From NCBI GenBank assembly GCA_964481735.1, contig CAYZWR010000001.1:29300-93299 (forward strand): a DNA stretch of 64,000 bases, read 5' to 3'. A program made the position numbers and the translations under genes. Shown piece after piece: positions 1 through 64,000 of the stretch. Origin of the DNA: an uncultured Thermoanaerobaculia bacterium. Its GTDB lineage: Bacteria; Acidobacteriota; Thermoanaerobaculia; Multivoradales; JAGPDF01. Below the pieces are notes generated by a model. The model was given only the letters and a program-made list of their open reading frames with translations. It was not told where the DNA came from and searched no databases. Within the stretch, counting starts at the first letter, position 1, and each line of letters opens with the position of its first letter.

Positions 1-137
1 TGCGGCCGCTCTGCGGACTGCTCGCCTGGGCGCGCGAGCGACGGCTCGCCGTCACCTGTCTCGATCTGCGCAACTCGGGCGACACCGCCGGGCCACACGA
101 CCGGGTGGTGGGCTATGGCGCCTATGTCGTTCATTGA
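1..137 (+). CDS. 3' end of an unidentified upstream gene (partial), overlapping the AMMECR1 start by 23 nt
   Basis: Open frame runs from the window edge to TGA at 135-137 (…DTAGPHDRVVGYGAYVVH*); no family recognised. Confidence 0.2.
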   Translation, partial: RPLCGLLAWARERRLAVTCLDLRNSGDTAGPHDRVVGYGAYVVH

Positions 138-723
138 GCCGCCGGAGCGCTTCACCGCGCCGGAACGCCGGGCGCTGCTCGAGCTGGCCCGCGAGGCGAT
201 CCGCTCCCGGCTCTCGGGCGAGCTTGCGGTCCCGCCCCACGGCCTGCCGCCGACGATCGCGCTCGACGCCTTGCCGCGGGCGTTGCTGGCACCCGGGGCG
301 GCCTTCGTCACCCTGCATCGCGCCGGCGAGCTGCGCGGCTGCATCGGCAGTCTCGAAGCGCGCCGTCCGCTCGCCGCGGACGTCGCCGCCAACGCTCGCG
401 CCGCCGCCTTCGAGGATCCGCGCTTCCCGCCGCTCGCCGCCTGGGAGCTCGCCGGCCTCGCGATCCACCTCGCGATCGTCGGCCCCTCGGTGCCGCTGCC
501 CGCCGAGAGCGAGGCCGAGCTCCTGGCGACGCTGCGGCCGGGTCACGACGGACTGGTGCTCGCCGACGGACCACATCGCGCGACCTTCCTGCCCGCGGTC
601 TGGGAGAGTCTGCCCGACCCGCGCGATTTCCTCGCTCACTTGAAGCACAAGGCCGGCCTGCCACGCGACTACTGGTCGCCCACGCTGCGCTTCCGGCGCT
701 ACACCGTCGAGGCGATCGGCTGA
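115..723 (+). CDS. AMMECR1 domain protein
   Basis: 202 aa; conserved LRGCIGSLEA core motif typical of AMMECR1/AmmeMemoRadiSam component B. Confidence 0.8.
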   Translation: MAPMSFIEPPERFTAPERRALLELAREAIRSRLSGELAVPPHGLPPTIALDALPRALLAPGAAFVTLHRAGELRGCIGSLEARRPLAADVAANARAAAFEDPRFPPLAAWELAGLAIHLAIVGPSVPLPAESEAELLATLRPGHDGLVLADGPHRATFLPAVWESLPDPRDFLAHLKHKAGLPRDYWSPTLRFRRYTVEAIG

Positions 724-798
724 GTCGCCTCGGCTCCTCGCCTCTCGCCCGATAGAGCCATCGGGACTAGACTTCGCGGAGCCAACCCGGAGGTCGTC

Positions 799-1365
799 AT
801 GCGTGCCCGCGTTCCGCTCCTCGCCGCCACCCTCGCTTCTTGGGTCCTTGCGCTCGCCCTGCCGCTCGCGCTCCGCGCCGGCGAGGAGACCCCGGATTCC
901 GCCCGGGCCGCCCCGGCGATCCCGTCGAACCCCGCTTTCGACCGCCTGAAACTACTGGTCGGCGAGTGGGTGGTGGTCGAGGGGAGCTTCGGGAAGCCCG
1001 GCGAGGTGGCGGTGCGCTACGCGCTCACCGGCGCCGGGAGCGCGCTCGTCGAGACCCTCTTTCCCGGCGCCGAGCACGAGATGGTCACGGTCTACCATCG
1101 CGACGGCGAGGGCGTGGTGCTCACCCACTACTGCGCCGCAGGCAACCAGCCGCGCATGCGCCTGAAGAGCGTCGAGGGCGGAGTCTTCGCGTTCGACTAC
1201 GACGGCGGGACCAACATCGTGGTCGAGCGCGACAGCCACATGCACTCGGCGAAGCTCGATCTGTCGAATCCCGACGAGATCCGCAGCGAGTGGATCGGCT
1301 GGACGAACGGCAAGCCCGACCCCGAGCACGCCGCCCGCTTCCGCCTGACGCGCAAGAAGAGCTGA
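799..1365 (+). CDS. hypothetical secreted protein
   Basis: N-terminal signal peptide (MRARVPLLAATLASWVLALALPLALRAG), non-repetitive 188 aa ORF, AGGTCG upstream. Confidence 0.55.
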   Translation: MRARVPLLAATLASWVLALALPLALRAGEETPDSARAAPAIPSNPAFDRLKLLVGEWVVVEGSFGKPGEVAVRYALTGAGSALVETLFPGAEHEMVTVYHRDGEGVVLTHYCAAGNQPRMRLKSVEGGVFAFDYDGGTNIVVERDSHMHSAKLDLSNPDEIRSEWIGWTNGKPDPEHAARFRLTRKKS

Positions 1366-1377
1366 GCGCTCCCCCGA

Positions 1378-2298
1378 TCAGCGCGGCGGCGGCGCGGCCG
1401 GCGGTGCCGGCTTCGGGTTGAGCGCCGCGGCGCGGGCCTGGGCGTCGGCCAAGGGCGGCAGGCCCATCGCGGCGCGCTCGGCATCGGTGGTCGCGGGATC
1501 GACCGGATGGAGTTGCCAGCGGCCCGCGAGCTCGACGATCTGCGTGCCGTACTTCTGCGGCTTGCCGGCGACCATGGCGCGGCGATCGACCGTGGTCGCG
1601 ACGAGCGGGCGCGCGGCGAGCAGATCGGGATCGATCGCGAGCGCCCGGCGTGCCAGCTCCTCGGCGCGCGCGAGCTCCTCTGGCGCGCTGCCCGCGGCGA
1701 GCACCGCCGCGGCGTGGAAGCAGTCGTCGGCCTGCTTCGCCCTCCCCTGCTCGACCAGCTTGACCACCTTCGCCCGGCGCAGCGCGCTCGCCGCGGCGAA
1801 GCTCGCCGCATCGGCGCCGGCGGTCACCTTCAGGCGCTGTTCGCGGTCCTCGACGTAGTGCGCCAGGAGCTCCTTGTCCAGCGTCTGCAGGTGCTGCTGC
1901 TGCTGCGTCTCGGTGCGCTTCAGGAACTGCAGCCAGCGCGGATCGGTGCGCAGCGGCTCGAGCCGCGGATCGGCCAGCGCCCGCTCGAGATCGCGAAACC
2001 CGACCGCGAGCGCGTTGGCGAGCTGGCCGAAGGCTCCGTCGGGGTCGCCGCGCTGCGCCGCGCAGCAGGCGGCGCCGTAGAAGGCGCGCGCCGCGAGCCC
2101 CAGCCGGACGTCGCTCCGCCCGACCGCGGCGAAGTGCTGCTCGCATTCGGCCCACTGGCCGGCGACGAAGAGCTCGGCGGCGGCGGCGAGCCGTGCCTCG
2201 GGCGACGGCTTCTCCTCCCCGGCGCCAGGCGCCGGCGCGGCCGGCAGGGCGAGCACCGCCAGGGCGGCAAGGCAGCGGAGCGCCCGGCGAGCGCTCAT
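1378..2298 (-). CDS. secreted alpha-helical (TPR-like) hypothetical protein
   Basis: Signal peptide MSARRALRCLAALAVLALPAAPA; Ala/Leu-rich helical repeats; 4-nt overlap with downstream DinB-family gene. Confidence 0.5.
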   Translation of the reverse strand: MSARRALRCLAALAVLALPAAPAPGAGEEKPSPEARLAAAAELFVAGQWAECEQHFAAVGRSDVRLGLAARAFYGAACCAAQRGDPDGAFGQLANALAVGFRDLERALADPRLEPLRTDPRWLQFLKRTETQQQQHLQTLDKELLAHYVEDREQRLKVTAGADAASFAAASALRRAKVVKLVEQGRAKQADDCFHAAAVLAAGSAPEELARAEELARRALAIDPDLLAARPLVATTVDRRAMVAGKPQKYGTQIVELAGRWQLHPVDPATTDAERAAMGLPPLADAQARAAALNPKPAPPAAPPPR

Positions 2299-2789
2299 GC
2301 CTCGTCCGCCGACGGGCCGTAGAGGCCGGGAACCGGCACGTCGAGCAGCCGTAGGTAGACCGTCAGCTGCCCGCGATGGTGCACGTTGTGATTGAGCACC
2401 ATACTGCGCAGCACCGCGATGCGCGGCAGGGTGAAGATGACGTGGTCTCCGTTGCGCAGCGTCCAGGGAACGAAGAAGGCCGCGTCGGGAGCGCCGGCGA
2501 TCGCCGCGCGGGTCGCCGCGAGGTTGGCGTCGAAGCCGGCGAGCAGCGCCTCGCGCGTCCGGTGATCGCTCGCCGGATAGCGCCCGCTGGCGAAGTCGTA
2601 CTCGCTCGTCTCCATCGCGATCGAGCCCCAGCGCAGCAGACCGGCGAGATGATTGGCCAGCCGGCCGAGCGAGAAGGACTTCGGGTGGGGCGCCCAGTCG
2701 TACCGCTCGAGCGGCACCCGCTCCAGCGTCTTGCGGGTGCCTGCCATTTCGTAGTCGAGCTCGGGGATCAGGTTCTCGGCGAGGCTCAT
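2295..2789 (-). CDS. DinB/YfiT-family (DinB_2) metal-dependent protein, candidate thiol S-transferase
   Basis: MSLAENLIPELDYEMAGTRKTLERVP… with His-rich NHNVHHRGQ motif; ATG at 2789 preceded by GGAGGA (longer track ORF start is spurious). Confidence 0.75.
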   Translation of the reverse strand: MSLAENLIPELDYEMAGTRKTLERVPLERYDWAPHPKSFSLGRLANHLAGLLRWGSIAMETSEYDFASGRYPASDHRTREALLAGFDANLAATRAAIAGAPDAAFFVPWTLRNGDHVIFTLPRIAVLRSMVLNHNVHHRGQLTVYLRLLDVPVPGLYGPSADEA

Positions 2790-2817
2790 CGATCCTCCTT
2801 CGGTCGCGTCGCGGAGT

Positions 2818-3555
2818 CTACGCCGGGCGCGCGAGCAGCGCTGCGATCTCGTCCGCCGCCCGGCGCGCCAGGCGGGCGCGATCGCCATGCGCCAGGTCGG
2901 CGGTCGGGATCGGCGTGCCGAAGCGGACTTCGATGCACCCCGGGCGCACCTTGAAGCCGCCGGCGGGGAGCACGCGCCCCGCCCCGCGGATCGCCACCGG
3001 CACGACGTCGACCCCGGCGTCGAGCGCCGCGCCGAAGGCGCCGCTCTTGAACGGTTTCAGCCGCCCGTTGCGCGACCGCGTCCCCTCGGGGAAGGAGGCC
3101 ACGTGCCCGCCCTGCCGCAGGAGGTCGCGGGCGCGGGTCACCGTGGCGGTCGCGCCGCGGCGATCGGCGCGGTCGACGAAGATCATCCCCATCGCCCGGA
3201 TGTACCGGCCGAGGAAGGGCACCGGCTCGAGCTCGCGCTTGGCGAGGAAGTGGAGCGGCGCCGGCACCGCCATGAAGAGCGCCGGGATGTCGATCCACGA
3301 CTGGTGATTGGCCACGAAGAAATGCGGCCGCGCGAAGTCGATCCGCTCGCGCCCCGAGACCTCGAGTCGCGCGAGCGCGCCGTAGACCAGCCCCGGTCCC
3401 CAGACGCGGCGCGCCAGCCAGAGCGCCGGCTCCCGCCGCCGCGCGACGAGGTGGACGCCGAGCGCCACGCTGATCCAGAGCGCGCTCCAGAGCAGCGTGA
3501 AGAGCCCCTGCAGCAGATTCGCCGGCAGCCAGAGCCAGAAGCCGAGCCGGCTCAT
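2818..3555 (-). CDS. plsC: 1-acyl-sn-glycerol-3-phosphate acyltransferase
   Basis: Acyltransferase motifs FVANHQSWIDIP (HX4D) and FPEGTRS; ATG at 3555 overlaps tsaD stop (ATGA). Confidence 0.85.
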   Translation of the reverse strand: MSRLGFWLWLPANLLQGLFTLLWSALWISVALGVHLVARRREPALWLARRVWGPGLVYGALARLEVSGRERIDFARPHFFVANHQSWIDIPALFMAVPAPLHFLAKRELEPVPFLGRYIRAMGMIFVDRADRRGATATVTRARDLLRQGGHVASFPEGTRSRNGRLKPFKSGAFGAALDAGVDVVPVAIRGAGRVLPAGGFKVRPGCIEVRFGTPIPTADLAHGDRARLARRAADEIAALLARPA

Positions 3556-4652
3556 CCCACCGCCGACCCCCGCCCCGCCGCGGTTCCGAGCGGGATCCGG
3601 CTCGCCACGTCGGCGGTCAGCGGATCGTCGCGCTCGCCCCGCCGCCCGCGCAGCAGGGCCGCGAAGGCGATCATCGCCGCGTTGTCGCCGGAGAGGGCGA
3701 GCGGCACCAGGCGGAGCCTGACGCCCCGTTCCGACGCCCACTCGGGGAGCCGGCGGCGCAGTTCGCGGTTGGCCGCGGCGCCGCCGGAGACCGCGAGCTC
3801 GGCAAACGGCGCGCGGCGGTGCAGGCGGGTCAGGCGATCGAGGATCTGCTTCACCGCCGAGGCGCGGAAGCCGGCGAGCAGGTCGAGCACCGGCGGCGCG
3901 AAGGGCGGCGCGCCCTCGCTGCCCTCCCCTGCCGCCTGCGTGACGATCCCGGCGCGCTCCAGCCGCTCCACCGCCTGGATCGCCGCGGTCTTCAACCCCG
4001 AGTAGGAGAAGAAGAGCTCCTCGGTCGAGACCAGCGAGGGCAACGGCGCGCGCTCCGCTCGCCCGAGCTCCGCCCAGCGGTCGACCAGCGGCCCCTGCGG
4101 GTAGGGCAGCCCGAGGCGCTTGCCCAGCTTGTCGAAGGCCTCCCCCAGCGCGTCGTCGCGCGTTTCGGCGAGGGTCTCGACCGCCGCCCCGCGCACCCGG
4201 TAGAGCGCGGAGTGTCCACCGGACACCACCAGCCCGACGAACTCCCCGGGGAGCGGCTCGGCGGGCGAGCCGTCGGTCGCGAGGTAGGGCGAGACCAGAT
4301 GCCCCTCGAGGTGATGCACCGCGAAGAAGGGGAGGCCGCGGGCGAAGGCGATCGCACGCCCGAGCGAGAGCCCCACCAGCAGCGAACCGACCAGCCCGGG
4401 GCCGCGGGTCGCGGCCACGGCGCCGAGGTCCGCGAAGCCCACCCCGGCGCGCGCCAGCGCCTCCTCGGAGACGAGGGGCCAACTCGCGAGCTGCTCGCGC
4501 GCCGCGAGCTCCGGCAGCACGCCGCCGTAAGGCCGGTGCACGGCGAGCTGGCTCGAGACCACCGAGGCGAGGATCCGCCCCGCTCCGTCGACGACCGCGC
4601 AGGCCGTGTCGTCGCAGCTGGTCTCGATGCCGAGGACGAGCGGCGCTTCCAT
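3552..4652 (-). CDS. tsaD: tRNA N6-adenosine threonylcarbamoyltransferase TsaD (Kae1/Gcp)
   Basis: MEAPLVLGIETSCDDTACAVV…HHLEGH…SGG motifs; true start ATG 4652, upstream part of track ORF is low-complexity. Confidence 0.9.
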   Translation of the reverse strand: MEAPLVLGIETSCDDTACAVVDGAGRILASVVSSQLAVHRPYGGVLPELAAREQLASWPLVSEEALARAGVGFADLGAVAATRGPGLVGSLLVGLSLGRAIAFARGLPFFAVHHLEGHLVSPYLATDGSPAEPLPGEFVGLVVSGGHSALYRVRGAAVETLAETRDDALGEAFDKLGKRLGLPYPQGPLVDRWAELGRAERAPLPSLVSTEELFFSYSGLKTAAIQAVERLERAGIVTQAAGEGSEGAPPFAPPVLDLLAGFRASAVKQILDRLTRLHRRAPFAELAVSGGAAANRELRRRLPEWASERGVRLRLVPLALSGDNAAMIAFAALLRGRRGERDDPLTADVASRIPLGTAAGRGSAVG

Positions 4653-4767
4653 CGAGTCAGCATACCGGGGCCGGCTCCGCGCCGGGGAGTGGGGGCGGAG
4701 GCGCCGACAGCCGCCCGGAGGCGCATCTGCTAGCCTCGGCGCTTTCCGAGCCCAGGAGGCCCAGTCG

Positions 4768-7338
4768 ATGCGATCCACTCTCGCGCTGCTGCTGCTCGCC
4801 GCCCTCGCCGCCGGACCCGGTGCGGCTCCGGCCGCGAGCGACGGGCGAGGCGCCACCCACCTGGAGCGGGTCGCCGCGGAGATCGCGGGCGCCGTCGCCG
4901 AGATGGTCCCGGAGAGCCCGCAGCACTTCACTCCGTGCGTCGGCGGCTTCGCCGGCGGCTACCCCTGCAGCAACGTCGACCTGCTCGAGTTCCTGCCGGT
5001 CTCCGGTTTCGCGGCGAGCTCCACCAACAGCCTCTGGGGCTGGACCGACCCGGTGACCGGTCACGAGATCGTGCTTCTCGGGCTCGACAACGGCACCGCC
5101 TTCATCGACATCGTCGATCCCCAGAACCCGATCTACCTGGGCAAGCTCCCGACCCACGCCGGCACCGGCTCGTCGACCTGGCGCGACGTGCGCGTGTATC
5201 AGAGCTACGCCTACATCGTCTCCGACCAGAATGGTGCCCACGGCATGCAGGTCTTCGACCTCAGCCAGCTGCGCAACGTGGTCACGCCGCCGGTGACTTT
5301 CAGCGAAACGGCGCATTACGACAAGGTCAACAACACGCACACCCTCTCGATCAACCAGGAGACCGGCTACGCCTACCTGGTCGGCACGACCCAGGGTGGC
5401 GGCGCCGCCATTCCCTGCGGCGGCAATCTCCACATGGTGGATCTGGCCAGTCCGGCCTCGCCGGCGTTCGTCGGCTGCTGGAACGACGGCGGTTACATCC
5501 ACGAGAACCAATGCTTCGTCTATCACGGCCCGGACACCGCCTATACCGGTCACGAAATCTGCCTCGCGGCGCGCGGCTCGGCGCACAACCTGGACATCCT
5601 CGACGTCACCAACAAGGCGGCCCCGGTCCGGCTGGACAGCCTGCACTACAACAGCAGCGGCTACAGTCATCAGGCCTGGTTCACCGACGACCAGCGCTAC
5701 ATCCTGCTCAACGACGAGCTCGACGAGCAGAACGACGGCAACCCGACGCGCACCTGGATCTTCGACGCCGCCGACCTCGACAACCTGGTGCTCGCCGGCC
5801 CCGATGGCTACTTCGACCACGCGACGGCGGCGATCGACCACAATCTGTACGTGCGCGGCGACTTCGTCTTCGAATCGAACTACAAGGCGGGGCTGCGCAT
5901 TCTCCGCCTGACCGACCTCGCGCAGGCGACGCTCACCGAGATCGGCTTCTTCGACGTCTTCCCGAGCTCGGACTCGCCCTCCTTCGACGGCACCTGGAAC
6001 AACTTCCCCTTCTTCGCGAGCGGCGTCGTCCCGGTGACTCACATCTCGCAAGGGCTCTTCCTCGTCCATCCGACGAATCTCTGCGCGACGCCCACGGCGC
6101 CGGACAGCCTCGCGGCGGTGCCCAATGGCGACCACCGGATCGACCTCGCCTGGACGGGGAGCGGCACGTCCGGATCGACCTTCACGGTCGAGCGCGCGCT
6201 CGGCGGCTGCGCCGGGAGCTTCGCGACGATCGCCGAGGGGCTCACCGCGCCGGCTTACAGCGATCTCGCCGCCTCGGGGCAGGTGACCTACGGCTACCGG
6301 GTACGCGAAGTCGATCCCTCGGGCGACTGTGCCTCCGCGGCCTCGAGCTGCGAGGAGGCCGCGACCACCGGCAGTTGCACCGCCGCCCCCGCCTTCGCGG
6401 GCCTGCTCGCCGCAACGAGCGGGAGCGAGAGCGCCTGCCAGGTGGATCTGGTCTGGGGCGGCGCGACCGCCTTCTGCGGCGGCCCGCTGGCCTACAACGT
6501 CTATCGCGGCGCGACCGACGACTTCGCCCCCGCCGCCGGCAACCGCATCGCCGCGGGGGTGCTCGGCACCGCGTTCACCGATCCCGGAGCGACCTCGGGC
6601 TCGACCACGTACTACGTGGTGCGCGCGGTCGACGGCGCGAACGCCGCCGAGGAGGAGAATCTGGTCCACCGCTCGACGGTGCCGCACGGTCCGATCGTCG
6701 ACGGCACCTTCGCGACCGGCGCCGAGATCGGCGACCCGGTGCTCGACACCCTCGCCGGCGACCCGCCGGCCGAAGGACCGCAGGCTCCCGAGCACGCCGG
6801 CTGGCACCTCTCGACCGCCCGCTTCCACACCGGCGCCCGCAGCTTCTTCTCGACCTCGTCGAACAACCTCTGCGTTTCGCTCGAGGCCGGGCCGCTCACC
6901 CTCACCGCCGGCCAGAGCTCGCAGCTCGGCTTCTGGACGGCCTGGGACATCGAGGCGACCTACGACGGCGGCATCGTGCAGGTCTCGACCGACGGCGGGG
7001 CGAGCTGGTCGCAGGTGACGCCCGCCGGCGGCTATCCGAACACGATCACGCATTCGGGCAACGCCTGCGCCGCGATGCCCCCCGGCACGCCGGCCTTCTC
7101 GAGCGTCAACCAGCTCACCTGGCAGGCGAAGGCGGTCGATCTCTCGGCCTTCGCCGGCCAGACGCTCCGCCTCGCCTTCCGCTTCGGCACCGACGGTGGG
7201 GTCGCCGAGGAGGGCTGGTACGTCGACGACCTCACCCTGACGCACGTCCAGGTCCCGGGCGAATGCACGACCAACGCCGTCTTCATCGAACGCTTCGAAG
7301 GGGGGAGCTTCGGCGCTTGGAGCGCCGTCGTCCCCTGA
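4768..7338 (+). CDS. secreted choice-of-anchor B / LVIVD-repeat beta-propeller protein with two fibronectin type III-like domains
   Basis: Signal peptide MRSTLALLLLAALAAGPGAA after AGGAGG; LVIVD-like strands (AYIVSDQNGAHGMQVFDLS, LDILDVTNK, LRILRLTD); Fn3-like YGYRVREVD and YYVVRAVD segments. Confidence 0.7.
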   Translation: MRSTLALLLLAALAAGPGAAPAASDGRGATHLERVAAEIAGAVAEMVPESPQHFTPCVGGFAGGYPCSNVDLLEFLPVSGFAASSTNSLWGWTDPVTGHEIVLLGLDNGTAFIDIVDPQNPIYLGKLPTHAGTGSSTWRDVRVYQSYAYIVSDQNGAHGMQVFDLSQLRNVVTPPVTFSETAHYDKVNNTHTLSINQETGYAYLVGTTQGGGAAIPCGGNLHMVDLASPASPAFVGCWNDGGYIHENQCFVYHGPDTAYTGHEICLAARGSAHNLDILDVTNKAAPVRLDSLHYNSSGYSHQAWFTDDQRYILLNDELDEQNDGNPTRTWIFDAADLDNLVLAGPDGYFDHATAAIDHNLYVRGDFVFESNYKAGLRILRLTDLAQATLTEIGFFDVFPSSDSPSFDGTWNNFPFFASGVVPVTHISQGLFLVHPTNLCATPTAPDSLAAVPNGDHRIDLAWTGSGTSGSTFTVERALGGCAGSFATIAEGLTAPAYSDLAASGQVTYGYRVREVDPSGDCASAASSCEEAATTGSCTAAPAFAGLLAATSGSESACQVDLVWGGATAFCGGPLAYNVYRGATDDFAPAAGNRIAAGVLGTAFTDPGATSGSTTYYVVRAVDGANAAEEENLVHRSTVPHGPIVDGTFATGAEIGDPVLDTLAGDPPAEGPQAPEHAGWHLSTARFHTGARSFFSTSSNNLCVSLEAGPLTLTAGQSSQLGFWTAWDIEATYDGGIVQVSTDGGASWSQVTPAGGYPNTITHSGNACAAMPPGTPAFSSVNQLTWQAKAVDLSAFAGQTLRLAFRFGTDGGVAEEGWYVDDLTLTHVQVPGECTTNAVFIERFEGGSFGAWSAVVP

Positions 7339-7362
7339 AGCACCGGCGAGGAGGTCCGCCCC

Positions 7363-7998
7363 ATGCCACGCAGCTCCGCGCTCCATGCCCTCGAACGCCT
7401 GCGCGAGGGCAACCGTCGCTTCGTCGCCGGGATCCGCGGCGGCGACCCGCTGGCCGACCACGAGCGGCGCAGTGAGCTCCTGGCCGGCCAGGATCCGTTC
7501 GCCATCGTCCTCGGCTGCTCGGACTCGCGCGTTCCCGCCGAGCTGGTCTTCGACCAGGGGCTGGGCGACCTGTTCGTCATCCGCGTCGCCGGCAACGTCG
7601 TCGCCTCGTCGCAGATCGGCAGCGTCGAGTTCGCCGCCGAGCGCTTCGGCACGCGGTTGGCGGTCGTCCTCGGCCACTCGCGCTGCGGCGCGGTGATCGC
7701 CACGGTCGAGCACCTGCTCGCCCCGACCGAGCACCCCTCGCGCGGCCTGGGCTCGATCGTCGAGCGGGTGCGCCCGGCGGTCGAGCCGCTGCTCGCCACC
7801 GACCTGCGCCACGATCCCGAGGCGCTGCTCGCCCAGGCGGTGCGCGCCAACGTGCGCGTCGCCGCGAGCCAGCTGCGCCACGCCTCGCCGTTGCTCGAAC
7901 GCCGGATCGAATCGGGCGAGCTGCTGATCGTCGGTGCCGAGTACTCGCTCGAGAGCGGCGAGGTCACCTTCTTCGACGGTCTCCCCGGACCCGCCTGA
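7363..7998 (+). CDS. beta-class carbonic anhydrase
   Basis: CSDSRV and HSRCGA zinc-ligand motifs; GGAGG RBS. Confidence 0.9.
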   Translation: MPRSSALHALERLREGNRRFVAGIRGGDPLADHERRSELLAGQDPFAIVLGCSDSRVPAELVFDQGLGDLFVIRVAGNVVASSQIGSVEFAAERFGTRLAVVLGHSRCGAVIATVEHLLAPTEHPSRGLGSIVERVRPAVEPLLATDLRHDPEALLAQAVRANVRVAASQLRHASPLLERRIESGELLIVGAEYSLESGEVTFFDGLPGPA

Positions 7999-8055
7999 AG
8001 GCCGGCGAGGCATGCACCGGACCGACTGCTCCACGCCGCTCAAGAGGAGAGAACC

Positions 8056-8490
8056 TTGAGAACCCTCCGCCTGCTCACCCTCGCTGCGCTGCTCGTTCCC
8101 GCCGCGCTCGCGGCCGAGAGTCTCGCCAGCCCGGCCGAAGCGCGCAAGCTCGCCGACCGGGTCGTGGCGCTGTTCGTCGAAGAGAAGATCGTCGAGGGGT
8201 ACGAGCTGTTGAAGCCGTACTGGCCGCTCGCGCCGGTCGAGATCGACAGCCTGGCGAACCAGACGGGCACCCAATGGCCGGTGGTCAAGCAGCGCTTCGG
8301 CGCCTCGCTCGGCAGCGAGTTCATCGGCGTCCGCCAAGCCGGCCAGTCGCTCGTCGAACTGGTCTACCTGCACAAGTTCGAGCGCCACGCCATCCGCTGG
8401 GTCTTCGTCTTCTACAAGCCGGCCGACCGCTGGCTGATCAACGGCGTGTCGTTCGACGACAGCATCGAGCTGCTCTTCGCCGCGCACTGA
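8056..8490 (+). CDS. hypothetical secreted protein
   Basis: Signal peptide MRTLRLLTLAALLVPAALAAES; followed by GC hairpin CAGGGGGG…CCCCTG. Confidence 0.5.
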   Translation: MRTLRLLTLAALLVPAALAAESLASPAEARKLADRVVALFVEEKIVEGYELLKPYWPLAPVEIDSLANQTGTQWPVVKQRFGASLGSEFIGVRQAGQSLVELVYLHKFERHAIRWVFVFYKPADRWLINGVSFDDSIELLFAAH

Positions 8491-8656
8491 CGCCTCAGGG
8501 GGGCGGTCGCGCTCCCCTGTCGCTGGCGACGCCGCGAGTTTCTCGGCTGGCCGTGGCTGAACGCGGAGTAGGCCCGGCAGTTCGGCGTGAAGTCGCCCAC
8601 CTGGCCGTCCCACGCCGCGAAGGGTCGAGACGCAACCCTGGACCTGGAGGTACCCG

Positions 8657-9097
8657 ATGACGACTGCCGCCGTCCCCACCGTCTCCGACCCCCGCTGGAT
8701 GCTCTGGACCGGCCGGTTCCTCTCCTTCGCCGTGGTCGCGCAGCTGCTGAGCAGCGCCTGGTTCAGGGCGACCCATCCCGCCAACGCGCTGGCCGAGATC
8801 GTCGCCGGCTACGGCTTTCCCGAATCGGCCGTCGTCCGGATCGTCCTCGCGGAATGCGTCCTGGTAGTGCTCTACCTCGTCCCACGAACCGCGGTCCTCG
8901 CCGCCATCCTGATGACCGGCTATCTCGGCGGCGCCGTGGCCACGCACCTGCGGGTCGCCGACCCGGCGCGCGCGGCGATTCCCTTGCTGGTCGGAGTTCT
9001 CGCTTGGGGCGGCCTCTACCTGCGCGACCGCCGCATCCGCCAACTCGTTCCCTTCCGCCGGTCGGTCGAGATGGCGAAGTCGGCGCCCGCGGCGTAG
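8657..9097 (+). CDS. DoxX-family membrane protein
   Basis: Four predicted TM helices, 146 aa, DoxX-like layout. Confidence 0.6.
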   Translation: MTTAAVPTVSDPRWMLWTGRFLSFAVVAQLLSSAWFRATHPANALAEIVAGYGFPESAVVRIVLAECVLVVLYLVPRTAVLAAILMTGYLGGAVATHLRVADPARAAIPLLVGVLAWGGLYLRDRRIRQLVPFRRSVEMAKSAPAA

Positions 9098-9149
9098 TCT
9101 CTCGCCGCACCGGGGCCGGAGACGCTCGGCCGCCGCGGGAGAGCCGACC

Positions 9150-10541
9150 ATGAAGAGAGCCACGCTCGCTGGCGGGACGATCGCCAGCGTGCTCGTCCTC
9201 GTCGCCCTTGCCGTCGCCTACCGGACGCTCCGGCGGGAGGTCGACTCCGCCACGGCGACTGCGCCCAGGCTCGCCCCTTCGACCCCGGCGCCGTCGGTCG
9301 AGAGGGCGGCAGCTTCGCCTGGCTTCCTCTATGGGCGGGTCGCCACCCTGGACGGCGTCACCTACGAGGGGCGACTGCGCTGGGGGGGTCACCAGGAGGC
9401 GTTCTGGGGCGACTACTTCAACGGCTTCAAGGGCGAGAACCCCTGGGCCGGTCAGGTGCCTCCCGGGCGGCTGCCCAAGGAGCGCCGAGCGATCGAGCTC
9501 TTCGGCGTCGAGATCGCCCTCGGGGAGCGCCCGGTCGCCCTCGGCCGGCCGTTCATGGCGCGCTTCGGCGACATCGCGCGCATCGCGGCGCGCGGCCGCG
9601 ACGTCGCGGTGACGCTCAAGAGCGGGACCCTGTTCCACCTCGACCGCCTCGAGGCGAGCGACCTCGACGACGGGGTGCGGGTGTGGGACGGCCGGCGGGG
9701 CGTCACCGACCTCGACAGTTTGCGGATCCGCGAGATCGAGCTCCTGCCCACCGCTTCGCCGAGCGACGTGCCGTCCCGGCTGCACGGCACGGTGCGCACG
9801 CGACAGGGCGACTTCACCGGCTTCGTGCAGTGGGCCCGAGCGCTGTGCGTCGGCACCGACGAGCTCGCCGGCGAGACCGCCGACGGCGAGGTTCGGCTGC
9901 GCTTCGACACCATCCGCTCCATTGCGCGCCGCTCGCTCGGCCGAGCCTTCATGCCGCCTCGCGACCTGGTGAGCGCGCTGGTGACGCTGCGCGACGGCCG
10001 CGAGATCGGGCTCGCCCGGATCCACGCCGTCGGCAACCTCGGGATCTATGTCGACGACCGGCGCTACGGCCGGGTGCTGGTCTCCTGGGACGCCTTCGAG
10101 CAACTCGATCTCGACTCCCGCGCCCCCGGCGACGCCGGCCCCGCCTACGGCGACTTCCCGCCGGGGAGCCCCCTCACCGGCCGCGTCGCCACCCGCTCCG
10201 GCATCCGTCTCGCCGGCCGGCTGGTCTACGACCTCGACGAGAGCGAGTCCACCGAGACGCTCGACGCCCCGGCCCGGGGAGTCGACTACACCATCCCCTT
10301 CGGCCGAGTCGCCTCGATCGTGCTCGGCGGCGGCGAACCGCGCGGCGGCGAGCGGGTCCGCGTGACCCTCCACGACGGCGAGGAGCTGCAGCTCGATCCG
10401 AGCGGTGACCTCGGCCGCGGGAATGCCGGCTTGCTGATCTTCGTCTCCGGCCAGGAGCGCCCCGAGTACGTCCCCTGGGCCGAGGTCGAGCGGGTCGACT
10501 TCGACCGCCCGCCGGCGATCTACCCGCCGCTCGACTCCTGA
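9150..10541 (+). CDS. membrane-anchored protein with three tandem ~130-aa repeats, unknown function
   Basis: N-terminal TM (IASVLVLVALAVAY); three copies of G(R/T)V.T..G...G.L…IPF/GR.V.VTL…VPW..VE.VDF pattern. Confidence 0.6.
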   Translation: MKRATLAGGTIASVLVLVALAVAYRTLRREVDSATATAPRLAPSTPAPSVERAAASPGFLYGRVATLDGVTYEGRLRWGGHQEAFWGDYFNGFKGENPWAGQVPPGRLPKERRAIELFGVEIALGERPVALGRPFMARFGDIARIAARGRDVAVTLKSGTLFHLDRLEASDLDDGVRVWDGRRGVTDLDSLRIREIELLPTASPSDVPSRLHGTVRTRQGDFTGFVQWARALCVGTDELAGETADGEVRLRFDTIRSIARRSLGRAFMPPRDLVSALVTLRDGREIGLARIHAVGNLGIYVDDRRYGRVLVSWDAFEQLDLDSRAPGDAGPAYGDFPPGSPLTGRVATRSGIRLAGRLVYDLDESESTETLDAPARGVDYTIPFGRVASIVLGGGEPRGGERVRVTLHDGEELQLDPSGDLGRGNAGLLIFVSGQERPEYVPWAEVERVDFDRPPAIYPPLDS

Positions 10542-10776
10542 GGCGCTGACCGCCTGGCGTCATCGTGGAGCTGTCCAGAATGCCCTCGCCGATTCGCTCG
10601 TCCGAACCCGCGCGACGCCGACAGCGCTGACCCGGGCCGCGGTCTCGCGGAATCGACCCCCGGCACTCCCGAGCCGGTTTCCTGGGCGCCGGCCCCCGGG
10701 GGGGGAGCGAAATAACTCGCCGCCCCGCGCGTTGTCAGAGCATGACCTGCGACCAGCCATCGGGGACCAGAACGAC

Positions 10777-11715
10777 ATGAAGCGGGCGCTGCAGATTCTC
10801 GGCGCCCTGCTCGCTCTGTTGCTCGCGCTTTTTTTCGGCGTCGCCTACTTCTCCGCTCAGCGAGCCGACTATGCCTGGCGGCCCAGGATCGCCCAGCCGT
10901 CGTTCACCGTCGAGTCACCGCGCCTGCTGTTCGACGAGGGGCACTTCAATGCCTCGACCGCCGGCTTCACCGGGCGCTACTGGCCCTTCGCGCGCCTGCT
11001 GCGGGCCGATGGGTACGCCTTCGAGCGGCGGTCTGAGGCGTTCACTTCCGCGACCTTCGAGGGCGTCCGGATCCTCGTCGTCGCCAATGCCTCCGGCGCC
11101 CCCAAGCCGCAGCTCTTCGGCCTGAACCTGCCGGTTCGCACCGTCGGGCGACGCGGCGATCCGGCTTTTCGCCAAGCCGAGATCGATGCCGTGCGGAGCT
11201 GGATCGTCGACGGTGGGTCGCTGCTCCTGATCGCCGATCACGCACCCTTCGGCGAAGCGGCGGCGGATCTCGCCGCGGCGCTCGGCGTCACGATGCACCG
11301 CGGTTTCGTGGAGGTCCCGGGGGAGCCCTCCGATCCACTGCTCTTCTCCGACGACAACGGCCGTCTGGGCGATCATCCCATCCTCCGAGGGTGGGCGCCT
11401 GGAGAAGGCGTCCGCCGCGTGATGACCTACACCGGACAGTCGCTCGACGGGCCCGTCGGCGCCGTCGTGCTCCTCCGCCTGCCGGAGACCGCGGTGGAGG
11501 CGGTGCCGGTCGGCGACGCCCTGGAGGAGCGTCCGGCCGGCCAGGCGCAGGGGCTCGCGTTCGCCTTGGGGCGGGGTCGCGTGGTCGTTCTGGGCGAGGC
11601 CGCCATGGTCACCGCGCAGGTGAGTCGGCGGGTCCCCTACGGCATCAACGCGGGGGACAACGACAACCAGCAGTTCGTGCGCAACACCCTGCGCTGGCTC
11701 GCTCACGAGCGGTGA
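10777..11715 (+). CDS. membrane-anchored DUF4350-like (GldG N-terminal-like) protein
   Basis: TM helix then ILVVANASG…GGSLLLIADHAPFG segment; start chosen at ATG 10777 (MKRALQILGALLALLLALFF). Confidence 0.45.
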   Translation: MKRALQILGALLALLLALFFGVAYFSAQRADYAWRPRIAQPSFTVESPRLLFDEGHFNASTAGFTGRYWPFARLLRADGYAFERRSEAFTSATFEGVRILVVANASGAPKPQLFGLNLPVRTVGRRGDPAFRQAEIDAVRSWIVDGGSLLLIADHAPFGEAAADLAAALGVTMHRGFVEVPGEPSDPLLFSDDNGRLGDHPILRGWAPGEGVRRVMTYTGQSLDGPVGAVVLLRLPETAVEAVPVGDALEERPAGQAQGLAFALGRGRVVVLGEAAMVTAQVSRRVPYGINAGDNDNQQFVRNTLRWLAHER

Positions 11716-11761
11716 CGTGGAGTCGCCCCTTCGCGAGCACCTCTCAGCGCCAGTCCGGTGA

Positions 11762-12034
11762 GGAGTTTCGTCGCTCGCCTTCCGGCAGGTCCGAGCCGAG
11801 TGGCGCTCCGATGACCGCCCGCTGCCGCCGGCGCGCGACCACCAGCGCGCGCTCTACGCGGCCGGCATCCCGGCCACCGCCTTCCTGACCGACGACATCG
11901 AGAGCGGGTACGCGCGCCTCCTGCTGCGCGGCGTCGAGTTCCGCGGCGAGCCCCAGGCGATGGGCTCGATCACCGCGGTCCTCTTCGAGGACGGCTGCGG
12001 CAACCTGCTGCACCTCGTCCAGCCGGCGGGGTGA
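11762..12034 (+). pseudogene. remnant of a VOC/glyoxalase-family gene (C-terminal half only, no start codon)
   Basis: Open frame ...ATAFLTDDIESGYARLLLRGVEFRGEPQAMGSITAVLFEDGCGNLLHLVQPAG* resembles the second beta-alpha-beta-beta-beta half of a glyoxalase/bleomycin-resistance fold; frame opens right after a TGA with no ATG/GTG/TTG. Confidence 0.3.
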
Positions 12035-12120
12035 GGCACGCGGCGAGGGGCGGGCCAGGCGGGCGCCGCCCGGCGCCGCCGCTCGGCTGGCAACGAGGCC
12101 GGTGCCGCCGATTCGAAGCG

Positions 12121-12840
12121 CTACTGGAACGAGGCCTCGTGCTGCTTCTTCAGGTCCTCCCAGCGCTTCTTGAGCTCCTTCTCCTCTTCCTTGGTGAGAA
12201 TGCGGAAGGGCACCTGAACCTCGCTGCCGGCGAACTGGACGTGCAGCCAGTGCTGGCCGAGCTGGATGCCGCCCGGGACCTTGAAGTAGAGCCGGCCGAG
12301 GCAGGCGCGCTGCCAGCTGAGCTCGGTCTCGTCCCAGGCCGGACCCGGCGAGGTGTTGTCGGCGAAGAACCGCAGGGCGCAGGTCTGGGTGGCGTCCATC
12401 GGGAAGTAGCCGATCGAGTCGGCCATCATCCGCGCCCGCTTGTTCAGGCCGGCGAGGCTCCCCACGGTGGCCTGGTACTCCTGCTGGGTGGCGAGCGGGA
12501 TCTTCTTGCCGTCCGGCGTCGAGACCCAGATGTGCTCGCGCTTCAGCTTGTAATCGGGCGCCGGCTTGCGCAGCGTGACGCCCATCTGGAGCAGCATCCA
12601 CTCCTTGCCGAGCTCGTCCTGCGCCATGCGATAGCCGAGCGTCGCGTAGCCTTCGTTGTTGTAGGCGACGCGCACGAACTGCCCCTCGAGGGTGAAGACC
12701 TCGGGCACGGTCGGCTGCGGCGCGATGACCTGGGTCTGGGCCCCGGCCAGCGTGGCGCCGGCGAACACCAGCGTGGCAAGCATCGTCGTGACGCGCGCCG
12801 CGCGGCGCGTCGGGCCGTCGTTCACTCTGCGGATTCTCAT
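12121..12840 (-). CDS. hypothetical secreted protein with Lys/Glu-rich C-terminal tail
   Basis: ATG 12840 preceded by GAGGAGGA; signal peptide MLATLVFAGATLAGA; alternative ATG at 12783. Confidence 0.55.
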   Translation of the reverse strand: MRIRRVNDGPTRRAARVTTMLATLVFAGATLAGAQTQVIAPQPTVPEVFTLEGQFVRVAYNNEGYATLGYRMAQDELGKEWMLLQMGVTLRKPAPDYKLKREHIWVSTPDGKKIPLATQQEYQATVGSLAGLNKRARMMADSIGYFPMDATQTCALRFFADNTSPGPAWDETELSWQRACLGRLYFKVPGGIQLGQHWLHVQFAGSEVQVPFRILTKEEEKELKKRWEDLKKQHEASFQ

Positions 12841-12984
12841 GTTCGTCCTCCTCGTGGGAATGTCGGCCCCGGGCCGGAGCCTCGCTGGGAGCTTAGCAGT
12901 GCGCCGCATCTCGGGCCGCTCCCCGCGGCGCCCGTCTCCTGGTAGCCTCCGCCGCGATCGATTCGCGTCCCGGGAGGATCCGCC

Positions 12985-13314
12985 ATGCCGCCAGCTCCGG
13001 TCACCGTCCTCATCGCCTACCGCGCCCTGCCGGGCGAGGCCGCGCGCGCCGTGCGCGAGCTCGGCGAGCTCGTCGCCACGGTGGTCACCCTGGAGTCCGA
13101 CTGTCTGGGGATCCGGATGTTGCGCGACGAGGAGGATCCGGACCGCCTCCTGCTGGTCGAAGCCTGGACGAGCCGCGCGGCCTACCTCGGCCCACACCTC
13201 GAAACGCCGCACCTCGGCGCCTTCCGGGCGCGCGCCGCCGAGTTTCTCGCCGGTCCGCCGGAGATCAGCTTCTGGTCGACGGTCGCCGACGCGACGGCGC
13301 GGCCAGCGGGCTGA
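12985..13314 (+). CDS. antibiotic biosynthesis monooxygenase (ABM) family protein
   Basis: 109 aa ferredoxin-like ABM pattern (VTVLIAYRALPGEA…LLVEAWTSRAAY). Confidence 0.7.
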   Translation: MPPAPVTVLIAYRALPGEAARAVRELGELVATVVTLESDCLGIRMLRDEEDPDRLLLVEAWTSRAAYLGPHLETPHLGAFRARAAEFLAGPPEISFWSTVADATARPAG

Positions 13315-13331
13315 AGGGAACGACCCGCTCG

Positions 13332-13982
13332 ATGTTCATCGGTCATTTCGCGGTCGCGTTGGCGGCCAAGCGGCCGGCGCCGCGGGTCTCGCTGGGGACG
13401 CTCTGCTTCGCCGCGCAGTTTCTCGATCTGCTCTGGCCCTGGTTGATCCTCGGCGGCCTCGAAACGGTGCGCATCGCGCCCGGGATCACGGTGGTCACGC
13501 CGCTCGACTTCGCCTCCTACCCGTACAGCCACAGCGCCGCGGCGGCGCTCGGCTGGGGGCTGCTCTTCGCGGCGGTCCACTGGCTGCGCCGCCGCGACGG
13601 ACGGACCGCGCTGCTGCTCGCCGGCGTCGTCTTCAGCCACTGGCTGCTCGACTTCGCGACTCACCGCCCCGACCTCCAGCTCTGGGGCGGCAATCCCACC
13701 CGGGTCGGGCTCGAGCTCTGGCGATCGCTCCCGGGAACGCTCGCGGTCGAGCTCGCGCTCTTCGCGCTCGGCGCCGCGCTCTATCTCGGCACGACGCGGC
13801 CGCGTGACGCCGCGGGGCGCTGGGGATTCTGGGGCCTCGTCGCCTTCCTGCTCGTCGTCTACGTCCTGGCGCTCTTCGGCCCGCCGCCCCCGAGCGTCGC
13901 CGCGATCGGCTGGGCGGGCCAGGCGACCTGGCTCCTGGTCGCCTGGGGATGGTGGGTCGATCGCCACCGGAGCGCCGCCTGA
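13332..13982 (+). CDS. membrane-bound metal-dependent hydrolase-like protein (YdjM/DUF457-like)
   Basis: MFIGHFAVALAAK start, multiple TM helices with conserved His residues. Confidence 0.5.
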   Translation: MFIGHFAVALAAKRPAPRVSLGTLCFAAQFLDLLWPWLILGGLETVRIAPGITVVTPLDFASYPYSHSAAAALGWGLLFAAVHWLRRRDGRTALLLAGVVFSHWLLDFATHRPDLQLWGGNPTRVGLELWRSLPGTLAVELALFALGAALYLGTTRPRDAAGRWGFWGLVAFLLVVYVLALFGPPPPSVAAIGWAGQATWLLVAWGWWVDRHRSAA

Positions 13983-14001
13983 CCGGCGTCCCTTGGCCGC
14001 G

Positions 14002-15420
14002 ATGAGCCTGCCGAGCTTCACGCTGGTCTGGGAGTTCGAGGTCCAAGCCGGCCGGGAGGAGGAGTTTCGCGCCCTCTATGGCCCTGACGGCGCCTGGGCG
14101 GAACTCTTCGCGCGTCACCCGGGGTTTCTCGCCACTCGCCTGCTCGCCGATCGCGACCAACCCGGGAGATTCGTCACCGTCGATCAGTGGCGCAGCGCCG
14201 AGGCCTGGCAGGAGTTCCGCGTCCAGTTCGCCGCCGACTACGCAACCCTCGATCGCCGCGGCGAGGAGCTGACGCGCCGCGAGCGGGCGCTCGGCGCCTT
14301 CGACGAGCCCGCGACGCGGCCCGCGGACGACCTGGCGCACGCCATCGTCGGACCACCGACCGCGCGGCCGGCGTTCGTCGGCTGGACCGCCGACGGACCC
14401 GGCGGCGCCAGCCCGCCGGTCGGGAGCTGGACGGAGTTCGCGGCGCGCTTCGGCGGCTTCGATGCGCGCAGTCCATTGACCGCCACCCTCTACCACTACT
14501 TCGCCAACGGCGGCGGGCCGGCGACGATCGTGCGCCTCACGAGCCAGCCGCCGCTCGCGCCCGACACGCCCGCTTTCGAAGCCCTGCTGCTCGGGCAGGG
14601 CCTCGCGGCGCTCGACACGATCGACGACTTCAACCTGCTGGCGGTGCCCGGCGAGTCGAACCCGACGGTGGTGGCGCGTCTCCAGGCCTACGTCGCGACC
14701 CGGCGCGCCTTCCTGCTGGTCGATGCCGCCCCCTCCGCGACCGTCGAACAGCTGCGCTTCGGGCCCGACCCCGCGATCACCGGTCCGGCGGCGGCGAACT
14801 CCGCGCTCTACTTCCCCTGGCTCGAGACCGCCGACCCGGCCGGCGCGCCTCCCGGCCTCGCCGTGCCCCCCTGCGGCTTCGTCGCCGCCATCTATGCCCG
14901 CAGCGACGCGGCCCACGGGGTCTGGAAGTCGCCGGCGGGGGAGGTGGCCCGGCTGCTCGGCGCGACCGGCCTGACGGCGGAGCTCTCCGATGCGCCGGCC
15001 CGCGCGCTCAACGGGCGCGGGATCAACTGCATTCGCCGGTTTCCCACCGGCGAGGTTCAGCTCTGGGGCGCGCGCACCCTGGCCGGCGGCGACGCCGCGG
15101 GCTCGGAGTGGAAGTACGTCAGTGTCCGCCGCCTGGCGCTCTTCGTCGAGGAGTCGGTCGAGCGCGGCACCCGCTGGGCCGGCGCCGAGCCGAACCGCGA
15201 AGCCCTGCGCGAGGCGCTGCGGGAGAGCTGCGTGGGATTCCTCGACGAGCTCTGGCGCGCCGGTGCCCTCGCCGGCCGGCGGCCCAGCGAGGCCTACTTC
15301 GTCCAGGTCGAGACCGCGCCCGAGGATCCCGCGGCCCTTCGCCTCACTCTCGGCATCGCCCCGCTGCGTCCGGCGGAGTTCCTGCTGCTGCGCGTCGATC
15401 CGCCGCGCCTCGCGCTGTAA
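14002..15420 (+). CDS. contractile-tail sheath homolog (phage/eCIS-type) with N-terminal ABM-like domain
   Basis: Sheath hallmarks YHYFANGGG, ALYFPWL..VPPCGFVAAIYARSD..GVWKSPAGE, GINCIRRFPTGEVQLWGARTL, EWKYVSVRRLALFVEESV, EPN..FYVQ..IAPLRPAEF; first ~90 aa FTLVWEFEV…FVTVDQWRSAEAWQEF look ABM-like; ATG 14002. Confidence 0.75.
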   Translation: MSLPSFTLVWEFEVQAGREEEFRALYGPDGAWAELFARHPGFLATRLLADRDQPGRFVTVDQWRSAEAWQEFRVQFAADYATLDRRGEELTRRERALGAFDEPATRPADDLAHAIVGPPTARPAFVGWTADGPGGASPPVGSWTEFAARFGGFDARSPLTATLYHYFANGGGPATIVRLTSQPPLAPDTPAFEALLLGQGLAALDTIDDFNLLAVPGESNPTVVARLQAYVATRRAFLLVDAAPSATVEQLRFGPDPAITGPAAANSALYFPWLETADPAGAPPGLAVPPCGFVAAIYARSDAAHGVWKSPAGEVARLLGATGLTAELSDAPARALNGRGINCIRRFPTGEVQLWGARTLAGGDAAGSEWKYVSVRRLALFVEESVERGTRWAGAEPNREALREALRESCVGFLDELWRAGALAGRRPSEAYFVQVETAPEDPAALRLTLGIAPLRPAEFLLLRVDPPRLAL

Positions 15421-15478
15421 GAACCGCCGCTCGGCGGCGTAGAGTCGTCGGTGGTCCCTCGCGGTACGGAGATCCGAG

Positions 15479-16558
15479 GTGCGACGACTCTGGCGCTTCA
15501 CCTGGCGGACGCTCGCCGCGCTCCTGGCGGCGGCCGTCCTCTACTGCCTCATCCCGATCCGGCCGACGCTCGCGCCGATCCGTCCGCGCCCCGAGACGGC
15601 CACCTGGACAATGGCTGCGGGCTACCGCATTGCCTACCTCCGGGTGCCGGCACCGGGCGGGGCGAGCGCACCGCCGATCGTCTTCCTGCACGGTGGACCG
15701 GGGGGTTACGTCCACTCCTCGATCGTCTCGACCCTGGCGCCGCTCGCCGCGGCGGGGCACGATCTCTACTTCTATGACCAAGTGGGCTCCGGGCTCTCCG
15801 ATCGTCTCCCCAAGCCCAAGGACTATTCCTTTCTGGGGCACGTCGCCGATCTCGACGAGATCGTCCGCGAAGAGCTCGCGGCGCCGCAGGTCATCCTGAT
15901 CGGTCATTCCTACGGCGGGATGCTCGCCGCCGAATACGTCGCGCTCCACCCCGAGCGGGTCGCGCGGCTGGTGTTGTCGTCACCGGGCGGGCTGCCGCCG
16001 GCGCTCTTCGACGGCGACGGACGGTGGATCAACGAGTCCAAGTACCCGGTGCCGCCCGAGCTCCGCTTCGTCGAGCCCGCGGCGGTGGCGATGGACGGCC
16101 TGCGCTTCTGGCCGCCGCGCGCGCTCGCCGCCATCGCGCTCGCGACGGCGTTCGACGTCAAACTGATGGGGGACGCCGAGGCCGACGGGGTGCTCAACAC
16201 CCTCGCCTCCCGGTTCACCGCCGGCATGGTCTGCGACCCGGCGAACGTCCTCCCCGAGGAGGGGGGCGGCGGCTTCTATTCGCATGGCGGGAGCAACTGG
16301 TTCGGCGGCCTCGAGGATCCGCGCCCCCTCCTCGCCCAGCGCACCCTGCCGGTCCTCGTTCTCCACGGAGCGTGCGACTACCTTCCCTACGCCTCGACCT
16401 ACGAGTACGTCGACCTCTTGCCCAACGCGCGCTACGTCTTCGTCGAAGGGGCCGGTCACATCCTCTGGTGGGATCGCCCGGAGCGCTACGCGGCGGAGAT
16501 CACCCAGTTCCTCGTCGAGCCCCGGGAGGCCGGCACCATCCGCTCGCCCACCGGCTAG
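15479..16558 (+). CDS. alpha/beta hydrolase (proline iminopeptidase-like, S33 family)
   Basis: HGGPGG oxyanion region, GHSYGG nucleophile elbow, N-terminal TM/signal; GTG start. Confidence 0.8.
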
Positions 16559-16599
16559 ACTGCGCGACGCGCCCGGCTCGCGGCGCCCGGAGGAGACCG

Positions 16600-16965
<366 letters not shown>

Positions 16966-17016
16966 GCGCGCCGCCCGGCGCTAGACTGTCGCCGATCCCC
17001 CCCAAGGAGGGTGGCC

Positions 17017-17205
17017 ATGAGCTGCCGTGCCTATCACCTCGTCTCCGGCCTGGTCTTCGCGCTGGTCGCGCTGCTCCATCTCGTCCGCTCGGTGCAGGGT
17101 CTGCCGGTCGTCGCCGGGAGCTGGGAGGTCCCCCTGGCGCTCTCCTGGGCCGGGACGGCCGGCGCCGCCTTCCTGTCGATCTGGGCCTTCCGCTCGCGCG
17201 GCTAG
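17017..17205 (+). CDS. small hydrophobic membrane protein
   Basis: AAGGAGG 6 nt upstream of ATG 17017; two predicted TM helices; 62 aa. Confidence 0.4.
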   Translation: MSCRAYHLVSGLVFALVALLHLVRSVQGLPVVAGSWEVPLALSWAGTAGAAFLSIWAFRSRG

Positions 17206-17921
17206 TCCGGCGGCCGGTCGCCTCCCGTCGCGGGTGTTTGCAGCGACGCGGCCGCGGCGAGCACGACGTAGAGGTGGAAGCGATCCTCGTTCCTGACCGC
17301 GCCGAGGAAGGCCGAATAGGGCTCGATGCCGAACTCGCTGAAGCGGTACTCGCCGAGGATCTCGACGGCGAGCGCGTCCCCGTCGAGTCGCCACGCCGCC
17401 GGCAGCTCGCGCTCCACCGTCCGGCCATGGAGCGTCAAGCGGAACCTGACCGCCCAGAGGAAGGGCGAGCCCGCCGCGCCCTGTCGCCGTTCGACGCCGA
17501 GCACCTCGGCGGCGAGCTCGGGAAAGCGCGCGGCGTCGAGCTGACCGGCTTCGAGCCCCGCGCGGCGGATCTTCTGCCGCTCGTCGTCGTCCACCGGACC
17601 GAGCCCGCCGGCGAGCGCTCCGAGCTCGCGCAGCCGCCCCTGCCAGGCGGCGCGCGCCGCCGGCGGATCGAACTCGAGAAGTTCGACCGCGAGCCGCCCC
17701 TGCCAGCGCGTGGCCTCGGGAGCCGCCGGATCGAACGCGAACTCCGCCACCGGCACCGGCACGGTGATCAGGTGATCGTGGGCGAAGCCCCCGGCGAACC
17801 CCGCCTTGTGGGTCAGCACCGCGACGACCGAGCGCGCCGGATCGACCGCGAAGCGCTCGGCCGCGAGCGGCGCGGCGAGCCCGACGGCGAAGAGGCAGAG
17901 CAGCGTGGCGCGACGGCGCAT
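17202..17921 (-). CDS. YceI-like periplasmic protein
   Basis: Signal peptide plus FAGGFAHDH motif typical of YceI family. Confidence 0.7.
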   Translation of the reverse strand: MRRRATLLCLFAVGLAAPLAAERFAVDPARSVVAVLTHKAGFAGGFAHDHLITVPVPVAEFAFDPAAPEATRWQGRLAVELLEFDPPAARAAWQGRLRELGALAGGLGPVDDDERQKIRRAGLEAGQLDAARFPELAAEVLGVERRQGAAGSPFLWAVRFRLTLHGRTVERELPAAWRLDGDALAVEILGEYRFSEFGIEPYSAFLGAVRNEDRFHLYVVLAAAASLQTPATGGDRPPD

Positions 17922-17984
17922 GTCGGATCCCCCGGTGGCGTGCAGCGGGCCCTAGGTTAGACAGCCCGTGCGCCTCCGGGGAAC

Positions 17985-18026
17985 TGCCAAAAGTGAGGGG
18001 CCGCCCCCGACCCAGGAGGCGGCCCC
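17985..18026 (-). terminator. candidate intrinsic terminator downstream of the sigma-54-driven secreted-protein gene
   Basis: Perfect 9-bp stem GGGGCCGCC/GGCGGCCCC with 12-nt loop followed on the minus strand by UCACUUUUGG. Confidence 0.4.
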
Positions 18027-18070
18027 GGAGGGATCGGCGGTCGACCCGAGGCCAGGGCGACCGCAGCGGG

Positions 18071-18796
18071 TCACGGCTGTTCGTCGCCCCCGGCGTGCTC
18101 CTCGACCTCGAGCACGATCACCTTCTTGCCCGGCTCCCCCTCGCCGACCATCACCCTCGGCTTGGGCGCCGACTCGCGCAGCGCCTGGATCACCAGATCC
18201 TGAGTCGCGGCGTCGAGCGCCTGGAACTTCGCCGTGCTGCGCAGGCGCTCGATCGTCGCGTCGACCGAGAGCGGCAGGGCGACCGCCGATCCGTCGCCGC
18301 TCGTCCAGGCGAAACTCGAGCCGTCGCCGTCGAGGCGACGGACGATCTTCACCTGCCCCTCCTCGGCGCCGGCACCGGAGTGGAAGACCATGGTGTTGCC
18401 CCCGCCGTCGGCGTCGCGCAGCTCGATCTGGTGCCGGCGCAGCACGACCTCTCCCTCGCCCGGCGCCGCGTCGAAGTGGTCCTCGAGGCGCAGCGTCTTG
18501 CCGTCGACCTCGACCGTGAAGCCCGCCTCGTCGCGGGTCACCGTGACCGGCTTGCCCGACTCGCTGGTGAAGCTGCGGCTCTCACCCACCGCGAGCGCGT
18601 GCAGATCCTCGAGCACCATCGCCTCGTGGCCGCCGTCGCGGTCGAGCACCAGCTTGATCTCCGATTTCATCTCGGCCGCCGAAGCAGCGGCGTCCTCGTC
18701 CGTCGCCATGCCCCAGGCCGCCACCGCGCCGAAGGCGAGCAGCAACGCAGCCAGGGTGAGTCGGCTCCTGCCGGTGAGCTTGCGATTGCCATGCAT
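18071..18796 (-). CDS. secreted hypothetical protein, sigma-54 dependent
   Basis: ATG 18796 after AAGGAG; signal peptide MHGNRKLTGRSRLTLAALLLAFGAVAAWG; 241 aa acidic Gly/Asp-rich periplasmic protein. Confidence 0.65.
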   Translation of the reverse strand: MHGNRKLTGRSRLTLAALLLAFGAVAAWGMATDEDAAASAAEMKSEIKLVLDRDGGHEAMVLEDLHALAVGESRSFTSESGKPVTVTRDEAGFTVEVDGKTLRLEDHFDAAPGEGEVVLRRHQIELRDADGGGNTMVFHSGAGAEEGQVKIVRRLDGDGSSFAWTSGDGSAVALPLSVDATIERLRSTAKFQALDAATQDLVIQALRESAPKPRVMVGEGEPGKKVIVLEVEEHAGGDEQP

Positions 18797-18847
18797 GTTC
18801 GCGTCTCCTTGTTGGACCGGCGGCTCGTGCCGCGCAGCGGAGGAAAA

Positions 18848-18863
18848 GGCAAGGACGATGCCA
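18848..18863 (-). promoter_or_regulatory. sigma-54 (-24/-12) promoter TGGCATCGTCCTTGCC
   Basis: Minus-strand read gives TGGCAT-N5-TTGC with exact GG-N10-GC spacing, ~50 nt upstream of ATG 18796; inverted repeat GTGGA-N5-TCCAC at 18878-18892 just upstream. Confidence 0.6.
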
Positions 18864-18945
18864 ATCGCCGGAGCCCCGTGGACGCGCTCCACCGCCCGCG
18901 GCGCTACGCAGATGGGGAGATCGCTCCTCAATTCGGGACTCGCTC

Positions 18946-20333
<1,388 letters not shown>

Positions 20334-20337
<4 letters not shown>

Positions 20338-21740
20338 CCCGTGCCGCCGCGGCGATCGCCGAGCTCGAGACGCGCCACCGTCCCCCCTCCGTCGCGCGGC
20401 GAAAGGGTGAGATCGCCGGCGTAGCGCCCGGTCGCCAGGCGGTGGGCGAGGAAGAGACCCATCCCCGAGCCGTGCGGCTTGGTCGTGGTGTGCGGCTGGA
20501 AGAGGCGCGCACGGACCGCCTCGGCGAGCCCGGCGCCGCGGTCGAGCACCTCGATCGTGACGCCACCCGGCGGCTCTTGGCGCGCCGCGAGGCGCAGCGT
20601 GACGAGAGCTCCGTCGCCGCTCGCCTCGCAGGCGTTGACCACCAGCGCCTGCAGCATGGCCTTGAGCTCGGCGGCGACCGCCGAGAGCTCGAACCGCTCG
20701 CCGGCGGGGCTCTCGACCTCGAGGCGCACCCGGCCGCCCGAGTCCTGCAGCGCTTCGAGCGCCACCTCGCGCGCCAGCAGCGCGAGTCCGACCCGCTCGG
20801 GCGCCGCATCGCCCGCCGAGGCGAGGGCGAGGAAGGAGCGCAGGGCGCCGTCCATCCGCCGGATCTGGCGGCGCGACGCGGCGAGCAGCAGCTCGCGCTC
20901 GGCCGCAGGCGCGTCCGCGTTCGCCACCCACTGCTCGAGCGACAGGCCGAGCGCGTTCAGGGGGTTGCGCAGGGTGTGCGCGAGCCCGCGCGCGACCTCG
21001 CCCAGCTCGGAGAGGTGCTGCTGCTCGGCCAGGCGGCGGTTCTCCGCGGCGAGCTCGCCGAGGCGGTGCGACATCTGGTTGAAGGAGGCGAGCGCGCGGC
21101 CCAGCTCGTCGCTCCGGTCGACCGGCACCTCGAGGCCGAGCTCCCCCTGGCCGACCCGTTCGGCGGCCGCGGCCAGGCCGGCGAGCGGCCGGCTCATGCG
21201 CTGCGCCAGCACCGCCGCGGCGAGGAGGCCGAGCGCCAGCAGCGCGAGATTGCCGGCGAGCAGCCGCGAGCGGAAGCGGGCCAGCGTCGAAGCGACCTCG
21301 TCCTGGGGAATCGGGATGGCCCGTTCGAGCGCCGGACCCTTGAGAAACAGGACGTCGCGCTCGGCCTCGTCACCGAGGATCATCCGCGCGCCGCCCGGCG
21401 GCTCGCCCGCGACCGTCGCCGCGGCGGCGCCGTCGCGCCCCTCCCAGCGCAGCTCCTTGCGCACCACGATCCGCTGCGGCGCGTCCGCCGGACTCTCGCC
21501 AGGGTTCTCGGGGCGCGGCGTGACCACCACCACGTGGGTCTGGCTCTCCGCGCCCCCGCCCGCCGGACTACCGCTCTGGAAGACGAAGCCGGAGACGATC
21601 TGCTCGCCCACCTGGAAGGCGACGCTGCGCACGTCGTCGCCCACCGCCCTGGCGAGCGCGCGGTAGAGCAGCCACTGCCCGGCGGCGAGCAGGCTGACCA
21701 GCCCCCCCAGAAGCACGAAAAAACGCCATCGGAGAGTCAT
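20334..21740 (-). CDS. sensor histidine kinase (periplasmic sensor-HAMP-HisKA-HATPase)
   Basis: Two TM helices flanking ~140 aa periplasmic loop, H-box LAHTLRNPLNAL, G-boxes DRGAGL / GSGMGL. Confidence 0.85.
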
Positions 21741-21783
21741 CCCCGATGGCGTCGAAGCAAGGGGCGTGCCTCTTCGTGCGGGA

Positions 21784-22554
21784 TCAGGCCGTCTTGCGGC
21801 GCGCCAGCAACGCGAGGCTGCCGACGGCGAGCAGCAGGACGAGCGCTGCGATGCCCCAGCTGCCGAGCGTCGGGACTTCCTGCGTCACCGCGGCGACGGC
21901 CGTGGTCCCGCTCAGCGAGTAGACGAGATCCGGATCCGGACCGCCGACCCCGCAGCCGACCCGGTTGGCCCAGGTGGTGCAGCCGCTGCCGAAGCCGTTG
22001 CCCGGATTCTGCCAGACCGAGCCGTCGAAGCTCTGCACCGTGCGCTCGGTCCAGCCCCACTGGCCGCCGACCCCGAAGTCCATGTTGGCGATGACCGAGA
22101 CCCAGTGCTTGCCTTCCGGAAGGACGCAGGCGGCGGGCAGGGTGATCGTCAGGGTCCCGGCCGAGTCCCCCGGGATGACGCCGGTCGAGGAGCACTCGAC
22201 ACCGCCCGGAAGCCCGGTGTTGTCGGCGTAGAAGTTGACGTCGACGCTCACCAGCGGGCCGAAGCCGTTGAAGTAGACGCCGGGGACATAGACGTCGGTC
22301 ACCGTCCAGGTGACCCCGGCGGGAACCTCGAAGTCGTCGGCTGCCGCGTTGTCGTAGGCGTCGAAGGAGGCCTCGAAGTTCTGGCTGCTGATGCTGTTGG
22401 CGCCGATGTTGTCGGTCTGGTCGTAGAGCACCGAGCCCTCGGGGGCCTGGAGGGCCGCCGGCGCGACCGGCGCGGAACGGGCCGGCTGGAGCGCGGCGAG
22501 CGGCAGGGCGAGCAGCGCCATGCCGAGGAGCGAAAGGCAGATGCGGTTCTTCAT
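21784..22554 (-). CDS. secreted protein with C-terminal IPTL-CTERM sorting signal
   Basis: ATG 22554 after AGGAGG; signal peptide; C-terminus [30 protein letters not shown] matches IPTL-S-E-W-G / TM helix / Arg-Lys tail architecture. Confidence 0.65.
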
Positions 22555-22652
22555 CGTCGGGATTCCTCCTGGGAAGTTCAGTAGTTGATCATACCCCATC
22601 TGCCGGCCCTGGGGGGATCCCCGCGCGCGGACAGCGACGGTAGACTCCCGGC

Positions 22653-23660
22653 GTGACCCTCCGCTTCGGCATCAACGGCCTGGGCCGCATCGGCCGCGGG
22701 CTCGCCCGCCTGAGCCAGGCCCGCCCCGAGCTCGGCCTGCTCTTCGCCGCCGCCAACGATCCGGCGGAGCCGGCGCAGATCGCCCGCCTCTTCCGGCACG
22801 ACACGATCCACGGCGCCTACCCGTCGCCGGTCGCCGCCGAGGGGGAAACCCTGCGGCTCGGCGACCTCGCAGTCCCCCTCTCGCACGCCGCGCGCCCCGA
22901 GGAGATCGACTGGACGGCCGCCGGGGTTCAGGTGGTGATCGAGGCGAGCGGCCGTTTCCGGCGGCGCGCGCTCGCCGCGACGCATCTCGGCGGCAGCGTC
23001 GAGCGGGTGATCGTCTCGGCGACCCTCCCCGACGCCGACGCCACGTTCTGCCTGGGGATCAACCAGCAGACCTACGACCCGGCGCGCCACCGGGTGATCT
23101 CCAACGCCTCCTGCACCACCAACTGTCTCGCCGCGGTGCTCCAGGTGCTCCACCCGGTCTTCGGCGTGGAGCGCGCGCTGATGAACACGGTGCACTGCGT
23201 GACCAACAGCCAGAACCTGGTCGACATGGCGCACCACGATCCGCGGCGGGCGCGCTCGGCGGTAGCGAACATCATCCCGACCACTTCGGACGCCATCCCG
23301 TCGATCGAGTGGGTGATGCCGGAGCTCGCCGGGCGGGTCGACGGGCTCGCCATGCGGGTGCCGATCGCCGCCGGCTCGTTGATCGACGTGGCGGTCGAGC
23401 TCGGCCGCCGTGCCACCAAGACCGAGGTCGCCCAGGCCTTCCGCGCCGCCGAAGCCGGCCCGCTCGCCGGGATCCTCGGCACCACCGACGAGGAGCTGGT
23501 TTCGGCCGACTTCATCGGCGACCCGCGCTCGGCGGTAGTCGACCTGCCGCTCCTCCAGGAGATCGGCCAGAAGCTCTACCGGGTGGTCGCCTGGTACGAC
23601 AACGAGTGGGGTTACACCCACCGGTTGGCCGAGCTGCTCGCGCTCGTCGCGCGGCGCTAG
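22653..23660 (+). CDS. gap: glyceraldehyde-3-phosphate dehydrogenase
   Basis: NGLGRIGR Rossmann motif, active-site [11 protein letters not shown]; GTG start. Confidence 0.9.
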
Positions 23661-23701
23661 AATCGCCTCCGGGGCCGTGAGGCCCGGTGCGGAGGGGAAC
23701 C

Positions 23702-24895
23702 ATGCGACAGATGCTCACGCTCGAGGACCTGGGGCTCGACCGCCTGCGCGGCGTCGCCGTGCTGGTGCGGGTCGACTTCAACGTGCCGATGCAGGAGGGC
23801 AAGGTCACCGACGACACGCGGATCGTCGAGGCGCTGCCCACCCTGCGCGAGCTGCAGGCAACCGGAGCGAAGCTGCTGCTCTGCTCGCACTGCGGGCGCC
23901 CGAAAGGCGAGCGCAATCCGAAGTACAGCCTGCGCCCCGCCGCGGCGCGTCTCGGCGAGCGGCTCGGCCGACCGGTCGCCTTCGCCGAGGACTGCATCGG
24001 CGAGCCGGTCGCCAAGGTCGTGGCCGGCATGGCGGCGGGCGACGTCGCGCTGCTCGAGAACCTGCGCTTCCACGCCGGAGAGGAGAAGAACGACCCGGAG
24101 TTCGCGCGCGCCCTCGCCGCGCCCGCCGGCGCCTACGTCGACGACGCCTTCGGCAGCGCCCACCGCGCTCACGCCTCGATCACCGGCGTTCTGCCGCACC
24201 TGCCCCGCAAGGCCGCCGGGCGCCTGCTGGTGCGCGAGGTCGAGGCGCTCTCGCGCCTGCTGGGCGAGCCCGACCGCCCCTTCGCGGCGATCCTCGGCGG
24301 CGCCAAGATCGAAGGCAAGATCGACACCCTGGAGAACCTCTTGCCGCGCCTGGACGTCCTGATGGTCGGCGGCGGCATGGCCAACACCTTCCTCGCCGCC
24401 CAGGGCCACGACCTCAAAGCCTCGCTCGTCGAGCGCGACCGCCTGGAGCTCGCGACCCAGATCCTCGCCCGGGCCGCGTCGCGCGGCACCGAGCTCCTGC
24501 TGCCCACCGACCTCGTGGTCACCGACAGCTTCGAGCACCCGGCGATCGCCCGGACGGTCGAGGTCGACGGCGTTCCCGACGGCATGCTCGCCGTCGACGT
24601 CGGTCCGGCGACCCGTGCCGCCTTCGCCGCCGCCATCGGCCGGGCGCGCACGCTCTTCTGGAACGGCCCGCTCGGCGTCTTCGAGAAGCCGCCGTTCGAC
24701 GCCGGGACCCGCTCGACCGCCGAGGCGCTCGCCACCTGCCCCGGATTCACGCTGATCGGCGGCGGGGAGACGGTCGCCGCGGCCCACGAGGCCGGGGTGA
24801 CGGACCAGCTGGGCCATGTCTCGACCGGCGGGGGCGCGTCGCTCGAGTTCCTCGCTGGGCGCGAGCTGCCCGGCGTCGTGGCGCTCGCGCGATGA
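23702..24895 (+). CDS. pgk: phosphoglycerate kinase
   Basis: ATG 23702 after GGAGGGG; RVDFNVP, GGGMANTF PGK motifs. Confidence 0.9.
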   Translation: MRQMLTLEDLGLDRLRGVAVLVRVDFNVPMQEGKVTDDTRIVEALPTLRELQATGAKLLLCSHCGRPKGERNPKYSLRPAAARLGERLGRPVAFAEDCIGEPVAKVVAGMAAGDVALLENLRFHAGEEKNDPEFARALAAPAGAYVDDAFGSAHRAHASITGVLPHLPRKAAGRLLVREVEALSRLLGEPDRPFAAILGGAKIEGKIDTLENLLPRLDVLMVGGGMANTFLAAQGHDLKASLVERDRLELATQILARAASRGTELLLPTDLVVTDSFEHPAIARTVEVDGVPDGMLAVDVGPATRAAFAAAIGRARTLFWNGPLGVFEKPPFDAGTRSTAEALATCPGFTLIGGGETVAAAHEAGVTDQLGHVSTGGGASLEFLAGRELPGVVALAR

Positions 24896-25647
24896 GGGTT
24901 CCCGGGACGCCCCGGCGTCGCCCCCTGGTGGCCGGAAACTGGAAGATGCACCTGGTCGCGGCCGAAGCGGCGGCGCTCTCGGCGGCGCTGCGCTCCGGCG
25001 CCCCGGGGAACGGCCCGGAGATCGCCGTCTTCCCGTCGTTCCCGCTGCTCGCCGCCGTGCGCGCCGCGCTCGCCGGCAGCGCGATCGGCTGGGGCGGCCA
25101 GGATCTCCATCCGGCCGCGCGCGGCGCCTTCACCGGCGACGTCTCGGCCGCGCAGCTGGTCGATGCCGGTTGCCGTTACGTGCTCTGCGGCCACAGCGAG
25201 CGGCGCCAGGGACACGGCGAGAGCGACCGGCTGGTCGCCGAGAAGGCGGCAGCGGCGGCGGCAGCCGGCTTGGCGCCGGTGGTCTGTGTCGGGGAGACCG
25301 GCCCGGAGCGACAGGGCGGCGAGACCTTCACGGTGCTCGACCGACAGATCGCACCCCTCGAACCGCTTCCCGGCCTGGTCCTCGCCTACGAGCCCGTGTG
25401 GGCGATCGGCACCGGGGCAACGGCAACGCCCGAGATGGCGGACGAAGCCCACCGCCATCTGCGCCGGTCGCTCACCGCCCGCTGGGGGAGGCCCGGCGAA
25501 TCTCTGAGGATTCTCTATGGCGGGTCCGTAACCGCTGACAATGCAAGGGGTTTGGCCGCGATGCCGGAGATCGATGGGGCGCTCGTCGGAGGCGCCAGCC
25601 TTGACCCGGCCAAATTCCTCGCTATCATTTCGGCTTTCGCCGCCTGA
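24892..25647 (+). CDS. tpiA: triosephosphate isomerase
   Basis: AGNWKMH, CGHSERR, AYEPVWAIGTG motifs; ATGA overlap with pgk. Confidence 0.9.
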   Translation: MRVPGTPRRRPLVAGNWKMHLVAAEAAALSAALRSGAPGNGPEIAVFPSFPLLAAVRAALAGSAIGWGGQDLHPAARGAFTGDVSAAQLVDAGCRYVLCGHSERRQGHGESDRLVAEKAAAAAAAGLAPVVCVGETGPERQGGETFTVLDRQIAPLEPLPGLVLAYEPVWAIGTGATATPEMADEAHRHLRRSLTARWGRPGESLRILYGGSVTADNARGLAAMPEIDGALVGGASLDPAKFLAIISAFAA

Positions 25648-25659
25648 CGCGGCAAGAGG

Positions 25660-26013
25660 TTGGCCTTGATCTATCTGCTGTACACCCTGCACATCATCGT
25701 CTGCATCTTCCTGATCCTCGTCGTCCTGCTGCAACAGGGCAAGGGCGCCGACCTGTCGGTCTTCGGCGGCGGCTCCACCATGGCGGCCTTCGGTGCCCGC
25801 AGCGCCACCAACCTGCTCCACCGTCTGACCGTCGCGGCCTTCGTCGCCTTCATCGTGACGACCCTCGGCATCGCCTACCTCAAGGGGAACGTCGAGGGGA
25901 GCTCGGTGATGCGCGGCGCGGCGCCGGCGCCCGCCTCGGCGCCCGCGACGCCGCCGGCAGAGCAGGCTCCGGCGCCTGCCCCGCAGGCGCCGGCTCCGCA
26001 GAATCCGCAGTAG
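25660..26013 (+). CDS. secG: preprotein translocase subunit SecG
   Basis: LLQQGKGADL motif, two TM helices, Pro/Ala-rich tail; TTG start (25660 or in-frame 25666, 7 nt after AAGAGG). Confidence 0.75.
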   Translation: MALIYLLYTLHIIVCIFLILVVLLQQGKGADLSVFGGGSTMAAFGARSATNLLHRLTVAAFVAFIVTTLGIAYLKGNVEGSSVMRGAAPAPASAPATPPAEQAPAPAPQAPAPQNPQ

Positions 26014-26038
26014 CTCGAGCTGTTAAGATGTCGGACGT

Positions 26039-26123
<85 letters not shown>

Positions 26124-26133
26124 ACCCTCCTGA

Positions 26134-26715
26134 TTACTCCAGCACCACCGCTTTCAAGATCGTGACCTCGGCCACCGGCACGTCGCCGAACGGCCCGCGC
26201 TGGCCGGTCTTCACGCCGGCGATCTTGTCGACCACCTCCATCCCCTCCACCACCTTGCCGAAGACGGCGTAGCCCCAGCCGCGCGGGTTCTTCGCGGTGT
26301 GGTCGAGGAAGGCGTTGTCCACCGTGTTGACGAAGAACTGCGCGGTCGCGCTGTGCGGATCGTTGGTGCGCGCCATCGCCACCGTTCCCCGGAGGTTCTT
26401 CAGCCCGTTGTCGGCCTCGTTGAGGATCGACGGCTGGGTCGGCTTCTGCTTCATGTCGGGGGTGAAGCCGCCGCCCTGGATCATGAAGCCCTTGATGACC
26501 CGGTGGAAGATGGTCCCGTCGTAGAAACCGGAACGGGCGTAAGCGAGGAAGTTCTCGACCGACTTGGGGGCCTTCGCGGCGTCGAGCTCGAGGACGATCT
26601 TGCCCTGCGAGGTCTCCAACGCGACCCGCGGGTTGCCGGCGGGCTTGGCATCGGCCGGCGAGGCCGGGTCGGCGGCGAACAGGGCGGCGGCGAACAGCAT
26701 CAGAACTGGGCTCAT
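26134..26715 (-). CDS. periplasmic peptidyl-prolyl cis-trans isomerase (cyclophilin type)
   Basis: Signal peptide then [15 protein letters not shown]…GTVAMAR cyclophilin motifs; ATG 26715 after AAGGAG. Confidence 0.85.
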
Positions 26716-26746
26716 CGGATCTCCTTGACGACGTGAGGTGCGCGGC

Positions 26747-27076
26747 TCAGGCGGTCGGCGTCCGGCCACCGGGCCGGCAGAGCGGACAGGGACAGAGGCC
26801 GCGCAGGAAATCGAAGCGGTAGATTCCGCTCCGGTGCCCGTCCGACCAGACGAAGGACAGGGCATAGTTGCCCACTTGGTCCAGGGCGACCAGGTCGACC
26901 GGGCCGGCGGGCGGATGGTAGACGATGTCGAGCGCGTCGTGCCCCTGGCAGAGCGCGCACGGACACCAGCCGCGCAGCTCCTGATAGGCGTACTCTCCGG
27001 CATGCCCGTCGTCCCAGACGAGCCGCAGGCGGCGCTGGTCGGGAAGGCGGCGGGCTTCGGTGGGGCGAACGGCCAT
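26747..27076 (-). CDS. DUF971 family protein (gamma-butyrobetaine hydroxylase-like N-terminal domain)
   Basis: [10 protein letters not shown] and [10 protein letters not shown] paired Cys motifs with W.DGH segments. Confidence 0.65.
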
Positions 27077-27197
27077 CGTCGGCGGATCCTAGCGTTTCTC
27101 GGAGCCTCGCGGACCGGGGGGCCTGGTACCGCTCTTGCTATCTGGAGTATCGACCCGGGCGAGGCGATCGTCCGGCTGGACTCAGGAGGGTTCACCC

Positions 27198-27836
27198 ATG
27201 TTCCGTATCCTGCGCTTCGTCCTCGCGCTCCTTGCCCTGCTGCCACTCGCCGCCTCGGCTCAGGGCAGCGGTCGCTTCGAGCTCACCCCCACCGTTTCCT
27301 ACAATTTCGGCGGGACGCTGACCGGCACCGACGAAGACTTCTTCGAGTTCGATCTCGACGCGCGGGAGAGCGAGGCCTTCGGGCTGACCTTCGACATCCC
27401 GCTCGCCCCCTGGGCACAGATCGAGCTGCTGGCGAGCCGCCAGCAGACCGAGCTCGAGTTCGACGACGGCATCTTCTACCCCGACCAGACGGTCGCCGAC
27501 CTCGAAGTCAGCTACTACCACGTCGGCGGACTCTTCCAGTGGGGCTCCGGTCAGATCCACCCCTTCGTGGTGGTCAGCCTCGGCACCACCCGTTTCGACG
27601 CCGACGTGCCCGGCGCCGACGCCGAGTACCGTTTCTCGGGGTCGTTCGGCGGCGGGGTGAAGATCTTCTTCAACGAGCACGTCGGCTTCCGGCTCGAAGG
27701 ACGCGGCTTCTGGACGGTGGTGGACGACGACTACGAAGACGACTACTGGTGCGACTACGGCTGCTATCACGACTACGGATACGAGAGCTCGTTCAACCAG
27801 GGTCAGGCGTCGGCCGGCTTGATCCTCGCCTGGTGA
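27198..27836 (+). CDS. outer-membrane beta-barrel protein
   Basis: ATG 27198 after AGGAGG; signal peptide; alternating hydrophobic beta-strand pattern, C-terminal aromatic (…GLILAW). Confidence 0.6.
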
Positions 27837-27843
27837 GCGCCGC

Positions 27844-30123
27844 TCAGCCGCCGCTCGCCGCCTCGACGCGGTTGCGCCCGTTGCGTTTGGCGGCGTAGAG
27901 CGCTTCGTCGGCCGCGGCGAGCAGCGGTCGGGAGCGGGTTCGCCCTTCGCCGCGCGCCTCGTCGCGGCTCGCCACGCCGATCGAGATGGTCACCTCGAGG
28001 TGCGATCCGTCGTCGAGCGGGATGGCGAGCTCGGCGATGCGTTGGCGGATCTTCTCGGCGAGCTGCATCGCACCCTCGAGCGGCGTTTCGGGCAACACGA
28101 TCAGGAACTCCTCGCCGCCATAGCGCCCGATGAAGTCGGTCTCGCGCAGCTGCGCCTTGAGCTCGGCGGCGACCCGCTGCAGCACGAGGTCGCCCGCCAG
28201 ATGGCCGCGGCGGTCGTTGATCCACTTGAAGCGGTCGAGATCGGCCAGGCCGATCGCCAGCGGCCGGTCATAGCGCGTCGCGCGGCTCCATTCGCGATCG
28301 AGGACTTCCTGGATCGCCTCGCGCCGATAGAGTCCGGTGAGCCCCTCGAAAGTGGCCGATTCGAAGAGCCGGGCGTTCTCGAAGACGGTCGCCGCCTGGC
28401 TCGCCAACAAGGTCAGGAGCTCCAACTCGTCGGCGAGAAAGCGCTCCCCGGAGCGCTTGCCGCCGAGCAGCAGGAGCCCGACCAGCTGGCCGTGGGAGAG
28501 CATCGGCACGGCGAGCTCGCTCGCGGTCTCGCGCACCCGGGCGCCCAGCGTCCCGCCCCCCCGTTCGAGCAACGAGGCGGGCAGCGGGCGGGCCGAGCGC
28601 GCCAGGTTGCGCAGCCCGGGATCTTCCGGCGCGAGCAGCGCGGTCTGTTCCGTTTCGGCCAGCGCCCGGCTCGACGAGGCGACCGAGAGCAGGTTGCCCA
28701 TCGGCGGCGTCGCCACCCAGAGGACCGCCGATCTCACGCCGAAGATCCGGCAGAGCTCGAGGCAGAGGTGCTCTCCCATGCGCGGCAACTTGCCGTGCGC
28801 CGGCAGCTCGCTCGCGAGGCCCAGAACCCGTTGACGGAAGGACTCGCTCTCCGGAAAGAGCCGCCGGTCGATCAGCCGCTGGAGCCGCACGCGCAGCGGG
28901 TTGAACAGCAGTCCGAGCCCCAGCGTCGCGGCCGAGATCAGCCAGACCGAGTGGCCGCCGACCGGAAAGGCCTGCGCGAAGAGCGTCCCGCCGGCCCCCA
29001 GCGCGGCGTAGAAGATGAGCACCAGGAGCGTCGTCAGCGTGCCGTAGAGCAAGCTCTTGCGGATCACCAGCTCGATGTCGAACAGCTGGTAGCGCAGGAT
29101 GGCGGCGAAGACCGCCACGGGATAGGCGAGCAGCACCAAGCTCCAGACGCTCTGCGGGACGTCCACCGCCGGCAGGCCGAGCACCTGTCGCGCGCCGAGA
29201 AAAGCGACCACGGCGACCCAGGGGAAGATGCCGAGCAGCACCAGCCCGGCCTGCTGCCGACCGGCGCGCTGGGGATGGGTGAGCAGGCGGCTGGTGAGCA
29301 GCCCACCGACCGCCGCCGCCCAGAGCGGCAGGCCGAGATCGAGTTGCACGAATCCCGCCTGGGTGAAGGTCCAGGGCAGGCTCCCGCCGCGCGATTCGAC
29401 CCAGACCGCGAGCGCGCTCGCGCCGGCGAGCGCGCCGCCCACCGCGTAGTAGGCCGGGACGACCCAGCGGCGTTTCTGCAACCACTCCGGCCGGTCGGGA
29501 ATGAGCGAAGCCATGTGCAGGTCGGTGCCCATCTGGAATCCGGTGAGCAGCAGGAAGGCGAGCTCGCTCACCAGGCCGACCGTCGTCGTGGTCACCGGGT
29601 CGTAGGGCAGGACGATCTCGGCCGCGACCGCGAGCGAATAGAGGTAGAGCAGGCGGAGGCGGACGTCGCGGCCGGCGCGCCCGATGGCGAGCAGCGCGAG
29701 CGCCAGGTAGGCGGCGGCGACGACGAAGTCGATCACCAGATCGCGCCAGGGCGGCTCGACGCCGGGAACCAGCCTGAGCTCGAGGCGCTGCGCGCCACGG
29801 TCGATCACGAAGAGCACCGGCCGGCCCCGCCCGAAGTCGCGCGCCGCCAGGTCGTAGTCGATGCCGCGGTGAATCGCCCGCCCGTCCACCTCGAGCAGCC
29901 GGTCGCCGCGTCGCATCCCGGCGCGCGCCGCCGGCAGGTCCGGCACGACCTCCCGGATCACCACCGCGACCTCGTTCTGGTCGAAGGAGAAGCCGACCCG
30001 TCGCCCGCTCGCCTCCTCGGCGTGGGTCCACTTCGTCGTGTAGAGAATCGCCAGGGCGAGCGCCGGCAGGCCGTAGATCAGCAGGCGGCGAATCGGGGGC
30101 GGGAGGGGGCGCTCGGCTCGCAC
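27844..30123 (-). CDS. diguanylate cyclase with periplasmic PDZ, 7TM, GAF and GGDEF domains
   Basis: PDZ-like segment (GMRRGDRLLEVDG), ~7 TM helices, GAF region, GGDEF active site RYGGEEF with I-site RETD; start assigned to GTG 30123 (18 nt after yidD stop). Confidence 0.8.
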   Translation of the reverse strand: MRAERPLPPPIRRLLIYGLPALALAILYTTKWTHAEEASGRRVGFSFDQNEVAVVIREVVPDLPAARAGMRRGDRLLEVDGRAIHRGIDYDLAARDFGRGRPVLFVIDRGAQRLELRLVPGVEPPWRDLVIDFVVAAAYLALALLAIGRAGRDVRLRLLYLYSLAVAAEIVLPYDPVTTTTVGLVSELAFLLLTGFQMGTDLHMASLIPDRPEWLQKRRWVVPAYYAVGGALAGASALAVWVESRGGSLPWTFTQAGFVQLDLGLPLWAAAVGGLLTSRLLTHPQRAGRQQAGLVLLGIFPWVAVVAFLGARQVLGLPAVDVPQSVWSLVLLAYPVAVFAAILRYQLFDIELVIRKSLLYGTLTTLLVLIFYAALGAGGTLFAQAFPVGGHSVWLISAATLGLGLLFNPLRVRLQRLIDRRLFPESESFRQRVLGLASELPAHGKLPRMGEHLCLELCRIFGVRSAVLWVATPPMGNLLSVASSSRALAETEQTALLAPEDPGLRNLARSARPLPASLLERGGGTLGARVRETASELAVPMLSHGQLVGLLLLGGKRSGERFLADELELLTLLASQAATVFENARLFESATFEGLTGLYRREAIQEVLDREWSRATRYDRPLAIGLADLDRFKWINDRRGHLAGDLVLQRVAAELKAQLRETDFIGRYGGEEFLIVLPETPLEGAMQLAEKIRQRIAELAIPLDDGSHLEVTISIGVASRDEARGEGRTRSRPLLAAADEALYAAKRNGRNRVEAASGG

Positions 30124-30140
30124 GGGAAAGTGCGCCGAGT

Positions 30141-30407
30141 CTACGGCGAATCGACCGTGCCCGCTGCCGTCCACGGCCCGCAGCGCAGCAGCCGCCGGGC
30201 GATGCGCAGATTGCCCCGCAGCGCGCCGTCCCGGACGAGCACCGCCGCGGCGTAGCGGCTGCAGCTCGGCTCGAACCGGCAGCGCACGCCGCCACGGTGC
30301 AGCACGGGCGAGATCCAGGCCTGATAGCGGCGAATCGCGGCCAGCTCGGCGCGTACCGTCCACTGGGCGAGCGGCGGCCGGCTCCAGTCGAGAGCGAGCA
30401 GCGCCAC
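30141..30407 (-). CDS. yidD: membrane protein insertion efficiency factor YidD
   Basis: AAIRRYQAWISPVLHRGGVRCRFEPSCSRYAAAVL…RLLRCGPW motifs; start uncertain (GTG 30407 chosen, no in-frame ATG). Confidence 0.6.
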   Translation of the reverse strand: MALLALDWSRPPLAQWTVRAELAAIRRYQAWISPVLHRGGVRCRFEPSCSRYAAAVLVRDGALRGNLRIARRLLRCGPWTAAGTVDSP

Positions 30408-30445
30408 CGCCAGCGCGGCCGCGAGCAGCCAGCGCCGTCGCCGGT

Positions 30446-30886
30446 TCAGGTTCCGCTCCGCCAGAGGTAGACCCAGTTGGCGGCGAGCGCCGCCGCGGCG
30501 AGCCAGCCGGCACCCCGTGGCAGGGTCCGCGGCTCGGCCGGCAGGCGGCCGGCGAGCGCGAGCGCGGCGGCCACCAGGCCGCCGATCACCAGCGCGCCAG
30601 CCACCAGCACGGCGAGCGGATTGGCGGCGAGCGCGGTCAACGGATCGAGTCGACCGAGCGCGAGGAGCGCCCGGCCGCTGCCGCAGCCCGGGCAGGGCAG
30701 GGCGAGCCAACGGCGGACCGGACAGGCCGGGAGCAGCGGCGCGAGCCGGGGCGCGAGCGGCGCCAACGCGAGCAGGGCGAGGGCGGTGGCCCCCCAGAAG
30801 AGAGCCGCTTGCCGCGTCGAACGCTCGGCGTCAGTTGGCGCCGGCGGCGGCGCCGGCGACGAGCGCCGCGATGCTGCCGAAGACAA
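30446..30886 (-). CDS. DUF2752 domain membrane protein
   Basis: CPVRRWLALPCPGCGSGRALLAL motif; TTG start overlaps Yip1 gene 3' end by 56 nt, start uncertain. Confidence 0.5.
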   Translation of the reverse strand: MSSAASRRSSPAPPPAPTDAERSTRQAALFWGATALALLALAPLAPRLAPLLPACPVRRWLALPCPGCGSGRALLALGRLDPLTALAANPLAVLVAGALVIGGLVAAALALAGRLPAEPRTLPRGAGWLAAAALAANWVYLWRSGT

Positions 30887-31532
30887 GGACCACCGCCAGG
30901 GCGATGCAGGCGCAGCAGATGGCGAACGGCACCAGCACGGCCGCCAGCGCCTTGCCTTGGCTCGTGCGATGCATGGCGGCGAGGCCGAGCGTGTAGAGGA
31001 CGATCGACCAGACGATCGAGATCAGTCCGCCGGCGAACGGAACGAGGGAGGCGAGCTGCGCCACCGAACCGTAGGAGAGCGCGCGAATCGTCCCCTCGAA
31101 GCCGGTGGCGGACTCGCGGGTTCCGCCGAAGAGCATCAACGCCAGGTGCACCACGCCGCCGACCAGGAAGAGGCCGATCAGGACGAAGATCGGCGCGACG
31201 ATCATCTGGACGACGAGGCCGAGGGTCGAGCCCGCGAAGTGGAGCGCCCCACTCCCCTCCGCGCCGCTCGGCAGGAAGGGCAGGAAGGTCCAACCGAACG
31301 CGAACTGCCAGACGCTCTGGATGATCGCCCCGGCCCACGAGATCAGGACCGCGAAAGCGATCGGACTCACCAGGTCGCCGCGCCGGCGGGCACGCTCGTA
31401 ACCCTCACCGGGCGCGGTGACGAAGAGGCGGACGGTCTCGACGAGCGCGGTGAGGAAGCCGAGCCGCGCGCGATCTTCCCAGGGGACCGGCGCACCGGCC
31501 GGGACCGGAGGCGGAGCCAACGGTTCGCTCAT
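30831..31532 (-). CDS. Yip1-domain family membrane protein
   Basis: Pro-rich N-terminus MSEPLAPPPVPAG, then five predicted TM helices. Confidence 0.6.
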   Translation of the reverse strand: MSEPLAPPPVPAGAPVPWEDRARLGFLTALVETVRLFVTAPGEGYERARRRGDLVSPIAFAVLISWAGAIIQSVWQFAFGWTFLPFLPSGAEGSGALHFAGSTLGLVVQMIVAPIFVLIGLFLVGGVVHLALMLFGGTRESATGFEGTIRALSYGSVAQLASLVPFAGGLISIVWSIVLYTLGLAAMHRTSQGKALAAVLVPFAICCACIALAVVLVFGSIAALVAGAAAGAN

Positions 31533-31557
31533 CGTGCCAGCTCGGCCGGGGGCGCGA

Positions 31558-31914
31558 TCAGAACTTGTCGGCGAAGTCCGACAGGCCGGGGATGATGAAG
31601 CGCTGGCCGTTGACCGCCTTGACGATCGACAGGATGGTGACGATGAGGATCGGGATCCAGAGGAAGAGCGAGATGATGCTGGTCACGCACCCGACGCCGG
31701 GAACGAAGGACAGGATGGTGAAAACGACGAAGATCGCGATCCAGGCGAAGAACTGCACCAGGCCGTGCTTGGCGTGCCACTGGACTTCCTTGTCGTTCTT
31801 CTCGGTGAGCAGCGGAATGAGCGCCAGGAGCCCGAGGTAGGCGAGCACGAGCATCAGCGTGCGGTTACCCGAATCGGCGGCGGGCGGGGGCGGCGGAACT
31901 TTGGGTTCGCTCAT
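31558..31914 (-). CDS. DUF4870-family small membrane protein
   Basis: MSEPKVPPPPPA N-terminus, LAYLGLLALIPLL…VQWHAKHGLVQ motif, GAGGAG RBS. Confidence 0.6.
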   Translation of the reverse strand: MSEPKVPPPPPAADSGNRTLMLVLAYLGLLALIPLLTEKNDKEVQWHAKHGLVQFFAWIAIFVVFTILSFVPGVGCVTSIISLFLWIPILIVTILSIVKAVNGQRFIIPGLSDFADKF

Positions 31915-32026
31915 CGGAAACGTCTCCTCGATCGAGATCGGAAGCGACAGTCGTCGGTCTTGAACTCATCGAAGTGTACACCCCGCACCGAGGGCGGACA
32001 AGAGATGCGCGGCGCATCCGCGCGGC

Positions 32027-32617
32027 TCAGGCGCGTGGCGCGATGCCGAGCTCGGCGAGCGCCGCGTCGAGCTCGGCGCGCGCGCGCTCGGCGACCCGCA
32101 CCACGAGCTCCGCCTCCTCGCCGTAGCGTTCGGCGACCAGCTCGATGTCCGGCGGGCGGAGCAGCCGCTTGACCGTTCCGACGCGCGCGAAAGGGACCGG
32201 CAACGTCAGCTCGCGGCCCGGCAGCTCGCGTCGCGTCGGCAGGCGCGCCACCGCCTCGTGCAGCGCGCCGGCATAGGCCCGCGCGAGCCCTCCCTTGCCC
32301 AGCTTGGTGCCGCCGAACCAGCGCAGCACCGCCGCCACGACCCCGGTGAGCTCGGCGCCACGCAGCACCGCGAGCATCGGCTGTCCGGCGGTGCCCGACG
32401 GCTCGCCAGCGTCGGCGCCCCGCTCGGCTGGCGGCCAGCCGATTCGCCAAGCGAAACAGCAATGGGTGGCATCGGGAAAACGGCGGCGCAGCGCGTCGAC
32501 CCAGGCCTGCGCTTCGGCGACCGTCGCCGCGGGCGCGACGTAGGCGAAGAAACGCGAGCCGCGGTCGCGCAGCTCCGCCGCGCTCTCGGCGGTGGGGAGG
32601 TGATAGCCCTCGCTCAG
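32027..32617 (-). CDS. yigZ: IMPACT/YigZ family protein
   Basis: SRFFAYV…HCCFAWRIG…GEPSGTAGQPML…RWFGGTKLGKGGLARAY motifs; no canonical in-frame start near expected N-terminus (CTG at 32617 placeholder). Confidence 0.55.
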   Translation of the reverse strand: MSEGYHLPTAESAAELRDRGSRFFAYVAPAATVAEAQAWVDALRRRFPDATHCCFAWRIGWPPAERGADAGEPSGTAGQPMLAVLRGAELTGVVAAVLRWFGGTKLGKGGLARAYAGALHEAVARLPTRRELPGRELTLPVPFARVGTVKRLLRPPDIELVAERYGEEAELVVRVAERARAELDAALAELGIAPRA

Positions 32618-33759
32618 CGCCCGGCTCCGCCGCCGAGCCGGTCGAGCGTCGTCTCGTAGAGCTGGCGGTAGCGCGCCACGATCGCCGCCTCGGAGAAGCG
32701 CTCGAGCGCTCCTGCTCGCCCGGCGAGCGCGAAGCGGCGCTGCCGGTCGGGGTCGGAGAGCAGGGCGATCGCCCCCTCGGCCATCCCCGCCACGTCGCCG
32801 ACCGGGAAGAGCAGGCCGTCGATCCCGTGGCGCACCACCTCCGGAAGGCCGCCCGCCAGGGTGGCGATGACCGGCACCTCGCAGGCCAGCGCCTCGAGCG
32901 CGGCGAGTCCGAACGACTCGCTCTCCGAAGGCAGCAGGAAGAGATCGGCGCCGACCAGCACCTCCTCGATCGGCGCCATGTTGCCGAGGAACGTCACCCC
33001 CGCGCAGCAACCGAGCTCGCGGCAGCGCTGCTCGAGGCGCGCCCGCTCGGGTCCGTCGCCCACGAAGAGCAGATGCGCCGGCAGGCGCTCGCGGACCTTG
33101 AGAAAGACCTCGAGCACGTCCATCGCCCGTTTGACCGGCCGGAAGTTCGAGACGTGCATCAGGATCTTCTCGCCGGGCGGCACCCAACGGCGCGCCCCCG
33201 GGAGGTGGCGTGCCGCCTCGTAGCGCCGCGGGTCGATGAAGTTCGGGATCACCTCGATCGGCCGCTCCTCGACGCACAGCTGGTGCACCGTCGCGGCGCG
33301 CAACGACTCCGAGACCGCGGTCACCGCGTCCGAAGCGAGCACCGCCCAGCGGGTCGTCTCGAGATAGGACGGGTCGTTGCCCACCAGCGTGACGTCGGTG
33401 CCGTGCAGCGTGGTGACGACACCCAGCGGCCGCGGCGCGAGCATCAACTTGGCGAGATTGGCCGACACCGCGTTGGGGACCGCGTAGTGCGCGTGCAGCA
33501 GGTCGAGCCGCTGGTGGCGCGCCACCTCGGCCATCTTCGAGGCCAGGGCGAGCGAGTAGGGGGGATACTCGAAGAGCGGATAGTGCGGGACGACGACCTC
33601 GTGGTAGTAGAGGTTGGCATCGGCCAGGGAGAGGCGGGAGGGGAGCGCGTAGGAGAGGACGTGCACCTCGTCGCCGCCCGCGGCGAGCGCCATGGCGAGC
33701 TCGGTCGCGACGATTCCCGAACCGCCCCAGGTGGGATAGCAGCTGATGCCGATGCGCAT
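32614..33759 (-). CDS. bshA: N-acetyl-alpha-D-glucosaminyl L-malate synthase (bacillithiol glycosyltransferase)
   Basis: MRIGISCYPTWGGSGIVATELA N-terminus and overall GT4 layout closely parallel BshA (YpjH). Confidence 0.85.
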   Translation of the reverse strand: MRIGISCYPTWGGSGIVATELAMALAAGGDEVHVLSYALPSRLSLADANLYYHEVVVPHYPLFEYPPYSLALASKMAEVARHQRLDLLHAHYAVPNAVSANLAKLMLAPRPLGVVTTLHGTDVTLVGNDPSYLETTRWAVLASDAVTAVSESLRAATVHQLCVEERPIEVIPNFIDPRRYEAARHLPGARRWVPPGEKILMHVSNFRPVKRAMDVLEVFLKVRERLPAHLLFVGDGPERARLEQRCRELGCCAGVTFLGNMAPIEEVLVGADLFLLPSESESFGLAALEALACEVPVIATLAGGLPEVVRHGIDGLLFPVGDVAGMAEGAIALLSDPDRQRRFALAGRAGALERFSEAAIVARYRQLYETTLDRLGGGAGR

Positions 33760-33766
33760 GTCGCTC

Positions 33767-34489
33767 CTAGCGCAGTCCGCGCGGCAGAAGTCCCCACGGG
33801 TCGGCCACCGCGAGCGGCCCGCCGCTCCAGAACGGCTCGCCGAGCTCGGCGCCCACCAGGTTGCCGTAGTGCCGCGCTCGCCCCTCGACCGCCAGGCGGA
33901 ACTCGCGCGAGGCGACCTTGGTCCGCGGTCCGGGTGCCTCGACGCCCCCGGCGGCGGCCACCTGGCTCGCGTAGGCGTCGAGCGCCGCCGCCTTCACCGC
34001 CCAGGTCGCGGTCACGTCGACCACGAACGCGGGCAGGAACCCGTCGTGCTGCATGTAGCCGAAGAGCGCCGCCGGCCGATGGGGAGCTCCGTTGCCGCGC
34101 CGGGCGAGCCCGGCATAGAAGCAGGCGTCGGCCACCAAACGGTGGGCCCGCCCATGATCGGGGTGACGGTCGGCGGGGGTCGGCCCCAGGACCAGCTCGG
34201 GGCGCAGCCGCCGGAGCTCGGCGATCAGCGCCTCCTCCTCGGCCGGCCCGTGGCGCAGGGCGCCGTCGCCGCAGTCGAGGAAGGCGAGCTCGACCGCCCC
34301 CAGGATCTCGGCGGCCCGTTCCGCCTCGTGACGGCGCGCCTCGACCGTGCCACGAGTGCCCGCCTCGCCGCGCGTCAGGTGCAGGATTCCGACCCGCCGG
34401 CCGCTCCGCGCGAGCAGCGCGACGGTCGCGCCACACCCCAGCTCGACGTCGTCCGGGTGCGCTCCGATCGCCAACACGTCGACCGTCAT
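33767..34489 (-). CDS. bshB1: N-acetyl-alpha-D-glucosaminyl L-malate deacetylase (LmbE/PIG-L family)
   Basis: LAIGAHPDDVELGCG zinc-binding motif; immediately upstream of bshA. Confidence 0.8.
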   Translation of the reverse strand: MTVDVLAIGAHPDDVELGCGATVALLARSGRRVGILHLTRGEAGTRGTVEARRHEAERAAEILGAVELAFLDCGDGALRHGPAEEEALIAELRRLRPELVLGPTPADRHPDHGRAHRLVADACFYAGLARRGNGAPHRPAALFGYMQHDGFLPAFVVDVTATWAVKAAALDAYASQVAAAGGVEAPGPRTKVASREFRLAVEGRARHYGNLVGAELGEPFWSGGPLAVADPWGLLPRGLR

Positions 34490-34557
34490 CCGGCCACCTC
34501 CTCGTCGCGGCCATGCTAAGGCGGCGTTGGCGCCACGGCAACCGGCCGGTCCGGCGC

Positions 34558-34578
34558 GCGAACCGTCCGCCGGTTCGC
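34558..34578. promoter_or_regulatory. perfect palindrome GCGAACCG-N5-CGGTTCGC in bshB1 / MBL divergent promoter region
   Basis: 8-bp inverted repeat arms read directly from sequence; candidate operator. Confidence 0.3.
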
Positions 34579-34611
34579 ACGTAAGTAGGAATCACGCTCC
34601 CGGGAGGCTCC

Positions 34612-35571
34612 ATGCCGCGCTTCGCCCCGCTCGTCGTCGTCGCTGGTATCTGCCTCGGCGCCCCTTGCTCCGCCGCCGAGGAGCTCGCCCCCGGGATCAC
34701 GCTGCTCGCCGGGGAGTTCGTTCCCGGGCGGCAGCCCGACGGCAACACCCTGGTGCTCGCCGCGCCGGAGGGGCTGATCGTGGTCGACAGCGGGCGCCAC
34801 GTCGCGCACACCCAGGCGATCGTCGCCTGGGCGCGCGCCGCCAAGCGGCCGGTGGCGGTGGTGGTCAACACCCACTGGCATCTCGACCACATCGGCGGCA
34901 ACGCGCTGCTGCGCCGGGAGTACCCCGGGCTGCAGGTGGTGGCGAGCGGCGCGCTCGAAGCGGCGCTCGGCGGCTTTCTCGCCGGCTATCGCCGCCAGCT
35001 CGAGGGGATGCTCGCCGGCGACCTCCCGGCCGACCGCGCCGCGCAGTTCCGGGCCGAGCTGGCTCTCCTCGACGCCGCCCCGGCGCTCGCTCCCGACCAG
35101 GTCGTCACGGCGGGCGGGGCGCGCCGCCTCGCCGGGCGCGCGCTCGAGCTCGGGCTCGAACGGCGGGCCGCGACCGCCGGCGACGTCTGGCTGCTGGATC
35201 CCGAGACCCGGACCCTCGTCGCGGGGGACCTGGTGACCCTGCCGGTGCCCTTCCTCGACACCGCCTGCCCGGCGGGCTGGCTCACCGCCCTCGACCACCT
35301 GGCGGCGGTCGACTTCGTCCGCCTCGTTCCGGGGCACGGCGCGCCGCTCGACCGCGCCGGTTTCGCGCGCTACCGCTCGGCGTTCGCCAACCTGCTCGCC
35401 TGCGCGGCCCGCGAGGTGCCCGTCGCCTCCTGTGCCGACGGCTGGCTCGGTGATCTCGGCGAGCTCCTCCCGGCGGCGGAGCACCCCTTCACCCGCGAGC
35501 TGCTCGACTACTACGTGGGCAACGTGCTGCGCGGCGACCCGCAGGCGATCGCCGCGCGTTGCGCCGGCTAG
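34612..35571 (+). CDS. secreted MBL-fold metallo-hydrolase
   Basis: Signal peptide; NTHWHLDHIGG (HxHxDH) motif. Confidence 0.8.
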   Translation: MPRFAPLVVVAGICLGAPCSAAEELAPGITLLAGEFVPGRQPDGNTLVLAAPEGLIVVDSGRHVAHTQAIVAWARAAKRPVAVVVNTHWHLDHIGGNALLRREYPGLQVVASGALEAALGGFLAGYRRQLEGMLAGDLPADRAAQFRAELALLDAAPALAPDQVVTAGGARRLAGRALELGLERRAATAGDVWLLDPETRTLVAGDLVTLPVPFLDTACPAGWLTALDHLAAVDFVRLVPGHGAPLDRAGFARYRSAFANLLACAAREVPVASCADGWLGDLGELLPAAEHPFTRELLDYYVGNVLRGDPQAIAARCAG

Positions 35572-35593
35572 GCTTCGGCCGAAGGTCCGTCGG

Positions 35594-36622
35594 TCAGGGC
35601 GTGATGAACCCCTCGAAGATCGCGTCCCAGGTCAGGTAGGGGTCCCCCGCCGGAGCCGCGGAGTTGAACGAGAAGGCGTAGATCTGGGTGTCGTTGTAGA
35701 CGCTCGGAATCTCCCACATCGAAGCCCAGCCGGCCACCTCGTCGGCGACCGTGAACAGGTTGACCACGTGCGGCAGCGTCACCGTGGTGTCAGCCAGCTG
35801 CGCTCCCGTCTCGTCGTACCGCCGGTAGGTGTACTCCGTCGCGCAGCCCGCCGTCACGCAGAGCGCGGAGGGCCCTCCGGTCTCGTGCACCGTCCAGGCG
35901 AAGACGACCAGCCGGCTCGACCCGGTGAGTGGCACCGAGCCGAAGGTGCGCGTCTTGACGCGATACACCGTGTGCGAGGCGTCGCCGTCGCACGCGACTT
36001 CGCCGACCAGTTGCGCCGCGCAGGTCCGAGCGTCGACATCGATCTCCTCGCGGCCGTCCGGGACCTCCCACTGGTAGAAACCGTGGAGGAAGTTGTCGCC
36101 CGTGGTACCGACGTATTCGATCGGCACCATCGAGATGCCGTTCGCGCTCCCTTCCTGCAGCCGCACGTAGTAGATGTAGCCCTCGAGGTAATTCGCGGTT
36201 CCGAAGGGATAGGCGAGGTCCTGCGGCGTGAGTGCCGTCGCCGCCGTGACGACGTCGAAGGTGACGAACCCGCGATAGAAGGCCCCCTGGGTCAACGCGG
36301 CCTTGACGCCCGCGGTCTGCAGGGCGATCAGGTCGTACATCGAGGTGCTCCAGCTCTCCAGGCTGCCCAGCGAGAGGTTGCCGTTGAACACCGGCTCCCC
36401 GTCGATGTCCCAGACCTGATAGTGCACGTTGACCGAGGCCATGTAGACGTTGTGCACCACCAGCAAGGTGTTCTCCACATGGGTCGCGCTGTCGATACCG
36501 ACCTCGAAGAACGGGACGAGCAGAGTGGCTGCCGGAACGTGATCGGGGGTCCCGGCGATGCCGTAGGCCACGCCGGCGCCGAGCAGCGCGGCGAGCGCCA
36601 TGACAACCATTGCCTTCCGCAT
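35594..36622 (-). CDS. hypothetical secreted protein
   Basis: Signal peptide MRKAMVVMALAALLGAGVAYG; 342 aa, Cys pairs, no recognised family. Confidence 0.5.
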   Translation of the reverse strand: MRKAMVVMALAALLGAGVAYGIAGTPDHVPAATLLVPFFEVGIDSATHVENTLLVVHNVYMASVNVHYQVWDIDGEPVFNGNLSLGSLESWSTSMYDLIALQTAGVKAALTQGAFYRGFVTFDVVTAATALTPQDLAYPFGTANYLEGYIYYVRLQEGSANGISMVPIEYVGTTGDNFLHGFYQWEVPDGREEIDVDARTCAAQLVGEVACDGDASHTVYRVKTRTFGSVPLTGSSRLVVFAWTVHETGGPSALCVTAGCATEYTYRRYDETGAQLADTTVTLPHVVNLFTVADEVAGWASMWEIPSVYNDTQIYAFSFNSAAPAGDPYLTWDAIFEGFITP

Positions 36623-36790
36623 GGTGTTCCCTCCGTGGGAGGGCTCGCGGAGTGCTGGCCAGAGGCGGGATGCCGGGCCGCCTCGCGAGCCCGGAGTTTC
36701 GAAGATCGCTCTTGTCGCTGGTCTTCGGGTGGATTGTACTGCCGGGAGCCCCCCTCCGGGGTAGAGCGTCTCGCTGGGCGGGGGTGGAGC

Positions 36791-38866
36791 TCAGGCGTCG
36801 CTCTTCGCCCGCCGGGCGTCGAGGTAGACCCCGACCGCGAGCGCCAGGAACAGAGCGAAACCGAGCCAGTTCGACCACTCGCCCAGCCAGGCGCCGAAGC
36901 CGCCCCAGGTGGTCAGGTCGGGGATCAGCGTCCGCTTCGTCGAGTCCTCGAAGAACCGGAGCAGCGCGGTGCCAACGCCGACCAGCGCGCCCCCTGCGAT
37001 GAAGCCCGAGGCGACCAACGTGCCGCGCTCGTGGCGGGCCGACGCGAGCCGTTCGTCCTTCGACGAGCGCTTGACCAGCCAGGCGACCGCCGCGCCGACG
37101 ACCAGCGGCGAGTTCAGGTCCATCGGCAGGTACATGCCGAGCGCGAAAGCCAGTCCCGAGATGCCGCAGAGCTCGGCCGCCACCGCGAAGACCGCGCCGA
37201 TCGCATAGAGGAACCAGGGGGTTCCGCCGTCGCCCATGACGCCCTGGAGCACCGCGGCCATGGCGTTCGGCTGCGGCGCCGGCAGCGGGTTGAGGTGCGC
37301 GGCCGAGGGTGCGAAGCCGTAGACCTTGGCCATCAGGAGGATCACCGCCGTGGTCGCGGCCGAAGCGACCGCCGCGCCCGCCAGGTTCGCCAGCTCGATG
37401 CGGCGCGGGGTCGCCCCCAGCCAGTAGCCGATCTTGTACTGAGTGACCAGCGAGCCACTCATCGAGAGCGCCGTGCAGACCACCCCGCCGATCAGCAGCG
37501 TCTGCAGCATGCCGTCCTGGCCCGAGAGCCCCATCGCCGAGAGCGCCACCGCGGTGACGATCAGCGTGGTCAGCGTCATGCCCGAGATCGGGGTGATCGA
37601 GATCATCGCGATCGCCCAGGCCGAGACCGCGGCGAACAGGAAGGCGATCACCAGGGTCAGACCGGTCGCCGCCCCGGCGATGCCGGTCGCCCCGTCGAGC
37701 CCGGCGAGGACCGAGAAGCGGAAGTAGAGGAAGATCGCGACTCCGGTCGCGGCGATCCCCAGCAGCACGGTCGACATGGGCAGGCTCCGGTCGGTGCGCT
37801 CGGCCGCCGCTGCTCCGCCACCCCCCTTCGCCAGCCGGGCCACCTCGCTGAGCGCCTGGCGGGTCGCCTGCGCGATCACCGGCGACATCTTGAGGATCGA
37901 CAGCACCCCGGCGGCGAAGATGCCACCGATGCCGATCGGCCGCACGTAATCGAAGAAGATGTCCTCGGCGGCCATCTGCGCGAGCGGCACCGCGCCGCCC
38001 AGAATGGGCGCCGCGATGGACTGACCGAGCCAGGCGAAGAGCGGCACCAGCACCAGGAAGGAGACGAACGAGCCGGCGAGGATGATCGCCGCGTAGTCGA
38101 CCCCCATGATGTAGCCCAGGCCGAAGACCGCCGCCGAGGTGTTCATGGTGAACACCGCCTTGTAGCGCTCGGTGAAGCGGGCGAGCGCGCCGATCGATCC
38201 GGTCGAGAAGACCTCCGCCCAGCCCTTCATCGCCGGGCCGATGAAGTCGAAGGCCGCCGCGGCGAGCGCCGAAACCGAGAGGATCGCGGCGCTCTGGCCG
38301 CCGCGCTTGCCGGCGACCAGGATCTCGGTGGTGGCGCGCGCCTCGGGGTAGGGGAGCTTGCCGTGCAGCTCGCGCACGAAGTAGCGCCGGAACGGCGCCA
38401 GCAGGAAGACGCCGAGGATCGCGCCGAGGAGCGGCACGAAGAAGATCTGGAAGAAGGAGGAGCGGCTCTCCAGGCCGAGGATGTAGATCGCCGGCATGGT
38501 GAACACCGATCCGCCGGCGATGATCCCCGACGTCGCGCCGATCGCCAGCACCTGGACGTTCTCGAGCAGCGTCGAGGCGCGCGCCTTGAGGATGCGCACC
38601 GCGAGCACCGAGAACCCGATGGCGAGGATCGAGATCGGGATCGCCGATTCGATCCCCTGCCCCAGCTTCAGCGCGATGTAGGTCGCCGCCGCCGAGAAGA
38701 CCACCGACCAGAAGAGTCCCTGCAGGATCGCGCGGAGGGTCAGCTCCGGGGCGGCAGCGGCCGCCGGGACGATGGGAGCGTAGCTCTCGCCGGGAGCGAG
38801 CTCGCGGAAGGCGTTGTCGGGCAGGCGGACGTCGTCGGGTGCGACCGGGGGCTCGGAAGCGGACAT
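36791..38866 (-). CDS. OPT-family oligopeptide transporter
   Basis: 691 aa, ~16 TM helices, OPT-superfamily-like conserved segments. Confidence 0.8.
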   Translation of the reverse strand: MSASEPPVAPDDVRLPDNAFRELAPGESYAPIVPAAAAAPELTLRAILQGLFWSVVFSAAATYIALKLGQGIESAIPISILAIGFSVLAVRILKARASTLLENVQVLAIGATSGIIAGGSVFTMPAIYILGLESRSSFFQIFFVPLLGAILGVFLLAPFRRYFVRELHGKLPYPEARATTEILVAGKRGGQSAAILSVSALAAAAFDFIGPAMKGWAEVFSTGSIGALARFTERYKAVFTMNTSAAVFGLGYIMGVDYAAIILAGSFVSFLVLVPLFAWLGQSIAAPILGGAVPLAQMAAEDIFFDYVRPIGIGGIFAAGVLSILKMSPVIAQATRQALSEVARLAKGGGGAAAAERTDRSLPMSTVLLGIAATGVAIFLYFRFSVLAGLDGATGIAGAATGLTLVIAFLFAAVSAWAIAMISITPISGMTLTTLIVTAVALSAMGLSGQDGMLQTLLIGGVVCTALSMSGSLVTQYKIGYWLGATPRRIELANLAGAAVASAATTAVILLMAKVYGFAPSAAHLNPLPAPQPNAMAAVLQGVMGDGGTPWFLYAIGAVFAVAAELCGISGLAFALGMYLPMDLNSPLVVGAAVAWLVKRSSKDERLASARHERGTLVASGFIAGGALVGVGTALLRFFEDSTKRTLIPDLTTWGGFGAWLGEWSNWLGFALFLALAVGVYLDARRAKSDA

Positions 38867-38875
38867 GGACGCATT

Positions 38876-39910
38876 CTAGGGACTCGTCCGCGCCGCCGTC
38901 CCCCCGTCGCGGGGTGGGGATCCGGGGCCGGTTGCGCTCGGCTGGCCGCGGCGGCGCGGCCGTCGCAAGCAGAGGTAGACCCCGGCGAGGACCGCGGCGC
39001 CGCCGAAGAGGAGCCCGGGGGCCGGCAGGCGGTCGAACCAGAGCCACTCGAAGAAGAGCGCGAGCGGCGGATTGAGGAAGACGAAGGCGGCGGTGTTGCT
39101 CGAGGTCAAGCGGGCGAGCGCCTCGTACCAGAGCCAGTAGCCGAGCACCGTGCAGGCCAGGGCGAGGAAGAGCGTCGCACCGAAGCGCTCGAATCCCCAC
39201 CGCCCCACCTTCTCGTGCAGACCTTGGTCGAACGCGGCGAGCGGCAGCGCCGGCAGGCTCCCCAGGCCGAGCACCAGGAAGGTGAGATGGAGCGGCGAGC
39301 GTCCGCGAAGCAGGGGTTTCGAGAGCACCGTGTAGATCGCCCAACTCGCCGGGGCGAGCAGCATCACCCCGGCGTCGGCGAGGTAGGCGACTTCGACCGC
39401 CCGTCCGGCGCCGTGCACCACCACGACGTAGACCCCGGAGAAGGCGAGGGCGAGGCCGCCGAGCTTCGCCGCGGCGGGACGCTCCTCGCCGAGCGCCAGG
39501 GCGAGCAGGTAGGTGAGCACCGGGTTGAGCGTGGTGATCAGGGCGCCGGCTCCGGCGCTCACCCGCTGGTGCCCGGTCCCGAACGCCAGGTTGTAGCCCC
39601 AGACGGCGAGCAGCCCGAGCGCCGGGACGAGCGCCGGGTGGGCGGCGAGAATCGTCCGGGCCTCGCGCCGCGCGCCCGGCAGGGCGGCGAACCAGCCGAG
39701 ACAGAAGAGCGCCACCGGCACGAAACGCGCCTCGACGAACTCCCGCGCCGTCAAACGCTCCCCGGCCGGCACCACGTCGCCCACCAGCGCGCGCGTCGCG
39801 GTGAACGAGTTCGACCAGATGAGAAAACAGACGATCAGGAGGAGATAGGGACCGCGCGCTCCGGGGCGCGCCGGCGCGTGAATCCGGACGGTCCCTGGCG
39901 GCTCCCGCAC
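38876..39910 (-). CDS. DMT-superfamily (EamA-like) transporter
   Basis: 10 TM helices in two EamA-like halves; GTG start. Confidence 0.7.
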   Translation of the reverse strand: MREPPGTVRIHAPARPGARGPYLLLIVCFLIWSNSFTATRALVGDVVPAGERLTAREFVEARFVPVALFCLGWFAALPGARREARTILAAHPALVPALGLLAVWGYNLAFGTGHQRVSAGAGALITTLNPVLTYLLALALGEERPAAAKLGGLALAFSGVYVVVVHGAGRAVEVAYLADAGVMLLAPASWAIYTVLSKPLLRGRSPLHLTFLVLGLGSLPALPLAAFDQGLHEKVGRWGFERFGATLFLALACTVLGYWLWYEALARLTSSNTAAFVFLNPPLALFFEWLWFDRLPAPGLLFGGAAVLAGVYLCLRRPRRRGQPSATGPGSPPRDGGTAARTSP

Positions 39911-39920
39911 GGCGCGTCCG

Positions 39921-41528
39921 TCAGCGGGTCGGATCGATCAACGACAGACGGCGCGGGTCGAGGTCGAGCTGGTCGAGCAGCGCTGCGCCGAAGCGCTCGC
40001 CGTAACGTCCCGGAAAGTAGGCCGCCGAGAGCGCCCGCTCCTGCGGCGCGCCGTCCGGCAGGAGCGCGTCGCGAAGCTGCGCGAAGCGGCGGCCGACCAG
40101 CTCGTCGCGCCGTCCGGCCGCCGCTGCCACCTTCGAAGCGAAAGCCTCGAGCGCGCGCTCGATCGTCTCGCGGGTCTTCTCGAGCGGTCTCTCGAGCGTC
40201 GGGTCGAGGGCCTGCGCGGGCTCGGCCAGGCTGGCCACCTCGCCCAGGATGCGCTCGCGCACCGGAGCGACGAAGCCGCCGCCGGAGCGCTCGGCCAGCC
40301 GACGCTCGGCGAGGGCGGCGTCGGCGAGGAGCTCGTCCAGGGTGAGCCCCAGCTCCGCCAAGTGCTCCGCCTGCCGGGGGTCGAGCACGAGGGCGCGGGG
40401 CCGGAGCGCGACCGCGGGCCGCGCTGCGTCGAGCAGGGCGTAAGCCGGCGCCGCCTGGGGGAGGTAGGCCATCTCGCCCGGGCCGAGCAGCAGCAGCGTC
40501 GTGCCGAGCACCGCGTCCTGAATCGCCGGCCGGGCGAGGACCCCGGGCGAGACCGCGGCCGGGTTCCCCTCGAGGGTCTCCAGGAGCTCGGCGAGCGGCA
40601 GCTCGCCGTCGAGGCCGCGCAGCGCGAAGCCCGCCTCGCCGCGCCATTCGATCCGGCGGCGCGCGCCGGCGCGCAGCAGGAAGAGCGGCGAGGCGTTGGG
40701 CTGTGGCGCGACCTGCAGCCCGTGGCCGCGCGCCAGGATCGCCGCCTCGCGCTCGGCGACGGCGCGAGCGAGCTCGGCGCGGCGCTCGACCAGCCGCACG
40801 AGGTGCGGCCGCTCGGCCTGTTTGAGCTCGGGCAGCTGGGCGTCGAGCAGCAGCGGCGCGCGTCCGCCGAAGGTCGCCGCGAGCTGCCGCGCGAAGGCCT
40901 CGCCGAAGCGCGCCTCGGGGCGCCACCAGGTGCCCAGCTTCTCCAGCCAGGCGCGGAACCACTCCGCCGGATAGAGCGCCGCGAGCTCCGCGAGCAGCAC
41001 GCCGACCTGCGGCCCCACCGTGCGCAGCCCCACCGGCGCGAGCGGCGCCGGGTCCTCGCCCAGGCCGAGGCGCCGCAGGCCGTCACTGGCGGGAAACGTC
41101 GCGGTGGCGACCTCGGCGAAGTCGTGGTCCTCGGTTGCCATCCAGAAGACCGCCACCGCCGGCCGCCCGGCCGCCTCGATCGACTCCGCCCAGCGCACCG
41201 CCGCAGCCGCCTTGACCAAGGCGAGCAACGGCCCGCCGAAGAGTCCGGTCTGTTGCCCGGTGGCCACCACCGCGGTCGCCGGATCGGCGAGCTTCGCCGC
41301 GAGCTCGGCTGCGCGCGGGTGGCCGTAGCCCGCGTTGGCGGTCGCGAGGCCCGACGCCAGCGCTTCGCGCCCCGGCGACGGAGCTCTCTCGGCGGGCTGG
41401 ACGCCAGGCGCCAGGAAGCCGAGCGGCGCGAGGAGGTCCAGGTCGCGACCTGCGACGAGCGTCCCGGCGAGGCCACCGAGCGGCGCGTCGAGGCTCTGGG
41501 CCACCGACCTGGCGCGCTCCGCGGTCAC
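39921..41528 (-). CDS. bshC: bacillithiol biosynthesis cysteine-adding enzyme BshC
   Basis: AVVATGQQTGLFGGPLLALVKAAAAV and FWMATEDHDFAE motifs characteristic of BshC (YllA); GTG 41528 after GGAGGG, GTGA overlap with upstream gene stop. Confidence 0.8.
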   Translation of the reverse strand: MTAERARSVAQSLDAPLGGLAGTLVAGRDLDLLAPLGFLAPGVQPAERAPSPGREALASGLATANAGYGHPRAAELAAKLADPATAVVATGQQTGLFGGPLLALVKAAAAVRWAESIEAAGRPAVAVFWMATEDHDFAEVATATFPASDGLRRLGLGEDPAPLAPVGLRTVGPQVGVLLAELAALYPAEWFRAWLEKLGTWWRPEARFGEAFARQLAATFGGRAPLLLDAQLPELKQAERPHLVRLVERRAELARAVAEREAAILARGHGLQVAPQPNASPLFLLRAGARRRIEWRGEAGFALRGLDGELPLAELLETLEGNPAAVSPGVLARPAIQDAVLGTTLLLLGPGEMAYLPQAAPAYALLDAARPAVALRPRALVLDPRQAEHLAELGLTLDELLADAALAERRLAERSGGGFVAPVRERILGEVASLAEPAQALDPTLERPLEKTRETIERALEAFASKVAAAAGRRDELVGRRFAQLRDALLPDGAPQERALSAAYFPGRYGERFGAALLDQLDLDPRRLSLIDPTR

Positions 41529-44500
41529 TCCGTGCCCTCCGGAGCTCCCGCGAGATCGAATCCCGGCTCGGGCAGATAGCCCTGGGCTTCGATCTTCTCC
41601 CCGCTGAACCGCGCCCATGCGGGGAGACCGGGCGTGTAGCTCTTCGTCATCTCGTGCAGCTCGAGCGCCGAGTTGGCGACGAAGAGATAGACCAGGCGTC
41701 CCTCGCCGAACGGACTGGGCAGCGCCAGGAAGAGCCCTTCGTCCGAGCGGCCGTGGCTCCTGCCCTCGAAGCGGAAGTAACCGTCGCCCAGCGTCGCGGG
41801 AGCCCGCTCGCCCCACGCCGCCACCAGCCGCGCGACCAGGGCGTTGTCGCGCGGGCCGCCGAGCAGCACGAGGTCGCGGGTCGCGAGCTGCTCCGCGCTC
41901 ACCTCGGCGTCCTTCACCACCGCAACGAGCTGCTCCGTGAAGTTGTCGGCGAGCGTGGTCTGGAAGCGCAGCGCCAGGGTGCGCTGCGCCTCGTCGGCGC
42001 GGCTGGTGCCGTGCACGATGAGGGTCTCCGGCCAACGCTCGGTGACGTGCGGCCAGGCCGCCCAGTACTGGCGCGCGACCGGGACGTCGTTGCCGGGGTC
42101 GAAGCGGACGGCGAGCGGCCTTTCCGCCACGTCGAAGGTCGCGACGCCGTGGGCGTCGTCGAGGATCATCGGGTGACGGACGCGCGCCGTCGCGGTCTCG
42201 ATCTCGAGACTGGTCGCGAGTGGATAGACGTTGCCCTCCGGCTGGTCGACCGCGACCGTCACCCGCCACGCCTTGCCCTTCCTCGCGTAGGTGACGCTCG
42301 GCGTGGGGGCCGGGAAGCCGGTGCGCTCGAGCCAGGGGGCGACGATCGGCGCCACGTCACGGCCCGCCACCTCGCGCGCGACGGCGAGGAAGTCGGCGGT
42401 CGCGACGCTCTTGCCGGCGAAGCGTTCGTGGAGCGTCCGCATCATCTTCAGGAAGCGCTCGTTGCCGAGCTGGAGCCGGAGCTGGTGGAGGGCGAAGGTC
42501 CCCTTGACCCGCGCCACCCGATACGGCGCGTAGCGGGTGTACGAGCGCTCCGCCTCGATCGCGGGGAGATCCGCCTCGCGCTCGAGCGTCGCCTGGAGGA
42601 GGACGTTCTGGCGGGCGAGCGCGTCGGCCAACGCCTTGGCGGCCTTCGCTTCGTCGTCCGGCAGGTCGTGGAGCAGCTGCCAGTACCCCGCCGTGCCGCT
42701 CGCCAGCCAGTGGTCGGCGGCGCTCGCCGGGAAGAGGGTCCCCTGCCAGAGCTGCTTCGCTTCCACCCGGCTCCGGTCCTTCACCTTCGCGAGGTCGAGC
42801 CTGGGCGACTCGGTCTGCTCCTCGAGCGGTGCGAAGCGCCCGGCGGCCTTCGCCTCGTCGAGCTTCGCCTCGAGCCAGAGCGGCGTGACCGCGGTGTAAC
42901 CCAGCGTCAGGTGCGGCTGGGCGCCCGGCAGGTCGGGCATCCGCCGCGCGCCCTTGGCGGGGAACTTCTCGCGCAGCGTGACCTTGCCATGGTGCGCCCA
43001 GAAGACCAGCCGTTCGGCCATCTCCGAGGTGGTGATCTTGCCGTCGCAGGCGTGCGCGAGGTTGATCGGCGAGGTGGCGAAGAGACGCGCCACCGACGGG
43101 ACGTCGATCCGCCCCTTCTCCCGGGCGTAGTAGGCGTTGAACGCCAGGTCGCGGTTCCAGGGGGCGAACACCGGATCGTAGGGGGCGCCGTTCGGCTGCA
43201 CCGCGTACTCGGCGCGCACGTCGGGGTCGCGCGCGTTGTTGTTGGCCCACAGGAAGCCGGGGGTGCCGAAGGGGTTCTCGCCCGAGCGCCAGAGCTTCAG
43301 CTTCTCGGTGCCGAGCAGGCAGATCGCGGTCTCGTCCGTCTTGATGTCGGCCATCGGCCAGTCGTTGGTGTAGAGGCCGTTGTTCCGCTCGGCGAGAATG
43401 GCGACCACTTCGTCGATCGTCCGGCCGTACTGCACGGCGCGGCGGATGCGGTCGCTCATCGGCGCGCCGTCCGGATTCCACGGCGTCTGCGCGACCGTCG
43501 TCTCGCCGACCACCAGGCCGGCGCCGTTCAGGTAGAAGTCGGTGCCCGAGTGGATGCCGCCGGGGAAGGTCTGGAAGACGACCCGCTCACCGCTCGTCGG
43601 CACGAGATCGAGCAGGACGTTGAAGTGGACGCCGGTGTAGCCGCTCCACATGAAGATCTGCCCGAAGACCACCCGGCCGTCGGCGGTCGCCGGTCCGGTC
43701 GCGGCGAGCGCCGAGCACTTGTGCGAGCCGTCGGGAATGGCGAGCTCCTCCTCGGCAGTGAGGAAGCTCCGTCCGGTGAGGGCGTGTGGCAGCGTGGCGA
43801 GCCCGCTCTTCAGATAGTCGACGTCGATCGAGGAGTTGAGCGTGACGACGTCGAGGAAGTCGATCGCCTTGCCCTCCCAGGTCGCCCCGGCCGCGGCCGC
43901 CCCGTCGGCGATGCCGCGCATCTCGGTCAGCAGCTCCTCGGAGAAGCCGCGCAGCATCGTGGCGTCGGCGAGCGTGCGCAGCGCGCTCCAACCCGCCGCC
44001 GGGTCCTTGCCACTCGCCACCTGGGCGAGCTTCGCCAGGTAGGCCGCGATCTCGTCGGCCAGCAGATAGCCGTGCTGGTAGCCACGGGCGTAGGGCTCGC
44101 CCTCGACGTGCAGCAGGATCCAGCCCCCCTGCTCGGTGCGGAAGCCGCGGTCGGCCCAACGCACGCTCTCGAGCGGCACGAAGTCGGCGACGTCGGTGAC
44201 CTCCTCGAGCTCGAGATCGTCGAACCAGGCGGTGCCGCGCGCCGTGCCGTTCCAGCCCAGCGCGACGCGCACCCGATCCTCGGCGCGGGTGGCGACGAAG
44301 GGCATCTCGACCGCCGTCCAGTCGCGCGTCGCGCCGACCGCCGGCGAGTGGTTGGTGAAGGGAAAGGAGAGCATCGAGAGGGTGGCCGGAACGGCCGTGG
44401 GATAGCGCGCCTGTGGATCGGAGAGCGCGCCTTCGGTGCGGATCCAGGCGCGCAGACGATAGACGTGGCCGACTTCCAGCCGCACCGGCGGCGAGAGCAG

Positions 44501-44764
44501 GGCGAGCGAGGCGTCCTGCGGGTTCTCCAGCCGGAGGCTGGCGCTGCCGCCATGGGCGAGCGCGGCATCGCGCGTCGCGCGGGCCGCCCCCTCCGGCGTC
44601 GCGCTCTCGATCGTCCAACCCGCCGGCAGCTCTCCCGGCGCCGCCGCCTCGAAGCCGCCGTTCGGCACCTCGAGCGCGGTTGCCGCGGGCGCGACCGCCG
44701 CCAGCCCAAGCCACGCCGCCAGCCACCCGCTCCCCACCATTCCGCGTCGCGCTCCATCCACCAT
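41525..44764 (-). CDS. large secreted multidomain protein (CBM-like N-domain, Ntn-hydrolase-like Cys domain, helical C-terminal region)
   Basis: ATG 44764 after GAGGAG; signal peptide MVDGARRGMVGSGWLAAWLGLAAVAPAATA; 1079 aa; candidate nucleophile in SHKCSALAATG. Confidence 0.65.
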   Translation of the reverse strand: MVDGARRGMVGSGWLAAWLGLAAVAPAATALEVPNGGFEAAAPGELPAGWTIESATPEGAARATRDAALAHGGSASLRLENPQDASLALLSPPVRLEVGHVYRLRAWIRTEGALSDPQARYPTAVPATLSMLSFPFTNHSPAVGATRDWTAVEMPFVATRAEDRVRVALGWNGTARGTAWFDDLELEEVTDVADFVPLESVRWADRGFRTEQGGWILLHVEGEPYARGYQHGYLLADEIAAYLAKLAQVASGKDPAAGWSALRTLADATMLRGFSEELLTEMRGIADGAAAAGATWEGKAIDFLDVVTLNSSIDVDYLKSGLATLPHALTGRSFLTAEEELAIPDGSHKCSALAATGPATADGRVVFGQIFMWSGYTGVHFNVLLDLVPTSGERVVFQTFPGGIHSGTDFYLNGAGLVVGETTVAQTPWNPDGAPMSDRIRRAVQYGRTIDEVVAILAERNNGLYTNDWPMADIKTDETAICLLGTEKLKLWRSGENPFGTPGFLWANNNARDPDVRAEYAVQPNGAPYDPVFAPWNRDLAFNAYYAREKGRIDVPSVARLFATSPINLAHACDGKITTSEMAERLVFWAHHGKVTLREKFPAKGARRMPDLPGAQPHLTLGYTAVTPLWLEAKLDEAKAAGRFAPLEEQTESPRLDLAKVKDRSRVEAKQLWQGTLFPASAADHWLASGTAGYWQLLHDLPDDEAKAAKALADALARQNVLLQATLEREADLPAIEAERSYTRYAPYRVARVKGTFALHQLRLQLGNERFLKMMRTLHERFAGKSVATADFLAVAREVAGRDVAPIVAPWLERTGFPAPTPSVTYARKGKAWRVTVAVDQPEGNVYPLATSLEIETATARVRHPMILDDAHGVATFDVAERPLAVRFDPGNDVPVARQYWAAWPHVTERWPETLIVHGTSRADEAQRTLALRFQTTLADNFTEQLVAVVKDAEVSAEQLATRDLVLLGGPRDNALVARLVAAWGERAPATLGDGYFRFEGRSHGRSDEGLFLALPSPFGEGRLVYLFVANSALELHEMTKSYTPGLPAWARFSGEKIEAQGYLPEPGFDLAGAPEGTE

Positions 44765-44857
44765 CGCCAGTCTCCTCGCTCCCCTGCCGGGCGATGGTAT
44801 CAACCGATCTCGTAGGATTCGCCCGCCGGCGCAAGAAACGCCGGGGGAGAACCGCTC

Positions 44858-45607
44858 ATGGAATGGCTGGCCGACCCACAGGTCTGGATCGCGTTCGCGA
44901 CCCTGCTGCTGCTCGAAGTGGTCCTGGGCATCGACAACATCGTCTTCATCTCGATCCTGGCCGGGAAGCTCCCGGCCGCCGAGCAGGCGCGAGCCCGCAC
45001 CACCGGCCTCGCCCTCGCCATGGTGATGCGCGTCCTGCTGCTCCTCTCGATCGCCTGGATGGCGCGCCTGACCGCGCCCCTCTTCGCGGTGGTCGACTAC
45101 GAGATCTCGGGACGCGACCTGATCCTGATCGCGGGCGGGCTCTTCCTGCTCGCCAAGTCGACTTTCGAGATCCACGACAAGCTGGAAGGGGAGGAGGGGG
45201 GCCAGTCGGCGCGCGTCGCCGCCTCGTTCTCCGCGGTCATCGTGCAGATCCTGCTGCTCGACATCGTCTTCTCGCTCGACAGCGTCATCACCGCGGTCGG
45301 CATGACCGACAAGATCCCGATCATGGTGGCGGCGGTCGTCGTCGCGGTGATCCTCATGATGTTCTTCGCCGGTCCCATCTCGCGCTTCGTCGAGCAGCAC
45401 CCGACGGTGAAGATGCTCGCCCTCTCGTTCCTCCTGCTGATCGGCGTGACCCTGGTGGCCGAGGGGCTCGAGTTCCACATCCCCCGGGGTTACGTCTACT
45501 TCGCGATGGCCTTCTCGCTCGGGGTCGAGCTCTTGAACCTGCGGCTGCGCCGCAAGCCCGCGCCGGTCCACTTGCGAGCCCGCTACGCGGAGGAGGAGAA
45601 GCGCTGA
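44858..45607 (+). CDS. TerC-family integral membrane protein
   Basis: LGIDNIVFISILAGKLP and SLDSVITAVGMTD TerC signature segments. Confidence 0.85.
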   Translation: MEWLADPQVWIAFATLLLLEVVLGIDNIVFISILAGKLPAAEQARARTTGLALAMVMRVLLLLSIAWMARLTAPLFAVVDYEISGRDLILIAGGLFLLAKSTFEIHDKLEGEEGGQSARVAASFSAVIVQILLLDIVFSLDSVITAVGMTDKIPIMVAAVVVAVILMMFFAGPISRFVEQHPTVKMLALSFLLLIGVTLVAEGLEFHIPRGYVYFAMAFSLGVELLNLRLRRKPAPVHLRARYAEEEKR

Positions 45608-45657
45608 CGCCGCGGGCGCTCCGGGGAAGCGGCGCACCCGTTAGAATGCGAGGTTCG

Positions 45658-46641
45658 ATGTTCCGCCTCGGCTCCGTCCCGGTCGATCCCCCGCTCGTCC
45701 TCGCCCCCATGGCGGGGGTGACCGACCGCGACTTCCGCCTGATCGTCCGGCGGATCGGCGGCGTGGGCCTGGTGACCATGGAGTTCATCGCCTCGAAGGC
45801 GCTGGTGCGGGGAATCCGCCGCACGCTCGACCTGATGAGCTACGCCCCCGAGGAGCGTCCGATCTCGATCCAGATCTACGGTTCCGACCCCGCCACCATG
45901 GCCGAGGCGGCGCGCCGGGTCGAGGAGGTGGGCGCCGACGTCTGCGACATCAACATGGGCTGCCCGGCCAACAAGGTGCTCAAGGGTTGCTCGGGCTGCG
46001 CCCTGATGGGTGACTTGCCGCTCGCCGAGCGGATCGTCTCGACGGTGCGCCAGGCGATCTCGATCCCGCTCACCGTCAAGTTCCGCCTCGGGCTCGACGC
46101 CGATCGGCGGAACTACCTCGAGCTGGGCAGGATCTGCGAGGCGAACGGCGTGCAGGCGGTGGCGCTCCATGCCCGCACCGCGCGCCAGATGTTCTCGGGC
46201 GACGCCAAGGCGCAATGGCCGGAGATCGCGCGCCTGAAGGAGACGCTGGCGATCCCGGTGATCGGCAACGGCGACGTGCGCGAAGCGGCCGACGCCGTCG
46301 CGATGCTCCGTGCGACCGGTTGCGACGGGGTGATGATCGGCCGCGCCGCGACCAAGAACCCCTGGATCTTCCGCCAGACGGCCGACCTGCTCGACGGACG
46401 GGCGCCGGAGGAGGCGACGCTCACGGCGCGCCGCGACCTCATTCTCGGGCATCTGCGGCTGGTCGCCGAGCGCGAGGAGTCGAAGTGGGCGCTGCACAAG
46501 CTGCGCAAGTTCACCGGCTGGTACACCCACGGCATCCCGCACGGCCGCGAGCTCCGGCAGCGCATCAACGAGCTCGCCGACGTTGCCTCCTTCCTCGACG
46601 CGGTCGAGGACTTCTTCGACACCCTGGAAGCTGCGGCGTGA
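45658..46641 (+). CDS. dus: tRNA-dihydrouridine synthase
   Basis: LAPMAGVTD, DINMGCP, catalytic Cys region, TIM-barrel Dus layout. Confidence 0.9.
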   Translation: MFRLGSVPVDPPLVLAPMAGVTDRDFRLIVRRIGGVGLVTMEFIASKALVRGIRRTLDLMSYAPEERPISIQIYGSDPATMAEAARRVEEVGADVCDINMGCPANKVLKGCSGCALMGDLPLAERIVSTVRQAISIPLTVKFRLGLDADRRNYLELGRICEANGVQAVALHARTARQMFSGDAKAQWPEIARLKETLAIPVIGNGDVREAADAVAMLRATGCDGVMIGRAATKNPWIFRQTADLLDGRAPEEATLTARRDLILGHLRLVAEREESKWALHKLRKFTGWYTHGIPHGRELRQRINELADVASFLDAVEDFFDTLEAAA

Positions 46642-47090
46642 ACCGTCACCAGGTGACGGTCGCCCTCCCGCCCGACGAGGCCGCGGCGGCGCTCGCCCAC
46701 GCGGCCGCGGAGTGGGGCGCCGAGTGGGAGAGCGACGAGCGCGGCGGGCGTCTCGTCCTGCCGGTGGTCTTCGGGCTGCGCCGCGGGGTGCTCGTGGGGC
46801 GGGTCGAGATCGCCCGCGACGGCGGCAAGTCCCGCCTCACCTGGCAGACCGAGGAGAGTCACCTCGAGGTGCAGCGCGCCGCGGTGGGCGTGCTCGCCGG
46901 CGCGGCCCTGGTCCTCGTTCCGGCCCTGGCCTGGCCCTTCCACCCGCCGCTCATGGCGCTCCTGCCCTTCGCCGCCGTGGTGGGTCTCCTGGCCTATTGG
47001 CTGGTCCTCTCGCGGCTGCGTACCAGCGGACCAGAGGAGTTCTTCGCGACCCTCCAGCCCGCGGGGACGGGAATGCCGCCACCCGGGTGA
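46638..47090 (+). CDS. hypothetical protein with C-terminal TM helices
   Basis: GTG 46638 overlaps dus stop (GTGA); 150 aa. Confidence 0.4.
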   Translation: MNRHQVTVALPPDEAAAALAHAAAEWGAEWESDERGGRLVLPVVFGLRRGVLVGRVEIARDGGKSRLTWQTEESHLEVQRAAVGVLAGAALVLVPALAWPFHPPLMALLPFAAVVGLLAYWLVLSRLRTSGPEEFFATLQPAGTGMPPPG

Positions 47091-47127
47091 TATGTTCTCC
47101 CGTCTGCAGGGTGGCTCTTTCTCAACT

Positions 47128-47479
47128 GGGGGCGTACCGGGTTCGACGGGGATCAGTGCGGTTCGGGAGCGGCGTGTCGGGCTTAACCACCCGTAAAATC
47201 GGCACTTATACCTGCCAACGACAACCTCGCACTCGCGGCTTAATTGACCGCGACGTCTCGTAGATTGCCCGCTCCACGGCGGCCTACGAGGCGACGCTAA
47301 TGTGGAGTGAACGCCGCGGTTGGCACCGTACCGCGGCGGGATCGTCAAAACGATGCTGGCGCCGGCGTCGGAGGCCTTCTTCCAGAACGCCGGGGCGAGA
47401 CTCCAAACGAAGGCTACGCACGTAGAAGCTTCCGGGACGCGATCTTCGGACGTGGGTTCAATTCCCACCGCCTCCACCA
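47128..47479 (+). ncRNA. ssrA: tmRNA (ssrA), tag peptide (A)ANDNLALAA
   Basis: 5' GGGGGCGUACCGGGUUCGACGGG, tag ORF GCC AAC GAC AAC CTC GCA CTC GCG GCT TAA at 47214-47243, 3' GGACGUGGGUUCAAUUCCCACCGCCUCCACCA. Confidence 0.9.
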
Positions 47480-47744
47480 TGTTTCACCTCACTTCACCAG
47501 CCACGGTGGGCCTTGCCTCTTCTTCTCATCCACCCAGCTGCCAAGAAGAGGGCTCTTCCCACTGCCTCAACCTCACCGAGGCGCTCGAAGGTCCGAGCGC
47601 CAGTGGTTGCGTAATGGTCCGTGAAGTGCACAACATCTTGTGCTAACCTCGTGACATTCTGAGCAACGAAGCAGGCTTCCCGTCGACTCGACGGGCGGCA
47701 GGGTGGCCGTCCGCCGAAGACCGTCTCCGGATCGCTCCGGCCCG

Positions 47745-49250
47745 ATGAGCCTGCTTCCCCCCATCCTGCTGCTCGACGACGGCGCCGACGATCGCGAGTT
47801 GGCGCGGCTCGTCCTCACCGGCGCCTTCGGCGACGTCGCGATCGAGGAGGTGACCGACGCCGCGGCGCTGGCGCGCGCCGTCTCCGGCGGCACGTTCGGC
47901 GTGGCGCTCTGCGAGCACGAGCTCTCCTGGATCCGCTCGCGCGATCTCCTGCGCCTGCTCCACGACCTGCGCCCCGACTGCCCGGTGATCGTGCTCACCG
48001 CGGCGCCCATCGAGCGGGTGGCGAGCGAGCTCCTCCATCTGCTGCCCGACGCCGTGCTGCCGAAGACGGCGACGGGCTACGCGGGCCTGCCGCGCGCGCT
48101 CCGCGCGGCGTTGCTCGCGGCGCGACGGCGCGCCGCCAGCGAAGCCTCCGAGGCCCCGGCGCGGCGCCTGCTCGACGCCCTGCCGGTGGGGATCTTCGTG
48201 GCGAGCGACGACGGCACCCTGCTCGACGCCAACCCGGCGCTCGCCCGGCTGCTCGGCTTCGCAGCCGCCGCCGACTGCGTGCACCGCTCGCTCGAGGGTC
48301 TCTTCGCCTCGCCCAGCGAAGGAGAAGCCTGGCGCACCCGTCTGCTCGCCGGCGAGGGAACCCTGACGACGGAGACCCACCTCCGGCGCCCCGACGGCGG
48401 CGGGGTCGCCGTCCGCATCTCGGCCTGGCGCAGCGGCGGCGAGCCCGGTGGGGCCCTCCGCTTGCAGGGGATGGTCGCGGAGCGCGCCGCGGGTGCCGAC
48501 CCCGGGTCGGCCTCGGCCGAGCGGAGCGCCGCCCTGGAGCGCTCGAACGGCGAGCTCCAGGAGATGGTCTACGCCGTCTCGCACGACCTGCGACAGCCGA
48601 TCACCCAGGTCGTCCGCACCCTCGAGCTGCTCGAGAAGTCGAACGGCGCCAGGCTCGCGGCCGAAGGGCGCGAGCTGCTCGGCCAGGCGCAGCAGAGCAG
48701 CCGCCGGCTCGACGGCATGGTCGAGGCGGTGCTCGGCTGCGCGCGCATCGAGAGCCGCGGCCGGAGCTTCCGGCCGGTCGACCTCGCGCCGCTCTTCGCG
48801 CGGGTCGTCGAGCGGCTGGAGCCCGAGCGGGCCGCGGCGGGGGCCGAGATCTCCAGCGATCCGCTGCCGACCCTCCCCGGCGACGAAGCTCAGCTCGAGC
48901 AGCTGCTCCAGAACCTGCTCGACAACGCGCTCAAGTTCCGCGCTCCGGCGGCCGAGCGCGCGCCGCGCATCCACCTCGCCGCGCGCGACGAGGGCGAGAC
49001 CTGGCACCTCGCGCTGCGCGACAACGGAATCGGCATCGCGCCGCAGGACAGCGAGCGCATCTTCGCGATCTTCCAGCGCCTGCACACCGCCGACGAGATT
49101 CCCGGCAGCGGCATCGGCCTCGCCATCTGTCGCCGCATCGTCGCCCGGCACGGCGGGAGGATCTGGGTCGAGTCCCGCCCGGACGAAGGCTCGACGTTCC
49201 ACTTCACGCTCGCCAAGCGCCCGAGGGGAGAGGGGACTGACCATGGGTGA
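47745..49250 (+). CDS. sensor histidine kinase with N-terminal receiver-like and PAS domains
   Basis: H-box VSHDLRQPI, N-box LLDNALKF, G-boxes DNGIGI / GSGIGL; ATG 47745. Confidence 0.8.
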   Translation: MSLLPPILLLDDGADDRELARLVLTGAFGDVAIEEVTDAAALARAVSGGTFGVALCEHELSWIRSRDLLRLLHDLRPDCPVIVLTAAPIERVASELLHLLPDAVLPKTATGYAGLPRALRAALLAARRRAASEASEAPARRLLDALPVGIFVASDDGTLLDANPALARLLGFAAAADCVHRSLEGLFASPSEGEAWRTRLLAGEGTLTTETHLRRPDGGGVAVRISAWRSGGEPGGALRLQGMVAERAAGADPGSASAERSAALERSNGELQEMVYAVSHDLRQPITQVVRTLELLEKSNGARLAAEGRELLGQAQQSSRRLDGMVEAVLGCARIESRGRSFRPVDLAPLFARVVERLEPERAAAGAEISSDPLPTLPGDEAQLEQLLQNLLDNALKFRAPAAERAPRIHLAARDEGETWHLALRDNGIGIAPQDSERIFAIFQRLHTADEIPGSGIGLAICRRIVARHGGRIWVESRPDEGSTFHFTLAKRPRGEGTDHG

Positions 49251-51342
49251 CGAGCAGCAGCTCGCCGTGCTGATGATCGAGGACGATCCCCTCGACGCCG
49301 CGCTCTTCTGCCACCTCCTCGGCGAGGCCGAGCCGCGCGCCCGGATCGAGCACCGATCACGCCTCGCGCACGGCATCGCGCGGCTCGAGCAAGGCGGCAT
49401 CGACCTCGTGCTGCTCGACTTCTCGCTGCCCGACAGCAGCGGGCTCGACTCCTACGACACCCTCGCGGCGCGGCACCCGGAGGTGCCGGTCATCGTCCTC
49501 ACCAGCCTCGACGACGACCGGCTCGCCGCCGAGGCCGTGGCGCGCGGAGCGCAGGACTACCTGGTCAAGCGCGAGGTCGACCTCCGGCTGCTCGGGCGCG
49601 CCCTGCGTTACGCCTTGGCCCGCCACCGCGCCGAACGGGCCCTGCGCCAGAGCGAGGAGCGCTATGCGCTCGCCGTGCGCGGCGCGAACGACGGCCTCTG
49701 GGACTGGGACCTGGACGCCCAGACGGTCTACCTCTCGCCGCGCTGGCGCCAGATGCTGGGGGGCCCGGAGGAGGAGAGCGTCGAGCGCGTCGAGGTCTGG
49801 CTCGAACGGGTGGCGCCGCAGGATCGCGCCACGCTCCGCTCGGCGCTCGCCGCCGCCGACCGCGCCGGAGAGTCCCAGGTCACGCTCGAGCACCGCATGG
49901 TGCGCGACGACGGCGACATCCTCTGGGTGCTCACCCGCGGCGCGCTGGTTCGCGCCGCCGACGGCCGGGTGCGGCGAATCGCCGGCTCGATGACCGACAT
50001 CTCGGCGCGCAAGCACGCCGAGCAACAGCTGCTCTACGATGCGTTTCACGACGGCCTGACCGGGCTCGCCAACCGCAGCCTCTTCCTCGACCGCCTGGGG
50101 GTGGCGCTCGCCGGTCTCAAGCGCGACAGCGAAGGCCGTTTCGCGGTGCTCTTCCTCGATCTCGATCGCTTCAAGACGGTCAACGACAGTCTCGGACACA
50201 CGGTGGGCGATCGCCTGCTGATCGAGATCGCCCGCCGGCTCGAGCGGCAGATGCGGCCGAGCGACACCGTCGCCCGGCTGGGCGGCGACGAGTTCGCGGT
50301 GATCGCCGGCGGGGTGCGCGACGGCGCCGGGGCGGCGCACATCGCGGAGCGCATCCAGCAGGCCCTGGTCGCCCCGTTCCGGATCGGCGGCCAGGAGGTC
50401 TTCGTCACCGCCTCGATCGGCATCGCGCTGCCCGACGACGTCACCGTCGCGGCGGAGAGCCTGCTGCGCGACGCCGATCTGGCGATGTACCGCGCCAAAG
50501 CCGCCGGGCGGGGGCGCTACGAGGTCTTCGACCTGGAGCTCCACCGCGCGGCGGTCGCCCTGCTCAAGCTCGAGACCGAGCTGCGCCGCGCCGTCGCGGC
50601 GGGCGACTTCGTCATGCACTATCAGCCGATCGTGACCCTCGCCAGCGGGCGGATCGTCGGCTTCGAGGCGCTCACCCGCTGGAAGCACCCGGAGCGCGGC
50701 CTGGTCGCGCCGGCGCAGTTCATCGCCCTCGCCGAGGAGACCGGCCTGGTCGTGCCGCTCGGCTGGCTGGTGCTCGACAAGGCCTGCCAGCAGGCGCGCG
50801 AGTGGCAATCGCGCTTCGCGGCCGATCCGCCGCTCTACATGAGCGTCAACGTCTCCGGCAAGCTCTTCGCCCAGGAGGGCGCGGTGGAGCAGCTGCTCGC
50901 GATCCTCGAGCGTTCGGGGCTCGCGCCCGAGAGCCTGCGCCTCGAGGTCACCGAGAGCGTGGTGCTCGACCACGGCGAGGAGGTGATGCGCCGGCTGCGC
51001 CTGCTGCGCAGCTTCGGCGTGCAGCTGTCGATCGACGACTTCGGGACCGGCTACTCCTCGCTCTCCTATCTGCAGCGCTTCCGCTACGACTCGCTGAAGA
51101 TCGACCGTTCCTTCGTGCGCGACCTGGCGCTCGAGGACTCGCGGGTGATCGTCGAGACGATCCTCTCGCTGGCCAGTCACCTCGGCATCGGCGTCGTGGC
51201 GGAAGGCGTGGAGACCGAAGAGCAGCTGGCGCGTCTGCGCCAGCTGGGGTGCCCGCACGGCCAGGGCTACTGGTTCGCGCGGCCCCTCGACGCGAGCGCC
51301 GCCGAGGCGCTCCTGGGCTCCGGGATCAGCCTGCCCAACTGA
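49243..51342 (+). CDS. response regulator with PAS, GGDEF and EAL domains
   Basis: REC (LMIEDD…DLVLLDFSLPD), GGDEF (RLGGDEF), EAL (EALTRW…DDFGTGYSSL); 8-nt overlap with kinase gene. Confidence 0.85.
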   Translation: MGDEQQLAVLMIEDDPLDAALFCHLLGEAEPRARIEHRSRLAHGIARLEQGGIDLVLLDFSLPDSSGLDSYDTLAARHPEVPVIVLTSLDDDRLAAEAVARGAQDYLVKREVDLRLLGRALRYALARHRAERALRQSEERYALAVRGANDGLWDWDLDAQTVYLSPRWRQMLGGPEEESVERVEVWLERVAPQDRATLRSALAAADRAGESQVTLEHRMVRDDGDILWVLTRGALVRAADGRVRRIAGSMTDISARKHAEQQLLYDAFHDGLTGLANRSLFLDRLGVALAGLKRDSEGRFAVLFLDLDRFKTVNDSLGHTVGDRLLIEIARRLERQMRPSDTVARLGGDEFAVIAGGVRDGAGAAHIAERIQQALVAPFRIGGQEVFVTASIGIALPDDVTVAAESLLRDADLAMYRAKAAGRGRYEVFDLELHRAAVALLKLETELRRAVAAGDFVMHYQPIVTLASGRIVGFEALTRWKHPERGLVAPAQFIALAEETGLVVPLGWLVLDKACQQAREWQSRFAADPPLYMSVNVSGKLFAQEGAVEQLLAILERSGLAPESLRLEVTESVVLDHGEEVMRRLRLLRSFGVQLSIDDFGTGYSSLSYLQRFRYDSLKIDRSFVRDLALEDSRVIVETILSLASHLGIGVVAEGVETEEQLARLRQLGCPHGQGYWFARPLDASAAEALLGSGISLPN

Positions 51343-51354
51343 GCGCCCGGACGC

Positions 51355-52641
51355 TCAGACGATCTCCCACTTGCGGGCGACGCGGCGGGCGAGCCAGAAG
51401 AGGACGGCCGTCCAGGCGAGCAGGACGCCGATCTCGGGGAGGATCGCGGTCCAGCCGCTCTCGCGCCAGAAGACGTCCAGGAAACCCTCGAGCGCCCAGG
51501 CGTTGAAGGCGACGAGGCTCGCCTTCTGCAGTCCTTCCGGCATCAGGAAGCGGGGGAACATCGAGCCCCCCAGGGCGGACATCGAGAGGATCACCAGGTT
51601 GGACATCGCGACCAGCTGCTTGCGGGTCCGGCAGACCGCCGCGAGCAGGAGCCCGAAGGCCGAGGAGACGAGCGCGGTCGGCACGGCCATCAGCGCGAAG
51701 CCGGCGAGATGGCTCGGCAGCTCGAGATCGAACAGCGCCCAGCCCCAGACGAACATGAGGACGAGCTGCGCGACGCCGAGCGAAGCGAGATAGAGGAGCT
51801 TGCCGGCCAGCAGCTGCCCCATCGTGACGCGCGTCGAGAGCAGACGGTCGAGCGTGCCGCTCTCGCGCTCCTCGATCAGCGCGCCGCCGGCGCCGGCGGC
51901 GGTGAAGAGCAGGAACATGACGCCCAGTCCCGCCGCGTAGAAGGCGACCAGCGGGTTCTTCTTGCCCTCGCCCAGCAGGTCGCGCGTCTTGACCGCGATC
52001 GGCAGCGCGGCGCCGTCACCCGCCGCGGCGGCTGCCGGGGCCGCCGTCTCGGCCGCGCGCAGGTGCGCCAGGAGCTCGTCGAATCGGCTCCGCTGCTCGG
52101 CCGAGAAGCCGGCCACGCGATCGAGCGAGTCGATGCCGCCGGCGAGGAAGAGGTCGGGCATGCCGGTGAAGATCACCTTCTGGAGCAGGCCGCCCGCCAT
52201 CCGCGAAGCGATCGGGTCGGAGCTGTCGGCGAGCAGCTCGACCTCGGGCTTGTCGCCCTCCACCGGGCCGAAGCCGAAGTGCCTGGCGCCGAAGCCGGGC
52301 GGAATCACCAGGGCGACGGCGGCCTCGCCGGCCCGCACCGCCGCCTCGGCTGTCGCCCGATCGTAAGGCGCGGGCGACGGCGCCCCGGGCTCCGCCCGCG
52401 GGGCGCGCCGCAGGTCGATCGTCTCCTCGGCGGCGAGCGCGGCGACGAGGCGCGCCGAGCGCTCGCTGCGATCCTCGTCGACCAGGAGAAGGCGGAGCTT
52501 GCGGGTCGCCGAATCGCGCTGCCCGCCGAAGATCAGCGCGAAGATGGTGAAGAAGACGATCGGCACGGCGAAGGAGAGCGCCAGCGCGGCGCGATCGCGC
52601 CGCAACTGCTGCCACCCGGCGGCAACCAGCGTGCCGATCAT
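51355..52641 (-). CDS. ABC-2 type transporter permease
   Basis: N-terminal TM, large periplasmic loop, 5 C-terminal TM helices; overlaps ATPase gene. Confidence 0.8.
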   Translation of the reverse strand: MIGTLVAAGWQQLRRDRAALALSFAVPIVFFTIFALIFGGQRDSATRKLRLLLVDEDRSERSARLVAALAAEETIDLRRAPRAEPGAPSPAPYDRATAEAAVRAGEAAVALVIPPGFGARHFGFGPVEGDKPEVELLADSSDPIASRMAGGLLQKVIFTGMPDLFLAGGIDSLDRVAGFSAEQRSRFDELLAHLRAAETAAPAAAAAGDGAALPIAVKTRDLLGEGKKNPLVAFYAAGLGVMFLLFTAAGAGGALIEERESGTLDRLLSTRVTMGQLLAGKLLYLASLGVAQLVLMFVWGWALFDLELPSHLAGFALMAVPTALVSSAFGLLLAAVCRTRKQLVAMSNLVILSMSALGGSMFPRFLMPEGLQKASLVAFNAWALEGFLDVFWRESGWTAILPEIGVLLAWTAVLFWLARRVARKWEIV

Positions 52642-53555
52642 TCGCGCAGCTCCCTGCCGGTCAGATGCATGAAGACGCTCTCGAGCCCGGGGCTGAGCAG
52701 CTCGAGGTCGGCGACCCCCACGCCGCAGCGATCGAAGGCGGCGAGCAGGCGCGGGATGGCGACCGCGGGCTCGCCGGTGGTCAAGTGGAGCTCGCGGCCG
52801 TCGAGCCGCGCGGCGGGAAACTCGGCGCCGAGGCTCGCCGGGAGCTCGCGCTCGCCGTGCACCACCACCCGCCGTCCCGAACCGACGGTCGAGCGCACCA
52901 GCTCCTCCTGGCTGCCGGTCGCGATCACCCGCCCATGGTCGATCACCGCCACGCGGTCGCAGAGCCGCTCCGCCTCCTCCATGTAGTGCGTGGTGATGAG
53001 GATCGCGACGCCGCGTCCGGCGAGCTCGACGATCATCTCGTAGATGCGCTCGCGCGACTGCGGGTCGACACCGACCGTCGGCTCGTCGAGCAGCAGCACG
53101 CGCGGCTCGGCGAGGATGCCGACCGCGAGGTTGAGCCGGCGCTTCATCCCGCCCGAGAAGGCCTCCACCGGATCGCCGGCGCGGTCCTCGAGCTTGGAGA
53201 AGGCGAGCGCCGCGGCGACCGCGCGGCGCAGCGGCGCGCCGAGGACCCCCATCAGGCGGCCGAAGAAGAGCAGGTTCTGCTCCGCGGTGAGCACGCCGTA
53301 GAGGGCGATCTCCTGCGGGACGTAGCCCAGCGTGGCGCGCGCCCCGGGGTCCTCGGCGGGTCGTTCGAGGAGCCGGATCTCGCCCTGGTCGGGGCGCACC
53401 CGCCCGACGAGGGCCCGCACCAGCGTCGACTTGCCGGCGCCGTTCGGCCCCAGCAGACCGAGCACTTCGCCCGGCACGAGGTGGAGGTCGACGCCCGCGA
53501 GCGCCTGCAGCTCACCGAATCGCTTGGTCAGCCCGCGAATCTCGACCGCGTTCAC
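52638..53555 (-). CDS. ABC transporter ATP-binding protein
   Basis: Walker A GPNGAGKST, signature SGGMKRR, Walker B LLLDEP. Confidence 0.9.
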   Translation of the reverse strand: MNAVEIRGLTKRFGELQALAGVDLHLVPGEVLGLLGPNGAGKSTLVRALVGRVRPDQGEIRLLERPAEDPGARATLGYVPQEIALYGVLTAEQNLLFFGRLMGVLGAPLRRAVAAALAFSKLEDRAGDPVEAFSGGMKRRLNLAVGILAEPRVLLLDEPTVGVDPQSRERIYEMIVELAGRGVAILITTHYMEEAERLCDRVAVIDHGRVIATGSQEELVRSTVGSGRRVVVHGERELPASLGAEFPAARLDGRELHLTTGEPAVAIPRLLAAFDRCGVGVADLELLSPGLESVFMHLTGRELRE

Positions 53556-53633
53556 GTCGCCATCCTACGTCGGCGCGACGCCTCCGGCAGCGCTCGACCG
53601 GCCGGTGGCGACGCCCCGCCGGCGAACGTCGCC

Positions 53634-54698
53634 TCAGGCCCCGGCGAGCGCGGCGGCGATCGCCGGACCGTAGGGCGGCCGGAGGATCCCGGCCTCGGTG
53701 ACGATGGCCGAGACCAGCTCGGCCGGCGTCACGTCGAAGGCGAGATTGAATCCCAGCGAGCCCGCAGGTGCCGTGGGCACGCCGGCGAGGCGGGTGATCT
53801 CCTCGCCCGAGCGTTCCTCGATCGGGATGTCGGCGCCGCTCGCGGTCCGTGGATCGACCGTCGAGAGCGGCGCGGCGACGTAGAACGGGACGCCGTGGCG
53901 CCGGGCGAGCACCGCGACGGTGTAAGTGCCGATCTTGTTGGCAACGTCGCCATTGGCCGCGATCCGGTCGGAGCCGACGATCACCCGGTCGACCACCCCG
54001 CGGCTCATCAGCGCGCCGACCATCGAATCGGTCACCACGCGGTGCGGCACGCCGAGGCGCGCCAGCTCCCAGGCGGTCAGACGCGCGCCTTGCAGCAGCG
54101 GGCGCGTCTCGTCGACCCAGACCTGGGCCAGCCGTCCGGCACGGAAGGCGGCGGCGAGCACCCCCACGGCGGTGCCGATCCCCCCGGTGGCGAGCGCGCC
54201 GGCGTTGCAGTGGGTGAGCGCGCGATCGCCCGGCGCGAAGAGCGTCGCGCCATGCTCGGCCATCCGCCGGTTGCGTGCGATGTCGTCGTCGTGCAGGCCG
54301 CGCGCCCAGTCGAGCAGCCCGGCGATCGCCGCCTCGCGCGGCCGTGCGGCGAGCACCTGCCAGGCCCCGGCCCCCTCCTCGAGCGCCCAGCGGAGGTTGA
54401 CCGCGGTGGGACGGGTCGCGAGCAGCAGCGCGCTCGCCCGCGCGAAGCGCCGCCCGAGGTCCTCCTCGGGGTCCTCGGGATCGGCGAGCGCCACGACCAG
54501 CCCGTAGGCGGCGGCGACGCCGATCGCCGGGGCACCGCGCACCGCCAGGCGGCGAATCGCCTCGGCGACCTCCTCGACGTGGCGGGGCTGGAGCCAGAGC
54601 TCCTCGCCGGGCAGGCGGGTCTGATCGAGCAGCTCGAGGCCGCGGGCGCTCCAGCGCAAGGGAGAGAACTCGTCGGACGGGCGCATTTCGCGTCCCAT
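53634..54698 (-). CDS. mtnA: S-methyl-5-thioribose-1-phosphate isomerase (eIF-2B-like)
   Basis: eIF2B/MtnA family layout, CNAGALAT and GSDRIAANGD motifs; alternative ATG at 54686. Confidence 0.8.
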   Translation of the reverse strand: MGREMRPSDEFSPLRWSARGLELLDQTRLPGEELWLQPRHVEEVAEAIRRLAVRGAPAIGVAAAYGLVVALADPEDPEEDLGRRFARASALLLATRPTAVNLRWALEEGAGAWQVLAARPREAAIAGLLDWARGLHDDDIARNRRMAEHGATLFAPGDRALTHCNAGALATGGIGTAVGVLAAAFRAGRLAQVWVDETRPLLQGARLTAWELARLGVPHRVVTDSMVGALMSRGVVDRVIVGSDRIAANGDVANKIGTYTVAVLARRHGVPFYVAAPLSTVDPRTASGADIPIEERSGEEITRLAGVPTAPAGSLGFNLAFDVTPAELVSAIVTEAGILRPPYGPAIAAALAGA

Positions 54699-54786
54699 CC
54701 TAGAACGCCGGCTGCTAGGATTCGCCCCTCGTGCCCGTGGCGCTCTCGCGAGCGCAGCGCGGCCGCGCCCCGAGGGAGGCTCCGAC

Positions 54787-55947
54787 GTGAAAGGCGACTG
54801 GAAGGACCGAGGCTTTGCGACCCGCGCGATCCACGCCGGTCAGCACCCCGACCCGGCGACCGGCGCGGTGGCGGTGCCGATCTACGCCACCTCGACCTAC
54901 GTGCACGACAAGCTGGGCGAGCACAAGGGCTTCGAGTACGCCCGCGTGCAGAACCCCACCCGCTTCGCGCTGGAGGCGAACGTCGCGGCGCTCGAAGGGG
55001 GCACCTCGGGCCACGCTTTCGCCTCCGGCATGTCGGCGATCGCCGCGCTGATGACCCTCCTGCGCACCGGCGAGCACGTGGTCTGCTCGCGCAACGTCTA
55101 CGGCGGCACCTACCGCTTCATGACCCAGGTGCTCGACCGCTACGGCGTGCTCTCGAGCTGGGTCGACTCGACCGATCTCGCCAACGTCCGGGCGGCCCTG
55201 CGGCCGGAGACCCGGATGGTCTACGTCGAGACGCCGACCAATCCGATGATGGAGGTGACCGATCTCGCCGGCGCGGCCGAGCTCGCGCACGCGCACGGCT
55301 GTCTGCTCGCCGTCGACAACACCTTCATGTCGCCCTGCTTCCAGCGCCCGCTGGAGCTCGGCGCCGACGTCGTCGTCCACTCGACCACCAAGTTCCTCAA
55401 CGGGCACTCCGATTCGATCGGCGGCCTGCTGGTCGCCAAGGCGGCGCGCGAGGGGGAGTGGTTCTACTTCGTCCAGAAGTCCGAGGGCGCGATCCTCTCG
55501 CCGTTCGATTCCTTCCTGGTCCTGCGCGGCATCAAGACGCTCGGCGTCCGCATGGAGCGCCACGAGGCGAGCGGTCGCGCGCTCGCCGAGCACCTGGCGC
55601 GCCATCCCAAGGTGCGCGCCGTGTTCTATCCCGGCCTCCCCGAGCACCCCGGGCACGCCGTGCAGCGGCGCCAGGCAACCGGCTTCGGAGCGCTCATCAC
55701 CTTCGATCTGGGAAGCTACGCCGCTGCCGAGACCTTCCTCAACCGGGTCGAGGTGATGTCGCTCGCCGAGAGCCTCGGCGGAGTCGAGACGCTCACCTCG
55801 CACCCCGCGTCGATGACCCACGCCTCGGTGCCCGCCGACAAGCGGGCCGAGCTCGGGATCACCGACGGCCTGGTGCGCGTCTCGGTCGGCCTAGAGGATC
55901 TCGAGGACCTGCTGGCCGACGTCGACCGCGCGCTCGCGGCGATCTAG
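54787..55947 (+). CDS. cystathionine gamma-synthase/lyase family PLP enzyme
   Basis: PLP-lysine region HSTTKFLNGHSD, Cys/Met-metabolism PLP enzyme family; GTG start. Confidence 0.85.
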   Translation: MKGDWKDRGFATRAIHAGQHPDPATGAVAVPIYATSTYVHDKLGEHKGFEYARVQNPTRFALEANVAALEGGTSGHAFASGMSAIAALMTLLRTGEHVVCSRNVYGGTYRFMTQVLDRYGVLSSWVDSTDLANVRAALRPETRMVYVETPTNPMMEVTDLAGAAELAHAHGCLLAVDNTFMSPCFQRPLELGADVVVHSTTKFLNGHSDSIGGLLVAKAAREGEWFYFVQKSEGAILSPFDSFLVLRGIKTLGVRMERHEASGRALAEHLARHPKVRAVFYPGLPEHPGHAVQRRQATGFGALITFDLGSYAAAETFLNRVEVMSLAESLGGVETLTSHPASMTHASVPADKRAELGITDGLVRVSVGLEDLEDLLADVDRALAAI

Positions 55948-55953
55948 CGAGAG

Positions 55954-56346
55954 CTAGTAGTTGGTTTCGTCGAGCATCTCGGGCTCTTCTTCGTCCGAGA
56001 AGGGGGCGTTCTTGTCGAGCGAGCCGGCGAGCCAATCGAGGAAGGCGGGCTCTCCCTTGCAGACCTTGAAACAGAGGATCTCGGGCAGCTCGTAGCTGTG
56101 CAGCTCCTTGATCGTCGCTTCGATCGCGGGGTACTCGCTCTCGAGCGTCTTCGCCAGGAGCATGAACTCGGTGTCGCGGCAGATCTTGCCCTGCCAGCGG
56201 TAGACCGAACGCAGTCCCGAGACGATGTTGACGCAGGCCGCGTGCCGCCGGGCGATCAGCTCGGAGGCGATGAGGTTGGCCTGTTCTTCGGTGCCGACGG
56301 TGGTTACGACGACGAGTCCTGCCACGGGCGGGGAAGCTACTCCCAT
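55954..56346 (-). CDS. cutA: divalent-cation tolerance protein CutA
   Basis: VVVTTVGTEEQANLIASELI…CVNIVSGLRSVYRWQGKI…YELPEI CutA1 motifs; acidic C-terminal extension. Confidence 0.75.
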   Translation of the reverse strand: MGVASPPVAGLVVVTTVGTEEQANLIASELIARRHAACVNIVSGLRSVYRWQGKICRDTEFMLLAKTLESEYPAIEATIKELHSYELPEILCFKVCKGEPAFLDWLAGSLDKNAPFSDEEEPEMLDETNY

Positions 56347-56405
56347 CCGGCGAGTCAAGTCAAACCGCGGTGCGGCATGCGGCGGACGCCGGGCCCTCGC
56401 CCGGC

Positions 56406-57008
56406 TCAACGCGCCAGCCAGCGCTCGTTCGCGACGTCGTAGGTGAGCCGTCCGACCTTCCCGGTGCGGCCGAAGACCCGCACCGCGGCGAGATGGCGCT
56501 TGCCGTCCGTCACGTACACCGAGCCCGGGGTCGAACCGCCGAAGTCGCTGAAGGAGGCGATGTCGGAGCGGTTGAAACGAATCGGGTCGTCGAGCCGGTC
56601 GAGCCGGCGGCGGGGGTCGGCGGGATCGCGCGGGGCCTCTCCTGGCGGGAAGCCGAAGCGGATCTGCCGCCCGAAGTGGGCGAGTCGTTGGACGGGAGCC
56701 ACCTCGGGGTCGACCCCGGACTCGATGTCGGCGCTGAGCACGCCGTCGCCATCCCCGTCGCGGTAGAGCGCCCAGGTCACCGCGCCGTCGTCCGCGACGC
56801 GGAACTTGAGCCCCACGTAGGCGCTGTGGCGGATCGCGAAGGCGCGCGCAAGGCGCAGCGTGGAGGCGACTTCCATGGCGGCGAGCTCGACGCGAAGCTG
56901 GCCGGCGAGGTCGAGCAGCACGGGCACGCCGAGCGTCACGAGGAGCCCCGAGAGCGCCAGGCCCAGCACCAGCTCGAGCAGGCTCGTACCGCGTTCTTTC
57001 GCGCGCAT
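56406..57008 (-). CDS. prepilin-type N-terminal cleavage/methylation domain protein (GspH/FimT-like pseudopilin)
   Basis: RGTSLLELVLGLALSGLLV class-III signal; ATG 57008 chosen (GGAGG upstream). Confidence 0.7.
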   Translation of the reverse strand: MRAKERGTSLLELVLGLALSGLLVTLGVPVLLDLAGQLRVELAAMEVASTLRLARAFAIRHSAYVGLKFRVADDGAVTWALYRDGDGDGVLSADIESGVDPEVAPVQRLAHFGRQIRFGFPPGEAPRDPADPRRRLDRLDDPIRFNRSDIASFSDFGGSTPGSVYVTDGKRHLAAVRVFGRTGKVGRLTYDVANERWLAR

Positions 57009-57037
57009 GGTCGTCGCCTCCACCCTGGGCTCCGGGC

Positions 57038-57385
57038 TCAGCTCTTCGCCGCCGGGGCCGACTTCGCCTGCCGCGGCAGTTGGACCTTCTCGGCGAGGGT
57101 GGTCGCCCCGGAGAGCGCCACGTAGGGCTTGATCTGCTCGAAGGTCGACTCGCCGATGCCACGCACCAGCATCAGGTCCTCGAGGCTCTTGAAGGCGCCG
57201 TTCTTCTCGCGGTGCTCGACGATCCGCTGCGCGACCGCCGGTCCGATGCGCGGCAGCAGCTGGAGCTGATCGACCGTGGCGGTGTTGACGTTCACCGTCC
57301 CGCCGGGCGCGGCAAAGGCCGGCAGGGCAGCGAGGGTGAGGACGAGGGCGAGAACGGCGGCGACGAAACGACGGCTCTGCGACAT
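57038..57385 (-). CDS. comEA: ComEA-family helix-hairpin-helix DNA-binding protein
   Basis: Signal/TM then VNVNTATVDQLQLLPRIGPAVAQRIVEHR…LVRGIGESTFEQI HhH pair; ATG 57385 after AAGGAG. Confidence 0.8.
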   Translation of the reverse strand: MSQSRRFVAAVLALVLTLAALPAFAAPGGTVNVNTATVDQLQLLPRIGPAVAQRIVEHREKNGAFKSLEDLMLVRGIGESTFEQIKPYVALSGATTLAEKVQLPRQAKSAPAAKS

Positions 57386-57798
57386 GGTGAAGCTCCTTTC
57401 CTTGGGTTCGGCGGCGCAGCGCGCCGCGCGGGTTGGTTCGAATGGGTTGTCGAGTTGCTTCAACGATCGGTGCTGCGTTCCGAATTGGCCTGCGCGGTTC
57501 GGTCTTTCGGGCTCTCTCTCGGCGTCCCTCCTTTCTCCGCTGGGTTGACCTGCGCGAGCCTCTAGATCACGTTCGCTGCCACCTCCCAGGAAAGAGTCAA
57601 GTTGAAGTAAACAAACGGCTTGACGAAATCGTTCGGAGCGTGGCGGGGAGGCCGCGGGACAAGCGATCAGGCGGCGGGGAGACCGTTCGGGGGTGGGCGA
57701 CGCGGCGCGGGGTCGCTCCGCGCTGGGGTCGAGGCCGCTGTCAAGGAATCTGGACGGCGGCGCAATCGCTTGCGCCGATCGGATAGGCTCCGCGAGCC

Positions 57799-58506
57799 AT
57801 GACCGAGGCGACGCCCCGCTCGACCGCGCGCGAGTATGCCGAGGCCCTGCTGATCGCGGCGCTCTTCCTGCTGTTCACCAACACCTTCGTCATCAAGACC
57901 TTCTTCATCCCGAGCGGATCGATGGAGAACACGCTGCTGGTGGGGGACCACCTGTTCGTCAACCGGTTCATCTTCGGGCCGGCGGCGAGCGAGGCCGAGC
58001 GCTCGCTGCTCCCGCTGCGCTCCCCGCGGCGCGGCGACATCGTCATCTTCCGCTCGCCCGAGCGCCCGACGGTCGACCTGGTGAAGCGCCTCATCGGCCT
58101 GCCGGGCGACACCCTGCAGATCATCAGCAAACAGCTCTACGTCAACGGCCAGAAGGTCGCCGACGGTGGCTACGTCGAGCACAAGGACCCGCGCACCTTC
58201 CTCAATCGGCCCTACCTGTCCGAGCAGATGCGGCTGCGCGACAATTTCGGGCCGGTCACGGTGCCCGAGGGGCAGTACTTCTGCATGGGAGACAACCGCG
58301 ACTACTCCTACGACTCCCGCTTCTGGGGGACGGTGCCCGCGCACTATCTGAAGGGACGCGCTTTCGTCATCTACTGGTCCTTCGGCGGCGGCACCTCCGA
58401 CGGCACCTGGCGTGGCCTGCCCGCGAAGCTCAAGGAGATCGCCAACACCATCATCGGGTTCCCGACCAAGACCCGGTGGGCACGCACCTTCCACCTGCCA
58501 CGCTGA
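57799..58506 (+). CDS. lepB: signal peptidase I
   Basis: Box B SGSMENTL (Ser), box D KRLIGLPGD (Lys), box E GDNRDYSYDSRFWG. Confidence 0.9.
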   Translation: MTEATPRSTAREYAEALLIAALFLLFTNTFVIKTFFIPSGSMENTLLVGDHLFVNRFIFGPAASEAERSLLPLRSPRRGDIVIFRSPERPTVDLVKRLIGLPGDTLQIISKQLYVNGQKVADGGYVEHKDPRTFLNRPYLSEQMRLRDNFGPVTVPEGQYFCMGDNRDYSYDSRFWGTVPAHYLKGRAFVIYWSFGGGTSDGTWRGLPAKLKEIANTIIGFPTKTRWARTFHLPR

Positions 58507-58547
58507 GCCGCCGCTCGCTCGTCCGCGGTCTCGTCGACGCCGGGCTG

Positions 58548-58979
58548 GTGGCGGTGCTCCTTGCCCTGTTCGCGCGCGCCTTCCTGATCGAGGTGGTCTC
58601 GATCCCGAGCGACTCGATGTCGCCGACCCTCGTCGCCGGCGATCAGGTGCTGGTCGATCGCTGGATCTTCGCCGACAAGGCGAGCTGGCGCGCCCTGCCG
58701 GTTCGCCCCGTGCGCAGCGGCGACATCGTGCTCTTCCGCTCGCCCCTCCCGCCGCATCGGCTCCTGGTCAAGCGCTGCGTCGCGGCGGACGGCGAGCTCG
58801 CCGGCGGGAGCCGGGTTGCGCCGGGCGAGCTCTTCCTGGCGGGCGACAATCGTGCGCGCTCGTTCGACTCGCGCAGCTTCGGGCCGGTCGCGACCTCGGC
58901 GGTCCGCGGGCGGGTCTTCGCGATCCTCTGGTCGCGCGCCGCGAGCGACTCCCGCCGCGCCCTCCGCGCGGTGCGCTAG
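58548..58979 (+). CDS. short signal peptidase I paralog
   Basis: SDSMSPTL, VKRCVAADG, GDNRARSFDSRSFG; start uncertain (GTG 58548 or CTG 58503 overlapping lepB stop). Confidence 0.55.
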   Translation: MAVLLALFARAFLIEVVSIPSDSMSPTLVAGDQVLVDRWIFADKASWRALPVRPVRSGDIVLFRSPLPPHRLLVKRCVAADGELAGGSRVAPGELFLAGDNRARSFDSRSFGPVATSAVRGRVFAILWSRAASDSRRALRAVR

Positions 58980-59014
58980 ACTTCGCGTTCGGCATCGAGC
59001 ACTTGGAGGACGGC

Positions 59015-59383
59015 ATGCGCAACGCGCGAAGGCAGGCGGGCGACGGCAAGCTGGGCTGCATTCTCTGGACCGCGCTGTTGGCGGTGGCGGTGATGATCGC
59101 CTGGAAGGCGATCCCGGTGAAGATCGCGAGCTCGGAGCTCTACGACTTCATGGTCGAGCAGGCGAAGTGGGCCGCGGGCACCAACCCGGAGCTCGTGCAG
59201 AAACGCATTCTCGCCAAGGCCGCCGAGCTCAACCTGCCGGTCGAATCCAAGCAGGTCACGGCGGAGCGCATCGGCGATCGGATCCGCATGCGCGCCCGCT
59301 TCACCGTTCCCCTCGAGTTCCCCGGCTACGTCTACAACTGGGACTTCGACCTGCAGGTCGACCGGCCGATCTACATCTGGTAG
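59015..59383 (+). CDS. DUF4845-family small membrane-anchored protein
   Basis: ATG 59015 5 nt after GGAGGA; one TM helix then conserved C-terminal domain. Confidence 0.55.
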   Translation: MRNARRQAGDGKLGCILWTALLAVAVMIAWKAIPVKIASSELYDFMVEQAKWAAGTNPELVQKRILAKAAELNLPVESKQVTAERIGDRIRMRARFTVPLEFPGYVYNWDFDLQVDRPIYIW

Positions 59384-59398
59384 GCGCGTCGCGCCCCG

Positions 59399-60091
59399 TC
59401 AGGCCGAGGTGATCTCCTCGGCGAGGGCGGCGAGCGCCGCCTCGGGGTCGGCCGCCTGGGTGAGCGGGCGGCCGATGACCAGGAGATCCGCCCCCGCCGC
59501 GAGCGCCACTCGGGCGCTCGCCGTCCGACGCTGGTCGTCGAGCGCGGCGCCGGCCGGGCGGATCCCCGGCGTGACGATCAGGAACGGCGCGGGCAGCTCG
59601 CGGCGCAAGGTCCCGAGCTCCAAGGGGGAGGCGACGACGCCCGCAGCACCCGACTCCGCGGCGAGCCGCGCCCAGGCGAGCACGCGCCCGGCGGCCGCGC
59701 CGGGCAGGTCGAGCGCGGTGAGCGCTGGTGGGTCGAGATGGGTGAGCAGCGTGACGGCGAGCAGCTTGACGCCGTCGCCGGCGGCGCGGGCCGCCGCGCC
59801 GATCATCTCCGGACCGCCGCCCGCGTGCAGCGTGAGGTAGTCGACCCCGAGATCGCGCGCCGCCGCGACCGCTCCGGCGACGGTGTTGGGAATGTCGTGC
59901 AGCTTGAGGTCGAGAAAGAGACCGCGGGCGTGTTGCCGCGCCTCGGCGACCGCCGTCGGGCCGAAGCGGACGAACGCTTCGAGACCGACCTTGAGAACGC
60001 CGACGCGCGGCCCGAAGAAGGCGCACCAGCGCTCGAAGGTCGCGCGATCCGAAGTGTCCAGCGCCACCGCCACGCGCGCGAGGGAGCTCAT
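59399..60091 (-). CDS. pyrF: orotidine 5'-phosphate decarboxylase
   Basis: DLKLHDIPNT active-site motif; ATG 60091 overlaps pyrD stop. Confidence 0.9.
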   Translation of the reverse strand: MSSLARVAVALDTSDRATFERWCAFFGPRVGVLKVGLEAFVRFGPTAVAEARQHARGLFLDLKLHDIPNTVAGAVAAARDLGVDYLTLHAGGGPEMIGAAARAAGDGVKLLAVTLLTHLDPPALTALDLPGAAAGRVLAWARLAAESGAAGVVASPLELGTLRRELPAPFLIVTPGIRPAGAALDDQRRTASARVALAAGADLLVIGRPLTQAADPEAALAALAEEITSA

Positions 60092-61017
60092 CCATCCTCC
60101 CAGGGCCGTACCGCACCCACCAGATCGCTCACCCGCTCGAGGCCGAGCGCGACGAGCCGTTCGCCCAGGCCGCTGACCAGCCGCTCCGCGGTGCGCGGTT
60201 GGCGAAACAGCGCGGTTCCCACCTGCACCGCGCTCGCGCCGGCGAGCAGGAACTCGACCACGTCGTCGACCGTCTCGATGCCGCCGATGCCGATCACCGG
60301 CAGACCGACCTTCCGCGCCACGTCGTAGACGATGCGCACCGCGATCGGCTTGATCGCCGGCCCCGAGAGTCCGCCCCGCCCGGTGTGCAGCCGGGGGCGA
60401 CGGGTCCAGGGATCGATCGCCATGCCGAGCACGGTGTTGATCGCGGACAGCAGATCGGCGCCCCCGGCCTTGGCCGCCTCGCCGATCTCCACCGGCGAGG
60501 TGACGTTCGGCGAGAGCTTCACCGCGATCGGCTTCGAGCTCGCCTGGCGGACGCTGCGCACCAGGCGTTCCAGGAGCTCGGGGTCGTGGCCGAAGTGCAT
60601 GCCCCCCTTCTTGACGTTGGGGCAGGAGACGTTGAGCTCGATCGCCGCGACGCCGGGATGGGGCTCGACCCGCTCCGCCAGCCGCGCGTAGTCGTCGAGC
60701 TCGTAGCCGAAGAGGTTGACGATCACTCGCGCGGGGTAGCGCGCCAGCCCGGGGAGGACTTCGGCGAGGAAGCGCTCGATGCCGATGTTCTGCAGGCCGA
60801 TCGAGTTGAGCATGCCGCCCCGCGGCTCGGCGATGCGCGGCGGCGGGTTGCCCGCCAGCGGCTCGAGCGAGAGCCCCTTGGTGACGATGCCGCCGAGGCG
60901 CTCGAGATCGGCCAGGTGGGCGAATTCGAGCCCGTAGCCGAACGTTCCGCTCGCGGTGAGAATCGGGTTCGGAAGCTCCAGGCGGCCGAGGCGGACCGAG
61001 AGATCCGGGCCGCTCAC
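60088..61017 (-). CDS. pyrD: dihydroorotate dehydrogenase catalytic subunit (class 1B)
   Basis: LPNPILTASGTFGYG, NVSCPN motifs; GTG 61017 overlaps pyrK stop. Confidence 0.9.
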   Translation of the reverse strand: MSGPDLSVRLGRLELPNPILTASGTFGYGLEFAHLADLERLGGIVTKGLSLEPLAGNPPPRIAEPRGGMLNSIGLQNIGIERFLAEVLPGLARYPARVIVNLFGYELDDYARLAERVEPHPGVAAIELNVSCPNVKKGGMHFGHDPELLERLVRSVRQASSKPIAVKLSPNVTSPVEIGEAAKAGGADLLSAINTVLGMAIDPWTRRPRLHTGRGGLSGPAIKPIAVRIVYDVARKVGLPVIGIGGIETVDDVVEFLLAGASAVQVGTALFRQPRTAERLVSGLGERLVALGLERVSDLVGAVRPWEDG

Positions 61018-61814
61018 CAGCGCACCGCATCGAAGGGAAACACCGGCCCGTCCTTGCAGCAGAGCCCGTAGCGGCCGCTGGCGAGCGGCACCGCGCAACC
61101 GAGGCAGGCGCCGAAGCCGCAGCCCATCGGGGTCTCGAGCGCGGCCTCGCCGGAGACGCCGTGCGCCGAGGCGAGCTCGGCCAGGCGCGCCAGCAGACCC
61201 ATCGGGCCGCAGGCATAGAGCGCCCGGTAGGCGCCCCCCGCGAGCCGTTCGGCGAGCGGCTCGGTCACCAGCCCGCGCCGTCCGAAGGAGCCGTCTTCCG
61301 TCGTCGTGATCAGCGCGCCGCCGCTCGCGGTCGCGAGCTCGCCGAAGCGCGCGGCGAGCGCGAGGTCGACTCGCGACCGGCCGCCGTAGAAGAAGTCGAA
61401 GCTCACGCCGCGCGCGGCGAGCGCCCGCCCGAGCAGCAGCAGCGGGGCCGAACCGACGCCGCCCGCGACCAGCGCGACCGGCCCGCGGTCGACCGGCAGG
61501 AAAGCGCGGCCGAGCGGTCCGAGCACCGACATCGTCTCGCCCGGCCGGCGCGCCGCGAGCGCCCGCGTTCCCGGCCCGACGACCTTCACCAGCAGCTCGA
61601 TCCGCGACCCGCGATCTGTTCTACTGACGTCGTGCACCGAGAAGGCGCGCCGCAGGTAGGGTTCGAGCCCGTCGCCGGTCTCGACCATCACGAACTGCCC
61701 CGCGCGGACCTCCGCCCAGGCCGGCGGACCGTCGAACGCGATGGTGTAATAGGGCAGCGGTTGCTCGACGATCTCGAGGACGGTGGCGCGGGCGTCGACC
61801 GGTTGCATGAGCAT
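61014..61814 (-). CDS. pyrK: dihydroorotate dehydrogenase electron-transfer subunit
   Basis: FAD/NAD binding layout and C-terminal 2Fe-2S motif CGFGACLGC. Confidence 0.85.
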   Translation of the reverse strand: MLMQPVDARATVLEIVEQPLPYYTIAFDGPPAWAEVRAGQFVMVETGDGLEPYLRRAFSVHDVSRTDRGSRIELLVKVVGPGTRALAARRPGETMSVLGPLGRAFLPVDRGPVALVAGGVGSAPLLLLGRALAARGVSFDFFYGGRSRVDLALAARFGELATASGGALITTTEDGSFGRRGLVTEPLAERLAGGAYRALYACGPMGLLARLAELASAHGVSGEAALETPMGCGFGACLGCAVPLASGRYGLCCKDGPVFPFDAVRW

Positions 61815-63495
61815 CGTGAACTCTAGCAAACGCCTCGCGGGCGAACCGCGCGCCGCGGCTTGGGCGCGCCTCGCCACGCACCGGTGGCCCGAGCCGCTCG
61901 TCGCGGCGGCGCTCGCGCTCGTCGCGGCGCTGGTCGCGGGTGCCCAGTTCGCGCTGCTGCTCGTCTTTCTCAATCCCGACCTGCCGCTCAGCGCCGGCGC
62001 TCTCGTCGCCGCGACGTGGCGCTTCGGGCTGCTGCTGGCGCCGGTGGCGCTCGCCGCCTTCGTCCTCGGCTTGCGCCGGCGCAACGTGCGCGCCAGCCGG
62101 CTGTTGCCGTGGGCGCTCACCGTGGTGCTCGCCGCCGCCGCGCTCGGCGACTGGGTCAACGCCTCGCACCATGCTTTCTACCTGCCGCCGGGAATCAACG
62201 CGCAGCTGCTCAAGGGGGCGCTCTGGCTCTCGCTGGGGGCGGTGCTCGCCTTCTACACCGCGCTCCTGCACACCGTGCACCACCGCGCCTACGGCGCACG
62301 AAGCCGCTGGCTGCTCGTCCTGGTGGTCGCCGGCTCGCTCTATGCTCTGGTCGATCGCCGGGTGAGCTACCACCCGCCGCCGCCACCCACGCCCGCCGCC
62401 GCGCGTCCGGTCGCCGGGCCGGCCCCGCGCCTCCTCTTCGTCGGCCTCGACGGCGCCAGCCTCGATGTCCTCCTGCCGCTCGCCCGCCAGGGCAGACTGC
62501 CGTTCTTCGCCGGCTTGCTCGAGCAGGGGAGCTACGCGCGGCTCGCCACGCTCTCGCCCATCCGTCCGCTCGCCCTCTGGGCGAGCGCAGCGACCGGCAA
62601 GATGCCTCATCGCCACGGCTTGCTGGGCGACGTCCATGCCGCTCCGCGTTGGCTCGCCCCCGCTGGCGAGCTGAAGCTGCTGCCGCTCGGCGTGGGGCCA
62701 CGCCTGGGCCGTATCCTGTTCGGCCCCACGCTCCCTCCCGGCGAGCCGCCGCGCTCGGCGCTCACCGTCTGGGAGATCCTCGGTAAGCTCCGGCCGTCCG
62801 CCGAGACGATCGGTTTCCCGCCCGCGCTCGCCGCCGCCGCGCCACGGCTCGAGCTCGAGCCGGAACCCGCGGTCGATGCCGACGAGCCGTTCGCCGAGCC
62901 GCTCGCCATGGCGCAGCGCCTGGACCGCCCACGGCTCGCCGCGGCGACGGCGCGCCTCACGGGCGGCGACCCGCCAGCCTCCTGTTTCTTGCTGTTGCCC
63001 GGACTCGAGGAGCTCTCGCTCGCCACCGTCGGCGGCTTCGAGGCGGCGGAACTCGCGGGCTCACGGGGGCGTGAGCAGCGGAGCGCGGCCGCCGCGCTCA
63101 CCGCTCACTACGCCGAGCTCGATGCCGCCCTGGCGGCGCTCTGGGAACAGTTGCCGCCGCCGCGCGTCGTCGTCGTGGCCTCGGTCTACGGCGTCGCACC
63201 ACCGCAAGGGGTACGCAAGGTCCTGGGCGAGTTGATGCGCTTCCGACGCACCGCCGGCTCGCTCGCCGACGCGCCCGACGGTGCGCTGCTGATGCGCGGG
63301 GATGGGATCAGGAGAGGGGAGGCAATGCCGCCGGGGCGCATCGTCGACCTGCTGCCGACCCTGCTCTATCTCTCCGGGCTGCCGATCGCGCGCGACCTCG
63401 ATGGCCGGGTGTTGACCGAGGCCTTCGAGCCGGCGCTGCTGCAGCGCGAGCCGCTCGCTTTCCTGCCGACCTATCAGGGCCTGTTCAGCGACTAG
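61807..63495 (+). CDS. membrane-anchored alkaline-phosphatase-superfamily (type I phosphodiesterase/nucleotide pyrophosphatase-like) protein
   Basis: N-terminal multi-TM region then LLFVGLDGASLDVL metal-site segment; start uncertain (61783 GTG, 61807 ATG, 61816 GTG). Confidence 0.6.
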   Translation: MSIVNSSKRLAGEPRAAAWARLATHRWPEPLVAAALALVAALVAGAQFALLLVFLNPDLPLSAGALVAATWRFGLLLAPVALAAFVLGLRRRNVRASRLLPWALTVVLAAAALGDWVNASHHAFYLPPGINAQLLKGALWLSLGAVLAFYTALLHTVHHRAYGARSRWLLVLVVAGSLYALVDRRVSYHPPPPPTPAAARPVAGPAPRLLFVGLDGASLDVLLPLARQGRLPFFAGLLEQGSYARLATLSPIRPLALWASAATGKMPHRHGLLGDVHAAPRWLAPAGELKLLPLGVGPRLGRILFGPTLPPGEPPRSALTVWEILGKLRPSAETIGFPPALAAAAPRLELEPEPAVDADEPFAEPLAMAQRLDRPRLAAATARLTGGDPPASCFLLLPGLEELSLATVGGFEAAELAGSRGREQRSAAAALTAHYAELDAALAALWEQLPPPRVVVVASVYGVAPPQGVRKVLGELMRFRRTAGSLADAPDGALLMRGDGIRRGEAMPPGRIVDLLPTLLYLSGLPIARDLDGRVLTEAFEPALLQREPLAFLPTYQGLFSD

Positions 63496-63944
63496 CGCTC
63501 CGGCTTCGCGGCGATCCGGCCGACCACCTTGGCGCCGACCGCCGCCGGCGCGCCGTCGGCCGTCGAATCGGCGCGCGGCGCCTCGGCCGCGAGCTTCTCG
63601 CCGGCTGTCATCGCGCAGTGCCCTTCGAGCACCCCGCCCTCTTCGATCACCAGCGCCACGGCACGGATCTCGCCCTCGACGCGCCCGTGAGGGTGGATCG
63701 ACAACCGCCTGGCGACCTGCACCTCGCCGTGCACCCGCCCCGAGACGAAGAGCCGCCCGACGCGAATCTCGCCCTCGACTTCCCCCTTCTCGCCGACGAC
63801 AAGATCGCCCTCCGAGATCACCCGGCCGACCACCTTGCCATCGATGCGGAACGACTGGTCGAAGCGCAGCTCGCCCTCGAACTGCGATCCGACGTCGAGG
63901 AAACCGGAGAGGTCCCCGGACGCCGATCTGCCGCGGAAGTTCAT
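63492..63944 (-). CDS. bactofilin family protein
   Basis: Repeating beta-helix DUF583 pattern (G.V.G.I…G.V.G.V), 150 aa. Confidence 0.8.
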   Translation of the reverse strand: MNFRGRSASGDLSGFLDVGSQFEGELRFDQSFRIDGKVVGRVISEGDLVVGEKGEVEGEIRVGRLFVSGRVHGEVQVARRLSIHPHGRVEGEIRAVALVIEEGGVLEGHCAMTAGEKLAAEAPRADSTADGAPAAVGAKVVGRIAAKPER

Positions 63945-64000
63945 GGCCTTCCCCCTCGCTGGAAGATGAGGTCGAAGAGGCGGATCAACTCCTCCTCCGA
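63941..64000 (-). CDS. 3' end of unidentified gene translationally coupled to bactofilin (partial)
   Basis: Frame …SEEELIRLFDLIFQRGGRP* ends in TGA overlapping bactofilin ATG. Confidence 0.3.
   Translation of the reverse strand, partial: SEEELIRLFDLIFQRGGRP

Follow-up and report, generated by a model that had tools for sequence, protein, structure and literature searches.

A predicted bacillithiol gene set in an uncultured Thermoanaerobaculia bacterium, with an operon probably split by lineage-specific insertions

Analysis of a 64-kb stretch of DNA (the window) from an uncultured Thermoanaerobaculia bacterium (Acidobacteriota) confirmed a full set of genes predicted to encode bacillithiol synthesis, bshA, bshB1 and bshC, all located within 9 kb on the minus strand. 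The position of bshC beside the gene of a large secreted protein appears to result from recent insertion and not from a functional link. The best explanation as a whole is a bacillithiol pathway encoded by an ancestral operon that was interrupted by lineage-specific insertions, for which we estimate a probability of roughly 85%. Since bacillithiol genes of Acidobacteria have already been published, as passages of PMC6282198 and PMC12719100 report, and are annotated by NCBI, the gene set itself is an ordinary finding, already known from this phylum. It adds one Acidobacteriota lineage predicted to use bacillithiol, consistent with the published surveys and of little weight beyond annotation. 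The useful result is a negative one: that bshC overlaps the gene of the large protein and has transporter genes as neighbours should not be taken as a sign of a new thiol-linked system, because comparative synteny points to a recent insertion event in the conserved operon bshC-bshB1-bshA-yigZ. The relevant features are the following.

32027-32617, minus: yigZ (IMPACT family), probable CTG start overlapping the bshA stop (PF01205 and DUF1949)
32614-33759, minus: bshA, N-acetyl-alpha-D-glucosaminyl L-malate synthase (GT4), 381 aa (TIGR03999, PDB matches)
33767-34489, minus: bshB1, GlcNAc-malate deacetylase (LmbE/PIG-L fold), 240 aa (TIGR04001, PDB matches)
34490-39920: 5.4-kb segment with four genes separating bshC from bshB1 (synteny against contiguous relatives)
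34558-34578: perfect 8-bp inverted repeat with 5-nt spacer, GCGAACCG-TCCGC-CGGTTCGC (direct sequence reading)
34612-35571, plus: metallo-beta-lactamase (MBL)-fold hydrolase, signal-peptide-like N-terminus, divergent from bshB1 (PF00753)
35594-36622, minus: protein of unknown function, signal-peptide-like, hydrophobic N-terminus, 342 aa
36791-38866, minus: OPT-family oligopeptide transporter, 691 aa (TIGR00733)
38876-39910, minus: DMT-superfamily (EamA) transporter, 10 nt downstream of bshC (PF00892, two EamA repeats)
39921-41528, minus: bshC, bacillithiol cysteine-adding enzyme, 535 aa, GTG start (TIGR03998, Pfam, PDB)
41525-44764, minus: 1079-aa protein, signal-peptide-like N-terminus, C45/phospholipase-B-like (NF040521, PF04916)
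44858-46641, plus: terC-family gene and dusB, synteny anchors beyond bshC (PF03741 and TIGR00737)

Identity of the bacillithiol genes

A preliminary description of this DNA had claimed a complete bacillithiol pathway and proposed to check it with the models TIGR03999, TIGR04001 and TIGR03998. This check was run using the NCBI curated equivalog cut-offs as thresholds, and all three proteins scored above them. BshA reached 484.3 bits (cut-off 273.7), spanning positions 1-372 of the 375 of its model, whereas the MshA model gave 71.7 bits against a cut-off of 462.5 and the remaining GT4 models were likewise far under theirs. Over its full length, BshA matched the BshA structures 2jjm, 3mbo and 5d00 (E about 1e-100), and its translation begins with MRIGISCYPTWGGSG and contains the EX7E motif as ESFGLAALE. 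BshB1 scored 241.6 bits (cut-off 182.5), with the rival models for BshB2 (35.9 against 195), MshB (37.8 against 224) and Mca all far under their cut-offs, and no BshB2 paralogue was seen in the window. It matched the structures 6p2t (B. subtilis BshB1; 3e-33) and 2ixd (E about 1e-33), and the metal-site motifs AHPDDVELGCG and, further on, HPDH are both found in the translation.

BshC passed its model by a narrow margin of 19 bits (285.0 bits, cut-off 265.8). The protein carries the Pfam domains PF10079 and PF24850, matches the BshC structure 4wbd over residues 53-514 (9e-31) and contains the motifs TGQQTGLFGGPLL and EDHDFAE, so that the signature sequences named for all three proteins in the preliminary description were present as claimed. 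In an alignment of 12 BshC sequences, GQQxGLxGGPLL and TEDHD were invariant, and the N-terminal length corresponded to that of 11 relatives. An identical 535-aa protein is present at NCBI (P0001), P0003 is 84% identical, and the related sequences, which are matches from Thermoanaerobaculia, are called BshC by NCBI and JGI. Based on three passed equivalog HMMs and matches to BshA, BshB1 and BshC structures from B. subtilis and B. anthracis, the claim of a complete set thus holds. Judging from family membership, BshA would join UDP-GlcNAc to L-malate, BshB1 would take off the acetyl group and BshC would attach cysteine, so that bacillithiol is probably produced.

Among about 60 ORFs of the window that were scanned with Pfam or NCBIfam, none encoded a Bdr/YpdA, bacilliredoxin, NmbA or specific Bst. 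A DinB gene 30 kb away (2295-2789) had been proposed as belonging to the class of bacillithiol S-transferases. It is a member of the superfamily (PF05163, 35.5 bits; also PF12867), but no bacillithiol-transferase model was matched: its sole NCBIfam match was TIGR03083 with 20.7 bits against 50, the MST model being under its cut-off. Similarly, mtnA and a cystathionine-family enzyme had been suggested to feed cysteine supply. Both families are present, with mtnA scoring 401 bits against TIGR00512 (cut-off 279) and the adjacent Cys/Met PLP enzyme 500 bits to its family, but the link to cysteine was not supported, as mtnA belongs to methionine salvage and all equivalog scores of the PLP enzyme were under cut-off. 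Signalling and ABC-transporter genes separate the two genes from bshC, which is 12-14 kb away.

A probable operon interruption and the neighbours of bshC

Comparison with other Thermoanaerobaculia genomes revealed that at least 10 of them have a contiguous locus, dusB / bshC-bshB1-bshA-yigZ (among others L001, L002/L003, L006, L009, L013, L014, L015 and L017, with L014 being without yigZ), in which dusB is divergent from bshC. The distance between bshC stop and bshB1 start was at most about 120 nt in L001, L002, L006, L009, L013-L015 and L017, and in L002 both genes overlapped by 4 nt. Even in the more distant L043 and L068, the bshC-bshB1-bshA cluster is contiguous. Apart from the window, the split arrangement with the large gene was found only in the nearest relative (L004/L005, BshC 89-90% identical) and is thus a derived state. 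In this relative, bshC is followed by a DMT gene 94% identical to that of the window and then by the end of the contig, so that the window alone shows the downstream half of the insertion. Four further loci (L007, L008, L010 and L011) carry a different insert of 1.0-1.4 kb at the same bshC/bshB1 junction, which therefore looks like an insertion hot spot. The distance of 6 kb between bshC and the bshB1-bshA pair, pointed out in the preliminary description, is real, but it is explained by insertion into a once-contiguous operon and says nothing special about the arrangement.

According to this comparison, the ancestral state in the class would have been a single operon bshC-bshB1-bshA-yigZ with dusB divergent. 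In the window lineage, the C45/phospholipase-B-like secreted gene would have entered between terC and bshC, overlapping the bshC start by 4 nt, and a block of four genes, encoding the DMT and OPT transporters, the unknown secreted protein and, on the opposite strand, the MBL-fold hydrolase, would have entered between bshC and bshB1. As a consequence of these insertions, the large gene, bshC and both transporter genes now probably share a transcript, while bshB1-bshA-yigZ would need expression from the new 122-bp intergenic region.

The overlap itself is clear. The GTG start of bshC (41528-41526) and the TGA of the 1079-aa gene form GTGA, with GGAGGG located 6 nt upstream. Nevertheless, the coupling of the two genes is lineage-specific: the large gene is absent upstream of bshC in the other Thermoanaerobaculia compared (at least 10 genomes with contiguous bshC-bshB1-bshA), and homologues of its product (78%, 70% and 58% identity) occur in unrelated surroundings with no bshC close by. 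The protein consists of a CBM-like N-terminus, a C45/phospholipase-B-like Ntn-hydrolase core and an M1-peptidase-like domain. It passes the C45_proenzyme model NF040521 (108.1 bits, cut-off 85), and scores 32 bits against PF04916, while its PDB matches, to PLBD2 and an M1-like metalloprotease, were weak. The motif HKC350S is invariant across 12 homologues, C350 being the position of the self-cleaving nucleophile. An active metalloprotease in the M1-like region was rejected because there is no HEXXH motif. Thus, the protein resembles known C45/phospholipase-B-like Ntn hydrolases, including mammalian PLBD1/2, in passing the C45_proenzyme cut-off and in its H-K-C-S motif, and differs from them in its length of about 1,070 aa and its added CBM-like and M1-like (HEXXH-free) domains. 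Outside the window lineage, this bacterial family of large C45-like proteins is without a link to bacillithiol.

For the genes downstream of bshC, the DMT and OPT families named in the preliminary description proved correct (PF00892 and TIGR00733, respectively). The OPT protein scored 215.1 bits against a cut-off of 182.5, which indicates family membership, and every NCBIfam equivalog score of the DMT protein was far under cut-off. The 342-aa protein had no Pfam or NCBIfam match, and the MBL-fold protein revealed weak SoxH-related matches in NCBIfam. Among 80 metagenomic loci with MBL-fold homologues, of which the best match was 62% identical, none had another gene of the window locus.

Alternatively, selection might have assembled the large hydrolase, bshC and both transporters as a functional module serving thiol or cysteine economy. 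In such a module, the hydrolase would cut extracellular peptides, the OPT protein would import them to provide cysteine for BshC and the DMT protein would export bacillithiol or its conjugates. The yeast OPT member Hgt1 is a glutathione transporter, which would suit such a role, as would the tight packing of the four genes (spacing of -4, 10 and 9 nt), the OPT score over the family cut-off, the conservation of the GTGA overlap and the Shine-Dalgarno sequence in L004, and a very weak match of the DMT protein to the O-acetylserine/cysteine exporter model (22.6 bits against 472). In addition, the large-protein homologue in L086 adjoins an M20 peptidase, a DinB_2 protein and a peptide-binding protein. 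However, the adjacency is confined to one genus-level lineage with two genomes, the at least 10 other class members with contiguous bshC-bshB1-bshA do without the module genes, no bshC lies near the homologues of the large protein, and other lineages have an unrelated gene at the same hot-spot-like junction. We therefore regard both the module and the division of labour proposed for it as unlikely.

The intergenic region upstream of bshB1

The palindrome noticed in the preliminary description is indeed a perfect repeat, and it is situated in the 122-bp divergent intergenic region between bshB1 and the MBL-fold gene, lying upstream of both starts, by 69 nt for bshB1 and by 34 nt for the MBL-fold gene. 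As a regulatory site it fared less well, as its frequency was within chance and there was no second copy. The window contained 65 perfect hairpins (8-bp stem, 3-10 nt loop), compared to a mean of 43 and a range of 28-72 in Markov simulations, and a search of the 64 kb allowing 3 mismatches found no further copy beyond chance expectation. Folding of the intergenic RNA was ordinary (z = -1.1).

These results also bear on the idea that the palindrome is the putative operator of a redox-responsive regulator for bshB1-bshA and/or the MBL-fold gene. Its perfect 8+8 symmetry inside a divergent promoter region speaks for such a role, as does the consideration that this promoter region was newly made by the operon split, so that some new regulation would be needed there. 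On the other hand, repeats of this kind are found roughly every 1 kb in the window, whose GC content is 72%, and not above simulation, the palindrome is single and its fold unremarkable, and no regulator gene is adjacent. This reading, too, is unlikely. Since a promoter scan of 31500-45000 detected no sigma-70-like promoter, the transcription units described here are deduced from spacing alone.

Known pathways, BshC and the yigZ junction

In comparison to the B. subtilis route (BshA, BshB1/BshB2, BshC), the window encodes the same three families with the same catalytic motifs and structure matches. The host differs in being a Gram-negative-type member of the Acidobacteriota with 72% GC, and gene order differs as well: according to a passage of PMC5790435, the bshB1-bshA operon of B. 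subtilis includes mgsA and bshC lies with panE, whereas the window class had an ancestral bshC-bshB1-bshA-yigZ order. The closest parallels are the pathways predicted for Acidobacteriota by Hiras et al. 2018 (PMC6282198) and in the NmbA study of 2025 (PMC12719100), with the same phylum and the same genome-predicted gene set. As stated in the latter, nmbA is missing from most Acidobacteriota with the pathway, and none was seen in the window either. In the passages considered here, both studies give presence and absence only, while the operon and its disruption come from the present comparisons; correspondingly, these passages and those of PMC5790435 contain no statement on a class-wide bshCBA-yigZ operon or its disruption.

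A passage of PMC5790435 also states that in-vitro reconstitution of BshC activity has not been achieved for any organism, so that the last step rests on genetics in Firmicutes and Chlorobi. This state of BshC chemistry, the BshC score near its cut-off and the lack of accessory genes (Bdr/YpdA, bacilliredoxins, specific Bst) in the window scans could be taken to mean that all three are merely paralogous genes serving other functions (generic GT4, LmbE-type deacetylase, BshC-like) and that no bacillithiol is made, but this is hardly credible given a BshA 210 bits over its cut-off with MshA and other GT4 models far under theirs, a BshB1 for which the same applies with respect to BshB2, MshB and Mca, the class-wide clustering of the three genes in one operon as the strongest genomic signature of a common pathway, and the test cases described in a passage of PMC6282198, in which gene content correctly predicted thiol content.

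The bshB1-bshA pair is followed by yigZ, as previously described. The assignment to the IMPACT family was supported at the level of the superfamily by PF01205 (109 bits against 27) and DUF1949 (PF09186, 31 against 23.7), but not as the equivalog, since TIGR00257 gave 137.3 bits against a cut-off of 167.95. No canonical start was found in frame between 32900 and 32378, and the start appears to be a CTG overlapping the bshA stop codon as CTGA, a junction that recurs across the class. Including the window, eight of ten scorable bshA-yigZ junctions had NTGA in the yigZ frame (CTGA at six loci, ATGA and GTGA at one each). Most Thermoanaerobaculia retain yigZ in the bshC-bshB1-bshA operon. Outside the class, a relaxed tblastn search found no yigZ beside the bsh genes in L023-L084, and in L043 a Fur/PerR-like gene takes its place after bshA. 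That yigZ is functionally tied to bacillithiol synthesis, possibly as the missing protein partner of BshC or as a supplier of activated cysteine whose absence would have stood in the way of in-vitro reconstitution, seems improbable to us; in a lesser version, yigZ may represent a conserved case of initiation at a CTG codon via termination-reinitiation. The conserved coupling of yigZ to bshA nevertheless offers a small lead on what BshC needs for activity in vitro. Terminator-like sites in 31500-45000 were at chance level only, and the terminator scan gave a plausible hairpin after yigZ at 32023-32007.

Identity of the bacillithiol genes

Gene boundaries in the window, which revealed a GC content of 72%, were taken from a GC3-based gene map and the translations. 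Subsequent HMM scans with the three models that the preliminary description had named as a check gave scores above the cut-off for all three bacillithiol genes:

32614–33759, minus strand: bshA (GT4 GlcNAc-malate synthase), TIGR03999, 484.3 bits (cut-off 273.7)
33767–34489, minus strand: bshB1 (deacetylase), TIGR04001, 241.6 bits (cut-off 182.5)
39921–41528, minus strand: bshC (cysteine-adding enzyme), TIGR03998, 285.0 bits (cut-off 265.8)

The rival models tried on these proteins (MshA, MshB, Mca, BshB2, and other GT4 enzymes) all stayed far under their own cut-offs. In a sequence search against the PDB, BshA matched the B. anthracis and B. subtilis enzymes at about 1e-100, BshB1 matched its B. 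subtilis counterpart as well as BC1534 of B. cereus at about 1e-33, and BshC matched the B. subtilis enzyme (4wbd) at 9e-31 across almost its full length. Both BshC Pfam domains were detected, GQQxGLxGGPLL and TEDHD were invariant in an alignment of 12 BshC sequences, and a start at GTG 41528 gave an N-terminal length that agreed with the relatives. All motifs quoted in the preliminary description for the three genes were found in the translations, and its sequence facts were confirmed throughout. Its core interpretation, a complete bacillithiol gene set, is supported by the equivalog scores, while the inferences added to it are not.

Based on BshC homologues with source names and a scan of genome contigs, the window falls within the Thermoanaerobaculia (Acidobacteriota). 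Among species representatives, an uncultured MAG of this class comes closest, with a BshC 89–90% identical, and NCBI already holds a 535-aa protein identical to BshC of the window. Since bacillithiol genes in Acidobacteria were predicted in 2018 (PMC6282198) and again in 2025 (PMC12719100), and Thermoanaerobaculia proteins are already called BshC by NCBI and JGI, the finding is a correct but ordinary annotation. In-vitro reconstitution of the BshC reaction has not been achieved according to PMC5790435.

Arrangement of the locus in Thermoanaerobaculia

The genomic context of BshC relatives was compared, followed by tblastn of 14 window proteins against 84 loci. Relatives with a BshC 47–71% identical to that of the window (loci L001, L002/L003, L006, L009, L013, L014, L015, and L017) displayed a divergent dusB followed by contiguous bshC-bshB1-bshA-yigZ-DUF4870, further genes up to a PDZ/GAF/GGDEF gene, an OMP gene, and a PPIase gene, apart from yigZ, which is absent from L014 and L017. 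The three bsh genes are contiguous in the more distant loci L043, L068, and L069 as well. L043, from a distant Thermoanaerobaculia MAG, carries a Fur/PerR-like regulator gene (13400–13915) directly after bshA, where yigZ lies in the clade of the window. L015 (CAXMQZ010000035.1) is labelled "uncultured Polyangiaceae bacterium" despite its Thermoanaerobaculia-type order from dusB to DUF4870 and 47–71% identity to window proteins; mis-binning or horizontal transfer are possible.

The flanks of the window's locus keep exactly the gene order of these relatives. On the dusB side, only the window and its nearest relative's locus (L004/L005) depart from it, with terC and a 1079-aa gene between dusB and bshC; L006 harbors terC at this place without the large gene. 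Between bshC and bshB1, the window holds four genes (34490–39920), namely an EamA transporter gene (DMT), an oligopeptide transporter gene (OPT), a gene of no recognised family whose product has a signal-peptide-like N-terminus, and, on the opposite strand, a metallo-beta-lactamase-fold (MBL-fold) gene. In L004, the DMT gene also follows bshC, and the contig then ends inside the next gene. Since the locus is contiguous in relatives and split only in the window and L004/L005, the bshC-to-bshB1 distance is, on this comparison, a derived state, in which a contiguous operon was split by insertion. Thus, the 6-kb separation noted before is real in the window, but does not represent a special arrangement. 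An insert of 1.0–1.4 kb, different from that of the window, occupies the same junction in L007, L008, L010, and L011, which points to an insertion-prone spot rather than a selected partnership. The one insert read, that of L010 (11631–12926), codes for a membrane protein whose histidine motifs resemble those of fatty-acid hydroxylases.

OPT passed its family cut-off, and DMT could be identified only as a generic EamA protein. Gaps of just 10 nt (bshC to DMT) and 9 nt (DMT to OPT) suggest that both are now carried on the bshC transcript. That the transporters form a cysteine or thiol-economy module with bshC appears improbable, as the arrangement is confined to one shallow lineage.

Overlapping junctions at bshC and yigZ

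The overlap of bshC with the large gene could be read directly in the sequence, as described before:

41525–44764, minus strand: 1079-aa gene, its TGA overlapping the bshC GTG as GTGA, with GGAGGG 6 nt upstream

L004 keeps both the overlap and its Shine-Dalgarno sequence, which makes co-transcription and translational coupling plausible in this lineage. The large protein scored 108 bits (cut-off 85) against the C45 autoproteolytic family and weakly matched phospholipase-B-like proteins; H-K-C-S at the expected nucleophile position was invariant in 12 homologues, and no HEXXH was found in its M1-peptidase-like region. Its family comprises more than 1,400 matches of about 1,070 aa, most labelled hypothetical; those listed as P0121–P0240 come from Acidobacteriota, with a few sources labelled Planctomycetota or Deltaproteobacteria. 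The genes around homologues with 78%, 70%, and 58% identity are unrelated and do not include bshC, and no comparison made supported a functional link of this extracytoplasmic hydrolase to the cytoplasmic BshC. In a further locus (L086, 10001–16657), a homologue is followed by genes for an M20 peptidase, a DinB_2 protein, and a peptide-binding protein.

In the yigZ frame, ATG, GTG, and TTG are all absent between 32900 and 32378. Past the bshA stop, no canonical start comes before ATG 32377, use of which would remove 80 conserved residues; YigZ homology starts at CTG 32617–32615, which overlaps the bshA TGA as CTGA, with GGAG 7 nt upstream. Automated calls in L001 and L002 picked downstream GTGs, shortening the protein. 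An in-frame NTGA recurred at 8 of 10 scorable bshA-yigZ junctions including the window (CTGA in six, ATGA in L006, GTGA in L009), L007, L010, and L011 being among them, with the others at:

window, 32614–32617
L001, 13532–13535
L002, 13492–13495
L006, 4156–4159
L009, 13456–13459

This recurrence suggests a conserved CTG start of yigZ, or reinitiation, coupled to bshA. A specific role of YigZ in bacillithiol synthesis is a low-probability lead, since the linkage is absent in L014, L017, and L043 and YigZ is also present in organisms without bacillithiol.

Palindrome and further genes of the window

The palindrome reported in the bshB1 promoter region exists:

34558–34578: GCGAACCG-TCCGC-CGGTTCGC, within the 122 bp that separate bshB1 from the divergent MBL-fold gene

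As an element of note it did not hold up: perfect hairpins with an 8-bp stem and a 3–10 nt loop numbered 65 in the window versus a simulated mean of 43 (range 28–72), no second copy occurred in the 64 kb, and the fold of the intergenic region was ordinary. No relative spanning the region was found among BshC relatives and MBL-fold homologues. The palindrome is thus real yet unremarkable.

Family scans of about 60 ORFs revealed no Bdr/YpdA, bacilliredoxin, or NmbA in the window. The DinB gene (2295–2789), previously assigned to the bacillithiol S-transferase class, matched only the generic superfamily. The proposed cysteine supply by mtnA and its neighbour likewise found no backing: mtnA encodes a true methylthioribose-1-phosphate isomerase, which acts in methionine salvage, profile scores placed the Cys/Met PLP enzyme beside it in no subfamily, and both lie 12–14 kb from bshC, with signalling and ABC-transporter genes intervening.

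Directly 3' of dusB, a 150-aa ORF (46638–47090, plus strand) had no family match; L001, L002, and L004 carry an unannotated gene of 150–159 aa at this position. In a 475-aa ORF (13993–15420, plus strand), phage tail sheath domains (PF04984, PF17482) are joined to an ABM (antibiotic biosynthesis monooxygenase) domain at the N-terminus; the TTG start of this ORF may be over-extended, and no further contractile-tail genes were recognised nearby. Finally, two S26 signal peptidase genes lie in tandem on the plus strand (57799–58506 and 58548–58979), the second being short (143 aa) and aligning to the profile of the family as two separate segments.

Follow-up and report, generated by a model that had tools for sequence, protein, structure and literature searches.

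A conserved comEA-minor pilin gene pair of the Acidobacteriota as a putative DNA-uptake operon

Across several classes of the Acidobacteriota, the gene for a ComEA-type helix-hairpin-helix protein is followed by a gene for a prepilin-type minor pilin of predicted GspH/FimU fold, and the two most likely form a co-regulated DNA-uptake pair, in which a FimT-like pilus DNA receptor or adaptor would be combined with ComEA. The pair was analysed in a 64-kb stretch of DNA, hereafter the window, to which all coordinates refer, and in related loci. The genes concerned, the pilin signal and the flanking genes are the following:

57038-57385, minus strand: comEA, 115 aa, signal peptide and HhH_3 domain, predicted secreted DNA-binding protein
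56406-57008, minus strand: prepilin-type minor pilin of GspH/FimT/FimU fold, 200 aa
56931-57008, minus strand: class III (prepilin) signal of the pilin, leader MRAKERG, predicted cleavage after G7
55954-56346, minus strand: cutA, 130 aa, adjoining the pilin gene downstream (Pfam CutA1, 5.7e-34)
57799-58506, plus strand: lepB, divergent from comEA (S26, 6e-48)
58476-58979, plus strand: second lepB (S26, 2e-29)

This layout agrees with the first-pass annotation, which had placed a class-III-signal pseudopilin of about 200 aa directly downstream of comEA, with cutA and two signal peptidase I genes as flanks: both genes of the pair are found where it had put them, comEA being upstream and separated from the pilin gene by a 29-nt gap that contains a GGAGG, and the flanking products match CutA1 and S26 in Pfam. 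The codon-position GC of the comEA and pilin genes (GC3 = 0.90) indicates that both are real genes, and public data contain identical gene calls of 115 aa and 200 aa, respectively.

The upstream product is identified as a predicted ComEA from the combination of an export signal with a tandem helix-hairpin-helix HHH_3 domain. Its signal peptide covers residues 1-25 and its HhH_3 domain residues 30-90, and its tail is rich in Lys/Ala. The protein matches Pfam HHH_3 (E 2e-25, 89 bits) and the NCBIfam model of the ComEA HhH repeat region, TIGR00426 (63.3 bits for a cutoff of 53.1), while its score against the full-length TIGR01259 model falls below the cutoff because it is devoid of the long N-terminal part of the Bacillus ComEA. 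The N-terminal Sec-type signal peptide, as read from the sequence, is MSQSRRFVAAVLALVLTLAALPAFA followed by AP, with an AFA/AP site, and a Shine-Dalgarno motif, GGAAAGGAG, lies 7 nt ahead of the ATG. The Vibrio cholerae ComEA (PMC3879209) and the Neisseria ComE are likewise small secreted proteins with a signal peptide and a double helix-hairpin-helix; in the model organisms, however, comEA is monocistronic or paired with comEC, and not with a pilin gene.

With regard to the pilin, a first GTG would give an ORF of 205 aa (56406-57023), but the ATG start (56406-57008, 200 aa) is more likely, because a GGAGG lies 8 nt upstream of it, the leader then counts 7 residues, and it matches the public gene call. 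The resulting N-terminus, MRAKERG/TSLLELVLGLALSGLLVTLGVP, reads as a class III signal, i.e. a short basic leader ending in Gly, a hydrophobic helix of about 20 residues and a Glu5: the mature protein would start with TSLLE, which puts a Glu at mature position +5 (E12), and the hydrophobic alpha1-N helix is accompanied by a Pro at mature position 22 (P29). An alignment of 77 close homologues (A1) shows P29 without variation, and G7 and E12 in 90% or more of the sequences. In the family alignment of 79 sequences, these three positions are each at least 85% identical and the +5 column holds D/E in 96%, a few members of the family having D, Q or G at +5. The window pilin carries Thr at +1, where the usual residue is Phe, so that +1/+2 read T-S instead of F-Q/T; the N_methyl Pfam model, which recognizes relatives, gives no match with the window copy. 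The Pfam GspH model (PF12019) matches it marginally, at 22.8 bits for a cutoff of 21, over residues 48-124; a precomputed PF12019 match exists for many homologues, some of which are named 'GspH/FimT family pseudopilin' by NCBI. The protein contains no cysteines.

The earlier proposal of a GspH/FimT-like pseudopilin is further supported by structure prediction. The AF2 models of the pilin reach pLDDT values of 93 and 95.5, and the top 11 Foldseek matches in the PDB are all EpsH, GspH, FimU or XcpH (probability 0.75-1.0), after which a sharp drop leads to unrelated folds at a probability of 0.1 or less. According to these models, the pilin has the GspH/FimU fold, made of the alpha1 helix and then two antiparallel beta-sheets. 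The similarity is modest (target-normalised TM 0.40-0.65, E 3e-3 to 0.15), the best matches overall being GspH and FimU and the top match by E-value EpsH, and the Legionella FimT is absent among the PDB matches of the model. The closest solved folds are those of the P. aeruginosa FimU (PDB 4IPU/4IPV) and of GspH/EpsH/XcpH (2KNQ, 2QV8, 4DQ9, 9A1F), with a target-normalised TM of up to 0.65, an rmsd of about 4 Å for FimU, and a sequence identity to the solved GspH/FimU structures of 10-14%. Profile comparisons reach less far into the protein. The hhalign alignment with the E. coli GspH (85% probability) spans the helix and the first strand, no sequence-level match with the gammaproteobacterial FimT is seen beyond these same two elements, and the similarity to the E. 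coli PpdA lies only in the N-terminal helix. A search of the PDB sequences with the family profile matched many pilins, FimU among them at E 0.72, in their N-terminal helix only, and is uninformative for the globular domain.

An argument for a functional pair comes from its conservation. Among species-representative genomes with enough upstream DNA, 72 of the 76 loci have ComEA encoded directly upstream of the pilin on the same strand. The pair spans Thermoanaerobaculia, Holophagales-labelled genomes, Polarisedimenticolia, Vicinamibacteria and 'Ca. Multivorans', with pilin identity falling to 29%, and is found in at least six different flanking contexts (lepB/cutA; lepB/mtnA; LuxR; TonB receptor-ccsA-hemA; an unknown gene with an Eco57I-like RM system; a sigma54 activator). 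Given this recurrence, the adjacency of the two genes is far beyond chance. The pilin Gly(-1) codon mostly lies 60-140 nt beyond the ComEA stop, and 17-23 nt beyond it in one clade, where the two genes must therefore overlap; the spacing is thus operon-like. Such phylum-wide conservation suggests that ComEA and the pilin would act together in DNA uptake. Three apparent ComEA-pilin fusions were discarded as Rosetta-stone evidence: the 320-aa P0082, present on two related contigs, results from in-frame read-through and keeps the internal Met and the prepilin leader, and a fusion would be topologically implausible because a Sec-exported N-terminal domain would precede the prepilin anchor, while P0149 and P0173 come from visibly frameshifted assemblies.

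The four exceptions among the 76 loci are informative with respect to the pilin. In the L011 lineage, the pilin is kept and ComEA is absent. In three others (L073, L074 and L076), the orthologue stands last in a type IV pilus minor-pilin cluster, where it comes after a cluster of N_methyl giant proteins and a PilX_N protein, and in a neighbour-joining tree these three orthologues nest within the ComEA-linked family. They therefore tie the family to type IV pili rather than to type II secretion. They also bear on the earlier description of the two genes as a 'minimal DNA-uptake pair'. The pairing itself stands, being deeply conserved, close and on one strand, whereas 'minimal' is not borne out, because a pseudopilin needs a prepilin peptidase, an assembly ATPase, a platform and a secretin, none of which is encoded in the window; the orthologues in minor-pilin clusters likewise make the pilin an accessory pilus part and not a self-contained module. 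That no other type II secretion or type IV pilus genes lie nearby had been stated before and holds across the window: a six-frame scan of the 64 kb for class III signal motifs returned one credible match, the pilin itself, and Pfam scans of about 50 window ORFs revealed no pilus or secretion machinery, pilD, pilB, pilC and pilQ all being absent from these 64 kb.

Two motifs of the globular domain deserve attention in view of a possible receptor function:

56727-56759, minus strand: DGDGDGVLSAD loop (residues 84-94), DxDxDG-type family signature
56448-56462, minus strand: GKVGR (residues 183-187), at the FimT-type G-[R/K]-x-[R/K] position, start of the penultimate beta-strand

Among 79 family members, the positions of D84, D94 and D100 are acidic in 100% and those of D86 and D88 in 99%. 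The loop, which resembles a putative Ca2+ site, is present in the orthologues of the minor-pilin clusters and absent from the adjoining GspH-like paralogue. A 45-residue query around it found no matches in the PDB, and this invariant loop is a feature without description in FimT, FimU or GspH. As for the second motif, DNA is bound through it and through positive charges in the FimT of Legionella, Acinetobacter and Vibrio (PMC8897410, PMC12123422, PMC12040237); it also occurs, less well defined, in FimU proteins without DNA binding (PMC8897410), and plays a minor role in the S. pneumoniae ComGD (PMC12040237). At the aligned position, the strict G[RK]x[RK] is found in 46 of the 79 members and [GA][RK]x[RK] in 55, the first basic residue being kept in 95% and the second in 71%. 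In the GKVGR of the window, a G occupies the second basic position and the R comes one position later; 13 further residues follow, so that the motif does not end the protein. The globular domain of the family is basic, with a median net charge of +6 and a median pI of 10.2 (79 members). An Arg-rich PRDPxDPRRRLDRLDDP stretch is limited to the Thermoanaerobaculia subclade.

Upstream of comEA, several promoter-like elements and a conserved block were found:

57567-57581, minus strand: sigma54-type -24/-12 promoter-like element, TGGCAGCGAACGTGA, 196 nt upstream of the comEA ATG
57739-57755, minus strand: upstream element 1, GTCCAGATTCCTTGACA, about 175 nt upstream of the sigma54 motif, candidate enhancer-binding-protein site
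57658-57672, minus strand: upstream element 2, a degenerate copy, GCCTGATCGCTTGTC, about 90 nt upstream of the sigma54 motif
57526-57546, minus strand: conserved SD-like block, AACCCAGCGGAGAAAGGAGGG, in the predicted 5' UTR of comEA

The sigma54 reference pattern was TGGCAC-N5-TTGC, with a -24 GG and a -12 GC at fixed spacing. Of 70 loci, 36 carry a strict TGGCA-N6-TTG, located 115-260 nt ahead of the comEA gene, against an expectation of 0.009 per 460 nt. At -12, most loci read TTGA, where the canonical form is TTGC, and the window reads GTGA, with one mismatch; three loci of a distant clade have a canonical TGGCACG-N4-CTGCT. In the relatives, upstream element 1 is a near-palindrome, TGTC..GACA, and element 2 aligns with its second copy. 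In many loci, the element stands at about -173 and about -93 from the sigma54 motif, and at least one copy is present in 27 of 69 loci, for a background of 0.023 per 500 nt. The SD-like block is conserved across 13 aligned upstream regions and no conserved start codon comes after it. An RNA element in the long 5' UTR was considered and rejected, as no Rfam match was obtained at E of 1 or less and the predicted folding was no better than that of shuffled sequences (z +0.89). In two Vicinamibacteria loci, the gene that immediately follows the pilin encodes a sigma54 activator, and type IV pilin genes are commonly under PilR/sigma54 control. In the Thermoanaerobaculia, the operon would probably be transcribed from a sigma54-type promoter assisted by two activator sites further upstream; a promoter-like arrangement of this kind is present ahead of comEA in most members of this class.

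From these elements, the following scheme can be proposed. The comEA and pilin genes would be transcribed as a two-gene operon. ComEA would be exported by the Sec pathway and would then bind double-stranded DNA in the periplasm, while a prepilin peptidase would cut the pilin after Gly7, allowing it to join a type IV pilus through its conserved Glu5/Pro22 N-terminal helix, with the pilus machinery and the other minor pilins presumably encoded elsewhere in the genome. In this pilus, the FimT position would most likely be taken by the acidobacterial pilin, whose basic surface, including the C-terminal G-[R/K]-x-[R/K] strand, would be exposed and could capture DNA. Pilus retraction would next bring the DNA through the secretin, and the co-expressed ComEA would bind the incoming DNA and thereby prevent its back-sliding. 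Taken as a whole, i.e. a two-gene operon with a pilin at the FimT position that captures DNA and hands it off to ComEA, this scheme is the best explanation at hand and has about an even chance of being correct.

The first alternative, less probable but to be taken seriously, is that the pilin would play a structural part, as a FimU/GspH-like adaptor or a priming subunit in a competence pilus or a short pseudopilus. It would then not bind DNA itself, this being the task of another tip pilin, and would be co-regulated with ComEA since both are needed only during DNA uptake. FimU and GspH/EpsH, the best structural matches, are adaptors by function (PMC8897410), the G[RK]x[RK] motif is incomplete in the window copy, the conserved Glu5 and Pro22 suit a filament-packing subunit, and the monoderm FimT homologue contributes little, DNA being bound there by the PilW homologue (PMC12040237). 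However, the L076 and L073 clusters hold or adjoin a separate GspH-like or prepilin-type gene besides the family member, an arrangement that resembles the FimU and FimT pairing, with the family member as the FimT-like, relocatable partner. Besides, about half of the fimT genes are orphans whereas the location of fimU is fixed (PMC8897410), and the family is strongly basic.

It is rather improbable, though consistent with the same mechanistic evidence as DNA uptake for transformation, that the pair would handle extracellular DNA for another end, either nutrient uptake or pilus attachment to the extracellular DNA of biofilms. The searchable literature on competence in Thermoanaerobaculia or Acidobacteria contains no report of acidobacterial transformation, and the homologous E. 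coli ppd genes, which adjoin recC, are linked to the nutritional use of DNA and are not known to be involved in laboratory transformation. Yet this possibility is indistinguishable from transformation by sequence, and would represent a different physiological output of the same machine. Less probable still is an inherited synteny without functional coupling, the pilin then serving the pilus in some unrelated way, for instance in adhesion or motility. All family members found come from one phylum, so that the counts are not independent, and one lineage has the pilin without ComEA while three have it in pilin clusters without ComEA; nevertheless, the pair survives at least six rearrangements of its flanks, and the two genes share a strand, a tight spacing or overlap and a common conserved promoter region. 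Finally, that the pilin would belong, as GspH, to a type II secretion system whose genes lie elsewhere, as the name of the Pfam family, the EpsH match and a weak N-terminal match to the NCBIfam XpsH/GspH might suggest, is highly improbable in view of scores far below the cutoffs (15 bits against 80 for the GspH equivalog TIGR01708, 21 against 160 for XpsH), of the lack of gspG/I/J/K genes next to the pilin gene, both in the window and at 80 related loci, of pilin neighbours that are, where present, of the type IV pilus kind (PilX_N and giant N_methyl proteins), and of ComEA as the conserved partner.

A comparison with the characterized systems helps to situate the FimT-like reading. With the FimT of Legionella pneumophila, Acinetobacter baylyi and Vibrio cholerae (PMC8897410, PMC12123422, PMC12040237), the acidobacterial pilin shares a prepilin leader with Glu5, a predicted fold of two sheets as in GspH/FimU, a basic surface, and a gene often 'orphan' away from the pilus genes that adjoins a minor-pilin cluster in some genomes; most members of its family also carry the G-[R/K]-x-[R/K] motif towards the C-terminus, and, like the Legionella FimT, it has no disulphide. 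In contrast to FimT, it is about 45-50 residues longer, with a large insertion at about 84-142, where the invariant DGDGDG loop lies, and an additional beta-hairpin C-terminal to the motif, its gene is co-operonic with comEA whereas the Legionella fimT is described as distant from the transformation genes, and it belongs to Acidobacteriota, not Gammaproteobacteria, its own DNA binding being putative. Unlike FimU and GspH, it is encoded outside any gsp or fimU-pilVWXY operon with ComEA as conserved partner, carries the extra insertion and Ca-like loop, and has no counterpart of the disulphide found in the D-region of FimU. In Pasteurellaceae and E. coli, ComN/PpdA (PMC12616744) is also a GspH-family minor pilin tied to DNA uptake and co-regulated with ComEA (ComE1) in the competence regulon, but it is encoded in the four-gene comNOPQ/ppdAB-ygdB-ppdC operon, to which comEA is unlinked.

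A literature search for a comEA-GspH/FimT operon returned nothing relevant. FimT-type DNA receptors have been characterized only in Proteobacteria, with ComGD as the monoderm counterpart in Firmicutes, and their gene is there unlinked to the other transformation genes. The phylum-wide operon would provide independent genomic evidence that this class of pilins and ComEA belong to one pathway, extend this idea to the Acidobacteriota, an abundant and genetically intractable soil phylum, and offer a compact marker for predicting the DNA-uptake capacity of metagenome-assembled genomes; a handle for inducing competence experimentally is suggested by the sigma54-type promoter and its activator sites, which are conserved. 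A bolder and rather doubtful proposal is that the operon would be a dedicated Acidobacteriota 'DNA-capture cassette' switched by sigma54 and an enhancer-binding protein, and its pilin a new FimT-like subfamily whose DNA receptor function, or whose direct hand-off to ComEA, would be tuned by Ca2+ through the DGDGDG loop. Were this so, the cassette would make an organelle for DNA uptake out of a type IV pilus of general use, and inducible natural competence would be common throughout a major soil phylum that at present has almost no genetic tools.

As regards the limits of the unit, cutA and lepB were rejected as functional partners, both being gone from the neighbourhood of the pair in distant clades. 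A simple scan found no terminator on the minus strand between the pilin gene and cutA, and across the loci, hairpins downstream of the pilin show no statistical enrichment (median z 0.13). In the window, a 7-bp GC hairpin without T-tract comes after the pilin stop, and a conserved TTTGAC lies ahead of cutA. The latter gene adjoins the pair in most Thermoanaerobaculia loci and is absent in the 'Multivorans' clade and the distant clades; it is thus probably outside the functional unit, as a case of lineage-specific synteny.

Genuine genes of this region, whose G+C content is ~72%, were told apart from many spurious open reading frames (ORFs) by the G+C of third codon positions, and the following were retained around the pair:

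57038-57385, minus strand: comEA (115 aa; Pfam HHH_3, 2e-25; NCBIfam ComEA helix-hairpin-helix region above cutoff)
56406-57008, minus strand: prepilin-type gene (200 aa)
55954-56346, minus strand: cutA
57799-58506, plus strand: first signal peptidase I gene (lepB), diverging from comEA
58476-58979, plus strand: second signal peptidase I gene (lepB), diverging from comEA
beyond both signal peptidase I genes, minus strand: pyrF and pyrD

The encoded ComEA comprises a Sec-type signal peptide, a tandem helix-hairpin-helix domain and a Lys/Ala-rich tail. Translation of the pilin gene most likely begins with the ATG at 57008, since GGAGG lies 8 nt upstream, the resulting 7-residue leader (MRAKERG, followed by TSLLE) is typical, and public gene calls for the identical sequence give the same 200-aa product. 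The first-pass annotation had reported a prepilin-type pseudopilin of ~200 aa directly downstream of comEA, flanked by cutA and two signal peptidase I genes, with no other type II secretion or type IV pilus genes nearby. This observation is correct in every detail, as gene calls, six-frame scan and Pfam scans agree with it: both genes lie on the minus strand between the named neighbours, a six-frame motif scan of all 64 kb detected this class III signal peptide as the single credible one, and Pfam scans of ~50 window ORFs found no pilus or type II secretion component. Besides, comEC, pilQ, pilD and rpoN are absent from the 64-kb window. The description of a "minimal" DNA-uptake pair finds no support, because the pilin depends on a full assembly machine.

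Around the pair, the two signal peptidase I paralogues overlap by ~31 nt (58476-58506), and this tandem adjoining comEA is kept throughout the Thermoanaerobaculia loci. Between pilin and cutA (56347-56405, minus strand), the pilin stop codon is followed by a perfect 7-bp GC hairpin (GCCGGGC-GAGG-GCCCGGC) lacking a T-tract, and cutA is preceded by a TTTGAC motif that close relatives share; taken together, these features hint at a separate promoter for cutA.

Close homologues of the pilin number ~1,840, the majority from Thermoanaerobaculia metagenome-assembled genomes, and an exhaustive profile search at E <= 1e-10 returned 662 sequences, each representing a 50%-identity cluster; NCBI annotates some homologues as "GspH/FimT family pseudopilin". 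Scanning one genome per GTDB species yielded 80 loci, with record titles naming Thermoanaerobaculia, Holophagales, Polarisedimenticolia, Vicinamibacteria/Vicinamibacterales and "Ca. Multivorans"; a few lie on contigs labelled as other phyla, probably mis-binned. By tblastn and an HMM built from ComEA partners, 72 of the 76 loci with sufficient upstream DNA have a same-strand ComEA gene directly before the pilin, and it is kept even beside pilins just 29-40% identical to that of the window. In distant members, the lepB, cutA, metB and mtnA neighbours are missing, and their places are taken by a LuxR regulator, by a TonB-type receptor along with ccsA/hemA, by an Eco57I-like restriction-modification gene together with an unknown membrane protein, or by a sigma54 activator. 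Since the flanks change while the pair stays, comEA-pilin is the conserved unit, and cutA and lepB are lineage-specific synteny. The spacing is operon-like, with mostly 60-140 nt between the stop codon of comEA and the codon for pilin Gly(-1); in one clade this distance is 17-23 nt, which implies overlapping genes.

Conserved neighbours of the pair in one distant clade are an unannotated protein of ~530 aa and a type IIG restriction-modification gene; the latter is Eco57I/MmeI-like (locus L067, 2545-5568; counterparts in L069, L070, L072, L077, L081 and L083). Three gene calls of 300-320 aa (proteins P0082, P0149 and P0173) join ComEA and pilin. Rather than true domain fusions, these are probably artefacts or pseudo-fusions: P0082 (L004 131-1093, L005 19-981) lost the comEA stop in frame while retaining the internal Met and prepilin leader, and P0149 and P0173 are frameshifted assemblies.

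The globular domain of the pilin is barely recognised by sequence models. It scores 22.8 bits against Pfam GspH (cutoff 21) and far below cutoff against the NCBIfam GspH and XpsH equivalogs; the family profile matches solved pilins over the N-terminal helix only, and hhalign against E. coli GspH reaches 85% probability via helix and first strand only. Structure prediction was confident, with pLDDT 93 for the full-length protein and 95.5 (pTM 0.91) for residues 35-200. With both models, the top eleven Foldseek matches in the PDB were exclusively EpsH, GspH, XcpH and FimU, after which the probability drops from >= 0.75 to <= 0.1, with modest TM-scores (0.40-0.65, target length). Legionella FimT did not figure among the Foldseek matches. 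The models fit a GspH/FimU-type core with a large insertion at residues ~84-142 and one additional hairpin at the C-terminus.

Over 79 members, conservation concerns Gly(-1), Glu5 (96% acidic), Pro22, D84-G-D-G-D-G-V...D94...G98.D100, P142-x-R144-F145, R177 and W197; the window pilin has no cysteines. As a DxDxDG-type motif, the DGDGDG loop is a plausible but putative Ca2+-binding site. The globular domains have a basic character, with a median net charge of +6, a pI of 10.2 and conserved basic residues at 55, 68, 144, 177, 184 (95%) and 186 (71%). Glu at mature +5 is replaced by Gln, Asp or Gly in L024, L027, L029, L038, L046 and L077, and the window pilin and its closest relative have Thr/Ala, not Phe, at +1.

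Among the exceptional loci, L011 has a pilin without ComEA, and in L073, L074 and L076 the family member comes after a cluster of prepilin-type genes. Each of these clusters encodes a giant protein (~1000-1200 aa). The N_methyl match falls on this giant in L074 and L076; in L073, a different protein of 188 aa carries it. The L073 and L076 clusters also contain a PilX_N protein together with another GspH-like or prepilin-type gene. Because these three members end prepilin clusters, fall inside the ComEA-linked family in a neighbour-joining tree and retain the signature loop, which the adjacent GspH-like paralogue lacks, the evidence connects the family with minor pilins of type IV pili and not with type II secretion. 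This gene placement mirrors that of Proteobacteria, where fimU remains in the minor-pilin operon and fimT lies beside it or is an orphan (PMC8897410).

Alignment of the lepB-comEA intergenic regions reveals conserved blocks. Of 70 loci, 36 have a sigma54-type element, TGGCA-N6-TTG(A), 115-260 nt before comEA, where 0.009 would be expected per region; in a distant clade, three loci show the canonical TGGCACG-N4-CTGCT. At ~173 and ~93 nt upstream of the sigma54-type motif, a near-palindromic element, GTCCAGATCGCTTGAC, is found repeatedly, a two-repeat layout such as would be expected for enhancer-binding-protein sites. The window copies are:

57581-57567, minus strand: sigma54-type element, TGGCAGCGAACGTGA
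57755-57739, minus strand: near-palindromic element, copy 1
57672-57658, minus strand: near-palindromic element, copy 2, degenerate
57526-57546, minus strand: conserved Shine-Dalgarno-like block, AACCGGAGAAAGGAGG, in the predicted 5' UTR

The sigma54-type -12 element lies ~35-45 nt before the Shine-Dalgarno-like block, and the comEA start ~150 nt after it; a purine-rich UTR without conserved start codon follows the block; the 5' UTR as a whole is predicted to be unstructured and has no Rfam match. A sigma54-activator gene of response-regulator type (REC, Sigma54_activat, HTH_8) lies directly 3' of the pilin in two Vicinamibacteria loci (L082, L084; just downstream of 10001-10600), and a similar one near the pair in another clade (L067, 6469-8475), making such an activator a candidate regulator of the operon.

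Of the readings considered, the one with most support, which we give roughly even chances, is that comEA-pilin forms a co-regulated two-gene DNA-uptake unit. ComEA would bind DNA in the periplasm, and the FimT-like minor pilin, once processed by prepilin peptidase, would be built into a type IV pilus with genes elsewhere and there capture DNA or assist its capture. At the aligned C-terminal position, 46 of 79 members carry a strict G-[R/K]-x-[R/K] (55 of 79 if Ala is allowed for Gly). In Legionella, Acinetobacter and Vibrio, FimT binds DNA through this motif and nearby positive charges (PMC8897410, PMC12123422, PMC12040237). Caveats are that the motif reads GKVGR in the window pilin, that it stands short of the very C-terminus, that FimU proteins without DNA binding partly carry it (PMC8897410), and that it is of little importance in pneumococcal ComGD (PMC12040237). 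The main rival is a purely structural FimU/GspH-like adaptor co-expressed with ComEA, which we regard as unlikely but worth serious consideration. A use of the identical machinery other than in transformation is improbable, and coincidental synteny still more so, the two genes staying together where their flanks are exchanged. That the pilin is the GspH of a type II secretion system is scarcely credible in view of the members ending prepilin clusters.

ComEA and the pilin each fall into a known family, as existing annotations of homologues reflect. The phylum-wide comEA-pilin operon, its sigma54-type control region and the subfamily with the DGDGDG loop appear to be undescribed; full-text literature searches turned up neither an account of a comEA-GspH/FimT operon nor one of Thermoanaerobaculia competence genes. 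The DNA-uptake reading offers a clear, testable prediction for Acidobacteriota and reveals no new mechanism.

Elsewhere in the window, the following were recorded:

13804-15420, plus strand: ORF with Phage_sheath_1 and 1C phage tail sheath domains after an ABM monooxygenase-like segment
26039-26120, plus strand: tRNA gene
27844-30513, minus strand: PDZ-GAF-GGDEF signalling protein
41525-45637, minus strand: 1370-aa protein, its sole Pfam match a weak Phospholipase B-like segment
47128-47479, plus strand: tmRNA gene (162 bits)
47703-49250, plus strand: REC-PAS histidine kinase
48448-51342, plus strand: REC-PAS-GGDEF-EAL protein

The sheath-domain ORF possibly merges two genes and might be part of a prophage remnant or of a contractile injection system; Pfam gave no match for several ORFs next to it. 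Since the call of the REC-PAS-GGDEF-EAL gene overlaps that of the histidine kinase, the former probably starts further downstream than called.
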